Virus record (IMG/VR): IMGVR_UViG_3300007345_000010
DNA: 42,307 nucleotides
DNA from: a virus
Direction: 5' to 3' (one strand)
Numbering within the stretch: the first letter of the stretch is position 1; every line of letters starts with the position of its first letter. The position numbers were made by a program, and so were the translations under genes. This document shows positions 1 through 42,307 of the stretch, one piece after another. The notes under the pieces are model-generated. The model was not told where the DNA came from. It saw only the letters and a program-made list of their open reading frames with translations, and did not search any database.

Positions 1-123
1 GGGTCGAATGTTTGGCGCTGATTGCAGCCAAGCAATAAAACAAAACCCCGCCTAGGCGGGGTTTTATCTATAACACTACAGCTTACACGTGGTCGCGGTA
101 CGCTGCTGAGAACGGATAGCGGA
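1..123. repeat. Terminal direct duplication, copy 1 (identical to 42185-42307); implies a circular or circularly permuted 42,184-bp unit
   Basis: Read directly: both stretches are the same 123-nt string. The boundary cuts through the 3' ends of two convergent genes and their shared terminator, so it is not a natural end. Confidence 0.9.
42..65. terminator. Bidirectional rho-independent terminator between the capsid gene and the secreted-protein gene (second copy at 42226-42249)
   Basis: AAAA-CCCCGC-CTAG-GCGGGG-TTTT hairpin (stem 46-61) with an A-run on one side and a T-run on the other. It lies between a stop at 38 (+) and a stop at 83 (-). Confidence 0.8.
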
Positions 124-1054
124 ACTCGACGCCGCTGATCTTGTACTCGCAGGGTACTTCAACCTTCAGGCCCTTCATCTGCGGGGCCAGTGGGCGCCAC
201 GGAATCGGGTTAACCATGCCGAGGTTTTCCTCGTTCAGCTCGTAGGCCATCATGCGATCGTTGCCGCCAACACCGGCACCTTTCAATTGCAGGCGTGGCG
301 CTACGCGCGGCGCTTGGCCGGTCAAGCTGGTGTAAAGGTTGTTCTTGAGGAAGAACTCCAGCACGGTAGTGTCAGTGCCGGTATCCATGCGCTTAGAGCT
401 GATCTGAGCATAACGGGAGCTATCCAGAACTAGCGTGTTAGGCACATGCACGTTTGCCGAGTCTTCCCAGACTTTAACAAACAGGCCGTTCATATCGGCA
501 ACAATTTCAGCGCCGGTAGCGGTAGCCCAGTTAACGACCGAGTTATCGACAGCTACGTTTGCACTGTTAAACAGGCCGGTCATGCCGCGTTCGCTGTCGC
601 CAAAGTACGCAACGCGCTGGGCATGCTCTTGGCTACCACGGAAAGCAGTGCGAGCCTTGGTGGTATCCAGCGGGATACGCATTTGCTGAGACTTGCGCAG
701 TTCGTCCAAGGTGTAGCTGTAGCGGTTGCCAGCGTAGCCCAGCGGCACGCTGGTCTTGGTGGCATTCAGCGACACATCCGGCAGATCGTCAGCGCTTGCG
801 CCAATGAACTTGCCAAGGGTTACGGCGTCATAGCTGATATAGTCCCAGCTATCGGCCCATTCCGGCACGTTAGTGTTAACCGGCACCAGCTCGGCAAAGT
901 TAATGTTGGTGTACTTGGATTCATAAACGGTCGATTCCAAGCTGGCCAGCTGGCTGTTATAGAATGCTAAGCCGTCATCCACGGTCGGCAGTCCGTCCAT
1001 AAAGGCAACGGTGCGCGCTTCATCAAGGGCCACGGTGATTTTATTACGCTGCAT
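83..1054 (-). CDS. Major capsid protein (DUF2184/HK97-fold-type pattern)
   Basis: 323-aa ORF, last gene of the head block after the scaffold and cement-like genes. The sequence pattern resembles the DUF2184 capsid family (recognition by eye, not searched). Confidence 0.8.
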   Translation of the reverse strand: MQRNKITVALDEARTVAFMDGLPTVDDGLAFYNSQLASLESTVYESKYTNINFAELVPVNTNVPEWADSWDYISYDAVTLGKFIGASADDLPDVSLNATKTSVPLGYAGNRYSYTLDELRKSQQMRIPLDTTKARTAFRGSQEHAQRVAYFGDSERGMTGLFNSANVAVDNSVVNWATATGAEIVADMNGLFVKVWEDSANVHVPNTLVLDSSRYAQISSKRMDTGTDTTVLEFFLKNNLYTSLTGQAPRVAPRLQLKGAGVGGNDRMMAYELNEENLGMVNPIPWRPLAPQMKGLKVEVPCEYKISGVEFRYPFSAAYRDHV

Positions 1055-1055
1055 G

Positions 1056-1550
1056 TTAGCCTCCGATGTTCAGCGAAATTTTAGCCAGAGCGCCAGCGCC
1101 AGCCGAGGAAGTCCACTTAGCGTCAGGAATCAGCACGGCCAGAGTCGCGCCAGCGCCTACGACGTTAGAGAACTCGCCCTGATTGGTGCCGGTGCCGTCG
1201 CTAACTACCAGATAAACCGGCTGATCTTTGGTCACAGCTACGCGAGCAGTTACCCAGATCTCACCGGAAGTCAGCACGCTGAAATCGCGCTTGGCTTGAG
1301 CGCCAAAGGTTTCGCCGCCAGCGTAAGCGCGGTTCAGTTCGCGCACTGCAACGCCTGCAAAGTTGGCAGCGGTAGACGCGGCCACCGGTAGCTTACCGCC
1401 GTTGTCGCCGTCAGACACAACGCCGTAGCCATACGGGATATTATCGGTGCCCTTGTTCAGCTTAGACACAATATTTGAAACTTGGCCACTTGACACCATG
1501 CCACTGTATGCGGCGGCGTGGTCGATGGCATTCCCACCTTGAACAGCCAT
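1056..1550 (-). CDS. Putative head decoration/cement-like structural protein
   Basis: 164 aa, Gly/Ala/Val-rich. It is wedged with 1-nt gaps between the scaffold and capsid genes. The call is based on position. Confidence 0.5.
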   Translation of the reverse strand: MAVQGGNAIDHAAAYSGMVSSGQVSNIVSKLNKGTDNIPYGYGVVSDGDNGGKLPVAASTAANFAGVAVRELNRAYAGGETFGAQAKRDFSVLTSGEIWVTARVAVTKDQPVYLVVSDGTGTNQGEFSNVVGAGATLAVLIPDAKWTSSAGAGALAKISLNIGG

Positions 1551-1551
1551 A

Positions 1552-2673
1552 TCACACCCCCTTATGAGCGTTGGCTAATTTCTGCTTGTAAGCCTCAAAC
1601 GCGCTTGGCTTGGCGTCTTCGGTCTTGGTTACGGTTGCAGCGTCTTGCGCCAGCTGCGCGTGCTGCTGAGAAACAGCGGCGTCGCCGGTTTCCTTTTCGT
1701 CTTCTTCATCTTCGGCCTTTTCCATCTGGGCATCGAAGGCGGCTTCAACGTAAGCGTCTGACTTGTCGGCCCACTCTACCTTGGGGCGAGCTACAGCCAA
1801 AGCTGCGCGCATGATGCCGAGCGGCGAAATGCTGTCGCAAGAAAAGGACTTGCCTGCGATCTTGCGCGCGTTTTCGCTGCACTTGATAACGGCAGCAACG
1901 GCAGACTGAATAGCCTCGTCACTGGTCTTGGCTTTCAGTTCTTCAACTTGCTCTTGTGCTGCGTCAGCGGTCGCTTGGGCTTTGTCTGCCTTCGCTTGCG
2001 CCTCTGCGGCTTGAGCTTTCAGGCGCTCGATAGTGTCAGAAACAAGCGCGGCGGTGGCCTCGTCTTGCACTTCAACCGAACGGCCCGAATCCAAAACGAC
2101 TTTATGGGTCATTGGTTTATCTCCGGGTTTTTGGTCAAAAACGCGAGCACTGGCACCGGCCCTTGCTCTATCTACTAGCGCAACATGGTTGATGCGAATA
2201 TCGCGCTGAATGTAGTCGTATGATTCGCCGTCTTCTGTCGTGCCTGCGACCTTTTCGTAGACGGCGGTGTAACCTGCGGAAAGCTCGCACTTGCCGGACT
2301 CGATAGCGGCGATTGCGTCAGCGTCCTTAACGATTAGGTCAGCCTGCACGAAATCGCCATCTTGACGGCCAGAGCCGCGCACAACGCCTACCGACACCGC
2401 TTTGTAGTTCTTGCTGTTCACAAGCCCTTTCGGGTGATTGATAGTGACGTCTGCGCCTTCGTAGCTGGCGAGTGATGCGGCATCAAATACCTGATCAGGC
2501 GCGCGATAGACGCGGATTATATCGGAAGGCTTGCCATCAAGGCCTAGCTCGCTCGCTAAATATTCCTGAATTCCGGTACGCGCTACGCGACCGGGAACGC
2601 GCAAAAAACCCTCGTCGGTGTATTCCCGACGGGTGACTTGGTAGCTTGCGCGGTCGTAAACGGTTGCTTTCAT
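1552..2673 (-). CDS. Prohead scaffold / protease-like protein (DUF2213-type)
   Basis: 373 aa. A conserved N-terminal region is followed by a coiled-coil (AQAAEAQAKADKAQATADAAQEQVEELKAK) and an acidic stretch (EDEEDEKE). Confidence 0.65.
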   Translation of the reverse strand: MKATVYDRASYQVTRREYTDEGFLRVPGRVARTGIQEYLASELGLDGKPSDIIRVYRAPDQVFDAASLASYEGADVTINHPKGLVNSKNYKAVSVGVVRGSGRQDGDFVQADLIVKDADAIAAIESGKCELSAGYTAVYEKVAGTTEDGESYDYIQRDIRINHVALVDRARAGASARVFDQKPGDKPMTHKVVLDSGRSVEVQDEATAALVSDTIERLKAQAAEAQAKADKAQATADAAQEQVEELKAKTSDEAIQSAVAAVIKCSENARKIAGKSFSCDSISPLGIMRAALAVARPKVEWADKSDAYVEAAFDAQMEKAEDEEDEKETGDAAVSQQHAQLAQDAATVTKTEDAKPSAFEAYKQKLANAHKGV

Positions 2674-2716
2674 TAAATAAGCCTTGGCGTTTGTTAAATG
2701 ATAACCAATATCAACA

Positions 2717-3535
2717 CTATTTGTAAACGCCGACAGCGACCTCGCCGCGCTCTTGGTTGCGCTTTACTTGTCTGGCGCTGATCGGTTTGCTTGTGCATCG
2801 ACAGTTAAAATCTTGCCCCGGCTTGATAGCCTCGCCGTGCTCGCTCGACGGTAGGTTATCCCAGCGGTATATCCCTTTGCCGTACGCTGTCACCTTGTTA
2901 GCGATCTGTTCGTGACGATGGCGCACACGGCTATCGTCCGAGTCAATCCACTGAAAGTATTCAAACCCCGCGCCGCGCTGCTGAAACTCTGCAAAATCAC
3001 CAGCCAGCTTTGCCGACTGGTCGCGCGCGATCATCTTGGCGCGCCGTTCAGCCACGCCAAACTGATCTACCAATAGCGACACAATAGCGCCGGGGCGATT
3101 GCCTGCGCGGGCATTGGTTAGAACGATATTGCCCACGTTATCTAGGTACTGGGCTGATATAGATGTGATTAGCTGCGCGTTCTGCTGTGTAGCCGCCTTG
3201 CTGTATTCCTGCAAATTGACGTTGCCGGTAAAAACGTCGATACCGGCCTGCTTTTTTAGGTCGCGCACCGACTTGGTTAGCGAGGTTTTTACCACTTCTC
3301 CGGCCAGCTGGACGGAAAACGCTTTAACCGCTGGCGAGTCAACCCACTTAGCGCGCAGCGCATTAAGCGCAATAAGCAGGGCATCAGCCCAGCCGTCGAA
3401 GGTTGGCGCGGCGTCCTGCACATATTCCGGCGCATACTGACGCAAGACTGGCACAAGCTGCGCATCAATGTCCTTTTTGATCATGCGCAGCATGCGCTGT
3501 AGCTTGGCGTTATACGTTACCGATATCGCGGTCAT
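2717..3535 (-). CDS. Minor head protein, SPP1 gp7 / Mu F-like
   Basis: 272 aa with a C-terminal FNCRCT-type motif typical of the Mu F family. It overlaps the portal 3' end by 26 nt. Confidence 0.7.
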   Translation of the reverse strand: MTAISVTYNAKLQRMLRMIKKDIDAQLVPVLRQYAPEYVQDAAPTFDGWADALLIALNALRAKWVDSPAVKAFSVQLAGEVVKTSLTKSVRDLKKQAGIDVFTGNVNLQEYSKAATQQNAQLITSISAQYLDNVGNIVLTNARAGNRPGAIVSLLVDQFGVAERRAKMIARDQSAKLAGDFAEFQQRGAGFEYFQWIDSDDSRVRHRHEQIANKVTAYGKGIYRWDNLPSSEHGEAIKPGQDFNCRCTSKPISARQVKRNQERGEVAVGVYK

Positions 3536-4817
3536 CTTCGCCGTCCAAGTCTAAAAGCGGGTCTTCCGACTTCTCTAGCGCCTCGATATCGCTGTCGTCA
3601 AACTGGTATAGCTCCTCTCCTTGCAAGCGCCGCTGCACTTGGCTGATAGTAACCACGCCCGAGTCAAGGTAGATAACGTCGGTTTCTGCCTTGGCCTTGT
3701 TCGCTGCCGCCACCTCTTGCGCGCTAGGCTGGTTAAACGGGTTCCAGATGTAATTGTAAAGCTCCGGAAACTCGCCAAGCGCTGAGCGAACCATAACCTC
3801 GTCGATCATGCGCAAAGCCGGGTCTACTTGAAGCTGGCGCTTGCTGCTTAGCGAGTTGTAGTAGTTGGTCAAGTCGCCTTCGCCAGTGGCGTTCAAGCCT
3901 TTAGCTGAGGTGCCGAAAAGGCGCGTCACCGGAATATCAGCCGCGCCACTAATCCAAGTCATCAAGGTTTCAAACACTGGCGACACGCCGCTAAGGTTTA
4001 GCGTGTTCCGCTGGTAGTCTTCATCGCCATCCAGTAGTGCCATATTGATAATGCTTTTCATTTGCGAGAAAAGCGCATAGCGCTGCTGGATTAGCTCGTC
4101 TTCACCGCTGGCTAGTTCATTAGCCAAGTTTTGACGCTTGATAACGTCCACGTTGGCTTCTTGCATTAGCTCCGCAATCCCGTCCTTGCTGGCGACGATA
4201 TCCATGATGTCATCCATGCACTTGCGCAGCTCAGAGTCACCCCAGCCTTGCGTTTGCGCACGCTGGCGGCGTGGCAACTTAGCGCCGTTAAAGCGCGCAA
4301 TGTGCGACCAATGCACGCGCTGCGAGCCGCCGTTAATAGTATAGAACTCGGGCAGCATGTAGTTTGCCGCCAGAATATTTGTCGTGTTCAGGTTTAGCGG
4401 GCCGAGTTCGAAACGATCGAGCGTCAAAAGCCGTTGCAGGCTTCCGCGCTTCACCTTGTTCATGTTTAGCGGCTTATCTAGCGGCTGGTCGGTCAGCATA
4501 AGAATTGCGCCGCCGCCATACAGACGCGCCCAGCTAACCGCCTCTGCTACTGCCGCCTGTAGCTGAATTTTATCCTCGTAGGCGCGCACATCGTCTGCGC
4601 CGTCCAATTTGATCGTACGCCACTCGCGTGTCATGTCCTCCGCTGGGGCGTCCACTATCTGGCGTGCAAGCCAGTTTGTTTGATAGGCCGCATCTAGCTG
4701 CTGGAAGTCGTTAAGCACGCCAAAGGTAAAAATGTTATGCGTGCGCTTAGCTTTGTCTGTGCCAAGTCCTGACACGACATTAGCTAAGCCGTCTAGGGTT
4801 TTGTTTCGGTCGGTCAT
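3510..4817 (-). CDS. Portal protein (DUF1073-type)
   Basis: 435 aa, between the terminase and MuF-like genes. The N-terminal LDGLANVVSGLGTDKAKR pattern and acidic C-terminus are typical of this portal family. Confidence 0.75.
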   Translation of the reverse strand: MTDRNKTLDGLANVVSGLGTDKAKRTHNIFTFGVLNDFQQLDAAYQTNWLARQIVDAPAEDMTREWRTIKLDGADDVRAYEDKIQLQAAVAEAVSWARLYGGGAILMLTDQPLDKPLNMNKVKRGSLQRLLTLDRFELGPLNLNTTNILAANYMLPEFYTINGGSQRVHWSHIARFNGAKLPRRQRAQTQGWGDSELRKCMDDIMDIVASKDGIAELMQEANVDVIKRQNLANELASGEDELIQQRYALFSQMKSIINMALLDGDEDYQRNTLNLSGVSPVFETLMTWISGAADIPVTRLFGTSAKGLNATGEGDLTNYYNSLSSKRQLQVDPALRMIDEVMVRSALGEFPELYNYIWNPFNQPSAQEVAAANKAKAETDVIYLDSGVVTISQVQRRLQGEELYQFDDSDIEALEKSEDPLLDLDGEDDRDIGNV

Positions 4818-4844
4818 GGTCTTAGCCCTGAATGATATTCGTTA

Positions 4845-6068
4845 TCATAGCATGTCGCGCAGACTCTTGGAGTACCGCATCTGGATAGCCTTGTCCAAGG
4901 CGTAACGGATAGCGTCAATGTAGTGGTTATTTGCGTCAACAATGGCCGGAAGAATATCCTTTGTCAGCCTGTCAACCTTGTAGCTGTAGTCGGTAAACTC
5001 CTGCGCCACCGGCCTGCATCTTTCGTGAACTACTATCTCGTCGAATGACTTCATAAAAGATATTCCGTCTTCTACGCTGCCTTTCCATTTCTTAACGGCG
5101 GCAATAAAGGGCAGACCGTTACGGCGAAGATAGCTAATAGACTCAGGGCGTGCGCTGTCTGCGCGTATCACCGTCTTTTTTGCGCTTGGGATTTTGGCGC
5201 AAATAAAAGTAGCCGTATCGTCAAGCTCTAGGCCTACCTTTCCAGCACACCGGCTAACGTACAGCTTGCGGTCGTGAATGAAGCACTCGACGGCTGCGGT
5301 AGGGTCTTGGCTGAACCCGAAGTCCAGACCGTTGTAAGGCCCATCCCAGTCGCTTTGCGGCTCAAACTCGCCGGTGCGCCACTTACCCTTAAATACCTGC
5401 GCGTCGCTGTGCTCAAGGTATGCGCCTTCCCATACGTGCGCGTATTCCTCTGGCGACATGCGGTCACGGTCGCCTAGTCGCTGTTCGTTAAGTACGTCAG
5501 GGAACCACGGGTTGTCGCTGTAGTTCATCTCGACGATGCAGGCACGCTCGGCTTGGCTCTGCCTAAATCGCGCGTCTACCGGGCTGCCTTTTCGCTTCGG
5601 GTTCCAGATCACCCACACTTCTGACTTTGGCGCGCGAATCGTCGGCAGCAGCTCAATCCAAGCGTGCTCAGGCACATCCTCGGCTTCCTCGATAATACAA
5701 AGGTCAACCTGTGCGGTTGACTTAACGCTGCTTGTATTGTGGCGCAAGCCTTTGAACAGAAAGTCCGTGCCGTTCTTGCCGCGTATGTAGTCTACGCCAA
5801 CCTCATAAGCAGCCTCTAGCCAAGGCTCTGACGCGATGGCGTTTTTTAGCTCGGCGTGGAAAGACTCTTTGATGCTGCCCTGAAACTCACGCACACAAAG
5901 AATGCGCAGCGGCTCGACAATCCCCCAGACAGCCGCCATCTTGGCAAAAGAAAACGACTTGGCGGAGCCTCGCCCACCGTATGCGCAGCGATATCGCAGC
6001 TCGCCACGCGGTTTGCTGAATACCTTAAGCAGCTTTGGCGGCAGGCGTACCTTAACCTTCGTCGTCAT
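4845..6068 (-). CDS. terL: Terminase large subunit (PBSX/Terminase_3-like)
   Basis: 407 aa with an N-terminal Walker A-like GGRGSAKS and a C-terminal nuclease half. It sits directly upstream of the portal gene. Confidence 0.85.
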   Translation of the reverse strand: MTTKVKVRLPPKLLKVFSKPRGELRYRCAYGGRGSAKSFSFAKMAAVWGIVEPLRILCVREFQGSIKESFHAELKNAIASEPWLEAAYEVGVDYIRGKNGTDFLFKGLRHNTSSVKSTAQVDLCIIEEAEDVPEHAWIELLPTIRAPKSEVWVIWNPKRKGSPVDARFRQSQAERACIVEMNYSDNPWFPDVLNEQRLGDRDRMSPEEYAHVWEGAYLEHSDAQVFKGKWRTGEFEPQSDWDGPYNGLDFGFSQDPTAAVECFIHDRKLYVSRCAGKVGLELDDTATFICAKIPSAKKTVIRADSARPESISYLRRNGLPFIAAVKKWKGSVEDGISFMKSFDEIVVHERCRPVAQEFTDYSYKVDRLTKDILPAIVDANNHYIDAIRYALDKAIQMRYSKSLRDML

Positions 6069-6498
6069 CGTCTGGGCCGCACAGCGTAATAATGCTAGGC
6101 GTCATACTCCCATCACTAGACACATGGTCGATTACCTGCTTATCAAGCCCCATTAGCTTAGCTTGCCCCATTACGGCAGACACGCCTGCGGCAACCTGTG
6201 GGCGCTCGCCGCCTAGACTGGTTTCGTAAAGAACCTCCAGCTTGTCGTAAAGCTCTTTCGCTGTGACTTTGAATTCTTCCACAAGAATCCCCTTTAATTC
6301 GTCCATATACTTGATCGTTTCGGGGTGATGCAGCTCGCGGGAGGCGTTAACCGCCATCCAAGGGGCAACCTCTGCGTGCCCTCTAACCTGTGCCCATATC
6401 TCGTCCGCGCGCTTGCCGGGTGCCATGATCATCTGCCGAGCGAATTCCCAGCGGCGCTGCTGGGCTGGCTTGCGGTCAGGCTTTAGCGCTGCTGGCAT
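6052..6498 (-). CDS. terS: Terminase small subunit (putative)
   Basis: 148 aa. It overlaps the terL start by 17 nt and has an acidic tail (DDDDEG). The call rests on position plus weak family resemblance. Confidence 0.55.
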   Translation of the reverse strand: MPAALKPDRKPAQQRRWEFARQMIMAPGKRADEIWAQVRGHAEVAPWMAVNASRELHHPETIKYMDELKGILVEEFKVTAKELYDKLEVLYETSLGGERPQVAAGVSAVMGQAKLMGLDKQVIDHVSSDGSMTPSIITLCGPDDDDEG

Positions 6499-6814
6499 AA
6501 TGCCGCACCAATTCAGGAATGCGCGTAGCGGCGAAAAGCACTATGCCGCCGTGAGTGATAACGCCGCCGATGTTTGGCGAATAGCCTTGGGCAATGTCCA
6601 TTAGAAGCCAGAACGCGCCAGCGGCCAGCATCATGAAAGATATAGACTCGGCAGGCTTATCCCAGAACATCACGGCACGCAGATAGTCCAAGCTGCCAAC
6701 AATGATGGCTAGGCAGAAAAGCGACTCAACCAGCATTATAAGCGTCAGCCCGCCAAAGGTCGCCCCGGCAAATGCGCCACCAAAGAAAAAACCAACGACA
6801 GAAATCGCGCTCAT
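6476..6814 (-). CDS. Membrane protein, about four hydrophobic helices
   Basis: 112-aa hydrophobic ORF with a 4-nt overlap with the upstream gene and a 23-nt overlap with terS. Confidence 0.6.
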   Translation of the reverse strand: MSAISVVGFFFGGAFAGATFGGLTLIMLVESLFCLAIIVGSLDYLRAVMFWDKPAESISFMMLAAGAFWLLMDIAQGYSPNIGGVITHGGIVLFAATRIPELVRHYASSAKA

Positions 6815-7140
6815 TTGTTAAACCCGCGTTCACCCAACAGCGCGATGGCCTGCCGCAGAGCCGGGATAATGTTCATTGCTAAAAGGCCGATAAGGAAGGC
6901 TACGCCATACTCTGACGCGCTATCTGTTGGCAGCGCGAAGTGAGCGATGGCTAGAGGCGTTGTAAAAATAGAGCACGAAAACCCAACCAAAACAGCGGCG
7001 GTCGCTTGCTTTCTGGTCAGGTCTTTAAGGAAAGTTAGCGACAGGATAGCGCCGACAAAACCGGCAAAGGCTGACAAATACTTGGCTGCAATGGCCGTGC
7101 CTGCGGTCTCTATGGGCATTGGTAAGCGCTCGTTAAACAT
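6811..7140 (-). CDS. Membrane protein, about three hydrophobic helices (holin-like topology)
   Basis: 109 aa, first gene of the packaging/head operon, with hydrophobic segments and a basic C-terminus. The start codon is uncertain because no clear SD is present. Confidence 0.5.
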   Translation of the reverse strand: MFNERLPMPIETAGTAIAAKYLSAFAGFVGAILSLTFLKDLTRKQATAAVLVGFSCSIFTTPLAIAHFALPTDSASEYGVAFLIGLLAMNIIPALRQAIALLGERGFNK

Positions 7141-7200
7141 AACGGTATTATGCCAGATTATACCGAATGCAGGCGATGATGGCGAATTGAGAGCAAAAAG

Positions 7201-7223
7201 AAACCCGCCGTAGCGGGTTTTTT
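7201..7223. terminator. Rho-independent terminator ending the GX-repeat cassette
   Basis: AAACCCGC-CGTA-GCGGGTTT hairpin with T-runs on both strands, 4 nt after the stop at 7227. Confidence 0.8.
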
Positions 7224-7226
7224 ATT

Positions 7227-7460
7227 TTAGCCGTCGCCGTCGCCGTAGCCGTAGCCGGAGCCGTAGCCGTAGCCAGAGCCAGAGCCGTAGCCGGAGCCGT
7301 CGCCGTAGCCGTAGCCGGAGCCGTCGCCGTAGCCGTAGCCAGAGCCAGAGCCAGAGCCAGAGCCGTAGCCGGAGCCGTCGCCGTCGCCGTAGCCGGAGCC
7401 GTCGCCGGAGCCAGAGCCGTAGCCGTCGCCGTCGACTACAGGCTTATTCAGCTTTGACAT
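7227..7460 (-). CDS. Strictly alternating (X-Gly)34 repeat protein (X = Ser13, Tyr12, Asp9) with a 9-aa N-terminal head MSKLNKPVV
   Basis: ATG at 7460 is preceded by GAGGG 8 nt upstream. The ORF is 77 aa and every Gly codon in the tract is GGC. A terminator follows immediately. Confidence 0.7.
   Translation of the reverse strand: MSKLNKPVVDGDGYGSGSGDGSGYGDGDGSGYGSGSGSGSGYGYGDGSGYGYGDGSGYGSGSGYGYGSGYGYGDGDG
7230..7433. repeat. 204-nt hexamer-periodic tandem repeat (GCC-NNN)n underlying the GX protein
   Basis: Plus-strand units are gccgta, gccgtc, gccgga and gccaga only. Longer units such as gccgtagccggagccgtcgccgtagccgtagcc recur. Confidence 0.9.
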
Positions 7461-7833
7461 TTTTAGCGCCCTCAATGCTTTTGATTGCCTTATCGCTGCA
7501 AGGAATTAGCTCGATAGCTTCAAGCCACACACTTTCTACAGCCTCGGCGATCTTGCTTTGATCGTGCTTAATGCCGTGATTTGCGACAGCGCTTAAGCTG
7601 ATTGACTCTGATGCGTGCCAGCGCCACATACGGCGCGCGTTAATCACAATTACTTCGTTGCCTGATTTTTGTGCGATCTCGCCAAACCACACGCCAGCGG
7701 AATAGGTGCGCACAATGCATTTGCGGCCCACCATTGCGCTAAGACCTGCCTCAGTGACCTGTGCCTGCGCACCGCTAAACATTGCGGCGATCTGCTTTAA
7801 CTCGCCGAAAGTTAGATTATCAATATTGCTCAT
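7444..7833 (-). CDS. Hypothetical protein, first gene of the GX cassette
   Basis: 129 aa with a GGGAGG RBS. It contains a ...RTYSAGVWFGEI...NARRMWRWH...SLSAVA... pattern I have seen in uncharacterised phage proteins. Confidence 0.75.
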   Translation of the reverse strand: MSNIDNLTFGELKQIAAMFSGAQAQVTEAGLSAMVGRKCIVRTYSAGVWFGEIAQKSGNEVIVINARRMWRWHASESISLSAVANHGIKHDQSKIAEAVESVWLEAIELIPCSDKAIKSIEGAKNVKAE

Positions 7834-7871
7834 TTGCTTTGCCTCCCAAGGCTTTTGTGTTTTGCAAGCGC

Positions 7872-7900
7872 ACTATATGGCGGAAATTTGTTTGGCGCAA
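7872..7900 (-). promoter_or_regulatory. Sigma70-type promoter P1: TTGCGC-N17-TATAGT
   Basis: -35 at 7900..7895 and -10 at 7877..7872, followed by GCGC. It lies directly after terminator 7914-7938 and 39 nt before the ATG at 7833. Confidence 0.65.
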
Positions 7901-7913
7901 GCGTTTTTAACGC

Positions 7914-7938
7914 AAAAAAAGCCCCGCCGAAGCGGGGC
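7914..7938 (-). terminator. Rho-independent terminator of the upstream early operon
   Basis: On the minus strand: GCCCCGC-TTCG-GCGGGGC followed by TTTTTTT. Confidence 0.8.
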
Positions 7939-8011
7939 AAGTGCGCTGGGGAGCGCTATGGGGTAGCAGGCCGTAATTACCGCCACGGCTCGGGCGGGAG
8001 GTGATGGTCAA

Positions 8012-8185
8012 TTATACAAGGCCACCATCAACAACCGCAAGCACCGGGTTATCATGCGACGGGCTAAACCCCAGCTCGTAAAGGGCTAGCAGCACTAGCC
8101 CTTGATCTTCAACAGCAAGGCAATTCTCTACTTCCATCTCGACAAGCCCTAGCTCGTCGTCGATAAAGTAGATCATGCCGCGCAT
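8012..8185 (-). CDS. Small acidic hypothetical protein (57 aa)
   Basis: ATG at 8185 shares its A with the upstream TGA (TGATG). A longer 82-aa version from 8260 would overlap the better-supported 8185-8328 gene. The start is uncertain. Confidence 0.45.
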   Translation of the reverse strand: MRGMIYFIDDELGLVEMEVENCLAVEDQGLVLLALYELGFSPSHDNPVLAVVDGGLV

Positions 8186-8328
8186 CAGGCGAAACAGCCC
8201 CAGCGCCATTCGCCATCTTTGAAGCGGTAGCGAATGATAAATGAACCAATACGCCAGCATTCGAAGCCGCTCGAAAGCGTGACATGAGTCAATACGCCAA
8301 GATAAACCTTCTTCTTGATCTCTTTCAT
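8185..8328 (-). CDS. Small hypothetical protein (47 aa)
   Basis: ATGA overlap with the upstream gene and a strong AAGGAGG RBS 7 nt upstream. Confidence 0.6.
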   Translation of the reverse strand: MKEIKKKVYLGVLTHVTLSSGFECWRIGSFIIRYRFKDGEWRWGCFA

Positions 8329-8540
8329 GCTTGCGCCTCCTTGCCGCCGAGCCATTCCAGTTCGTGCGGCTTGATAATCCACGCCCATTCGATCACGTCT
8401 ATAGGTGAATCGCTATTGCCGTGCAGGTTGCCCCACTCGTTAGAGTTGCCGACCAAGATCAAGCCTTGGCGAGCGGTACGCAAAAGCATACCGGGCGCGA
8501 TGCTGGCTGGCTGGCCTTGGAACCATTTAGGCTTGGTCAT
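8325..8540 (-). CDS. Hypothetical Trp-rich protein (71 aa, starts MTKPKW)
   Basis: ORF with a 14-nt overlap with the upstream gene. Confidence 0.6.
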   Translation of the reverse strand: MTKPKWFQGQPASIAPGMLLRTARQGLILVGNSNEWGNLHGNSDSPIDVIEWAWIIKPHELEWLGGKEAQA

Positions 8541-8730
8541 TTGGGCGTGCCTCTAATGTTTCTATTGGGTCTAACTTGCAATCCATGCAAGACTGCATCC
8601 GGCCAGATACATCATACCAATCACTCCGGCCAAACTTCGGCTTTTCTTCATACCAAAACCAAACTCCATCAGCATCCATAGCCACCCACTGCGCCCACTC
8701 CGGCGCATCCTTCCAGTCTGGCTTAACCAT
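8527..8730 (-). CDS. Hypothetical Trp-rich protein (67 aa, starts MVKPDWKDAPEW), paralogous N-terminus to 14838-15302
   Basis: Internal ATG at 8730 overlaps the upstream stop. The MxKPDWxxAPE motif is shared with the 154-aa protein. Confidence 0.6.
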   Translation of the reverse strand: MVKPDWKDAPEWAQWVAMDADGVWFWYEEKPKFGRSDWYDVSGRMQSCMDCKLDPIETLEARPNDQA

Positions 8731-8893
8731 TCTCGCGCGCCCCCATGAAAGTAACCAGCGCCCCAAGCGCTAGGTATTCGTAGCTATTGGCCAGTGCCAT
8801 TAAAAGCGAGCCGCTAGAGGCATGGCCAACCGCAAAGCTGTAGCCGCCAAGCACTAAGCCAACAACGCCCATTGTCACCATTGTGTATTTCAT
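8723..8893 (-). CDS. Small membrane protein (56 aa, two hydrophobic helices)
   Basis: ATG at 8893 with GAGGG upstream, 8 nt after the stop of the 491-aa gene. Confidence 0.6.
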   Translation of the reverse strand: MKYTMVTMGVVGLVLGGYSFAVGHASSGSLLMALANSYEYLALGALVTFMGARENG

Positions 8894-8903
8894 TTTGCTG
8901 CCC

Positions 8904-10379
8904 TCATTCGTAAAACTTGCCGCCAATGCAGTGAATCAGCGTTCTTTTTCCGTTCGCATACGTTATGTCATGCGTGTGCGTCCATGCGCTAGGGCTGTCG
9001 TCGTTGTAGCCCATGCGCATCTTGGATGATGTGCCAACCGAGTGCGCCCCGTCAACGATTTCCGCGCCGTGCGAGTGACCTTTCGTCACCTTTGCGCCAA
9101 CATTGGCAAAGCCACGAGTACTGCCGCGCGCCCCGTTCGGCCCTTTATGCCCGTGGTAGCCAAACTCGATACCGTGACGCCGAAACGACTCCCCCGGCGC
9201 AAGCCAGTGCAACCCGTCCAGCCCTAGGCGCTCCATCCAGTACCTGAACGGGTCGCAATAGCCACCTTCGTGAATGGCGCGCAGCATCACGGCCTTTGTT
9301 TCGTGAAAAACGAGCGCGTTCTCTAGGTCGTGCGCGTGCTCGGCCTTCTCAAGCCACTTAGTAAAGTGGTCATGGTGATTGCTGCCTACCATTACAACCT
9401 TTGGGGCCATCTTAGCTACTCGCGCCATATACTGCGCGGTTACTTCCAGCTCCTTAAGGACGCTAGACTTTTTGCGCGAGTAGCGTGCGAAGCGCTCAAA
9501 GTAGCCGCTATGATGCGACGCCGAACCAAAGTTAAGCACATCGTGGCATACGATGGCCTGAGGCTTGATCTTGCGCGCTAGATGAGCGGTAGCATCCAAA
9601 ACCGACTTATCGGCAAGCTCAGCATGGATGTCTCCCATGACCAGTGTTGATGCTGGCCTAGCCGCTTTGCTGCCATGCGCCGAATATTCGCGGTCAAGGT
9701 CGGTAAACGCGCCGTTACTTGTCGGGCAGATATGGCGCATGTGCGTTCTGTTGCCGTCAATCTCCACAACAACCGCGCCAAGCGTGTGATGGAATGCGCC
9801 CTTAGCGCCTGCGTTCGTGTCGCTGTATTGCGGAACGGTACAGGCCCCGGTGGTCATAACCATTTTGGCAGGAACTCCTGCCGCCGTGGCGACCGACTGT
9901 AGTGCAATTTTGGTGTGCCCAATGATTGCGTGCTTTGTGCCGCTAACGGTAAGCCAGCCTTGCAGCGGGTTAATCGCGGTCGGCTGCACCTTGATATCTG
10001 CCAGCAAGACAAGATTACGCGCCAAATCCGAGCGACTGTCCATCAGATACTGACTAAGCCTAGCGTCCCACCAGTCGACTGGAGTTTCGTCTTGGCGGGT
10101 CGGGTTGCGGTAGCGCATTGGCACGACGATTAACTGCGCGGAACGCTCAAGGCAGTACGCCTCAAGCGACTTCAAGAAAGCAGCGTGCGCCTTTGTCGCG
10201 TTCACTGCCGCTGTTACCACGAAGCGCTTGCCGTTGATAGGCTGCGCCTTTGCTTCTGTAACATGCCCTCGGTTTTCGTGAAAGGTTACGCCGCACCCCT
10301 TACACCGTAGGCGGCGAAAGCCGCCCCGGTAAGAGTGCGTCCCGTGCTCTGTGTTTCCACATTCCGGGCAGGCGATCAT
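8904..10379 (-). CDS. Zinc-ribbon protein with a C-terminal metallophosphoesterase-like domain
   Basis: 491 aa with an N-terminal CxxC-x18-CxxC. The C-terminal half carries the ordered motifs GDIH, CHD, GSNHHDH, GHKG and GHSHG, resembling the calcineurin-like/Mre11-type phosphoesterase signature. Confidence 0.55.
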   Translation of the reverse strand: MIACPECGNTEHGTHSYRGGFRRLRCKGCGVTFHENRGHVTEAKAQPINGKRFVVTAAVNATKAHAAFLKSLEAYCLERSAQLIVVPMRYRNPTRQDETPVDWWDARLSQYLMDSRSDLARNLVLLADIKVQPTAINPLQGWLTVSGTKHAIIGHTKIALQSVATAAGVPAKMVMTTGACTVPQYSDTNAGAKGAFHHTLGAVVVEIDGNRTHMRHICPTSNGAFTDLDREYSAHGSKAARPASTLVMGDIHAELADKSVLDATAHLARKIKPQAIVCHDVLNFGSASHHSGYFERFARYSRKKSSVLKELEVTAQYMARVAKMAPKVVMVGSNHHDHFTKWLEKAEHAHDLENALVFHETKAVMLRAIHEGGYCDPFRYWMERLGLDGLHWLAPGESFRRHGIEFGYHGHKGPNGARGSTRGFANVGAKVTKGHSHGAEIVDGAHSVGTSSKMRMGYNDDSPSAWTHTHDITYANGKRTLIHCIGGKFYE

Positions 10380-10990
10380 TATTCGGCGTCCTTTACTACG
10401 CGGTAGGCGATTATGTCCTCAGGTAAGTCATCATGATGCCAGTCAAAACCATTAGCAACAAGACCGCTACTTACAGTGCCGTTTCGCAGTTCAATCATTA
10501 CGCGATAACCCGGGACAGGACACTCCCCGCCATTCCAAACAATCCAGTCGTCTGCGCTGCTGATAGTATGCCGACCAACCCAATGCGGGACGCCGTTATC
10601 CTCGTTCACCTTACTAATCGCCGCGCTAACCTGCTCAGCGCCTAGGCCGTGTTTGCGGACGGCTTCGGTGATGGAGTCGTCTTTGGCGGCGCGGGCGGCA
10701 ATATCCAACTCGCACAAAAACAGCGCATTGGTGGCGACATGCGCCCAATGACTTAGGCCTGACTCAATGTCAGCGGCCTCGCCGCGCTCGATAGCGTTCA
10801 TGTGACGATAGAGAGCATCCTTATAGCGTTCTGCGCCGTTATCCACTGCTCGCCAAGAGTGCGCCTCGTACTTCTTTGCGCCAAATCCAAGAACGTCAAC
10901 CACTGCCGACAAGGCCTCCCGGCAGCCGCCCATTAATAAAGACCACTTAGGCTTTCCGCCGTCGAATTTTAAATCTTTTTTGCCAGCCAT
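10379..10990 (-). CDS. MazZ/DUF5664-like dNTP pyrophosphohydrolase domain fused to a Trp-rich C-terminal domain
   Basis: 203 aa. The N-terminus KFDGGKPKWSLL...LGFGAKKYEAHSWR...YKDALYRH matches the all-alpha MazG-like dATP/dGTP diphosphohydrolase pattern. TAATG coupling to the next gene. Confidence 0.65.
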   Translation of the reverse strand: MAGKKDLKFDGGKPKWSLLMGGCREALSAVVDVLGFGAKKYEAHSWRAVDNGAERYKDALYRHMNAIERGEAADIESGLSHWAHVATNALFLCELDIAARAAKDDSITEAVRKHGLGAEQVSAAISKVNEDNGVPHWVGRHTISSADDWIVWNGGECPVPGYRVMIELRNGTVSSGLVANGFDWHHDDLPEDIIAYRVVKDAE

Positions 10991-10991
10991 T

Positions 10992-11108
10992 TTAATTCCC
11001 CTGCGTCATGTAGTATTGCGCGGCATTGGCCACGGATTGCCGCGCGATATGAATCCACGCTGCGCCGACGATCAATACCGCCAGCGTCAAACCGGCAAGC
11101 ACTTTCAT
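10992..11108 (-). CDS. Membrane mini-protein (38 aa)
   Basis: MKVLAGLTLAVLIVGAAWIHIARQSVANAAQYYMTQGN with a GGGGTGAG RBS. Its stop lies 1 nt before the next ATG. First gene after promoter P2. Confidence 0.6.
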   Translation of the reverse strand: MKVLAGLTLAVLIVGAAWIHIARQSVANAAQYYMTQGN

Positions 11109-11187
11109 GTGCTCACCCCATCAACATAAACAAAGTAAAACCAAACTAAGATCATGCTATTGCCCTCTTTTTGTCCTGTGTCCGTGG

Positions 11188-11215
11188 ACTATAGACGCTC
11201 TTGCTAGCGTGTCAA
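11188..11215 (-). promoter_or_regulatory. Sigma70-type promoter P2: TTGACA-N16-TATAGT
   Basis: -35 at 11215..11210 and -10 at 11193..11188. Confidence 0.7.
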
Positions 11216-11377
11216 GCCTAGCCCGTGTTTTTCTGCTCGATAGATGGCGCACTTTAAAGCGATATGGCTATCAACACCGATAGCCAGCGCCGCCAGCTTA
11301 TAGCAGACGCCAGACTTTACCAGCTCATAGGCAAAGGCGAGGTCTGCTATAGGGATGGTGCGCGGGCGGGGTTTCAT
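11204..11377 (-). CDS. Small HTH-like protein (57 aa)
   Basis: ATGA overlap with the upstream gene. The sequence MKPRPRTIPIADLAFAYELVKSGVCYKLAALAIGVDSHIALKCAIYRAEKHGL reads as a helix-turn-helix. Confidence 0.55.
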   Translation of the reverse strand: MKPRPRTIPIADLAFAYELVKSGVCYKLAALAIGVDSHIALKCAIYRAEKHGLGLTR

Positions 11378-11748
11378 TTGTCGGCCTGCAAGGCTAGCTC
11401 AAGCACTGCAATCCGCGCATCCTTCTCTGCCATAAGCCGCTCATGCTGGGCTACAGTCATAAGCGGCTGCGGTTGCCAGTCGGCCATCCATTGCGAAAAC
11501 TGCTTGTAGATTTTGTAACCCGCCTCCGGGTGCGCAACGGCATACGCCACAACCTCAACCGCTTCACCGTCGGTAGGCGTGACAGGATCACCAAATACAG
11601 CATCAGCCTGCGCTATAACCGAATCCATGCGCGCCTGCCTGCCAGCGCGATAGCCGCCCATTGCCTGACGGTGCTGCTCAACTGCGTCAAAAGCCAAGTC
11701 TCGCAAGTCCTGTAGCAGCTCGCGGTCAACCAGTAGTTTGTCAGCCAT
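11374..11748 (-). CDS. Hypothetical protein (124 aa from ATG 11748)
   Basis: GGAGGTGAGTGATG context. The track ORF starts one codon earlier at a GTG. Confidence 0.7.
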   Translation of the reverse strand: MADKLLVDRELLQDLRDLAFDAVEQHRQAMGGYRAGRQARMDSVIAQADAVFGDPVTPTDGEAVEVVAYAVAHPEAGYKIYKQFSQWMADWQPQPLMTVAQHERLMAEKDARIAVLELALQADK

Positions 11749-11912
11749 CACTCACCTCCGGTGGCGAACGCAATCCGAACGCCAAACATGAAATTAGAAA
11801 CAGCAGCGCCAGCCAAACACCCAGCTGGCAAGCTGTGAATCAGTGCGCCTAGCGCAATAACTGAGCCCGTACAAAGCACAACATGAACCATAAAAGCGTT
11901 ATCTTTTGTCAT
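11748..11912 (-). CDS. Membrane mini-protein (54 aa)
   Basis: MTKDNAFMVHVVLCTGSVIALGALIHSLPAGCLAGAAVSNFMFGVRIAFATGGE with a GGGGTGAGTAATG RBS context. TGATG coupling downstream. Confidence 0.6.
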   Translation of the reverse strand: MTKDNAFMVHVVLCTGSVIALGALIHSLPAGCLAGAAVSNFMFGVRIAFATGGE

Positions 11913-12051
11913 TACTCACCCCTTTTGACACTACTTCTTGTTTAAATTTCTTCTTACAGTTCTTGCAGATAAAGCCAGCATTCCCAGCATTGCGTTTCTC
12001 GCACCGAACACCAGCAAGTAGCCAGCAAGGCTCGTCGCTGTGATTGCTCAT
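11899..12051 (-). CDS. Cys4 mini-protein (50 aa), zinc-ribbon-like
   Basis: MSNHSDEPCWLLAGVRCEKRNAGNAGFICKNCKKKFKQ... with a GGGGGTGAGTGATG context. It overlaps the next gene by 14 nt. Confidence 0.55.
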   Translation of the reverse strand: MSNHSDEPCWLLAGVRCEKRNAGNAGFICKNCKKKFKQEVVSKGVSNDKR

Positions 12052-12260
12052 CACTCACCCCCTTTTGGTGTAACCCGCCACGCTGACACATAGCGAATCC
12101 GGCTACTGCCCTCACGCCAGAACAGGCGACCATAAACGCGAACCTTTAAGCGCCCGTCTGGCATGGTTTTGAGTACGTCGCATGGCATGTGGTATTCGCG
12201 GTCGTTGCAGCCGAGTACATGACGGCACGCAAGGCGGTGGGTTGCTGTTTCTTTGCTCAT
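12051..12260 (-). CDS. Hypothetical Cys/His-containing protein (69 aa)
   Basis: GGGGGTGAATCATG context and ATGA overlap with the upstream gene. Confidence 0.65.
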   Translation of the reverse strand: MSKETATHRLACRHVLGCNDREYHMPCDVLKTMPDGRLKVRVYGRLFWREGSSRIRYVSAWRVTPKGGE

Positions 12261-12901
12261 GATTCACCCCCTTCCTCATCGCCAATCGGCGGCGACTCAG
12301 CTACAACCCGGCAACTATCGCAGCCGGACGAGCATGCGCCGCAGTAGGTTTTGGTTGGCTTTGGCGCTACAGCGAGCGCTGCGCGGTAATCATGCGCAAC
12401 GTCCTCACAAATATCAGCATGGCCTCTCGCAAGCTCAACTTCCCCGTTGAAAGCAAGCTCAGCGATCATTTCCAAGGTCGGCTCAACCGGCACAAGCGCG
12501 TGGCCTTCCGGCACGGCTTTGGCCTCCAACTCAGCCATGCGGGCCTTGAGCTGATCAATTATCGGGGTGTGCGGCTTTTCCAAGCAGAGCGTGTTTATAA
12601 CCCACTCTGCTATTTCCTCGTCATGCCGATCTGGCTCCTGCATCGCCATGCTAATAGCGTGCAAACACTCCTCAAGATCGACTATTCGCGCCTTGAGCTG
12701 CTCAATCGTGCCGTTCTTGATCGTCAGCGCGGTTTTTAGCTGGGTGATTTCGTCGCGCAAGTCGGGAACATGGGCGGCCTCAATCTCGACGGCGTGCAGC
12801 CTGCCTAAAACTTCTCGCACCGCATCGCCGCAATGCTTAGACAGCCAGCTGCCCTCGCCAGCCATATCGGTTAGGTACTTAATCGCATCTTTGGTTTTCA
12901 C
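12257..12901 (-). CDS. Coiled-coil hypothetical protein with a C-terminal Cys cluster
   Basis: 214 aa. GTG start with a GGAGGG RBS (GGAGGGTGAATAGTG). Repeated IxQLKAR segments and a C-terminal CGACSSGCDSC. Confidence 0.7.
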   Translation of the reverse strand: MKTKDAIKYLTDMAGEGSWLSKHCGDAVREVLGRLHAVEIEAAHVPDLRDEITQLKTALTIKNGTIEQLKARIVDLEECLHAISMAMQEPDRHDEEIAEWVINTLCLEKPHTPIIDQLKARMAELEAKAVPEGHALVPVEPTLEMIAELAFNGEVELARGHADICEDVAHDYRAALAVAPKPTKTYCGACSSGCDSCRVVAESPPIGDEEGGES

Positions 12902-13320
12902 TATTCACCCTCCAGCTGTTCAGGCTTGACGTAGCGATAAACCGAGTAGCGCAGCATTGGGCGACCATTACCTCGATACACAATGCTATTTTGCGCCCCT
13001 AGGTATGGGTTCAGAATCCAGCCTTCCTCTTGGCAGTTGTCGCGCAGCCAATCCTCATAATCCTTTCTCCCGCAATGCCTCTCAGGCGCAAAAACCTCCC
13101 TATCTTCGCTCACTTTTTTAAGTCCGACGCGCTCCGGGTTTCGCAGCTCAAAACTTACTGGCACTTCACCCATTCCAGTTATGGCCTCGGCAAAATCTGA
13201 GTAGCCCATTTCGACGGAAACGAAACGCTGACGCGACAGGCTGTCTGTAACTTCAATTAAGATTGCCTTCTTTCCGCCGCCATAAGTGGGGCGAGAAATA
13301 GTAATTTTTCCTTTAAGCAT
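12901..13320 (-). CDS. Hypothetical protein (139 aa)
   Basis: Long ORF coupled at both ends. Confidence 0.7.
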   Translation of the reverse strand: MLKGKITISRPTYGGGKKAILIEVTDSLSRQRFVSVEMGYSDFAEAITGMGEVPVSFELRNPERVGLKKVSEDREVFAPERHCGRKDYEDWLRDNCQEEGWILNPYLGAQNSIVYRGNGRPMLRYSVYRYVKPEQLEGE

Positions 13321-13384
13321 GGCTTTCTCCCTCCAGCTGCTGCGCGGGGTCGTACACCCGGCGCAGGATTTCGCAAATAGTCAT
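13313..13384 (-). CDS. Possible 23-aa leader ORF coupled to the 13320 gene
   Basis: ATG at 13384 with AGAGGG 7 nt upstream, just after promoter P3. It overlaps the next ATG by 8 nt. It is too short to support otherwise. Confidence 0.3.
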   Translation of the reverse strand: MTICEILRRVYDPAQQLEGESHA

Positions 13385-13418
13385 CTTGCTACCCTCTTTT
13401 GTTATCTAACGCCAGCGC

Positions 13419-13447
13419 ACTATGTCGCAGGCGCTTATAGATTGCAA
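13419..13447 (-). promoter_or_regulatory. Sigma70-type promoter P3: TTGCAA-N17-CATAGT
   Basis: -35 at 13447..13442 and -10 at 13424..13419, followed by GCGC. Confidence 0.55.
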
Positions 13448-13453
13448 GCGGTT

Positions 13454-13600
13454 TTAGACGTTTTTCTTGTTAATCCGACGCCGTTCGTCGCTGCACTTCT
13501 TTTGCTGCTTACGGCTGTGCGTGTTGCGCGAATTGCCGCAAATCTCGCAGCGAGCGCAAAGGCCGTTTGTGTAGTCTGGGGTTGGTTTTTCGTTATTCAT
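13454..13600 (-). CDS. Basic Cys-rich mini-protein (48 aa)
   Basis: MNNEKPTPDYTNGLCARCEICGNSRNTHSRKQQKKCSDERRRINKKNV with a strong GGAGGAG RBS. It overlaps the upstream stop by 8 nt. Confidence 0.6.
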   Translation of the reverse strand: MNNEKPTPDYTNGLCARCEICGNSRNTHSRKQQKKCSDERRRINKKNV

Positions 13601-13844
13601 CTGCCAGCTCCTCCACTGCGTCCGTGGCCCAAATTTCCACGGTTAGCTTATGCTGCGGTCGCAGCCATTCCTTTAGCATCTTGTCGCCATCAATGCGCTG
13701 CGCCATCCACTCGCCGAAAGCCCTAAGGCCTCCGAAGGCCGCAATCATGCCGTCAGCGTCTGCCTCAAATGCGTCGTCAAACTGCGCGATCAACTTCTCC
13801 GCCTTCGCGTGAATCTCGCGTGCGCGTGCTTGTTTGCTGGTCAT
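13593..13844 (-). CDS. Hypothetical protein (83 aa)
   Basis: ORF with a 4-nt overlap with the upstream gene. Confidence 0.65.
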   Translation of the reverse strand: MTSKQARAREIHAKAEKLIAQFDDAFEADADGMIAAFGGLRAFGEWMAQRIDGDKMLKEWLRPQHKLTVEIWATDAVEELADE

Positions 13845-14311
13845 TCTACCCCACCCCCGATCAGCGCAAAGCCCTCTTTTGCCAGCAAAACAACAAGCTC
13901 GGCGCGTTCTTTTGCGCGCAAGGTGCGCGCCTTGGCCGCTTCCACATCTTCCGCATCAATAGCGCGGATTCGGTCGCGCAGCTCGATCACGGTAGGCTTT
14001 CGCAGCTTTTCGGCGAGGCCTGTAACCTTCTTTACTTCCGCCGCCAACTCGATACGCGTCCTTTCCCGCTCCCACTGGTCGCGCGTAACGATTGCAGCAT
14101 CCCAGTCATCAGCCTTACAGGTTAGTGCTCGCTGGGATCTAAAGTATAACAACCTGCTTGAAAAGTCCCACTCATATTCGCCACGTTTTGGCGGGGCCGG
14201 AAGGGCGCCGCTAGTGAAATGCACTGCCAGCTCGTTTTTGTCTTGAGTAGCAACGCTGCCAGCGGCAGGCCACTCGGCAAGCTCTCTCGCCAAAATCTCT
14301 ACTAGTTTCAT
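13841..14311 (-). CDS. Hypothetical protein (156 aa)
   Basis: GAGGTGG RBS and a charged helical C-terminal half. Confidence 0.7.
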   Translation of the reverse strand: MKLVEILARELAEWPAAGSVATQDKNELAVHFTSGALPAPPKRGEYEWDFSSRLLYFRSQRALTCKADDWDAAIVTRDQWERERTRIELAAEVKKVTGLAEKLRKPTVIELRDRIRAIDAEDVEAAKARTLRAKERAELVVLLAKEGFALIGGGVE

Positions 14312-14332
14312 CTTTCCACCTCTAATTATTGG

Positions 14333-14506
14333 TTATTCTTCGTCGTCGATATCGACACCGACCAGCGCAGCATAGGCATATAGCCGGTCAATTTCAAGCG
14401 GTTTTAGCCTGCCTTGTCGTGCTCGCAGCGGCGAAATGTCGGCCCGCTTGCAAATTACCTCAAGCGGGTGGCCTTCTTTGATTAGCGCTGTTAGGACTGG
14501 ATGCAT
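14333..14506 (-). CDS. Small hypothetical protein (57 aa), possibly DNA-binding
   Basis: MHPVLTALIKEGHPLEVICKRADISPLRARQGRLKPLEIDRLYAYAALVGVDIDDEE. It fills an otherwise empty 180-nt gap and overlaps the upstream stop by 16 nt. Confidence 0.5.
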   Translation of the reverse strand: MHPVLTALIKEGHPLEVICKRADISPLRARQGRLKPLEIDRLYAYAALVGVDIDDEE

Positions 14507-14841
14507 CGGTGCTTACCTTTTGGAATTGTGACTGCATCGTGGGGCGTGTAGCGGTTGGATATTCGCCGCTGCACAACGCTAAGCGACAACCCGTTAGCCG
14601 CGCCGTAACGCTCCCACAGTTGACGCACTGTCATGGATTCGCCGCGATATGTCAAGCGGCCAGCCTCAAGCGCGCAGATACCGCTAAGCGGCTGAGGCTT
14701 GCGGAAGATCGGCCAGTGAAGGCCGTATTCTTCCGCTAGCTGCTTAACCTGCTGCGGGTTAAGGCGAAGCTCTTTAGCCGCCTCGGTCTTCGTCTTGCGC
14801 GCCGCTATGGCCTCCTGCATGTACTGCTTAACGGTGCTCAT
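14491..14841 (-). CDS. HTH DNA-binding protein (116 aa)
   Basis: Two HTH-like segments: TKTEAAKELRLNPQQVKQL and MTVRQLWERYGAANGLSLSVVQRRI. Confidence 0.6.
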   Translation of the reverse strand: MSTVKQYMQEAIAARKTKTEAAKELRLNPQQVKQLAEEYGLHWPIFRKPQPLSGICALEAGRLTYRGESMTVRQLWERYGAANGLSLSVVQRRISNRYTPHDAVTIPKGKHRCIQS

Positions 14842-15302
14842 GGCTTGCGGTAGCCTTTGGCGTAAAGGAAATCCGATAGCGTGGCGTTAGTAGCGAAGGC
14901 CTCGTCAATATCGGCATATAGCTGGTCTAGCTCGCGTTGTTCTTGGGTTTTTATGGGGCGGAAGCTTGAAGGGAAGTGTTCCACGGTTATGCTGTTTGCG
15001 CCTTGAATTACTGCGCAATCTCGCCAACTGCACCTTCCGCGGTGAACAACAGTTACTTCCTCCCACATGCTTTCGCCTACCAAATACTCACAAACCGTAC
15101 CCACCGGCGGCAAACCATCCTCGGGGCCGCGCCATTGTGGCCGCATCTCGATAAGCTTTTCGCTCGGCAGAGCGAGAAGAGGCGTCCAGCATTTAGTCTC
15201 AACCCACAGATAAAAACCTTTGCCGATCTTGTACCAATCGCCAGTTGCTTCTCCAAAATGAGAAGCACCCTCCGGCGCCTTGCTCCAGTCTGGTTTGGTC
15301 AT
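14838..15302 (-). CDS. Hypothetical protein (154 aa; N-terminus MTKPDWSKAPEGA)
   Basis: Long ORF with ATGA-type coupling. Its motifs are shared with 8527-8730 and with the C-terminal domain of 10379-10990. Confidence 0.7.
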   Translation of the reverse strand: MTKPDWSKAPEGASHFGEATGDWYKIGKGFYLWVETKCWTPLLALPSEKLIEMRPQWRGPEDGLPPVGTVCEYLVGESMWEEVTVVHRGRCSWRDCAVIQGANSITVEHFPSSFRPIKTQEQRELDQLYADIDEAFATNATLSDFLYAKGYRKP

Positions 15303-15448
15303 TGGTTTTGCTCCTTTCGGAAGATGGCCAACACAAGCAGGCCGATAGCTACGATTAAAGCAAAATACTTGGCGCCGTCATTCGGCGCAGTATTCGCCAG
15401 CAGCAGCCACAAGCAGGCGAACATATTGTATTTGTCGGTTTTGTTCAT
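15299..15448 (-). CDS. Membrane mini-protein (49 aa)
   Basis: MNKTDKYNMFACLWLLLANTAPNDGAKYFALIVAIGLLVLAIFRKEQNQ with ATGA coupling at both ends. Confidence 0.6.
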   Translation of the reverse strand: MNKTDKYNMFACLWLLLANTAPNDGAKYFALIVAIGLLVLAIFRKEQNQ

Positions 15449-15567
15449 TGCTTTTGCTCCATAACGCATACGCCATAATGATTGGAATCTATCAACCGGC
15501 CAATAGTGGAACCAACCGCCGCACCGATCAGCGACGAAAAAATCATAACGAGAATAAAGTCTTTCAT
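15445..15567 (-). CDS. Membrane mini-protein (40 aa)
   Basis: MKDFILVMIFSSLIGAAVGSTIGRLIDSNHYGVCVMEQKQ with ATGA coupling at both ends. Confidence 0.55.
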   Translation of the reverse strand: MKDFILVMIFSSLIGAAVGSTIGRLIDSNHYGVCVMEQKQ

Positions 15568-15794
15568 TGCTTCTGCTCCTTCTTCGCCTTTGCGTGGGCG
15601 ATGGCGTTGTCGAATAGGCCTAAGACGGGAAGGCCGCTCCCAGGCGAAGTCTTCCAGTAGTCGGAATGAATCGCCATGCCGACGGCCAGTCCTTTGTAAA
15701 ACCCGCCGTTTCCGCCAATATCCAAGTCATCTAAAGCACTCACAAGCAATTCGCACACTCGCTTGCTTGCCGCTGAATTATTCATGTTGAACAT
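15564..15794 (-). CDS. Hypothetical protein (76 aa)
   Basis: GAGGG RBS. First gene after promoter P4. Confidence 0.65.
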   Translation of the reverse strand: MFNMNNSAASKRVCELLVSALDDLDIGGNGGFYKGLAVGMAIHSDYWKTSPGSGLPVLGLFDNAIAHAKAKKEQKQ

Positions 15795-15830
15795 TGCAAA
15801 ACCCTCATTTTCTTATAGTGGTTAGCCGCC

Positions 15831-15858
15831 ACTATACAAGCTGGCGGCGCGGTGTCAA
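15831..15858 (-). promoter_or_regulatory. Sigma70-type promoter P4: TTGACA-N16-TATAGT, with an 8-bp inverted repeat over the -10
   Basis: -35 at 15858..15853 and -10 at 15836..15831. TATAGTGG (15814-15821) and CCACTATA (15829-15836) form a perfect inverted repeat. Confidence 0.7.
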
Positions 15859-15861
15859 TGG

Positions 15862-16068
15862 TTAAACGCGGTTAAATGCAGTAACGCGCAAAGTGCCCCC
15901 CGGCGTATCCTTCATCAATTCGACCGCCTTTCTCTTCGCCTCCGCAAGCACAGCATCCGAATCGGGTAGCCATGAGCGATACGAGGCAATGCAATGCCAG
16001 TAAGAAAAACTGCCTGTTCCGTCTTCGTGGAACTTCTCAAAGGCAACAAAGTAAGTCCGTTTGATCAT
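15862..16068 (-). CDS. Hypothetical protein (68 aa)
   Basis: ORF with a 4-nt overlap with the upstream gene. Confidence 0.65.
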   Translation of the reverse strand: MIKRTYFVAFEKFHEDGTGSFSYWHCIASYRSWLPDSDAVLAEAKRKAVELMKDTPGGTLRVTAFNRV

Positions 16069-16262
16069 TTTTCATCACTCCGCAAACAGCTCAACACAGC
16101 ACTACCAGCCCGACGAACCTCGACGCACTCGATACCGTGGCCGGTATCCCATAAGTAGACGCCCTGCTTCGACATTGTTCCGTAAAGACAGATAGCGAAG
16201 TAAGCAGCGCCAAGCCAAAACAGCGCAGACAGACCTGCGTCCTTTATTTTTTCGATGTTCAT
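16065..16262 (-). CDS. Small membrane protein (65 aa)
   Basis: Hydrophobic helix GLSALFWLGAAYFAICLYG. Confidence 0.6.
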   Translation of the reverse strand: MNIEKIKDAGLSALFWLGAAYFAICLYGTMSKQGVYLWDTGHGIECVEVRRAGSAVLSCLRSDEK

Positions 16263-16277
16263 TTCATTCCTCCCTTG

Positions 16278-16625
16278 TTAGTCGGCATAGCGCCAGCTAT
16301 AAACGTTGCCGCCGTTCCAGTCTACGTGCTGTTCATTTGCGCGATAAGCATTGCCGCTAATAAACTTAACTTCAACCTCCCGCCCCGCCATCGGTTTGCT
16401 ATCGCTGAGACAGCGCCAAACCTTATCACCGCTCGATTGTGTCACGCCTATGCCGTGAACCTCCCGCACAGCCTCGCCAATGAGCTTTGACAGCTCGGGC
16501 CACTGGGTAGTGGTAATTTCTTTGGTAACTTTCACGGAAAGCGTGTTGCCTTCATCAACTACCCATGCAAGCCTTTCGTCGCCCTCCATGATACAGATAA
16601 TGCCGGGGCGTTTTGTCATGGTCAT
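16278..16625 (-). CDS. Hypothetical protein (115 aa)
   Basis: Long ORF with ATGA coupling to the upstream mini-gene. Confidence 0.7.
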   Translation of the reverse strand: MTMTKRPGIICIMEGDERLAWVVDEGNTLSVKVTKEITTTQWPELSKLIGEAVREVHGIGVTQSSGDKVWRCLSDSKPMAGREVEVKFISGNAYRANEQHVDWNGGNVYSWRYAD

Positions 16626-16795
16626 AATTTCATCTCCGCTAAATCCTTGATCATTTTGTCAACCTTTGCCGGATGAAGCCAAGACCGCAGCGTCATAACC
16701 ATAACGAATTCAGCGTATGCGTCCGGGCTGTTTTCTTTGTGCCATAGCGCAGATTGAGCCATAGCCTTTATTTGCTCATTGGTGTATTTGCTCAT
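16622..16795 (-). CDS. Small hypothetical protein (57 aa)
   Basis: MSKYTNEQIKAMAQSALWHKENSPDAYAEFVMVMTLRSWLHPAKVDKMIKDLAEMKL. It fills the 16626-16800 gap and has an ATGA overlap downstream. Confidence 0.55.
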   Translation of the reverse strand: MSKYTNEQIKAMAQSALWHKENSPDAYAEFVMVMTLRSWLHPAKVDKMIKDLAEMKL

Positions 16796-16800
16796 ATCTG

Positions 16801-16998
16801 CTACCCGCGTGCCTTAGCGATGGCAGCGATGGCCTTTGCGTACATCTCGCCCTCATGGTCACCAAGCTCCAGCCGGTCAGCAATACCAGCCAACGCCTCA
16901 AGCAAATCAGGTGCGGCGGCATCTACAGGGTCGGTCAAGCATCCACCCGGGAAAGGCTGATAACCATTCCCATTGGTTCCGTCGTATTTGTTTGTCAT
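16801..16998 (-). CDS. Hypothetical protein (65 aa)
   Basis: ORF with a 4-nt overlap with the upstream gene. Confidence 0.6.
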   Translation of the reverse strand: MTNKYDGTNGNGYQPFPGGCLTDPVDAAAPDLLEALAGIADRLELGDHEGEMYAKAIAAIAKARG

Positions 16999-17201
16999 TT
17001 CGCGCGCTCCTTTAGCATAGTGTCGGCCACCGCATAAGAAGAAAGCGCAAGCACATGCTCGCCAATGGTATGTCGGCTAGACAAAAGCGAGTGCATAGCC
17101 ACCAGTGCAAACAAATCACGAAGCGTAACGTCGCTGGAAGCCGTAAGAGCTTCGCCAACCTTCTGAACGTCAATCAACTTAGGGTTTTCTCTGTTTTCCA
17201 T
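16995..17201 (-). CDS. Hypothetical protein (68 aa from ATG 17201)
   Basis: AGAGGTGG RBS 5 nt before the ATG at 17201. The track start at 17210 is a GTG inside the RBS. Confidence 0.65.
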   Translation of the reverse strand: MENRENPKLIDVQKVGEALTASSDVTLRDLFALVAMHSLLSSRHTIGEHVLALSSYAVADTMLKERAK

Positions 17202-17235
17202 CTCTACCACCTCTCTGTTTTATGTTGTCCCGCGC

Positions 17236-17263
17236 ACTATACACACCCGCACGCAGTTGTCAA
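17236..17263 (-). promoter_or_regulatory. Sigma70-type promoter P5: TTGACA-N16-TATAGT
   Basis: -35 at 17263..17258 and -10 at 17241..17236, followed by GCGCG. Confidence 0.7.
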
Positions 17264-17280
17264 TAGCTGTTTAGCGCTTC

Positions 17281-17460
17281 CTAGCCGCCAGCCTTAACCA
17301 GTAGCGCGTTAATAATCGCCGTTGCGGATACACCAGCCGCTTCAAACTTCGCAAGCACCTCCGCCGCCTCAGGCTGCAATCGAATGCAGTTCAGCTTGCG
17401 CCCACCTCGCTCGATCAGCTTCTTGTCGTATGTCGCTACTTTTTCGGCGTTGGTTTTCAT
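17281..17460 (-). CDS. Small putative DNA-binding (RHH/Arc-like) protein (59 aa)
   Basis: MKTNAEKVATYDKKLIERGGRKLNCIRLQPEAAEVLAKFEAAGVSATAIINALLVKAGG with a GAGGG RBS 6 nt upstream. Confidence 0.55.
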   Translation of the reverse strand: MKTNAEKVATYDKKLIERGGRKLNCIRLQPEAAEVLAKFEAAGVSATAIINALLVKAGG

Positions 17461-17497
17461 TGTGCGCCCTCATAAGTGCGCCCCCGGCGCTTGGTTG

Positions 17498-17698
17498 TTA
17501 GTTAAAAACTTCGATCAGTTGGCAGTCTATTACCGTTATGCTTCCTCTGTCAGTGACAGCAACGCGGCCAGTTATCCCGTCTGGCAGGTCGTTATGCTGC
17601 ATAAACTCAACAACCCGCCCTATTCTTTGTCCTATTCCCACGTTTATCAGGTCTCCGATCTTTACATCTGCGCCTTTGCGGCGCGTTGCGGTGATCAT
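17498..17698 (-). CDS. Hypothetical protein (66 aa)
   Basis: ORF with a 4-nt overlap with the upstream gene. Confidence 0.6.
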   Translation of the reverse strand: MITATRRKGADVKIGDLINVGIGQRIGRVVEFMQHNDLPDGITGRVAVTDRGSITVIDCQLIEVFN

Positions 17699-17883
17699 TG
17701 AAGAACCTCCGCTACTTCGACCATTTGCTGGCCTTTTTTGAGGTTCTGGAGCCGTGACAACACTACATTTACATCATCCCATCCGGTCATGGCTGAAAAT
17801 TCGCAAGCGCTTAGAAATGTACGGCTTACGCGAAGGATGACGTTTGTCTTTTTGCATACGGTGTAGATGCTTTCTTTTTTCAT
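17695..17883 (-). CDS. Hypothetical protein (62 aa from ATG 17883)
   Basis: AAGGGG RBS. The N-terminal extension of the 128-aa track ORF runs into the low-complexity palindrome and across promoter P6. Confidence 0.6.
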   Translation of the reverse strand: MKKESIYTVCKKTNVILRVSRTFLSACEFSAMTGWDDVNVVLSRLQNLKKGQQMVEVAEVLQ

Positions 17884-17922
17884 CTTGCTAACCCCTTTTC
17901 TGTTTTTCGTTTCGATGCGCTC

Positions 17923-17950
17923 AGTATAGTCATCTAACTTTAGAGTGCAA
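17923..17950 (-). promoter_or_regulatory. Sigma70-type promoter P6: TTGCAC-N16-TATACT
   Basis: -35 at 17950..17945 and -10 at 17928..17923, 40 nt upstream of the ATG at 17883. Confidence 0.6.
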
Positions 17951-17968
17951 GCGGTTTGCAAAAAAAAA

Positions 17969-18277
17969 GTGTGTGCTGAAAGCGTGTGCGCGTTTGCACA
18001 CGGCACCAGCCGCTCTAGCACGGGCCTTTCAGCCGTTTTGTGTGCTTGTGTGCTGTGTGTGCTCCCCTCGCGCACGTGCACGCCCAGTCACGCCCGTGCA
18101 CCCTATATATATATATATTAGTGTTAACACAGAATCTTATTATGGCGTTCACACCACACACCCAAACCGCGAACCGCGCACAGAGCACACAAGCACACAA
18201 AAACGCCGAAACCCGCGTGCTAGAGCCTCCGGCTGTGTGTGCTACGCTGCACACACTAGCACACACACAGCACACAC
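17969..18277. repeat. ~310-bp imperfect palindrome of GTGTGC/GCACAC hexamers around a (TA)7.5 tract and GTGTTAACAC; putative replication origin
   Basis: Left arm GTGTGC copies at 17969-18062, right arm GCACAC copies at 18150-18277. Matched arm pairs: 18035-18054/18183-18204, 18012-18022/18216-18226 and 17969-17978/18268-18277. AT core at 18104-18130. The region is non-coding and adjacent to the primase-helicase gene. Confidence 0.55.
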
Positions 18278-18279
18278 AC

Positions 18280-18302
18280 AAAAAACCCCGCACTTAGCGG
18301 GG
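18280..18302 (-). terminator. Rho-independent terminator after the primase-helicase gene
   Basis: On the minus strand: CCCCGC-TAAGT-GCGGGG followed by TTTTTT, 7 nt after the stop at 18309. Confidence 0.8.
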
Positions 18303-18308
18303 TTTCTG

Positions 18309-20555
18309 TTAGACGTTTCTTAATCGCCCGTTCTGGTCTATTAGTATTAGACCTTCATCGCACATAGCCCTCAGACGGCCTACGGCGCGTTTGTAGGCGT
18401 CTTTTCCAATTGCCCTATATGGCGCACGGAATCGCAGCTTTTGCGCCGCCTCGCGCACCGTTAGGGCCTTCTCGCTAAGCACCTCGATGATGGCTGATTC
18501 TTCGGTTTTCTCGCCTGACTCGCCAGCGTCGTGCAGCATGGTGGTCAAGTGGGTAGCCATAACGTCAACCAACTGCATCGCGCCCTCGATCATGCCGTCG
18601 CCAATAATGTCCGGCACTTCGGTGCCGTCGGCTAGAGACTCGATCACGTGCATCACTGATGCAACCTTGAGGACGTGAGTCTCAAACTTGCCCAGCCAAG
18701 ACACAGCTACCATATCGCCAGATGCCAACAGGTCGCCCATTCTGGCTTCCATTGCGCGGCGGTGTTCGAGGATTGACAGATAGCCGGTCGAAGTCGCGCG
18801 TAGCTGGACGGTGTCGTCTAGGCTCTTTTGCCTGCCGTCCACGTTGAAGGCCATGCGCTCGCTGTACTTCTGCACGCAACGCTCGACGGCGCGGCGGATT
18901 GGTAGCAGATCAGAGTCGCTAAGCGGCTCACCGTGCAGGGTGCGCACCCCAAGCATTGACGGCTCGCTAACGTACATGAAGCGCTCAGCAAGGCCGCTGC
19001 CGTTGGATGCCGAAAAGATACGCGCGCAGCTTCCCGGCTGGGCGACCAACACGATCGTTCCGTAAGCCACGCCTGAGAAGGTTTTGCGGTCTGTTCGTAG
19101 GCCGCTGACGTTTTCGCCAGCATAGCCCTTTAGTGCCAGCTCGTTAGTGCTGTGGAAATTGTTACCAGACGGGAACAGCGACATGAAGGCCGACTGCTCA
19201 GCTGAGGCGATACAGAACCGACCGTCCGCCCCGCTGGCAAGTGCGCGCTCAAGTGCCGCCGCCGTGGTGTCGGTCGTATTGCCGAAGGCGTAAAGCATTT
19301 GCGGATCTTCGTCGTCGATCTTGGCGTTGTACTGCGTGACGTACTCGTTGTGCGCGCGCATGGCGTCCTCGTAAGGGCGCAAAGCGACGTTCAGCAAGCG
19401 GCTTTTCTGAGTGGCTGGCGGCTGCTCGACCACGACGTAAAGGCCTGTCGCAATGGCGTCTGTTGAGCCTTGGTAGCGCACGCTGTAGTTGGTACACACC
19501 GAGGCAGAAGCCGAGCCGAGTATAGACATGAACGCCGACATTTCAGGAAATTCCAAGCAAAATGCAGCACGTTTGGCGAGCTTGCCGATCACGGTTTCGG
19601 CCAGTGGCTTAGGGATTCGTAGCGCGTCCGGCGCTTGCTCTTCTGGCTCTTCTGGTAGCACCATCGGCAGCGGGTGGAAGGTTACAGGCTCTTCCCATCC
19701 TGCTTGTTTTGCCATATGAACCAGAGTCCCCGCCGTGATGCCGCCACCCGACTTGAACGACGCCCACTTTTTGCGGTTTGCGGTCGGGTTGTTTTCGTCA
19801 CTGCGTCTGCACCACTCGTCCCAAAGCTCGAAGCCTTCGCCATCGGTTGCTGCGTGAATCGCCATACCTAGGTTGATATAAACGTCGTAGTCCCTGCCGG
19901 GATTAGGGATAGCATCAACCATTCCGGCCAGCTGTTCGTGAGACAGGTTGTGATCTGCGCCGTCTACTGATACGCGAACAATGGCGGGGCGCTCTAGCAG
20001 CTTGATAAGCGCCTGCGGTGCGTCTTGTAGCTTGTCCGGCCAGCCAGCGTGGCGCTCGTATTCAAGGCCGCTTTTGTGCAGCGAGCCATAGCCGATCACA
20101 AAACCAGACGACTTAAAGTCGATGCCAGGATATTGCGGCAGACTACCGCGCAGCAGAACGTGAGCAGGCCGATTGTAGTAGATATGCCAGCCGCCGCCGC
20201 CAGTGGCTACGGTGAGCGTTCCTGACGACTTAAAGTCTATTCCGGTGTCTTCTACAAGCCGCTGGTAAGAAGCGCTACCACCGTTGCGCGGGTCTACGTC
20301 GATCACCAGATGATCGTCTACCAGCACGCCAAAGCCGGTGCGCATGGTCATGGCGATTACTTCAAGCTGGTCGTCACCCCACGTTGGCGCTAGTTGGTAG
20401 TTTGCGCGCCGAGGGTGTTTTCCGACAGCTTCGCAGTCTGGTTGCCCACAGGCGCAACTGCCGTCCGGGTTAATGTCGTGCAACTCAAAGACGCGAAACC
20501 CCGCGTCTTGATAGTCAAGAAAAGACTCTAGGTTTCCATTGAACTCAAAGTCCAT
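18309..20555 (-). CDS. Bifunctional primase-polymerase (AEP/PrimPol) fused to a helicase-like C-terminal region
   Basis: 748 aa. The N-terminus has ...CACGQPDCEAVGKHP..., an acidic VIDVDPRNGG and GGGGWHIYY motifs of PrimPol domains. A large C-terminal DUF3987-like region follows. Confidence 0.8.
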   Translation of the reverse strand: MDFEFNGNLESFLDYQDAGFRVFELHDINPDGSCACGQPDCEAVGKHPRRANYQLAPTWGDDQLEVIAMTMRTGFGVLVDDHLVIDVDPRNGGSASYQRLVEDTGIDFKSSGTLTVATGGGGWHIYYNRPAHVLLRGSLPQYPGIDFKSSGFVIGYGSLHKSGLEYERHAGWPDKLQDAPQALIKLLERPAIVRVSVDGADHNLSHEQLAGMVDAIPNPGRDYDVYINLGMAIHAATDGEGFELWDEWCRRSDENNPTANRKKWASFKSGGGITAGTLVHMAKQAGWEEPVTFHPLPMVLPEEPEEQAPDALRIPKPLAETVIGKLAKRAAFCLEFPEMSAFMSILGSASASVCTNYSVRYQGSTDAIATGLYVVVEQPPATQKSRLLNVALRPYEDAMRAHNEYVTQYNAKIDDEDPQMLYAFGNTTDTTAAALERALASGADGRFCIASAEQSAFMSLFPSGNNFHSTNELALKGYAGENVSGLRTDRKTFSGVAYGTIVLVAQPGSCARIFSASNGSGLAERFMYVSEPSMLGVRTLHGEPLSDSDLLPIRRAVERCVQKYSERMAFNVDGRQKSLDDTVQLRATSTGYLSILEHRRAMEARMGDLLASGDMVAVSWLGKFETHVLKVASVMHVIESLADGTEVPDIIGDGMIEGAMQLVDVMATHLTTMLHDAGESGEKTEESAIIEVLSEKALTVREAAQKLRFRAPYRAIGKDAYKRAVGRLRAMCDEGLILIDQNGRLRNV

Positions 20556-20725
20556 TAGCTACGCTCCAAATAATCCGACAACTTCTTGAGGGTTTTATAG
20601 GTCGGGTTTGCATCTTTATTGTTGGCTACCTCGCGCACAGTGTTGTAGTGGATGCCGGCTGCTTGCGCCACGGCTTGCAAGTTACGGTCGGCTAGTGCCG
20701 CCCTGATTTGGTCTAGTGTTTTCAT
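20555..20725 (-). CDS. Small HTH regulator (Cro-like position), 56 aa
   Basis: MKTLDQIRAALADRNLQAVAQAAGIHYNTVREVANNK... First gene of the leftward operon, with a TAATG overlap with the primase gene. The TTG start at 20761 in the track would lie inside the promoter. Confidence 0.65.
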   Translation of the reverse strand: MKTLDQIRAALADRNLQAVAQAAGIHYNTVREVANNKDANPTYKTLKKLSDYLERS

Positions 20726-20754
20726 TGTGTTGTGGTTTTTTTGCTGTTTTGGTG

Positions 20755-20789
20755 TTGACAACGATAAACCAGACGCCTAAAGTTTGCAA
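20755..20789. promoter_or_regulatory. Fully overlapping divergent sigma70-type promoters (rightward TTGACA-N17-TAAAGT; leftward TTGCAA-N17-TATCGT)
   Basis: Rightward: -35 at 20755-20760 and -10 at 20778-20783. Leftward: -35 at 20789..20784 and -10 at 20766..20761. Near-palindromic 9-mers GTTGACAAC (20754-20762) and GTTTGCAAC (20782-20790) cover the two -35 boxes. Confidence 0.6.
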
Positions 20790-20848
20790 CGTCGAGAGAG
20801 AAAAGCAGGGCGCAAAGCTCGACCGCCCTATAACCCAATGGGGAACAC

Positions 20849-21613
20849 ATGAGCATCCTATCTACCATTAGCAAGCCACAAGACCGGGCGATCATTGCCA
20901 CGATCTGCGGTGATTCAGGAATGGGCAAAACCACGCTTGCCGCAACCTTCCCCAATCCTATCGTTATCCGCGCAGAAGATGGTTTGCAGGCTATTCCGGC
21001 AGACCAGCGGCCAGACGCTTTCCCGCTGTTACAAAAGGTCGACGATCTTTTTGAGCAGCTGCTCGCCTTGGTTAAAGAAGATCACAGCTACAAGACCGTT
21101 ATCATTGATAGCGTGACTGCCCTTGAGCGCTTGTTCATTCAGCGCATTATCGAAAGTGACCCAAAGATGCCTAGCAGTATTAACCAAGCGCTTGGCGGGT
21201 GGGGCGCTGGGATGGCGGCAGTGGCCAGTCTTCACCAGCGTGTGCGCAAAGCATGCGGCGTGCTGAACGAGCGAAAAGGTATGCATGTTGTCTTTATCGC
21301 GCACGCTGATACGGAAACGATTGAATTACCAGACCAAGATCCATATACGCGCTACAGCCTCCGCCTTGGCAAAAAGAGCGTTGCTCCGTATGTTGACGAC
21401 TCCGACGTTGTTGGCTTTTTGAAGCTGGAAACCTTCACCCAAGGCGACGGCGAACGCAAGAAAGCCATCAGCGACGGCACTCGCCTTTTGGTAACGTATG
21501 CCACAGCGTCGAACGTAAGTAAGAACCGCTACGGCATCACGGACGACTTAACCGTGGCGCAAGGTGCAAACCCATTGGCCGATATTGTCCCATCACTCAA
21601 GCAACAAGCATAA
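20849..21613 (+). CDS. Sak4-like RecA-fold ATPase (AAA_24-type recombination protein)
   Basis: 254 aa with Walker A GDSGMGKTT. It is followed by DUF669-type SSB and exonuclease genes, a standard phage recombination module. Confidence 0.75.
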   Translation: MSILSTISKPQDRAIIATICGDSGMGKTTLAATFPNPIVIRAEDGLQAIPADQRPDAFPLLQKVDDLFEQLLALVKEDHSYKTVIIDSVTALERLFIQRIIESDPKMPSSINQALGGWGAGMAAVASLHQRVRKACGVLNERKGMHVVFIAHADTETIELPDQDPYTRYSLRLGKKSVAPYVDDSDVVGFLKLETFTQGDGERKKAISDGTRLLVTYATASNVSKNRYGITDDLTVAQGANPLADIVPSLKQQA

Positions 21614-21625
21614 GGAAAAGAAACT

Positions 21626-22204
21626 ATGTCATTTTGGCAAACTAGCGACAATGAGCGCCTACAAACTACCGGCGAATACGACGCTGGCGGCAATATGGAG
21701 CCAATCCCGGCTAACACACAAGTACTAGCCGCGCCGGACGAGGCGAAATGGGACGAATACGACGGCGTCGAATACGTCAGCATCCGCTGGAACGTGCTTG
21801 CGCCGAAAGAGTACGCAAACCGCAAGATTTCCCAAAAGCTAAAGGTTTACGAACCAGACGCCAAAAAGGCCGACAAGGCTAAACGCATGCTGGCTGCTAT
21901 CGACGCGAACGCTGGCGGAAAGCTGCTCCAATCTGGCCAAGTGCCTAGCGATCTTGACCTGACCCGTAACTTGGTCAACAAGCCGATGATGCTGCTGCTA
22001 CAGGTTTGGGCTATCGAGAAGGAAGCCGACGGAACGCCGATCCCTAAGGCTGACCAGAAGCGCGGCAACTGGGTAGCCAAAGTAGCCCCGCGTAACGCTG
22101 CTAAGGCACCTGCGCCAGCTTCTGCGCCTGCTCCGGCTGGTGAGGCTCATTCTCCGGCACCAAAGCCTGCGGATGATCAGTTTGACGACGATATCCCGTT
22201 CTGA
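21626..22204 (+). CDS. DUF669-type single-stranded DNA-binding protein with an SSB-like C-terminal tip
   Basis: 192 aa with a Pro/Ala-rich linker and the terminal sequence DDQFDDDIPF. Confidence 0.7.
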   Translation: MSFWQTSDNERLQTTGEYDAGGNMEPIPANTQVLAAPDEAKWDEYDGVEYVSIRWNVLAPKEYANRKISQKLKVYEPDAKKADKAKRMLAAIDANAGGKLLQSGQVPSDLDLTRNLVNKPMMLLLQVWAIEKEADGTPIPKADQKRGNWVAKVAPRNAAKAPAPASAPAPAGEAHSPAPKPADDQFDDDIPF

Positions 22205-22249
22205 TAACAACAGGGGCGCCTAGCGCCCCGCCTTTTAATGGGGTGAATT

Positions 22250-23113
22250 ATGGAAAAGCAACGAAGTGCAGAATGGTTTGAAAAACGCAAAGGCCGAGTG
22301 ACTGGTTCGGTCGCTGGCGCTATCTTGGGTCTTAATCCTTGGATGACGGCAGACGACGTGCTGCGCCGCATGGTGCGCGAGTATCACGGCGCTGAATCTG
22401 AGTTTACCGGCAACGGCGCGACTGAATACGGCCAAGCGCACGAAGAACAGGCGGCTTTTGATTATCAGCTTGACACAGGGCGCACAGTGCAGGAGTGCGG
22501 GTTCTTTACTTTTGAGGATTGGCTAGGCGCAAGCCCTGACGGCCTTATTGGCTTCGACGGCCTTGTAGAGTTCAAGTGCCCTTACAGCAAACGCAACGGC
22601 GGCGAGTTCAAGCCGCTATCTGAGCAGCCGCATTACTACGCGCAAGTGCAGATCGAGCTTTTGTGCGCTGACCGCCATTGGTGCGACTTTTACCAGTGGT
22701 CGCCGGTTCAGGCGGCAAGCCTAGAGCGCGTCGAGCGAAGTGACCAGTGGCTTGCAGAAAACTTGCCGACGCTAAAGGCGTTTCACTGCCGGTATCTTGC
22801 CGCGCTTAAGGCTCCTGCCCAGCATCTAGAGCCAAAGCGCCCGACCGTAGACAGCCAAGAGGCCCGCCGCCTACTGGAAGAAATCGACGAACTGTCTGAT
22901 GCTATCGACATGGCGACCGAGCGCAAAAAAGAAGCAATGGCCGCGCTGGTCAAGTTATGCAAAGACCAGAACGCCGAGGTTTGCGGACGCCTGCTAACCA
23001 ATGTCGAGCACCAAGGGAGCGTGAACTACTCCAAGATAGTAAAAGAGCACTGCCCCGGCGTTGATGTTGAGCAATATCGTGGCAAAGCGTCGAGCTATTG
23101 GAGGCTGAGTTAA
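22250..23113 (+). CDS. YqaJ-like (lambda Exo family) recombination exonuclease
   Basis: 287 aa. The N-terminal QRSAEWFEKRKGRVTGS motif and later D...EFK motif are typical of YqaJ nucleases. Confidence 0.75.
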   Translation: MEKQRSAEWFEKRKGRVTGSVAGAILGLNPWMTADDVLRRMVREYHGAESEFTGNGATEYGQAHEEQAAFDYQLDTGRTVQECGFFTFEDWLGASPDGLIGFDGLVEFKCPYSKRNGGEFKPLSEQPHYYAQVQIELLCADRHWCDFYQWSPVQAASLERVERSDQWLAENLPTLKAFHCRYLAALKAPAQHLEPKRPTVDSQEARRLLEEIDELSDAIDMATERKKEAMAALVKLCKDQNAEVCGRLLTNVEHQGSVNYSKIVKEHCPGVDVEQYRGKASSYWRLS

Positions 23114-24894
23114 TGGCATACCGCTGGTATCAGCAGGAAGCCCACGTTTGTGTCATTCAGCATGTGCGCGGCTCAGTTGAGCCGTGCCTTGTTGAGGCCA
23201 CGACCGGCGCGGGCAAGTCGCATATTGTCGCAGGCGTTGCCGCTGAACTGCACCGACTGAGCGGCGGCAAGCATGTTTTATGCCTTGCTCCGTCGAGCGA
23301 ACTGGTCACGCAAAACCGCGAAAAGTACAAGGCGACCGGCAACCCGTCTAGCATCTATAGCGCGTCCGCTGGCTCAAAGTGCCTACGCCATCCTGTCGTG
23401 TTCGCCACTCCCGGCACGTTTAAGAAAGTAGCTAAGCGCATGGGCGCGAAGTTCTGCGCCGTTATCATGGATGAAGCGCACGGCATCACGCCAACAGTGC
23501 GCGGCATCATCGACGATATGCGCGAGTCAAATCCAAACCTGCGCGTAATTGGCTTGACCGCCACGCCTTATCGCCTAGGAAGCGGCTATATCTACCGCAT
23601 GGACGACAAAGGCCGCGCCATGACCGACCATAATGCGCGTGACCCGTACTTCGCCAAGCTGGTTTATCGTATCCAAGCGCATACGTTGATTGCGGAAGGC
23701 TTCCTAACAAAGCCCAAGATCGGCGAAGTTGCAGAGCATTACGACACAAGCGGCCTTCACCTTAACGCTCGCGGCCAATTCGATGCCGCCGATATTGACC
23801 GCGCATTCATGGGGCATGGGCGGCTTACCTCAGCAATCGTCGGCGATGTTGTGCGGCGCTCGCAAAACCGGCGCGGGGTTATGTTCTTTGCTGCCAGTAT
23901 CGAGCATGCGCAAGAGGTGATGGCTAGTCTACCGCCTTCGCTTAGCGCGCTGGTCACCGGCGAAACGTCAAAGGCAGACCGCGCTGACATTCTTAAGCGG
24001 TTTAAGGCGCAAAAGATCAAGTATCTTGTTAACGTATCAGTACTGACTACCGGCTTTGACGCGCCACACGTTGACGTAGTGGCCATCCTGCGCAAAACCG
24101 AGTCTGTCGGTTTATTGCAGCAGATTATCGGGCGCGGCTTGCGTATCTGCGACGGTAAGGAAGATTGCTTGATTCTCGACTACGCCGAAAATATTGCTGA
24201 CCACTGCCCAGACGGTGATATTTTTGCGCCTGAGATCACGGCGGCATACAAGTCAGGTGAGTCAGTTCCGCTTGAAGTGTGCTGCCCCGACTGCATGACC
24301 GTGCAAGAGTTTACCGCGCGGCCAAACGATGAAGGCTATGCGATCAGTAAGGAAGGCTACTTTCTCGACTTGGAAGGCGAGCCAATACAGACGGACGCAG
24401 GCCCGATGCCTGCACACTACGGACGGCGATGCTTTGGTATTGACCGGCACGGCACGCGCTGCGGCTATCGTTGGACGCTTAAGCGCTGCCCGGTGTGTGC
24501 AGAGGATAACGACATAGCTGCACGGCGCTGCCATTCTTGCAAAGCCGAACTGATTGACCCGAACGAGCGCCTGCGCCTTGACTTTGCGGCGCTAAAGAAA
24601 GACCCTACGCGCTTACAGGTTGACGAGGTGCTAGACTGGAAAGTCAATTCAACCATGACACGCGCCGGAAAAGAGGCAATCACGGTTGACTATGTGACGC
24701 CATATCGCCAGTTTCGCGTCTGGCTTGCGCCTTATGCGAAGGGAGGCCAGCCACTTGCCGACTATCGCCAGTGGTACGAAGCGACGGACGGCGGCACCGT
24801 GAAGCCTGAAACGATCACTTACCGAAAAGACCCAGAATCAGGGTTTTATCGTGTGCATGGGTACTGGGAGGAAAAGGATGAAATTCAGCAATGA
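23113..24894 (+). CDS. Superfamily-2 DEAH-box DNA helicase with C-terminal zinc ribbons
   Basis: Motifs TGAGKS, MDEAH, TATP and QQIIGRGLR, plus CCPDC...CPVC...CHSC clusters. ATG at 23113 (TAATG overlap, GGAGG upstream) is preferred over the TTG at 23098. Confidence 0.8.
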   Translation: MAYRWYQQEAHVCVIQHVRGSVEPCLVEATTGAGKSHIVAGVAAELHRLSGGKHVLCLAPSSELVTQNREKYKATGNPSSIYSASAGSKCLRHPVVFATPGTFKKVAKRMGAKFCAVIMDEAHGITPTVRGIIDDMRESNPNLRVIGLTATPYRLGSGYIYRMDDKGRAMTDHNARDPYFAKLVYRIQAHTLIAEGFLTKPKIGEVAEHYDTSGLHLNARGQFDAADIDRAFMGHGRLTSAIVGDVVRRSQNRRGVMFFAASIEHAQEVMASLPPSLSALVTGETSKADRADILKRFKAQKIKYLVNVSVLTTGFDAPHVDVVAILRKTESVGLLQQIIGRGLRICDGKEDCLILDYAENIADHCPDGDIFAPEITAAYKSGESVPLEVCCPDCMTVQEFTARPNDEGYAISKEGYFLDLEGEPIQTDAGPMPAHYGRRCFGIDRHGTRCGYRWTLKRCPVCAEDNDIAARRCHSCKAELIDPNERLRLDFAALKKDPTRLQVDEVLDWKVNSTMTRAGKEAITVDYVTPYRQFRVWLAPYAKGGQPLADYRQWYEATDGGTVKPETITYRKDPESGFYRVHGYWEEKDEIQQ

Positions 24895-25291
24895 CATACC
24901 TGTATTTGGTGATACCAAGTGGCGCGGCGAATGCCCTAGCGAGTCAGCCGAGCAGGTGACGTTTTTTGGCAAGCTGCGCCGTGAATTGCCGGAACTGGCT
25001 GCGGTAGCCATCCACCCGCGCAACGAAGGAAAGCGCACGCACGGCCAGACGATGCGCCACAAGGCGGAAGGCATGACACCGGGCGCGTCCGACATAATTA
25101 TTCCCGGCTTGCCTGCGTTTGTATGCGAGCTAAAGCGCAAAGACCACACAAAAAGCCGATGGCAACCGCAACAGCCGGAATATCTTGAGCAGTGCAAAAA
25201 GCTAGGCGCTTTCGCTTGCGTTGCGCTTGGGCATGAGGCAGCATGGCAGGCTCTAAAGGAGTGGCAAAAATCACTAAAGCCCACACAGTGA
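24878..25291 (+). CDS. VRR-NUC domain nuclease
   Basis: GASDIIIP...VCELKRK (D...ExK) pattern. ATG at 24878 with GGGAGG upstream overlaps the helicase 3' end. Confidence 0.7.
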   Translation: MKFSNDIPVFGDTKWRGECPSESAEQVTFFGKLRRELPELAAVAIHPRNEGKRTHGQTMRHKAEGMTPGASDIIIPGLPAFVCELKRKDHTKSRWQPQQPEYLEQCKKLGAFACVALGHEAAWQALKEWQKSLKPTQ

Positions 25292-25382
25292 AAGTTCGCG
25301 GCTATGCCGTGTTCACGATGATTTTAACGGACGACGAAAGCCCGGAAGCGGTTTGCCGTCGTGTTTTTGGGGGTAGATTGGA

Positions 25383-25577
25383 ATGGATAGACAAGAATAC
25401 CGCCAACGCGCCTACGAATTCGCGCACCGAACGCCAAAGAAGTTGACCGGCGAACAAGTGCGCGATATAAGGGTGCGTGCCGGTATGGGCGTTAGTCAAA
25501 AACTAATGGCTGCGCAGTACGGCGTGCATAAGAACACAATCAACCGGGTAGTTAATTATTGGAGTTGGACGAAATGA
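25383..25577 (+). CDS. Small HTH protein (64 aa)
   Basis: ...GMGVSQKLMAAQYGVHKNTINRVVN... helix-turn-helix. Confidence 0.6.
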   Translation: MDRQEYRQRAYEFAHRTPKKLTGEQVRDIRVRAGMGVSQKLMAAQYGVHKNTINRVVNYWSWTK

Positions 25578-26089
25578 CAATGACCTTTGAAGAATTTAAA
25601 ACCAACGTCGAGCAATGGGCGACTGAGCGCGGCATCTACGAACACAGCACACCGCTAGCTCAGGCGCTCAAGGCATGCAGCGAGGTGGGCGAGCTATGCG
25701 ACGCAGTGATTAAGGGCAACCTCGACGCTATGGCCGATGCTGTTGGTGATGTGGCGGTTTGTTTGGTGAATGTCTTGCACATGAAATGCGCGCCGTTAGA
25801 CCTTGATTACATTTTTGGAGAAACACCAGCCAAAATTGACTTGGAAATTAAGCGTGCAGTCGCTGGAATCAGCTTTGCAGTTGGGAATGTCAGCTACTCG
25901 GTTGCAGAAGGGTATGACTGCGAACCGTTGGAAGAGGTTTTAGATGCATCCTTTTATGCGCTGCGCATGACCTGCATTGCAGCAGAACTAGACTTCCTAG
26001 ACTGCTGCGAAAAAGCATGGAACGAAATCAAAGACCGAAAAGGCCGCATGGTTCCGGGCGGGGCGTTTGTTAAGGATGGCGAGCAATGA
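25574..26089 (+). CDS. MazG-like nucleotide pyrophosphohydrolase
   Basis: About 171 aa from ATG 25574 (ATGA overlap). EVGELCDAV...DAVGDVAV acidic helices are typical of the MazG fold. Confidence 0.65.
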   Translation: MTMTFEEFKTNVEQWATERGIYEHSTPLAQALKACSEVGELCDAVIKGNLDAMADAVGDVAVCLVNVLHMKCAPLDLDYIFGETPAKIDLEIKRAVAGISFAVGNVSYSVAEGYDCEPLEEVLDASFYALRMTCIAAELDFLDCCEKAWNEIKDRKGRMVPGGAFVKDGEQ

Positions 26090-26721
26090 TTAAGCGATAC
26101 GAACTAAACCAAGCAGGGCGCGACTTCGTTGTCGGTGATATTCATGGCGCATTCGATAAACTAAGCGAAAAGCTGGAAGCAATCGGCTTTAACGAATTGA
26201 AAGACCGCCTATTCTCATGCGGCGATCTTGTTGATCGAAACCCCGGCAGCGTGGACGCGCTAGGCTGGCTTGCTAAGCCTTGGTTTCATCCTGTGCGCGG
26301 CAACCATGACGACTATGTATGTCGGTATTTAACCTGCGACCATGAAAATTGGATTTATAATGGTGGCGCTTGGTTTTTTGGGCTAAGCTCAGCCGAGCAA
26401 AGAGAATTTTTCGTCCAGTTTAATGAGCTGCCGCTGGTTATCGACGTCGAAACATCGTCAGGCTTGGTCGGAATCGTTCACGCTGACCCGATAGTTTCAG
26501 ATTGGGGCGATCTGTCTGCCTTCATGAGTAATCGCAACCGCCAACGGCTAATGTGGTCGCGCGAGCGATTTGAGAGCGAAAACACCTCCACAGTTACCGG
26601 CATTGCGCGCGTCTATTGTGGGCATACGCCGGTGCATGAGCCTGTAACGCTAGGCAACGTGCACCATATCGACACAGCGGGATGGCATAGCAGCGGCTAC
26701 TTTACTGTCATTCAGCTTTAA
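26086..26721 (+). CDS. Ser/Thr protein phosphatase, lambda PPase/NinI-like metallophosphoesterase
   Basis: Ordered motifs GDIHG, GDLVDR, GNHD and GHT. Confidence 0.8.
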   Translation: MIKRYELNQAGRDFVVGDIHGAFDKLSEKLEAIGFNELKDRLFSCGDLVDRNPGSVDALGWLAKPWFHPVRGNHDDYVCRYLTCDHENWIYNGGAWFFGLSSAEQREFFVQFNELPLVIDVETSSGLVGIVHADPIVSDWGDLSAFMSNRNRQRLMWSRERFESENTSTVTGIARVYCGHTPVHEPVTLGNVHHIDTAGWHSSGYFTVIQL

Positions 26722-27148
26722 GGATAGCCTGACAAGCGGCTAGTTTGTTTTCTAGCCGCACGGCTCCTGCTCGCAAGTCTCGAACAAGCCGTCTATGATC
26801 GGCGTCAAGCTCGGCTCGGGCGCTAGAATCCACGCCGGAATCTCCGGCTTCGGGCACTGCGGGACAGGCTGCGCGGATGAACACGCGCTGAGTAGCAGGC
26901 TCAGGGATAGCAGCCAGCCCAGCTTGTATCTTGTCGTGATAATACTGCTCAATCTTGGCCACCTCTTTTTGCGCTTTGGTCTGCTCGGCTTGTAGGTCTT
27001 GCGCGGCTTCTGCCTTTGCCTGTGCTGCGTCGCGCTCCATTCGACTGACTACGGCGTCATGCCACAAGTAAACCGCCAGCGCGCCAGCTAGGGCGCTTGC
27101 GGCGTAGGGCAATGCCTTAAGATAAGAAGAGGACACGCTGAGCCTCAC
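26708..27148 (-). CDS. i-spanin (Rz-like)
   Basis: N-terminal TM helix then a charged coiled-coil. It overlaps the endolysin 3' end and fully contains the o-spanin frame. The start is GTG at 27148 or GTG at 27136 (GAGG upstream). Confidence 0.7.
   Translation of the reverse strand: MRLSVSSSYLKALPYAASALAGALAVYLWHDAVVSRMERDAAQAKAEAAQDLQAEQTKAQKEVAKIEQYYHDKIQAGLAAIPEPATQRVFIRAACPAVPEAGDSGVDSSARAELDADHRRLVRDLRAGAVRLENKLAACQAILKAE
26752..26952 (-). CDS. o-spanin (Rz1-like lipoprotein), embedded in the i-spanin gene
   Basis: Lipobox LLSAC and a Pro-rich mature part. TTG start preceded by AAGAGGTGG 6 nt upstream. Confidence 0.7.
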   Translation of the reverse strand: MSSIITTRYKLGWLLSLSLLLSACSSAQPVPQCPKPEIPAWILAPEPSLTPIIDGLFETCEQEPCG

Positions 27149-27542
27149 ACCGTCTGGTTAATCCGGCCAACACTTTGCCGCCTGCTTTATTCCATCTGGC
27201 GAACTCGCGCGCCGCGCCTTCAATGTCGCCGCCCTTGGCTTTGCGTAGCAGTGTCGAGCGCTCGAACGCGCCAACCCCGACGTTAAACGAAAAACTGACC
27301 AGCGCGTCAAATTGGCTTTGTGTTGCGTTTGGAAGGTGTCGATCTACGGCCAGCTCGAAGCGCACAAGGTCGGACGCCAGTAGCCTGTCTGCGTGCTCTT
27401 GTGTGATAGTCTCGCCGATTTTAACGCCGCCCGTGTGGCCATAGCCTATGGTCGGCACGCCAGCTGGGCATAAGTAGGCTGTAAGGTTGCAGCCCTCAAA
27501 GCGTTTGATTAAGTCGATACCGCGCTGGCTAGTCTTTTTCAT
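27117..27542 (-). CDS. Endolysin, GH24 T4/P22-type lysozyme
   Basis: 141 aa with an E-x8-C-x5-T catalytic arrangement (RFEGCNLTAYLCPAGVPTIGYGH). No N-terminal TM/SAR segment. Confidence 0.85.
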   Translation of the reverse strand: MKKTSQRGIDLIKRFEGCNLTAYLCPAGVPTIGYGHTGGVKIGETITQEHADRLLASDLVRFELAVDRHLPNATQSQFDALVSFSFNVGVGAFERSTLLRKAKGGDIEGAAREFARWNKAGGKVLAGLTRRCEAQRVLFLS

Positions 27543-27564
27543 GCCTAAATTTTACCACTCCCCC

Positions 27565-27592
27565 TTGACACTGCGCCAGTGGGCGCTATAGT
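27565..27592 (+). promoter_or_regulatory. Sigma70-type promoter P9: TTGACA-N16-TATAGT
   Basis: -35 at 27565-27570 and -10 at 27587-27592, 35 nt upstream of the ATG at 27627. Confidence 0.7.
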
Positions 27593-27626
27593 TCGCCGTA
27601 CAAATCAAAAACAGAGGGATGTAGCA

Positions 27627-27812
27627 ATGAACCTAACCCCAAAAGAATTCGCCATGCTGGTGACGCTGATCATGCTGTTTTTTGCTGCTGGCATAGTCGA
27701 GACTGCCCCGGTTGCCGTTACTGGGTTTATCGTTGTCGCCTGCATGGTGTCGGCATTCACGATTATCTACCTAACCTTGAAAGAGGAGGCGCGCGAAAAT
27801 GATGATGTATGA
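27627..27812 (+). CDS. Two-TM small membrane protein (61 aa), class II holin-like
   Basis: AGAGGGA RBS. Two hydrophobic helices and a charged tail KEEARENDDV. It is transcribed divergently from the endolysin. Confidence 0.5.
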   Translation: MNLTPKEFAMLVTLIMLFFAAGIVETAPVAVTGFIVVACMVSAFTIIYLTLKEEARENDDV

Positions 27813-27996
27813 CTTGAAAGCGCTGCTCGACGAAATGCTGACAGCGCAAGCAATGTACCTTAGCGCGCCGCACGGGCGCGAGGCTGACGAATGGTGCGCA
27901 AAGTACCGAAAAGCGCACAAGGCCTACGCAAAAGCCTGCATGAATCACGTTACCGAGCTGCTAACCGATGAACCAAGCACAAAAGGCGAGCTATGA
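27799..27996 (+). CDS. Hypothetical protein (65 aa)
   Basis: AAGAGGAGG RBS. It overlaps the upstream gene by 14 nt. Confidence 0.65.
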   Translation: MMMYDLKALLDEMLTAQAMYLSAPHGREADEWCAKYRKAHKAYAKACMNHVTELLTDEPSTKGEL

Positions 27997-28183
27997 AGCT
28001 GGAAAACTCGCCCACGTCTACGGCGTGCCAGAATTAGCAATCGACCACGTTAGAGGCGAGCCTAAGACGTTCTGGCTTGCTGGATGGCATGATATGCGAG
28101 CCGAGCTGGTGCGAGTGCGATCACAAGCTAACCGGAACCGGCGCAGTGTTCTTTCAGAGTCTAGGCTGGCTGTACTGCAATAA
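27968..28183 (+). CDS. Rmf/CrpP-fold-like small protein
   Basis: 71 aa. SYEAGKLAH...FWLAGWHD mirrors the YQAG...WLGGWRE core of ribosome modulation factor/CrpP-type proteins. Confidence 0.5.
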   Translation: MNQAQKASYEAGKLAHVYGVPELAIDHVRGEPKTFWLAGWHDMRAELVRVRSQANRNRRSVLSESRLAVLQ

Positions 28184-28207
28184 CTGCCGAGGATGGCAAG
28201 CAATAAG

Positions 28208-28232
28208 AAAGCCCCTCAAGTGAGGGGCTTTT
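28208..28232. terminator. Bidirectional rho-independent terminator between convergent operons
   Basis: GCCCCTC-AAGT-GAGGGGC (28211-28228) flanked by A- and T-runs, between stops at 28183 (+) and 28235 (-). Confidence 0.8.
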
Positions 28233-28234
28233 GT

Positions 28235-28792
28235 TTAGTCGCCGTATGATTTGAGCGGGTTGACCGTATCAACGAGCTGAGCAAATCCGTAGCGCTCAAA
28301 CTTATCGGTGAGCAACTTCCAGCCCAGACGGACGCGAAGGCAGCGCGAGCCAGGCCAAGGCAGCACAGCGTACAACTCAAAGGCATACAGCTTGTTATTG
28401 CGATAAGCGCGCACAAAGTACCATCCCGGCACCTTGTACTTGTCGCTAATGTCTTGCTTGCCTTTAATCTTAAGCGTGATGCCTGTCTTGTACTCGACAG
28501 ACGCGCGCCGCTGAAAGCCGTAAAGCGGGTTTCGCAGCATCCACACTACGCGATTGACGTAACCCTTAAAGCCGGTGGTCACTCCGATAAACGGCGCGCG
28601 CTTGCGCACATAACCTTCGTCACCCTGCGGTGGGTTATCGTAAGTGCCGTACAAGCCGCCCCAGCTATACGGTGCTAAGCCATAGGGCTGCTCACTGGTA
28701 CGCGCCGCAACGATCAGTGCCGCAAAAGGAACGGTAAGCAGCAGCGCATAGTCCAGCAGCGCAAGGGCAAACCATCTTAGGTAAAGTGCCAT
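28235..28792 (-). CDS. N-terminally membrane-anchored hypothetical protein (185 aa)
   Basis: ATG at 28792 with a GAAGGAGG RBS. TM helix LRWFALALLDYALLLTVPFAALIVAA. Last gene of the tail operon. Confidence 0.65.
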   Translation of the reverse strand: MALYLRWFALALLDYALLLTVPFAALIVAARTSEQPYGLAPYSWGGLYGTYDNPPQGDEGYVRKRAPFIGVTTGFKGYVNRVVWMLRNPLYGFQRRASVEYKTGITLKIKGKQDISDKYKVPGWYFVRAYRNNKLYAFELYAVLPWPGSRCLRVRLGWKLLTDKFERYGFAQLVDTVNPLKSYGD

Positions 28793-29196
28793 AAAGCAAC
28801 CTCCTTCACTGCGACAGGGCTGTAGATCACGCCGCGCGGGATTCCAAGCGCATTGGCGCACCACTCTGAGCAGAATTGCGCCTCGCGCATAGATTGGCCA
28901 CGGTTAAATATTTGCGACGTTAGCAGCGACAGCAAGCCGTAGCGGTGATGGTCGGTCACCAGAAAGTAATCCTCGACAGACTCAGCACTGACTCCCGGCA
29001 AGTCGAACAAATTCCACTTACCGTCGAGCAAGTCTATTTTCTTCCGGCGAACGCCGCCATCCATCAGCGACGACGAATAGCACCAGTCGCCCACGACTAG
29101 CTCACAATGCGAATACTGGCTCCCAGTCCAAGCGCGGACGGCTGCGTTAAACAGCCGCCCTTTGCCTTTGTACATTGCTAAGCGCACTGGGGTCAT
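28777..29196 (-). CDS. Permuted papain-fold (YiiX/NlpC-P60-like) putative hydrolase or acyltransferase
   Basis: 139 aa. His-containing YSHCELVV precedes the Cys-containing QFCSEWCANALG, the order seen in permuted NlpC/P60-type enzymes. Confidence 0.45.
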   Translation of the reverse strand: MTPVRLAMYKGKGRLFNAAVRAWTGSQYSHCELVVGDWCYSSSLMDGGVRRKKIDLLDGKWNLFDLPGVSAESVEDYFLVTDHHRYGLLSLLTSQIFNRGQSMREAQFCSEWCANALGIPRGVIYSPVAVKEVALWHFT

Positions 29197-29570
29197 AGCT
29201 GGGCTGCTCGGACAAATAAGGCGTCTAGCGCTGCACTGTCAAGGCCGAGAATCGCTCCAAGCTGCAAGACGAATTCCTTGTTCCGGTGAACTTCGCTGGA
29301 ATAGTCCCACTCGATTTGTACGGCGGTTTTCGGCGGGTCTTGCAGCGAATCAATAGCCGTCTGAACTTGACTTAGCAGGCCAGCTTCGTGCAAAGCCAAG
29401 CGAGCCTGCCGCATAGTCACGCGATCTGGCACGGTGACAACAGGCGGCGGATTAAGATGCGCGTCGATTTCCTCGGGCGTCATGGGCGTCTTGTCGTCAG
29501 CCAAGCCCATAGCAACCTGCTCGGCGTCGTAGGCGAATACTTCGCCGGAGTTTGATTTGTAGTAATTCAT
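29193..29570 (-). CDS. Tail fibre assembly chaperone
   Basis: 125 aa from ATG 29570 (TAATG overlap with the fibre gene). The N-terminus MNYYKSNSGEVFAYD resembles P2/Mu-type Tfa proteins. Confidence 0.65.
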   Translation of the reverse strand: MNYYKSNSGEVFAYDAEQVAMGLADDKTPMTPEEIDAHLNPPPVVTVPDRVTMRQARLALHEAGLLSQVQTAIDSLQDPPKTAVQIEWDYSSEVHRNKEFVLQLGAILGLDSAALDALFVRAAQL

Positions 29571-30409
29571 TATCGCAACTCCGACCATTTATCTAGCGCG
29601 TTACCCGCGCTCAGTGAGTAAGTGGCTCCGTTTGGCACAATGAAAGTTGATAAGCTCCGCTCAAAGGCGATCTCATTCTGGATCGTACCAATAATGACCC
29701 CGCCAACAGTTACCGATGTTACATTGCCACCAACTTGCGAGACGGCAACAGTCACCATAATTGGCCGCCCTGTCGTGTTTGTGTATACAGTCCCAACCGC
29801 ACGGCTGCCTGTAACGTCCTGCCAGATCTGTCCTCGCGTACCGACTGCCGCATCACTTAAGAAGCTGCCGCAAAGCACCTCGACAACGTTCGCTGCTGTT
29901 GCCCGAATGATACAGGTGTCGCCTGCTGCGGTTGTGATGTTAGCGCCGCGATTGGTTACAATGTTGGCGTTATTGGTCAGCGTCAGGGCAGCGTCGAAGC
30001 GTACAAAGTACGTCAGACCAGCTGCAACGGTGAATTGCGTGATCGCAGTGGTGCCGGTGATATTGATATGCCGGGTGTCTGGCGCTGCGGTCGTTAGATC
30101 AACAGTCGCCGCGCTGGCAACGTTGATTCGCAGAGTGTCGAGCTTGCTTGATGCTGTGGCGTTGATTACCGAAAGTAAGGCGCTGTAATACTGACTACTG
30201 CCCACTTCGTCAACAAGTCCGTTAGGAACAATGGCAGCCGCATCCAGCAAGCTGGACATAAAGCCATCCCAGTCGTTGGCCCAGTCTTTTTCTAGGTAGC
30301 TGCCGTCCTTCGCGGTAGGCGAAGTGCGGTTTTTGAATGCGCCTTGTGGGTGCGCCGCTGACGGGTTGTCAAATCGCCCCGGATAGCGCTCGTTACGCTT
30401 TAATGCCAT
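29570..30409 (-). CDS. Tail fibre protein
   Basis: 279 aa, downstream of the baseplate genes. A conserved N-terminal adaptor region is followed by a Thr/Ala/Asn/Val-rich beta C-terminus. Confidence 0.7.
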   Translation of the reverse strand: MALKRNERYPGRFDNPSAAHPQGAFKNRTSPTAKDGSYLEKDWANDWDGFMSSLLDAAAIVPNGLVDEVGSSQYYSALLSVINATASSKLDTLRINVASAATVDLTTAAPDTRHINITGTTAITQFTVAAGLTYFVRFDAALTLTNNANIVTNRGANITTAAGDTCIIRATAANVVEVLCGSFLSDAAVGTRGQIWQDVTGSRAVGTVYTNTTGRPIMVTVAVSQVGGNVTSVTVGGVIIGTIQNEIAFERSLSTFIVPNGATYSLSAGNALDKWSELR

Positions 30410-30412
30410 TGT

Positions 30413-31063
30413 TTACACTCCTATGAATCCGACGCATTCCGCCGATTCGTCGCCAAATTGCAATTCATCATCACCGGCTTCGACATATCCGAAGCCTTCC
30501 AAGAAACCGTTAAACCTGACGCCCTGCGGCTTGGGGATAAGTCCGGCATTGAGCAGCGCGTAGCGCTCAATATTTGATATCTGACCGTAAAACTCGATAC
30601 TGAACGTCATGTCCTCGCCATCAACAACGCGAAGAACCTCGGCATTTGGAAGCAAGAAATTCATGCCCGCCAAAATGCCTTCTATGGTCGCGTCACTGTT
30701 GTTTTTGACGATCTTTGCCTTGATAACCAGCCGGTAAAGGTCATCACTAAGCTGCGAATCGTCTTCAATGGTTAGCGCTGAAAACTGCGCCCCGTCATCG
30801 TCGCCGCACTCGCTTCCGTCTGTTAGATCAAAAAAACCGGGGAACAACTCTGTATTGATCTTAAAGTCACGCCCAACAACAACAATTCGCCCGATTGTGT
30901 TTAGCTGCTCGCCTACGGCGCTGTCGATATCGTATGATTTGCGCACCTTCTGCGCTGCGTCGCAGATTTTCGCGGCCAGCGTGCGGGTTATCGCATACCA
31001 CGCAACAGCTTTTGGCTTGTCGCGGTACTGCGCATAAATCCTATCCGGCACGTTTTGCATCAT
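30413..31063 (-). CDS. Baseplate/fibre-adaptor protein (DUF2612-like position)
   Basis: 216 aa, immediately after the baseplate J-like gene (ATGATG/TGA overlap). Confidence 0.5.
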   Translation of the reverse strand: MMQNVPDRIYAQYRDKPKAVAWYAITRTLAAKICDAAQKVRKSYDIDSAVGEQLNTIGRIVVVGRDFKINTELFPGFFDLTDGSECGDDDGAQFSALTIEDDSQLSDDLYRLVIKAKIVKNNSDATIEGILAGMNFLLPNAEVLRVVDGEDMTFSIEFYGQISNIERYALLNAGLIPKPQGVRFNGFLEGFGYVEAGDDELQFGDESAECVGFIGV

Positions 31064-32277
31064 ACGACTGTCACCGTAATGTTGGATTCAGTCCAGCGGG
31101 ATAGCTCATTAAAGGCAATCGCCACGTTTGACGTTCCGCCGTTCACAGTCATGGCTGAAACGTAGCTGTTACCGTACTCGCCTAAAACGTGGTTGATAGG
31201 CGTAAAGATTGACGTATATGGAACGTCCTCGCCAATATCGAAGCCGGTAATCTTGAAGCCAACGTCAGCCGGCACAAGGTCGCCGTTTGCGTATTCAAGC
31301 ACGGCTTCCTTGATTAACTGGTCAGCGTTCGGCGGCAGATTCCCGTCGTCGGCTATCGTGATATCCAGAATCATATCAACGTAATTAGGGCGGCTAAACC
31401 TAACTAGCTTTGTGTTTTGCGGATAAACAGGTGAGACTACTGTAACCGCTTCCGCAGTTCCGGCCTGATTAAGGCGGCAACCCGGATTCTTTTTAAGGTA
31501 AACAGCAAGCGCCACGGCGTCATTAGAACCGCCGTCAATAATCGGCGAAATGCTGTTTTTCGGAAGCGCGTGCGGATTATCTACAGGGTCGAATGCGTCG
31601 CTGCCGGTGTCGTTTTCGTAAACCTTCGCGCGACGCACGCCATCAACTGCGAACAGCTCGCCAAGCATTGAGTCGATTTGATTATTGCCGGGACGACCAA
31701 CAGCAGTAGCTCGCGTGACGCGGAACGAGGAATTGGTCTGGCGGTCAGTGCCGGGTGTGGCCGGTGCAGCGTTGTTGACCGTTTGCAGGCCAGCAACAAC
31801 CGTCACGATTCGCGTAATAGTCCCCGCGTCAGCTTGTGTTGCGCCGTTAACCGTGCAAGATGCGTCAACCGTGGCGACGCCTGAGCCATCAAGTGTTACG
31901 GTTTGAGTTGTTGCCCACTGACTGCCAGTAGTCGCAGACTCAAACAGAGTGCCTCCCAAAACCACCGTTCCGGGAGTCCCGGATAACGACATATCAACGG
32001 TGGACGGCGTGCCGAGTGAGCGCTTAGCGCCGGTCAGCGCCCCGATTACATCTAGGTCTGAGTCCTTTGCCTTGTTAGGGTCTTTGGAGTTGTACGCCTG
32101 CTGCAAAACTTCATCAAGGACGCTAAATATCTCAGCGTCATGCGCGATCTTTAGGCCGTCCGGCGTGGACGGGTCAAGATTCCACAGTGCATCAATTGCC
32201 TGATACAGTGCGCGCTCTTCTTCAAAGTATTCATTCTGGGTTTTGCGCACATACCCTTGAGGCGTTAGTTCAGCCAT
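31060..32277 (-). CDS. Baseplate J-like protein
   Basis: 405 aa. Size, position and pattern match gpJ/XkdT-type baseplate wedge proteins. Confidence 0.7.
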   Translation of the reverse strand: MAELTPQGYVRKTQNEYFEEERALYQAIDALWNLDPSTPDGLKIAHDAEIFSVLDEVLQQAYNSKDPNKAKDSDLDVIGALTGAKRSLGTPSTVDMSLSGTPGTVVLGGTLFESATTGSQWATTQTVTLDGSGVATVDASCTVNGATQADAGTITRIVTVVAGLQTVNNAAPATPGTDRQTNSSFRVTRATAVGRPGNNQIDSMLGELFAVDGVRRAKVYENDTGSDAFDPVDNPHALPKNSISPIIDGGSNDAVALAVYLKKNPGCRLNQAGTAEAVTVVSPVYPQNTKLVRFSRPNYVDMILDITIADDGNLPPNADQLIKEAVLEYANGDLVPADVGFKITGFDIGEDVPYTSIFTPINHVLGEYGNSYVSAMTVNGGTSNVAIAFNELSRWTESNITVTVV

Positions 32278-32620
32278 CGAATCCTAGCTCCACAAGGCCT
32301 TGCTCGGTTATTACTGTTGAGCGAAAGCTAAATTTTCGGGTGTTCAGGTCAAAATCAGTAGAAAAGCTGGCGATACGCACTACGCCCGGTGAATTTGCAA
32401 TCCGCGCACGCAAAACAGCCTCGACAGTTGACAGATTGGCAAACTTCCCTAGAATTTGCTCATGCCACGGCGTTCCGTCGGTTACATCGCGGAAATACTC
32501 GCCAAGGTATAACCATAGGCGCGTGCGGATTGTCTGCTCGACTTCTTCGCGCCCAGTTAGAAACTGGTTGCCTCTAGTCACGATATCGCCGCTGTCGGCG
32601 TCTAGGCGTCGTACTGTCAT
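32270..32620 (-). CDS. Baseplate wedge protein (gp25/W- or XkdS-like)
   Basis: 116 aa with the pattern ...EEVEQTIRTRLWLYLGEYFRDVTDG..., between the spike and J-like genes. Confidence 0.6.
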   Translation of the reverse strand: MTVRRLDADSGDIVTRGNQFLTGREEVEQTIRTRLWLYLGEYFRDVTDGTPWHEQILGKFANLSTVEAVLRARIANSPGVVRIASFSTDFDLNTRKFSFRSTVITEQGLVELGFDG

Positions 32621-33264
32621 GTCACCGGAACCGAGCTAATGCCGCTACCGGGCGTCACGCCGCTAGTGCGGTGGTTATCAAGCGAAATACCGGCGGCGGT
32701 GATTACGTCACCACCCGGCGTAATGGTCGCGCCGTTAATCGTGACGGTGCCGTCCACAGCTATGCGAATATGCCCAGCTGGATTTTCCACCGAGACAGTT
32801 CCGTCATTCTTAAGCCAAGCGAACTGTGACCCGTCACGCGAAGCGAGCCGAATTCCGTTGTTCTGGAATGCAGGAAGCTTGTTAGGCTGCGAACGGTATC
32901 CCGGCGCAAAGAAAGCGTCTTGCGGGTTGTGAAACCGCGCTATAGGATTAGCTGCCACGCCGCCGGTTTGAATCCAGCCGTCAACGCACCGTTGGGCGAA
33001 ATGAATCATGCCCTCATCGCCGGGGTTTAGCTCAAACTCTAAGTGCCAGTCACCGCCAGAGAACTGCACTGGCACCTCGATAATCGGCGGCGGGGTAAAG
33101 GTCGCGTCGTTAATATCAACGCGCTGCACGCCGATTTGAACCTGAGCCATTTGCCGCGTCGGGTCGAAAGTCAGGATATGACCGGGGATGCACGTAAAGA
33201 TGGCTTTCTGCTGTTCGCGGAAAGCTGCCTTAAAAAACGTGCTAGGCTTGGTCTGCTCGGTCAT
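32617..33264 (-). CDS. Central baseplate spike (gp138 N-terminal/gpV-like)
   Basis: 215 aa with an OB-like N-terminal half and a C-terminal beta-helix-like tail (TVTINGATITPGGDVITAAGISL). Confidence 0.6.
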   Translation of the reverse strand: MTEQTKPSTFFKAAFREQQKAIFTCIPGHILTFDPTRQMAQVQIGVQRVDINDATFTPPPIIEVPVQFSGGDWHLEFELNPGDEGMIHFAQRCVDGWIQTGGVAANPIARFHNPQDAFFAPGYRSQPNKLPAFQNNGIRLASRDGSQFAWLKNDGTVSVENPAGHIRIAVDGTVTINGATITPGGDVITAAGISLDNHRTSGVTPGSGISSVPVT

Positions 33265-33318
33265 ATCTTGCCCGGTAAAGGTTTTGTGTATTGTACCACT
33301 GATAACGATTATCAGTCA

Positions 33319-34725
33319 TTACCTGACAAAGCTGCGCCCCTTCATCGCCTTTTGATTGACTCGAGCCACCGCTTCGCCGCGCGTGATTTGGCCATTACGG
33401 TTTACATCAAGGCCAGAGTTTGCGGCGTATTGCGCTTGGTAGGGGCCTGTCGTTTTCTCCCACATGACATAAGAGTCAGCCCGCCCGACGGCGATTGGCC
33501 ACAACACTGCCATGTAGGTGTCTCCAAGGTTGCGCAGCCTGCCGTCGTATTGCTCGAAATACTTGTCTACGAAATCAAGTTGCTGCACCGCTGTCATGCG
33601 CGCCAGTTTTGTAGTGGTCGTGCCAAGCCCGCGCGCCGTCGCTTCGACAAACTGAATAAGGCCGGTAGCCGAGCTGCCGGGGTTACGCACTGACGGGCTA
33701 AATGTCTCGCCAGTCTCGAAAGCCATCACAGCCATAAGCCAGTTAGGGTCAAGATTACGGCGGACTGCAATGTCTCGCACCTTGGCGCGGAACTCTTGCG
33801 AAACCCTAGCACCCCATATCAGCTTGCCATTGGTCGAAGTGGATACGTCTGCTTTCGGCTGTGTGCCGGGGCGAAGGCCGTCAATATCTGTTCGCCAAGT
33901 CGCACCGTGGCTGTCGCCGCGATGCTTTAATGAAAACACGTTGTATTCGCCATTGGCGGAAGCGTCGCCGGTTAACTCCTGCATGAACAAGTTGCCAGTG
34001 TTGAAAGTGGCAAACTCGCTTTTTACGTTGATTCTTGAATCAATGCGCACGAACGGGTCAAGCTGAGTTGACACGAAAACACCAAGCCCGTCAGGGCCGC
34101 GCGAAACTTCTGGGATACCGATCATGCCGGTAAATTGATTTATCTCTTTGATTGCCGTCTTTCGGGCTGCGCCTTTCTTTGTGACGACTACGCGCCCGTT
34201 TTCCTGAATCCATTCAAAGTTAAACGCAACCGCAAGCGTGTCGAGGATTGTCGGAATGTCTCCATCTGCGTAATAGCCGGTCGTGAACACTGGGTCATCT
34301 TTGAATTGCTCGTTATCCATGCTGATCGGGCGCGGCCACTCAGCGACCACGGCGCGAATAACCTCAGTGACCTTGGTATTAACGCCAAATGAAATATTGA
34401 CTGACGCGCGATCAATAACGGGCGCGCCGCCTTTACACAGAATGCGCGTAAAAATAGACGGGCCATCACGCTCACGTAGCACGTTTGTCGTAAAGCCTGA
34501 AAAGATCGTGTCAACAGCATCAGTAAAGCCAGCGCGCAAAACGATGGGCGACCGCTGAGCGATGGCGCTCTCTTTGCTAAGGCCGTAAATGCGAATATCT
34601 GCAAAAGACAGCGAGTCCCCCGGCGCTATATCAACGTCAAATATGCACCGAAACTGCCGCGCGCCTGTTTGATTGCTGATAAACGGCTGTCCGGCAGTGT
34701 CGATTGACCATTCACGCGAGCGCAT
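33319..34725 (-). CDS. Baseplate hub protein with a C-terminal SLT-like lytic transglycosylase domain
   Basis: 468 aa from ATG 34725 (TGATG overlap). The C-terminal motif is LMAVMAFETGETF...ATGLIQF... Confidence 0.6.
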   Translation of the reverse strand: MRSREWSIDTAGQPFISNQTGARQFRCIFDVDIAPGDSLSFADIRIYGLSKESAIAQRSPIVLRAGFTDAVDTIFSGFTTNVLRERDGPSIFTRILCKGGAPVIDRASVNISFGVNTKVTEVIRAVVAEWPRPISMDNEQFKDDPVFTTGYYADGDIPTILDTLAVAFNFEWIQENGRVVVTKKGAARKTAIKEINQFTGMIGIPEVSRGPDGLGVFVSTQLDPFVRIDSRINVKSEFATFNTGNLFMQELTGDASANGEYNVFSLKHRGDSHGATWRTDIDGLRPGTQPKADVSTSTNGKLIWGARVSQEFRAKVRDIAVRRNLDPNWLMAVMAFETGETFSPSVRNPGSSATGLIQFVEATARGLGTTTTKLARMTAVQQLDFVDKYFEQYDGRLRNLGDTYMAVLWPIAVGRADSYVMWEKTTGPYQAQYAANSGLDVNRNGQITRGEAVARVNQKAMKGRSFVR

Positions 34726-35027
34726 CAGGTGACGTCCTCTACCCAAACAAGCTGATTTTCGGTGCCTAGGTTAGTTAATGTCACCTCTTCGCCAACAAAC
34801 ACAAGCCGACCAATTCCTAGCTGATTAGGCCCGATAATGTCAGCACCCGGTTCAAGCATTGCCCCAGCGACAAGGCGAGTGCCGTCACGGTAGATGTTGG
34901 CCGACCATGCTGGTGAATCTAAATAAGAAACATAATCAATCTCAAAATCAATTAGATTATCGCCAAGTTGATCACTAAACCGTTGGTGAGCATTGGCCGC
35001 GCCGTTTTTTAGTTTAATTTCAAGCAT
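34725..35027 (-). CDS. Tail/baseplate protein of unknown role (100 aa)
   Basis: Tightly coupled ORF between the tape-measure-proximal gene and the hub. Confidence 0.55.
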   Translation of the reverse strand: MLEIKLKNGAANAHQRFSDQLGDNLIDFEIDYVSYLDSPAWSANIYRDGTRLVAGAMLEPGADIIGPNQLGIGRLVFVGEEVTLTNLGTENQLVWVEDVT

Positions 35028-35683
35028 TAGAATATACCGTCCAAAACCTGATTAACTTTTGCGTTTACAGCCGCGCCAGCCTCTTTGGCGATCTGCTGCC
35101 CGCGACGCACTGCTTTAGCTGCTGCCGATTCTGACGGGTCGCCAGTGCGCAGCTGTTCGACGCTCGGCTGGCCTATCTGCGCGATACGATCAAGCGTAAT
35201 CAGCTCTTGCAGCTCCGCGATGAACTCTAGGCCGTTCTCGTTGCGTGGCTCTTTGGTTCTAGATAGCCGGGTGATTACCATGTTTTTAAGCGTGATGTCG
35301 CCAGCATCAATGTCGAACGGGTCGCCAGCCAGCATCAGGTTGATCAGGAATTCCAGCGCAGTACTGGCCCGTGTGTCATCGGTGCCGGATAGCCACCCTG
35401 CCGAAAGGCCAGCGACGCCCGCCACGATAGGGTTATCGGTAAGGTTGGAAAGTGCGCCGCCCAAAAAGTCGGTTAACTGCACCTTTAGCGGGTTATTGCT
35501 TACCGCGCCAGACAGACGCCACACGAACGGGTTAAGAATGCGATGGTCAGCAACTCGCACGCCGGATTCTACCGGGTATGTTGTTACCTCTACGCTAGCC
35601 TCTAGCGTATCCTCAAGCACAGCATCAAACGAATAGCCTGCTATTGTAGGAGCTTTGCGAGTGAAAATGTTAATGATAGACAT
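35027..35683 (-). CDS. Tail protein immediately after the tape measure (tube-initiator/XkdP position)
   Basis: 218 aa. The call is based on position. Confidence 0.5.
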   Translation of the reverse strand: MSIINIFTRKAPTIAGYSFDAVLEDTLEASVEVTTYPVESGVRVADHRILNPFVWRLSGAVSNNPLKVQLTDFLGGALSNLTDNPIVAGVAGLSAGWLSGTDDTRASTALEFLINLMLAGDPFDIDAGDITLKNMVITRLSRTKEPRNENGLEFIAELQELITLDRIAQIGQPSVEQLRTGDPSESAAAKAVRRGQQIAKEAGAAVNAKVNQVLDGIF

Positions 35684-35685
35684 TC

Positions 35686-36891
35686 TTAACGGCCTGTAGT
35701 TTGTTGCAGGTCTTCCAGCGCATTATAAGCCGCGCGCTCTGTCACTGTCTCAACTCGCTTGTCGAACTTTTCGCCGTCAAGCTCTACTTTGACGGTGTTC
35801 TGCACTTGGATTGGGCGATTGCTTACCGCCTCGCCAATGGCTTTCGCGGTGGCTGCGCGGTCTTCCTCGGCGGTGATGATCTGAACTTGTGGCGTGCCGG
35901 ATTGCTGAATCTCTGACGCTGAATCGCCACGGAAGAAATCGACCGTAGCGCCGTAACCGGGAATTAGCAGCCGTAACAGCGAATCCTTGCCTTCTTCTGT
36001 TTCGGCGGTCTTGCGGATTGCTCGCTCGGCTAATCCGGCACCGATAAGCGTTTGTGACACAGGCTCGCCGCGAGTGCCCTTTAGGGCCGCACCTAACGCG
36101 CCGACAGGGCCAGCTGCCTCATAGGCCTGACCGACTGGGCCTTCGCCGCGCAATATGCTGCGCAACCCTCTAGTGAATTCCGTTACGCCTTCTGCGGCCT
36201 CCGCCATAGCCGGGATAAAGTCGCGCGCCAGCTCGTTTTGCAGCCCGTCAAAAGTAAGACCTAGCTCGGCAAGATTAGCGTTTAGCTTGCGACTCCCTTC
36301 TGCCAAGTCCTCGATATCGCCAGTCGCTTCGCGTGCGCGTTCTACATAAGTGTCTAGCCCCTCGGTAAGCACGCGCAGCGCTGCGTCATCCAGCCCTAAC
36401 GCCTCACCCACCTGCCGCCGTCCGAACTCGTCAAGCCCTTGCAGCTGCGGCGCGAGAAGGCGTAAAAACTCTTCTGCGTCCTTCGCTTGGGTCAGAGGCA
36501 ATACGTCAATGCCAGCCGGGACGGCCTGAGCAAACGGCGAAAACTCGCCTTGCAGCTTGAGCGCGCGCAATGCGTCTTCGATGCCTTCGATTTGGTCGAT
36601 AGCCGCGCCAGCGTCACCGCCAGCTAGGCGCAGCGCGCCGCCAAAGGCATTGATAAAGTTAAGAGAGGTCTTTAGGTTGCTGGCCCGTAGCGCTACTTGG
36701 TCGATCTTGTTAGCCGTTGTCAGCGCACTGGCAGCAGCAGCACCAAAAGCCCCGACGATTGCCGCCGAGGCCGAAAGGATGCCGCTTTTCATGCTGCCTA
36801 CGCCGGACTCGATCTTGCGCGTACCTTTATCAAAGTCGCGCGTATCAAATCCGATGCCGATCAAGAATTGCTTTAGGACGTTGCTCGCCAT
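35686..36891 (-). CDS. Tape measure protein (short, 401 aa)
   Basis: Follows the chaperone pair. Ala/Gly-rich helical protein with a hydrophobic N-terminal segment. ATG at 36891 in a GGTGAGTGATG context. Confidence 0.7.
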   Translation of the reverse strand: MASNVLKQFLIGIGFDTRDFDKGTRKIESGVGSMKSGILSASAAIVGAFGAAAASALTTANKIDQVALRASNLKTSLNFINAFGGALRLAGGDAGAAIDQIEGIEDALRALKLQGEFSPFAQAVPAGIDVLPLTQAKDAEEFLRLLAPQLQGLDEFGRRQVGEALGLDDAALRVLTEGLDTYVERAREATGDIEDLAEGSRKLNANLAELGLTFDGLQNELARDFIPAMAEAAEGVTEFTRGLRSILRGEGPVGQAYEAAGPVGALGAALKGTRGEPVSQTLIGAGLAERAIRKTAETEEGKDSLLRLLIPGYGATVDFFRGDSASEIQQSGTPQVQIITAEEDRAATAKAIGEAVSNRPIQVQNTVKVELDGEKFDKRVETVTERAAYNALEDLQQTTGR

Positions 36892-37450
36892 CACTCACCT
36901 ATCGCCGGTCTGGCGTCCAATAGCTCGGTTATCGTCTGGTTAAACCGCTCAACATCAGCCAGCGACAACGAGCCGTCCGTAAGCTGCGCCCAAGTGCATA
37001 GCGGCGGGCAGATGCCCTGCACGCCAACACAAGGCCGCATTAAGTACCAGTTGACGGCGCTTCGTCGTTGCTGCCCTGCGCGCCGTCTAGGACGCTGGGC
37101 AACCAGTCGAAAAAATCCGACAAATTCCAGCGCAATAGCTGGGCTAACAGCGTGTTGTACTGCACGATCTTGCCGCCAAAGTCAGCCACGGTGATGGCTG
37201 TGTCAGTGCCATGCACAAACACGCGCGCCATCAGCAGGCCAGCAATGCGGTCTTTAACCTGCTTGTTCATTGCCATAAACATGGGCGCGAGCACGTTGTC
37301 GCCAAGTTCGCTGCCCTGTTTTGCGACCACTAAAAAGCGCTCAATCACCGGGGCTGTAATCAGCCCCAGTAATTCGTCCTGCTGCACCGCGCTTGCCATT
37401 GCTGCGTTATAGGTTACGCCGCCAATCGTAAATGCCCTTACGTTGCTCAT
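36891..37450 (-). CDS. Tail assembly chaperone frameshift product (GT-like, about 186 aa) via -1 slip at 37115..37109
   Basis: After T_TTT_TTC the -1 frame stays open for 73 codons and stops at the TGA that overlaps the tape measure ATG (TGATG). Confidence 0.65.
37040..37450 (-). CDS. Tail assembly chaperone (G-like, 136 aa)
   Basis: Sits between the tube and tape measure genes and contains a slippery heptamer near its 3' end. Confidence 0.7.
   Translation of the reverse strand: MSNVRAFTIGGVTYNAAMASAVQQDELLGLITAPVIERFLVVAKQGSELGDNVLAPMFMAMNKQVKDRIAGLLMARVFVHGTDTAITVADFGGKIVQYNTLLAQLLRWNLSDFFDWLPSVLDGAQGSNDEAPSTGT
37109..37115 (-). promoter_or_regulatory. Programmed -1 ribosomal frameshift heptamer T_TTT_TTC
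   Basis: The zero-frame codons GAT TTT TTC fit the X_XXY_YYZ rule. Confidence 0.65.
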
Positions 37451-37453
37451 GCG

Positions 37454-37861
37454 TTAGCCTCGTGTCGCGTTCCAGCGGTTAAACTCAAAGATGAACAGAT
37501 CGTCAGTGATTGCTGAGCCTGCGCGCCCCCGCTGACCATCGTTAACGATAGCGCCCTCGGTGCCGATAGCATTCTCAAGTGTGCCGATCTGCGTGAATGA
37601 CAGCTCGATATTTGCTTGCGAAGCGTACAAGCCCTGCAAGAATGCCGAATCAGGCGAACCGGGATTGATAAACAGCTGCACACGGCGACCGGGGTTGATT
37701 CGATCAAGGCGCACAGCGTTGCCACCTTGGCCGCGCCGGATTTGCGTCTTCTGGTCGATTGGGTCATCAGTGTATGGCGTCGCAGCTTCGCCCCAGTCGG
37801 TAATCTCTCGACCGTTGACGGTAACAACGCTATTTTCGGTGCTGAAATTATTCAGTGCCAT
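37454..37861 (-). CDS. Tail tube protein (DUF3277-like)
   Basis: 135 aa, directly downstream of the sheath gene. Confidence 0.7.
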   Translation of the reverse strand: MALNNFSTENSVVTVNGREITDWGEAATPYTDDPIDQKTQIRRGQGGNAVRLDRINPGRRVQLFINPGSPDSAFLQGLYASQANIELSFTQIGTLENAIGTEGAIVNDGQRGRAGSAITDDLFIFEFNRWNATRG

Positions 37862-37872
37862 TTGTCGGCCTC

Positions 37873-39015
37873 TTAGTAAACGTCAACGTCAGCTTGAACG
37901 ATATGAATCGCGCCAGCACGGAACAAGCGCCAGCGGATGGGCGCAGACTTGCGAGCCGCACGGTCTGGGTCGCTAAGGTCAAGAATATCCTCGGGCTTCG
38001 TCAAAAGCTCGTAGCCTTCGGTGTACTTCTCGATGCCGTCGTCTGGGTCGATGTAGTTGCGCGGGCCAAGGTAGCCATTTCGAATGAACTGCTCACCCAC
38101 CTTGCGCACTGCCGCGTTAATTACAGCTTGGCCGCGCGGGGTTTGCGCCAGCTTAGTGGGCACATTTGCGACTGCATTGTAAAGCGCAACGGTTAGCGCG
38201 TTAATGCATGCATCAAGGTTTACGACGTCATCAATAAATTCGCCGTAAGTGCTGTGAGTGTACGTATTCAGCCAGCGGCCAGCGTCAACGCTGCCCTGAT
38301 TCTCGACCACGGTGTAGAATGTCGCCTTCTTGCTCGCTTGCTGCATTGCGGCGTATTCGGTGCCGGTTATCGACTCAGCAGCAACACCGGGCGACTTCTT
38401 ATACTCGCCGGTAATGGTGCTATTATCGGCGCTGTAGTTCACGGCGGCAAAATGCTTGGCCAGCGCGTTGCCAGAATAGGCGTCAGTGGCGTGTGCGGCG
38501 GTGTAGACACGGCGCAAGCCCAAGGTGGTCAGTTGGGTAGCAATGTCGTCAATATCGGCGGGGTCACGAATCTCTGCTACGCCCGCGCCGGTCTGGCTGT
38601 TAACGAAGAGCCGACCATTGGCGTCAGCCCATTGCGCAATCTCTACGGCGCCAGCCTTGACAGCAAGGATTGGCGCGGTAAAGAATGTCCAATACCAGAA
38701 CAACTGGTTTGCAGCTTTGTTCAGCGTGTCAGTCAGCGTTGCATCAAGGACGTTACTGCCCCACACTTTAAGTTCGCGGGTAGCCGGGGTACCGCCAAGC
38801 CAGCGGGCGGCAGCCTTGTAGGTCTCGGTCGTGCTTGCAAAGTCAGCAGCCAAGCCCGTAAGGTTAAAGTAAGTTCGCACAGTGTCAGGCGCAAAGCCTA
38901 CCGGCAGTTCACCGGACGGCGCAAACAGTAAGCCGCTCGCAAAGTTCGCCGTGCCTAAGCCTGCGGGCGAAATCCGCGTATTGATTTGAATGATGTTCGC
39001 AGCAGGATAGGCCAC
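37873..39015 (-). CDS. Tail sheath protein (DUF3383-like)
   Basis: 380 aa, first of the sheath-tube-chaperone-tape measure series. Confidence 0.7.
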   Translation of the reverse strand: MAYPAANIIQINTRISPAGLGTANFASGLLFAPSGELPVGFAPDTVRTYFNLTGLAADFASTTETYKAAARWLGGTPATRELKVWGSNVLDATLTDTLNKAANQLFWYWTFFTAPILAVKAGAVEIAQWADANGRLFVNSQTGAGVAEIRDPADIDDIATQLTTLGLRRVYTAAHATDAYSGNALAKHFAAVNYSADNSTITGEYKKSPGVAAESITGTEYAAMQQASKKATFYTVVENQGSVDAGRWLNTYTHSTYGEFIDDVVNLDACINALTVALYNAVANVPTKLAQTPRGQAVINAAVRKVGEQFIRNGYLGPRNYIDPDDGIEKYTEGYELLTKPEDILDLSDPDRAARKSAPIRWRLFRAGAIHIVQADVDVY

Positions 39016-39061
39016 TTGTCGTAACTCCTAATGAGTCTGATTCTCGTTAATTTTAACAGCT

Positions 39062-39592
39062 TCACGCAGAAACATCTACGCGCGCAAGCTCTTGGGCTTT
39101 CTCGTTTTCGATGATTACCGACGCGCTTAGGATGTTGTTCACATCGACAAGGCTTCGCGCCTCATACATAACGCGAATGGTTATCTGCGCGCGCTGCTCC
39201 CACTCAGCAGACTGCAAGCCGGTCAGGTTGTTTACAGCATCCGTGCCGCCCCAGCCTAAGCCCGCCTTAAACAAGGCAATTTGCACGTCGGGGCGCTTAT
39301 TGCATTCCTTTAGGCGCTCTGCATATTGCAGAGCATTGCCACGGAAAAAGTTCACGCTACAGTTAGCGATCACCTGCGCGCGAACGTCGAACTCCACCAA
39401 ATCACCGGGAACGTCTTTGGTGTAGATGATTGCTTGACCGCGCTGCGTTACCGATTGGCGCGGGAGGATGGTCGCATATTCGCCGCTTGGCGCTTCCGCC
39501 CCGGTAGCGTAGTTAGCGATAATGCATTCAGGCACGCCGGTAGCGGCAAGCACGATAGGACGCAAAACATCGAACAGATCATCATTGGTCAT
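39062..39592 (-). CDS. Neck/tail-terminator-position structural protein
   Basis: 176 aa, last connector-block gene before the sheath. The call is based on position. Confidence 0.45.
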   Translation of the reverse strand: MTNDDLFDVLRPIVLAATGVPECIIANYATGAEAPSGEYATILPRQSVTQRGQAIIYTKDVPGDLVEFDVRAQVIANCSVNFFRGNALQYAERLKECNKRPDVQIALFKAGLGWGGTDAVNNLTGLQSAEWEQRAQITIRVMYEARSLVDVNNILSASVIIENEKAQELARVDVSA

Positions 39593-39941
39593 CTTTGCGC
39601 ACCACTAATGCTTTGCAATAGTTATTCCAAGGGCGATTATCTAAGCTTACTTCCTTCCATTTGACGCCCAAAAATTCCCACTCGCCCTTGAGGTTAATGG
39701 CGTTAAGGTCACCGCTATTGACGTAAACGCGCCGGGCCTCGGTTATGCGCTCGCCGCCTTGAGAAAGAAAATCAATCTCTTTATCACTGGCTGGCTGCGT
39801 GTTGATATCAAGCGAAACGGGCGCTCCCGGAGTTAGCGTCCAGCGTCCATTAACATAGCTGCCGCCGATAGGCGTTCGCGTAGCTGGAACCGATCGAAAG
39901 GCGTCGTCAATATGGCCGCCCATGTCGAGTGTTAAGCTCAC
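39582..39941 (-). CDS. Head-tail connector-block protein (119 aa)
   Basis: Coupled ORF in the connector block. Confidence 0.45.
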   Translation of the reverse strand: MSLTLDMGGHIDDAFRSVPATRTPIGGSYVNGRWTLTPGAPVSLDINTQPASDKEIDFLSQGGERITEARRVYVNSGDLNAINLKGEWEFLGVKWKEVSLDNRPWNNYCKALVVRKDDQ

Positions 39942-40423
39942 TGAATGCCCTCCGATATATCGCCGCCATCAGTTATGGCGTGGGTTACGCTTGAGCGTAG
40001 AGCGCCAGTGTCAATAAGTGGATTTGACGAGCCTTTGCGCTTGATGGTGCTATCTGCGTTAGGTGGCGTTTTCAGGTCGGTCATGTACTGACGCACCGCG
40101 CCAGACGCGACAACCCCGACAGCCTCAAGCACTTCATCGAGCGACTTCCCCGCCTCGACGCCATCAGCAATGGCGTCGATAATATCTTGCGAGCCTGCCG
40201 CGATACCGGGATCAAGCCAAGGCCGCCCCGGGATATGGCCGTCGTCAGTGCCGAAATTCAAGACAGCGCCCAAGGTGGCCATATTCAAGTCAGCACCTTC
40301 CACTTGGGGCGCGCCTTCGTGAATGCCTACCGTGACAACCTTGCCGCCCTTAAACTGGTCAAGCGCTTGGCTTATGTCGTCCATTACCTCTTGGAAATTG
40401 AGCGTTTTGAAGTCCATGCTCAC
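39938..40423 (-). CDS. HK97 gp10-like head-tail joining protein
   Basis: 161 aa with a pattern typical of the gp10 family (...VGIHEGAP...IPGRPWL...). Confidence 0.55.
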   Translation of the reverse strand: MSMDFKTLNFQEVMDDISQALDQFKGGKVVTVGIHEGAPQVEGADLNMATLGAVLNFGTDDGHIPGRPWLDPGIAAGSQDIIDAIADGVEAGKSLDEVLEAVGVVASGAVRQYMTDLKTPPNADSTIKRKGSSNPLIDTGALRSSVTHAITDGGDISEGIQ

Positions 40424-40842
40424 AGGGCTAGCGCTCCCATGCCGACACGACGACGCAAGCGAAGGAACTGCACGCCGTAGTTGGTCAGACTTAGCCAGTC
40501 CTCTTCCGTTTCCTGCATTGCGCCAACGCGATACGTTACCGATTCGTCGCCGACCGACTTAGCCGCTACGTTCAGTCGCGCAGACGGGCTAACATTGCTC
40601 GCCGTGCTCGCGTCTTGGGTCAAGTAGGTGGTGGCCAGCCAGTGCGCCCCGTAATAGAACAGGCCGCGCCGCTTGGTGTTGCGGCATTCATCTTCGAAAG
40701 CGCCCCAGCGGCTGGAACCCGTCTCAGCGTCAGCCTCGCATAGTGCTTGCTCTACAATCGTGTCAGGCCACTTAGTGACGTCAGAAAACGCCGCCATAGT
40801 GGTGCGAAAGGAGGCGATAACAGCAGGAGTAATGTCAACCAT
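40420..40842 (-). CDS. Head-tail adaptor (DUF4054-like)
   Basis: 140 aa. The call rests on position and pattern. Confidence 0.5.
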   Translation of the reverse strand: MVDITPAVIASFRTTMAAFSDVTKWPDTIVEQALCEADAETGSSRWGAFEDECRNTKRRGLFYYGAHWLATTYLTQDASTASNVSPSARLNVAAKSVGDESVTYRVGAMQETEEDWLSLTNYGVQFLRLRRRVGMGALAL

Positions 40843-41441
40843 TAGGCATAGTCCGTGTTTGGAACGTCTAGCTCGCCCTCGAAAAGCTCAAGGCGAGATG
40901 AAATAAACTGTGCTTGCGGGTCTAGCGTTTCGATCACTAACAGGTATTCGGTGTTAGGTTCGTCGAAAATCCGGTTTGACGCATAAGCCAGCGGGACAGA
41001 ACCTTTTGCCTGCTGACTTGTGGGGCCAAACGCATAGATAGGGGCAGCTATCTCCAGTCCTCTCGCTGTTACGTTTGCGCCGGTAAGAATCTGCACCTCT
41101 GGCTGAGTTAGGGCCATGCTTGTGCGCATATTCCAAAATGCCGCTAGAGTGCCGCCCGTATACGTCGGCCCTTTATAGATACGACCGACAACGCCTAGCC
41201 CATCAAAGCCTAAAATGCGCTGCTTTAGGTCAACCTGCTTGCTACCTGTCTTGAAGATCGTATAAAGAACGCCGGTTGCGCCCGTGAGCTGCACTCTAGT
41301 TGACGCCTCCCACTGCGCGCCGTTCTTTTTATTTATCTCGTCGTAAGGCTGGGTAACTATTGCGCGCAACCCGTTAAGGACGCGCAACAGCATGGCGTCT
41401 AGTGAGCGGTCGTTTTTCCAATCATTCGGCAGAAATGCCAT
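40842..41441 (-). CDS. Structural protein of unknown role (199 aa)
   Basis: Long ORF, second gene of the connector/tail operon. Confidence 0.5.
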   Translation of the reverse strand: MAFLPNDWKNDRSLDAMLLRVLNGLRAIVTQPYDEINKKNGAQWEASTRVQLTGATGVLYTIFKTGSKQVDLKQRILGFDGLGVVGRIYKGPTYTGGTLAAFWNMRTSMALTQPEVQILTGANVTARGLEIAAPIYAFGPTSQQAKGSVPLAYASNRIFDEPNTEYLLVIETLDPQAQFISSRLELFEGELDVPNTDYA

Positions 41442-41456
41442 GCTGTTGCTCCTAGC

Positions 41457-41762
41457 TTACTCAGCCTTATCCAGTTCTTCGCGCAGACGCTCAACGCCCC
41501 AGCGCTTATCCACTTTTACGCCAGCTTCCGCGCAAAGCTCGCGCAGCACTTCAAGCTCGCCGTCTTGATCGGCCTCTTCAACTTCCGGCGCAGACTCACG
41601 TACCAAGTCGCCGCAATGCAGTAGCGCCTTAACAAAATCGCGCTTGCATACTTCGTCTGGCACATCTACTGCGGGGTGATTACCGGGAAGGATTTGATAC
41701 GACTTGCCATCAGCGTTGATAGTGATCAGTCGTGCCGCCTTGTTCTTGAGAAACATTGTCAT
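41457..41762 (-). CDS. Small protein with a C-terminal Rho_N/HeH-like motif
   Basis: 101 aa. ELEVLRELCAEAGVKVDKRWGVERLREEL resembles helix-extension-helix motifs common in phage head-associated proteins. Confidence 0.5.
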   Translation of the reverse strand: MTMFLKNKAARLITINADGKSYQILPGNHPAVDVPDEVCKRDFVKALLHCGDLVRESAPEVEEADQDGELEVLRELCAEAGVKVDKRWGVERLREELDKAE

Positions 41763-41876
41763 TTGCCCTTTCTTGCCCGAATCAATAGAAGCCCTGACAC
41801 CGACGCACCGGGCATTGTGCTGTTGTCGGGCAGGGCAAAACCTATAGCCATTTTACCACGGGGCAAAAAAAAGTGC

Positions 41877-41904
41877 TTGCAATCCTGTTTTTCGGCGCTA
41901 TGCT
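41877..41904 (+). promoter_or_regulatory. Sigma70-type promoter P10: TTGCAA-N16-TATGCT
   Basis: -35 at 41877-41882 and -10 at 41899-41904, 30 nt upstream of the ATG at 41935. Confidence 0.6.
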
Positions 41905-41934
41905 TTGCGAAAACAAACCCAACGAGGTGGAAGC

Positions 41935-42222
41935 ATGAAAATCAAACTAGCAGCTATAGCGCTGGCATTACTACCAATGATGGCGACAGCGGAAGATGCA
42001 GACCGACAACTACGCGCAGACCAATACAAGGCGATCTGTGCGGCATTTGCGGCGCGCGAAATCAACAACACCGAACACGCCCCGGCGCGCGCACAGCTTT
42101 ATGCGGCGCTTGTCGATATGGGGCTAGAGGCTGGCAACGCAGCAACGCAAAGCGCCGCTGATTTGCTTTTCTTAATGAAGTATCGGGTCGAATGTTTGGC
42201 GCTGATTGCAGCCAAGCAATAA
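41935..42222 (+). CDS. Small secreted (signal-peptide) protein, 95 aa
   Basis: GAGGTGG RBS. Signal peptide MKIKLAAIALALLPMMATA-EDA followed by a helical mature part. It has its own promoter and terminator. Its 3' end is duplicated at 1-38. Confidence 0.7.
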   Translation: MKIKLAAIALALLPMMATAEDADRQLRADQYKAICAAFAAREINNTEHAPARAQLYAALVDMGLEAGNAATQSAADLLFLMKYRVECLALIAAKQ

Positions 42223-42307
42223 AACAAAACCCCGCCTAGGCGGGGTTTTATCTATAACACTACAGCTTACACGTGGTCGCGGTACGCTGCTGAGAACGGA
42301 TAGCGGA
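42185..42307. repeat. Terminal direct duplication, copy 2 (identical to 1-123)
   Basis: Identical string. It contains the duplicated terminator (42226-42249) and the last 41 nt of the capsid gene (42267-42307). Confidence 0.9.

Follow-up and report, generated by a model that had tools for sequence, protein, structure and literature searches.

SaPI origins contain six to twelve short (5–6 bp) iterons directly downstream of rep, about half of them on each side of an AT-rich centre, with at least two iterons per side and opposite directions on the two sides (PMC9371898). The corresponding Rep reads exclusively its own iterons by means of a C-terminal winged helix and binds and melts the origin without ATP, and loading is proposed to involve a pair of hexamers, each occupying one side. 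The Rep proteins are hexameric, self-loading AAA+ helicases of SF3 or SF6, those of the SaPIbov1 type belonging to SF6 (MCM-like), and in SaPI5 primase and helicase are fused (PMC9371898). The intergenic gap at 17884–18308 of the window (i.e., the whole 42.3 kb stretch of DNA that was analyzed) resembles these origins in several respects: its iterons are located directly downstream of the reading frame of the predicted initiator-helicase, they flank an AT-rich centre with roughly half of them on each side and in opposite orientations, and primase and helicase reside in one protein, as in SaPI5. This protein combines a DUF3987 helicase (SF6 according to the literature), whose match to the MCM fold is weak, with a modelled C-terminal winged helix. 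Unlike the SaPIs, however, the window represents a complete 42 kb phage of Gram-negative type and no satellite, its initiator is devoid of detectable sequence similarity to solved Rep proteins, and its units are 7 bp long, number twelve to fourteen, and are arranged in two tiers per side that are separated by a spacer of ~35–50 bp with its own conserved element; binding and melting are, moreover, predicted only. The locus would hence work like a SaPI origin without being a SaPI, given the lack of Rep homology and the complete phage genome. While the preliminary description of this DNA did not recognize the architecture from any described origin, the SaPI origins do share the design (PMC9371898), which has also been reused for the prediction of an origin in a true phage (PMC13517437). 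The gap is a well-defined candidate origin of this already known design, with natural specificity variants.

This prediction concerns the Enterococcus phage Abitsa (Efquatrovirus), for which an AT-rich region surrounded by seven 10-bp iterons was assigned as origin on the SaPI5 model (PMC13517437). Abitsa is likewise a true phage with a predicted iteron origin next to the gene of a self-loading helicase, but this helicase is of the PriRep5-like SF3 type, unit length, copy number, and host group differ, and the origin is also only predicted.

In satellite phage P4, a single protein (alpha, which joins a DnaG-type primase to an SF3 helicase) serves as initiator, helicase, and primase, binds short repeated octamers in ori through its C-terminal winged helix, and needs a second cis site, crr, at a distance of several kb from ori. 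The window would share the principle of one initiator–helicase–primase protein, which is, however, built from PrimPol and DUF3987 instead, and lacks a counterpart of crr: a genome-wide count of TGTGTGC heptamers placed 10 of 13 copies inside the gap and revealed no second cluster, the other three being scattered. The iterons of lambda (read by O) and of theta plasmids (RepA, TrfA, pi) are 17–22 bp long, mostly direct, and confined to one side of the unwinding element; these initiators lack a helicase, so that DnaB must be brought in, and the plasmid origins usually contain DnaA boxes. Common to them and to the predicted origin of the window are repeated sites adjoining an AT-rich unwinding element and a position close to the initiator gene, whereas the 7-bp units of the window form inverted arrays on both sides. 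In addition, no DnaA-box, IHF, or Fis consensus was found in the gap, and the missing DnaA-box and IHF sites fit a self-loading initiator.

Finally, the minimal replicon of the Sulfolobus plasmid pRN1 requires an element 3′ of the PrimPol–helicase gene, after its terminator, that was described as a large stem-loop; two rings that initiate there in both directions are the model of Berkner et al. (PMC4234260). The window protein shows the same succession of PrimPol, helical (PriCT-like) domain, helicase, and winged helix as ORF904 of pRN1, and its stem-loop-forming element is also located just past a terminator 3′ of the gene; in pRN1, however, the helicase belongs to SF3, the element spans ~100 nt without recognized iterons, and the authors stress DNA structure over repeats. 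A stem-loop 3′ of a PrimPol–PriCT_2–helicase gene was furthermore proposed as the origin of Bordetella phage BIP-1 (PMC4234260). At 26603–26712 of this phage, ~0.46 kb past the 3′ end of the gene as given in PMC4234260, we found an AT-rich stretch flanked by two plus two TTGCCTCGT units in inverted orientation.

Architecture of the intergenic region

The gap is bounded by the stop codon (18309–18311) of the minus-strand gene encoding the 748-aa protein and by the start codon (ATG, 17883) of the minus-strand ORF that follows. It and the adjoining gene comprise the following features:

17923–17950, minus strand: possible promoter of the small genes that lie downstream (TTGCAC, 16 nt, TATACT), assigned by eye, outside the palindrome
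17969–18001: outer iteron cluster, far side (GTGTGTGC, GCGTGTGC, 6 nt, GCACAC; exact hexamers at 17971 and 17984 on the plus strand and at 17996 on the minus strand)
18012–18035: spacer element, far side (GCTCTAGCACGGGCCTTTCAGCCG), inverted copy of 18204–18226
18038–18062: inner iteron set, far side (TTGTGTGC TTGTGTGC TGTGTGTGC; exact hexamers at 18040, 18048, and 18057)
18063–18103: G+C-rich block on one flank of the core, with two GTGCAC (18076, 18096) and two CACGCCC sites (18079, 18089; 10 bp apart)
18104–18143: AT-rich core, predicted unwinding element, with (TA)7T at 18104–18118 and the palindrome GTGTTAACAC at 18121–18130, AT-rich up to 18143
18144–18175: conserved core flank, CACACCACACACCC then AAACCGCGAACCGCG (near-iteron units)
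18176–18200: inner iteron set, gene side (GCGCACAG, AGCACACA, AGCACACAA on the plus strand with a period of 8–9 bp; exact hexamers at 18185 and 18193)
18204–18226: spacer element, gene side (reverse complement GCTCTAGCACGCGGGTTTCGGCG), inverted copy of 18012–18035
18235–18279: outer iteron cluster, gene side, in gene orientation GTGTGTGTGC, GTGTGTGTGC, GTGTGTGC, 6 nt, GCACACAC, i.e., three direct and one inverted unit (exact hexamers at 18237 on the plus strand and at 18249, 18259, and 18270 on the minus strand)
18280–18305, minus strand: intrinsic terminator of the primase–helicase gene (AAACCCCGC-TAAGT-GCGGGGTTT, then a T run)
18309–20555, minus strand: gene of the 748-aa PrimPol/PriCT_2/DUF3987 helicase/winged-helix protein, predicted initiator, helicase, and primase (Pfam and model)
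18312–18512, minus strand: C-terminal winged-helix domain (~residues 682–748), predicted iteron reader (structure model)

Exact GTGTGC/GCACAC hexamers are strongly concentrated here, as 12 of the 29 copies in the window fall within 17971–18275, compared to a background of 0.12 per 305 bp (Poisson P for at least 12 copies ~2e-20) and to 3 units in the densest hexamer window outside the gap. The left arm carries five of them on the top strand and one in inverted orientation (17996), the right arm five GCACAC and a single GTGTGC (18237), which amounts to 6 + 6 exact hexamers around the AT core, or to 7 and 6 with a degenerate unit; degenerate units of the right arm are GCGCAC (18176–18181) and CACACCACACAC (18150–18161). 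The counts of at least six left and seven right hexamers that had been reported before are thus reached only when opposite-strand and degenerate units are included, the exact number being 5 + 1 per arm. The limits of the gap, the (TA) tract, the palindrome, the GTGCAC and CACGCCC sites, and the local hairpin GTGTGC-GCGTTT-GCACAC (17984–18001) were all re-read at the positions originally assigned to them; a second local hairpin is present as well, but at 18235–18256, one base off the earlier 18234–18255.

The complete iteron structure spans 310 bp. A scan of all possible centres placed the top dyad symmetry of the genome at 18119.0 (77 of 160 positions complementary, z = 6.3), in agreement with the single symmetry centre near 18119–18123 of the preliminary description, and the inner sets on the top (18038–18062) and bottom strand (18176–18200) are mirror images about 18119. 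As single-stranded DNA, the region folds with −93.5 kcal/mol as compared to −60.8 ± 3.3 kcal/mol for shuffled sequences (z = −10; none of 100 shuffles was as good). Cruciform extrusion is nevertheless unlikely, since the arms (17981–18062 and 18176–18257, 82 nt each) are imperfect, with 74 % complementarity, and lie 113 nt apart. A cruciform as the main functional form was rejected on these grounds and on account of the relatives, which keep units and order rather than pairing; by sequence comparison, it is the repeats and not the pairing that are conserved across lineages. A search of the gap region against Rfam gave no family above threshold and sub-threshold chance matches only. The core combines the minimum G+C content of the region (15 % over 40 bp) with a genomic background of ~55 %.

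With its end at 18279, the first unit is 29 bp away from the stop codon, and the interval is filled by the terminator, an arrangement that recurs in the relatives L070–L073 (see below). The two 9-nt arms of this terminator are 100 % complementary and enclose a 5-nt loop, and the consensus scanner overlooked it; L070 possesses the same hairpin, and L071–L073 have another hairpin with a T run at the same place. A weak hairpin in the spacer element that the scan flagged as a terminator is not regarded as one. The sequence at 17923–17950 might, as a weak inference, serve as promoter for the downstream small genes, but it scores too low to be called by the consensus scan and has no aligned counterpart in L070; the promoter/terminator scan detected no promoter anywhere in the region. 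GC skew, with gene strand as covariate, produced a broad plateau at 19–29 kb with the best fit at 24.5–26 kb and a weaker fit at 17–18 kb, and even with this correction it did not discriminate the location of an origin.

The primase–helicase and related loci

Pfam assigns Prim-Pol (2e-14), PriCT_2 (3e-18), and DUF3987 (3e-24) to the 748-aa protein. The literature places DUF3987 among the MCM-related helicases of SF6 and describes a C-terminal wHTH for it (PMC4889955), and helicase activity has been demonstrated for a PriCT–DUF3987 protein (PMC11724360). An AlphaFold model of residues 306–748 (pLDDT 78.5) gave MCM subunits as best PDB fold matches, albeit weak ones (E 9e-4, TM 0.34); SaPI Rep was not retrieved among the fold matches of the helicase part, and a sequence search against PDB chains, which include Rep1 and PriRep5, gave no match at E ≤ 1. 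The C-terminal domain was modelled with higher confidence (pLDDT 90.5) as a winged helix of the topology H-H-H-strand-strand. Its Foldseek matches encompass cullin WH-B, IclR, VanR, FtsK gamma, Fur, MecI, Rpa2 WH, and histone H1 with TM values of 0.5–0.68 and probabilities of up to 0.99, at E values of 0.05 or above owing to the small size of the domain. Two smaller genes lie further along the window, one for a phage SSB (21626–22204) and, just upstream of the primase–helicase gene, one for a small HTH protein (20555–20761) that matches Cro/repressor-like families.

Useful relatives were obtained by a protein cluster search combined with contig look-ups, among them L070 (89 % identical protein) and L071–L073 (58 %); for the protein of the window itself, a look-up returned no record. 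Nucleotide searches of GenBank phages detected neither the 4.5 kb region (near mode) nor the gap (distant mode), locus scans that used the protein against IMG/VR and GTDB returned distant relatives only (at most 44 % identity over part of the protein), and an exact-pattern scan of viral contigs for the inner iteron set was without hits. The sole match to the core pattern in metagenome contigs, L079, is eukaryote-like and unrelated, and was discarded as a chance match.

All four relatives feature a gap of ~455–470 bp with the same layout directly 3′ of the orthologous gene, and long ORFs spanning it are not called as genes there. When the window is compared with L070, nucleotide identity amounts to 81 % over the gene and to 59.5 % at its third codon positions, whereas 18012–18227 reaches 91.6 % and the central 80 bp 95–100 %. 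The core and the gene-side inner set are identical in both, the core flank is conserved to 95–100 % and the G+C-rich block to ~90 %; the far-side outer cluster is the least conserved part, and the DNA past the outer cluster is unalignable. At the level of sequence, this comparison shows purifying selection on the non-coding core. The preliminary description had proposed to align relatives and to see whether hexamer number varies at constant symmetry; in L070, the outer units do vary in copy number and perfection, with symmetry and inner part retained.

In L071–L073 the layout is again the same, but every unit reads TGTGCCC instead of TGTGTGC; for example, the aligned gene-side inner set of L071 is TTGTGCCC TTGTGCCC TCTGTGCCCC. 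The L071 lineage has a CT-rich block in place of the G+C-rich one, and a spacer-like sequence occurs on the far-side arm only, where the CTGAAA...TGCTAGAG motif is also kept. Sequences akin to the gene-side spacer (TCTAG ... TTTCGGC) are found at the same place in L070, in Pseudomonas phage Amjad_SA, and in L078; the CTAG therein is not special in itself, as CTAG is not rare in the genome. Amjad_SA and L078 carry TGTGCTC units, and L075–L077 TGAGTGC or TGAGGGC. Still, the layout [>>> <]-spacer-[>>]-AT core-[<<]-spacer-[> <<(<)] is present in all ten loci, often with 6 + 6 sites, and the '> > > <' pattern of the gene-side outer cluster recurs in every relative. An AT-rich core between the inner sets is found in most related origins, though it is weak in Amjad_SA (at best 10 G+C in 30 bp). 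In the helicase-only relatives, including Amjad_SA, the homologous region is located 5′ of the helicase operon and beside different terminase types. The small genes that flank the helicase are not common to the groups; the region stays beside the helicase gene nonetheless.

Probable origin function and competing explanations

Taken as a whole, these features make it probable that the gap is the replication origin of the phage, of theta type and probably bidirectional, and that it is recognized by the product of the adjacent gene. This reading is supported by the preserved position and size of the gap, by the higher conservation of its core relative to synonymous sites, and by the joint change of the units, as well as by the fact that the region tracks the helicase gene, whose product ends in a winged helix that sorts with unit type. 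The original interpretation, in which an initiator gene adjoined by an easily melted core between inverted iterons marks a bidirectional origin, has gained support from comparison accordingly, with all in silico tests that were run being in line with it.

In such an origin, the winged helix of the PrimPol–PriCT_2–DUF3987 (SF6, MCM-like) protein would bind the 7-bp TGTGTGC units, which form two mirror-image half-origins with ~6–7 sites each, composed of an outer cluster (three direct and one inverted unit), a spacer of ~35–50 bp with its conserved element, and two or three inner units with a period of 8–9 bp. One helicase ring may then assemble per half, so that both rings face the AT-rich core, and the 40 bp at 18104–18143 would melt, presumably starting in the (TA) tract. 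The PrimPol domain could prime the exposed strands, with host polymerase and phage SSB taking over, and we infer replication to be bidirectional.

An origin whose iterons are read by another protein, be it the HTH protein encoded at 20555–20761, a different phage protein, or a host factor, with the primase–helicase being recruited afterwards, appears unlikely. The HTH regulator gene does precede the primase–helicase gene in the window, in L070, and in L071–L072, the pRN1 operon also encodes a small DNA-binding protein, and the spacer elements and the G+C-rich block show that the iterons are not the sole conserved sequences; a second protein could be involved. However, the helicase-only relatives retain a homologous layout without a homologue of that HTH protein beside the helicase, their small neighbours lack homologues in the window, the usual targets of Cro/repressor-like proteins are promoter operators, and no GTGTGC cluster exists in the divergent promoter region 20761–20849.

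Quite unlikely, in our view, is transcriptional control by an operator array that is situated between the terminator of an early operon and a downstream promoter and is bound by a dedicated regulator. A location bordered by the terminator at 18280–18305 on one side and by the next operon and its possible promoter on the other would suit such a function, as would the divergent intergenic region that is occupied in helicase-only relatives. Nevertheless, 12–14 sites over 310 bp around a core of 15 % G+C do not constitute an operator layout, most of them lie 60–330 bp upstream of the putative promoter, no promoter-like site within the palindrome passes the scan, and the promoter-proximal DNA is the least conserved; moreover, the place is kept beside the helicase gene and not beside any single downstream operon.

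Short repeats arrayed about a bendable centre are also known from cosB/pac and parS regions, and a packaging signal (pac or cos) or partition site that is bound by a small terminase subunit or a ParB-like protein was considered, but is very improbable. In Amjad_SA and L075–L078, the region does lie 0.1–1 kb from an operon with a terminase gene, and in L073 a terminase gene follows 2 kb downstream. The window itself, however, has no small terminase gene adjoining the gap, its terminase and portal genes (3510–6498, with the portal at 3510–4817 and the large subunit at 4845–6068) being 12 kb away, and the adjoining terminases of the relatives belong to different families (Terminase_6, Terminase_3, Sf6-type) at a constant origin layout. 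No ParA, ParB, or integrase was present among the proteins scanned, which were part of the set. Apart from terminase and portal, tail and lysis genes are encoded as well, in keeping with a complete phage, whose circular map measures 42,184 bp.

That the region is a functionless (GT)n-like microsatellite, expanded in a spacer and symmetric by chance, is hardly credible and already contradicted by the comparative sequence data: several units do overlap short GT runs (GTGTGTGTGC), but no other symmetry centre of the genome scores as high, the inner part is far more conserved than synonymous sites, and the units of relatives (TGTGCCC, TGTGCTC, TGAGTGC) are not GT repeats despite the same layout.

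Returning to the gap as an origin that is read by the primase–helicase, it is conceivable, though we put this forward tentatively, that the origins of this family carry a specificity code that can be read and, for bacterial viruses, a template on which an MCM-like helicase is loaded. A few winged-helix residues would then recognize the two bases at which the units differ (TGTG-TG-C, TGTG-CC-C, TGTG-CT-C), the best candidate being residue 709, which is F, R, or N in those groups; across the four iteron groups, this position is F, R, N, or H. The winged-helix sequence sorts with unit type in four lineages only, which differ in many other ways. Likewise, the recurrent ~6 + 6 sites in mirror halves would template a double hexamer without a loader, with one winged helix per site, and the geometry would be fixed by the conserved element of the spacer.

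DUF3987 helicases are common in phages, and no characterized origin for them was found in the literature searched. The locus provides a candidate origin with a base-level map of its parts for a phage lineage without cultured close relative and, by homology, marks an unannotated candidate origin at ~6.6–7.1 kb of the cultured phage Amjad_SA, which infects Pseudomonas alcaligenes. Its single architecture with four naturally occurring specificity variants is suited to swap experiments on iteron reading by winged helices and bears on the self-loading of an MCM-like ring as well; should the specificity code hold true, these phages would represent a natural set of orthogonal origin–initiator pairs. 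Fusions of PrimPol–PriCT_2 to AAA_25, DUF5906, or D5_N helicases, in turn, show lineage-specific 7-mer arrays at most 300 bp 3′ of the gene. Arrays of this kind beside a PrimPol–helicase gene may serve as a rule for origin annotation in viral metagenomes, and the rule held in ~20 further loci.

Architecture of the gene-free gap

The window derives from an uncultured tailed phage, for which no nucleotide-level similarity was found among GenBank phages. Its ends (1-123 and 42185-42307) are identical in sequence comparison, which indicates a circularly closed assembly with a unit of 42,184 bp.

Gene modules of the window
3510-4817: portal
4845-6068: terminase large subunit
18309-20555 (minus strand): 748-aa protein, second in the leftward operon
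20555-20761 (minus strand): small HTH regulator, first in the leftward operon
20849-26721: rightward replication/recombination operon (AAA_24 ATPase, SSB, YqaJ exonuclease, DEAD-box helicase, MazG, NinI-like phosphatase)
~26.7-27.5 kb: endolysin and spanin

Relatives lack a counterpart of the initial 12 codons of the HTH regulator ORF as listed, and translation probably starts at an internal ATG to give a 56-aa product (MKTLDQIR...), as in the closest relative (contig L070).

The preliminary description had interpreted the gene-free gap 3′ of the 748-aa gene (17884-18308) as a bidirectional origin, with palindromic iterons around an easily melted core beside the initiator gene. On read-back from the sequence its coordinates are correct, except that the second local hairpin, although present, is shifted by one base (18235-18256); the counts of at least six and at least seven units per arm hold only if opposite-strand and degenerate units are included. 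Within 17971-18275 lie 12 of the 29 exact GTGTGC hexamers of the whole window (five plus one inverted per side), corresponding to P ~2e-20 at a whole-window background of 0.12 per 305 bp, while other stretches of this length in the genome contain three at most. Likewise, 10 of 13 TGTGTGC heptamers fall inside the gap. A repeat finder returned 82-nt arms (17981-18062 and 18176-18257, 74% complementary), and when each position of the genome was scored as a potential centre of symmetry, the best dyad fell at 18119.0 (z = 6.3). Folded as single-stranded DNA, the region scores 10 standard deviations better than shuffles, and the core (18104-18143) has 15% G+C as compared to ~55% for the genome. Hexamer counts, symmetry scan, folding, and core composition thus confirm that the palindromic iteron gap is real.

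Anatomy of the gap in gene orientation (minus strand)
18280-18305: intrinsic terminator on the gene's strand, where the gap starts
18279-18235: outer cluster, gene side, three direct units and one inverted
18226-18204: spacer element, gene side, 23 nt, GCTCTAGCACGCGGGTTTCGGCG
18200-18176: inner set, gene side, two exact units and one degenerate, 8-9 bp period
18175-18144: conserved flank
18143-18104: AT-rich core with GTGTTAACAC and (TA)7
18103-18063: G+C-rich block with two GTGCAC and two CACGCCC
18062-18038: inner set, far side, mirror image, three units
18035-18012: spacer element, far side, mirror image
18001-17969: outer cluster, far side, one direct unit and two inverted
17950-17923: A/T run and weak promoter-like hexamer pair
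Gap end: ATG of the next small minus-strand ORF

In total, there are ~7 sites on the gene side and ~6 on the far side. The spacer element (~23 bp, GCTCTAGCACG..GG..TTTC.GC), situated between outer and inner iteron sets, also occurs in L070, in L074 (Pseudomonas phage Amjad_SA), in the metagenomic contig L078, and in one arm of L071-L073 (contigs of more distant relatives). Since it is conserved across lineages with different iterons, it may have a binding partner distinct from the iteron reader.

Conservation among relatives

A protein search yielded one 89% identical protein (P0002, contig L070) and three 58% identical ones (P0003-P0005, L071-L073). All four contigs carry a gene-free interval of ~455-470 bp directly 3′ of the gene, and the genes farther downstream differ. 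L070 has the same units as the window and an almost identical inner part: positions 18012-18227 are 91.6% identical and the central 80 bp 95-100%, as compared to 81% nucleotide identity for the gene and 59.5% at its third codon positions, so that the non-coding inner region is far more constrained than synonymous sites. DNA beyond the outer clusters does not align. The preliminary description had proposed aligning relatives for variable copy number within a preserved symmetry, and in L070 the outer clusters indeed differ in copy number and perfection.

In L071-L073, the terminator keeps its position with a different hairpin, and the outer cluster, the inner set with its 8-9 bp period, the AT-rich core, the mirror-image inner pair, and the distal cluster are retained, with TGTGCCC in every unit instead of the window's TGTGTGC. 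In the alignment, the window's inner set TTGTGTGC TTGTGTGC TCTGTGCGC corresponds to TTGTGCCC TTGTGCCC TCTGTGCCCC in L071. Judged from the sequences, such a replacement of every copy on both arms within an unchanged layout would be expected of sites co-evolving with their reader protein. The left spacer of this TGTGCCC lineage also contains a perfect IHF consensus (L071 8385-8400, L072 8368-8385, L073 2690-2705), reading AATCAATGGTTTA or, in L072, AATCAAAGGTTTA; at this place the window has the GCTCTAGCACG... element, and its gap contains no IHF consensus.

The same layout accompanies helicase-only proteins (~520-540 aa, DUF3987 only) that share 45-52% identity with the query over its C-terminal 58%. 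In the cultured phage Amjad_SA (OP917824), 11 TGTGCTC units lie upstream of the helicase operon in an unannotated intergenic region (L074 1278-1803, record ~6555-7080), with spacers recognisably homologous to those of the window (e.g., GGGGCTTTCGGCG and CGTTCTAGAGCGGCTG), which makes this region a candidate origin. The layout is also found in four metagenomic contigs (L075-L078), where the units read TGAGTGC/TGAGGGC or TGTGCTC. A uniform map, [>>> <]-spacer-[>>]-AT core-[<<]-spacer-[> <<(<)], often with 6+6 sites, describes all ten loci. In Amjad_SA and L075-L078 the region is 5′ of the helicase and adjoins terminase operons of three different families, whereas in the window it is 3′ of the gene with the terminase 12 kb off; no small helicase-flanking gene is common to the window's group and the helicase-only group. 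Given these differing positions and flanking genes, no local gene is constantly associated with the region except that of the helicase with its C-terminal domain.

Beyond DUF3987, many distant PrimPol-PriCT_2 proteins, with AAA_25, DUF5906 or D5_N as helicase part, have a 7-mer repeated 4-9 times within ~300 bp 3′ of the gene (L002, L006, L008-L010, L013/L014, L021, L062, as well as L042, L057, L065, L041, L050, L035, and L054). These 7-mers are lineage-specific and often arranged as '> > > <' followed by inverted copies, so that a lineage-specific short-repeat array just after the PrimPol-helicase gene is a common design. For Bordetella phage BIP-1, a stem-loop similar to that of pRN1, whose minimal replicon requires a ~100-nt inverted-symmetry element located past the terminator on the 3′ side of its PrimPol-helicase gene, has been noted 3′ of the PrimPol-PriCT_2-helicase gene (PMC4234260). 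In BIP-1 (AY526909, 26603-26712; L080 304-413), an AT-rich stretch that contains additional inverted repeats (TTTCTCAT / ATGAGAAA) is bordered by TTGCCTCGT units, two direct and two inverted, ~0.46 kb past the gene's 3′ end (taken from PMC4234260); by eye, a lipoprotein-like ORF lies in between.

The 748-aa protein as putative iteron reader

The protein comprises Prim-Pol, PriCT_2, and DUF3987 domains and has no sequence match among solved structures. In a model of residues 306-748 (pLDDT 78.5), an AAA+-like core precedes a domain of helix-helix-helix-strand-strand topology, and the model's best PDB fold matches, albeit weak (E 9e-4, TM 0.34), are MCM subunits. This modelled resemblance agrees with the published placement of DUF3987 within SF6, including a C-terminal winged helix (PMC4889955), and with the helicase activity demonstrated for a PriCT-DUF3987 protein (PMC11724360). 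Modelled alone, the last 73 residues (pLDDT 90.5) match many winged-helix domains (TM 0.5-0.68), although at this small domain size the E-values do not reach significance. Aligned across the ten loci, the C-terminal domains sort by unit type, residue 709 being F with TGTGTGC, R with TGTGCCC, N with TGTGCTC, and H with TGAGTGC; this correspondence may offer a lead on iteron reading but is not proof.

A probable replication origin and its alternatives

SaPI origins consist of 6-12 penta- or hexanucleotide iterons directly downstream of rep, half on each side of an AT-rich centre, with at least two per side in opposite directions; the C-terminal winged helix of Rep recognises the iterons, origin binding and melting by Rep need no ATP, and loading of two hexamers, one per side, has been proposed (PMC9371898). 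Although the window is not a SaPI, its gap matches this design in every sequence-level feature. A replication origin is the best-supported explanation of the gap and a probable one, with a mechanism that we infer by analogy with SaPI Rep. Such an origin is a case of an already known design rather than a new kind, and a SaPI5-like iteron/AT-rich origin has been predicted in a true phage, Abitsa (2026; PMC13517437). The window lacks a counterpart of the second site crr of P4, and lambda and plasmid iteron origins are set apart by unit length, orientation, and DnaA dependence; no DnaA box was found in the gap.

Less probably, the iterons are read by a protein other than the helicase; no other local gene is common to all lineages. 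An operator array is unlikely, considering how many sites there are and how far they spread, the AT core, and the weak conservation of DNA near the promoter. A packaging site is likewise unlikely, with 12 kb separating the gap from the terminase module in the window and adjoining terminases of varying families elsewhere. Chance repeats and symmetry are excluded by the comparative data.

The origin reading provides a base-level map of a predicted origin, whose architecture recurs with four different units, apparently tied to the helicase's winged helix, and a prediction testable in Amjad_SA. GC skew was uninformative on origin position. Four further GTGTGC hexamers occur within the DEAD-box helicase gene over 580 bp (24277-24856), probably by chance, as their flanking sequences differ from those of the iteron. 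The second-best dyad-symmetry score of the genome stems from a repeat in a minus-strand 82-codon ORF (7227-7475), the product of which consists nearly entirely of Gly/Tyr/Ser/Asp repeats (MSKLNKPVVDGDGYGSGSGDGSGYGDGDG...).
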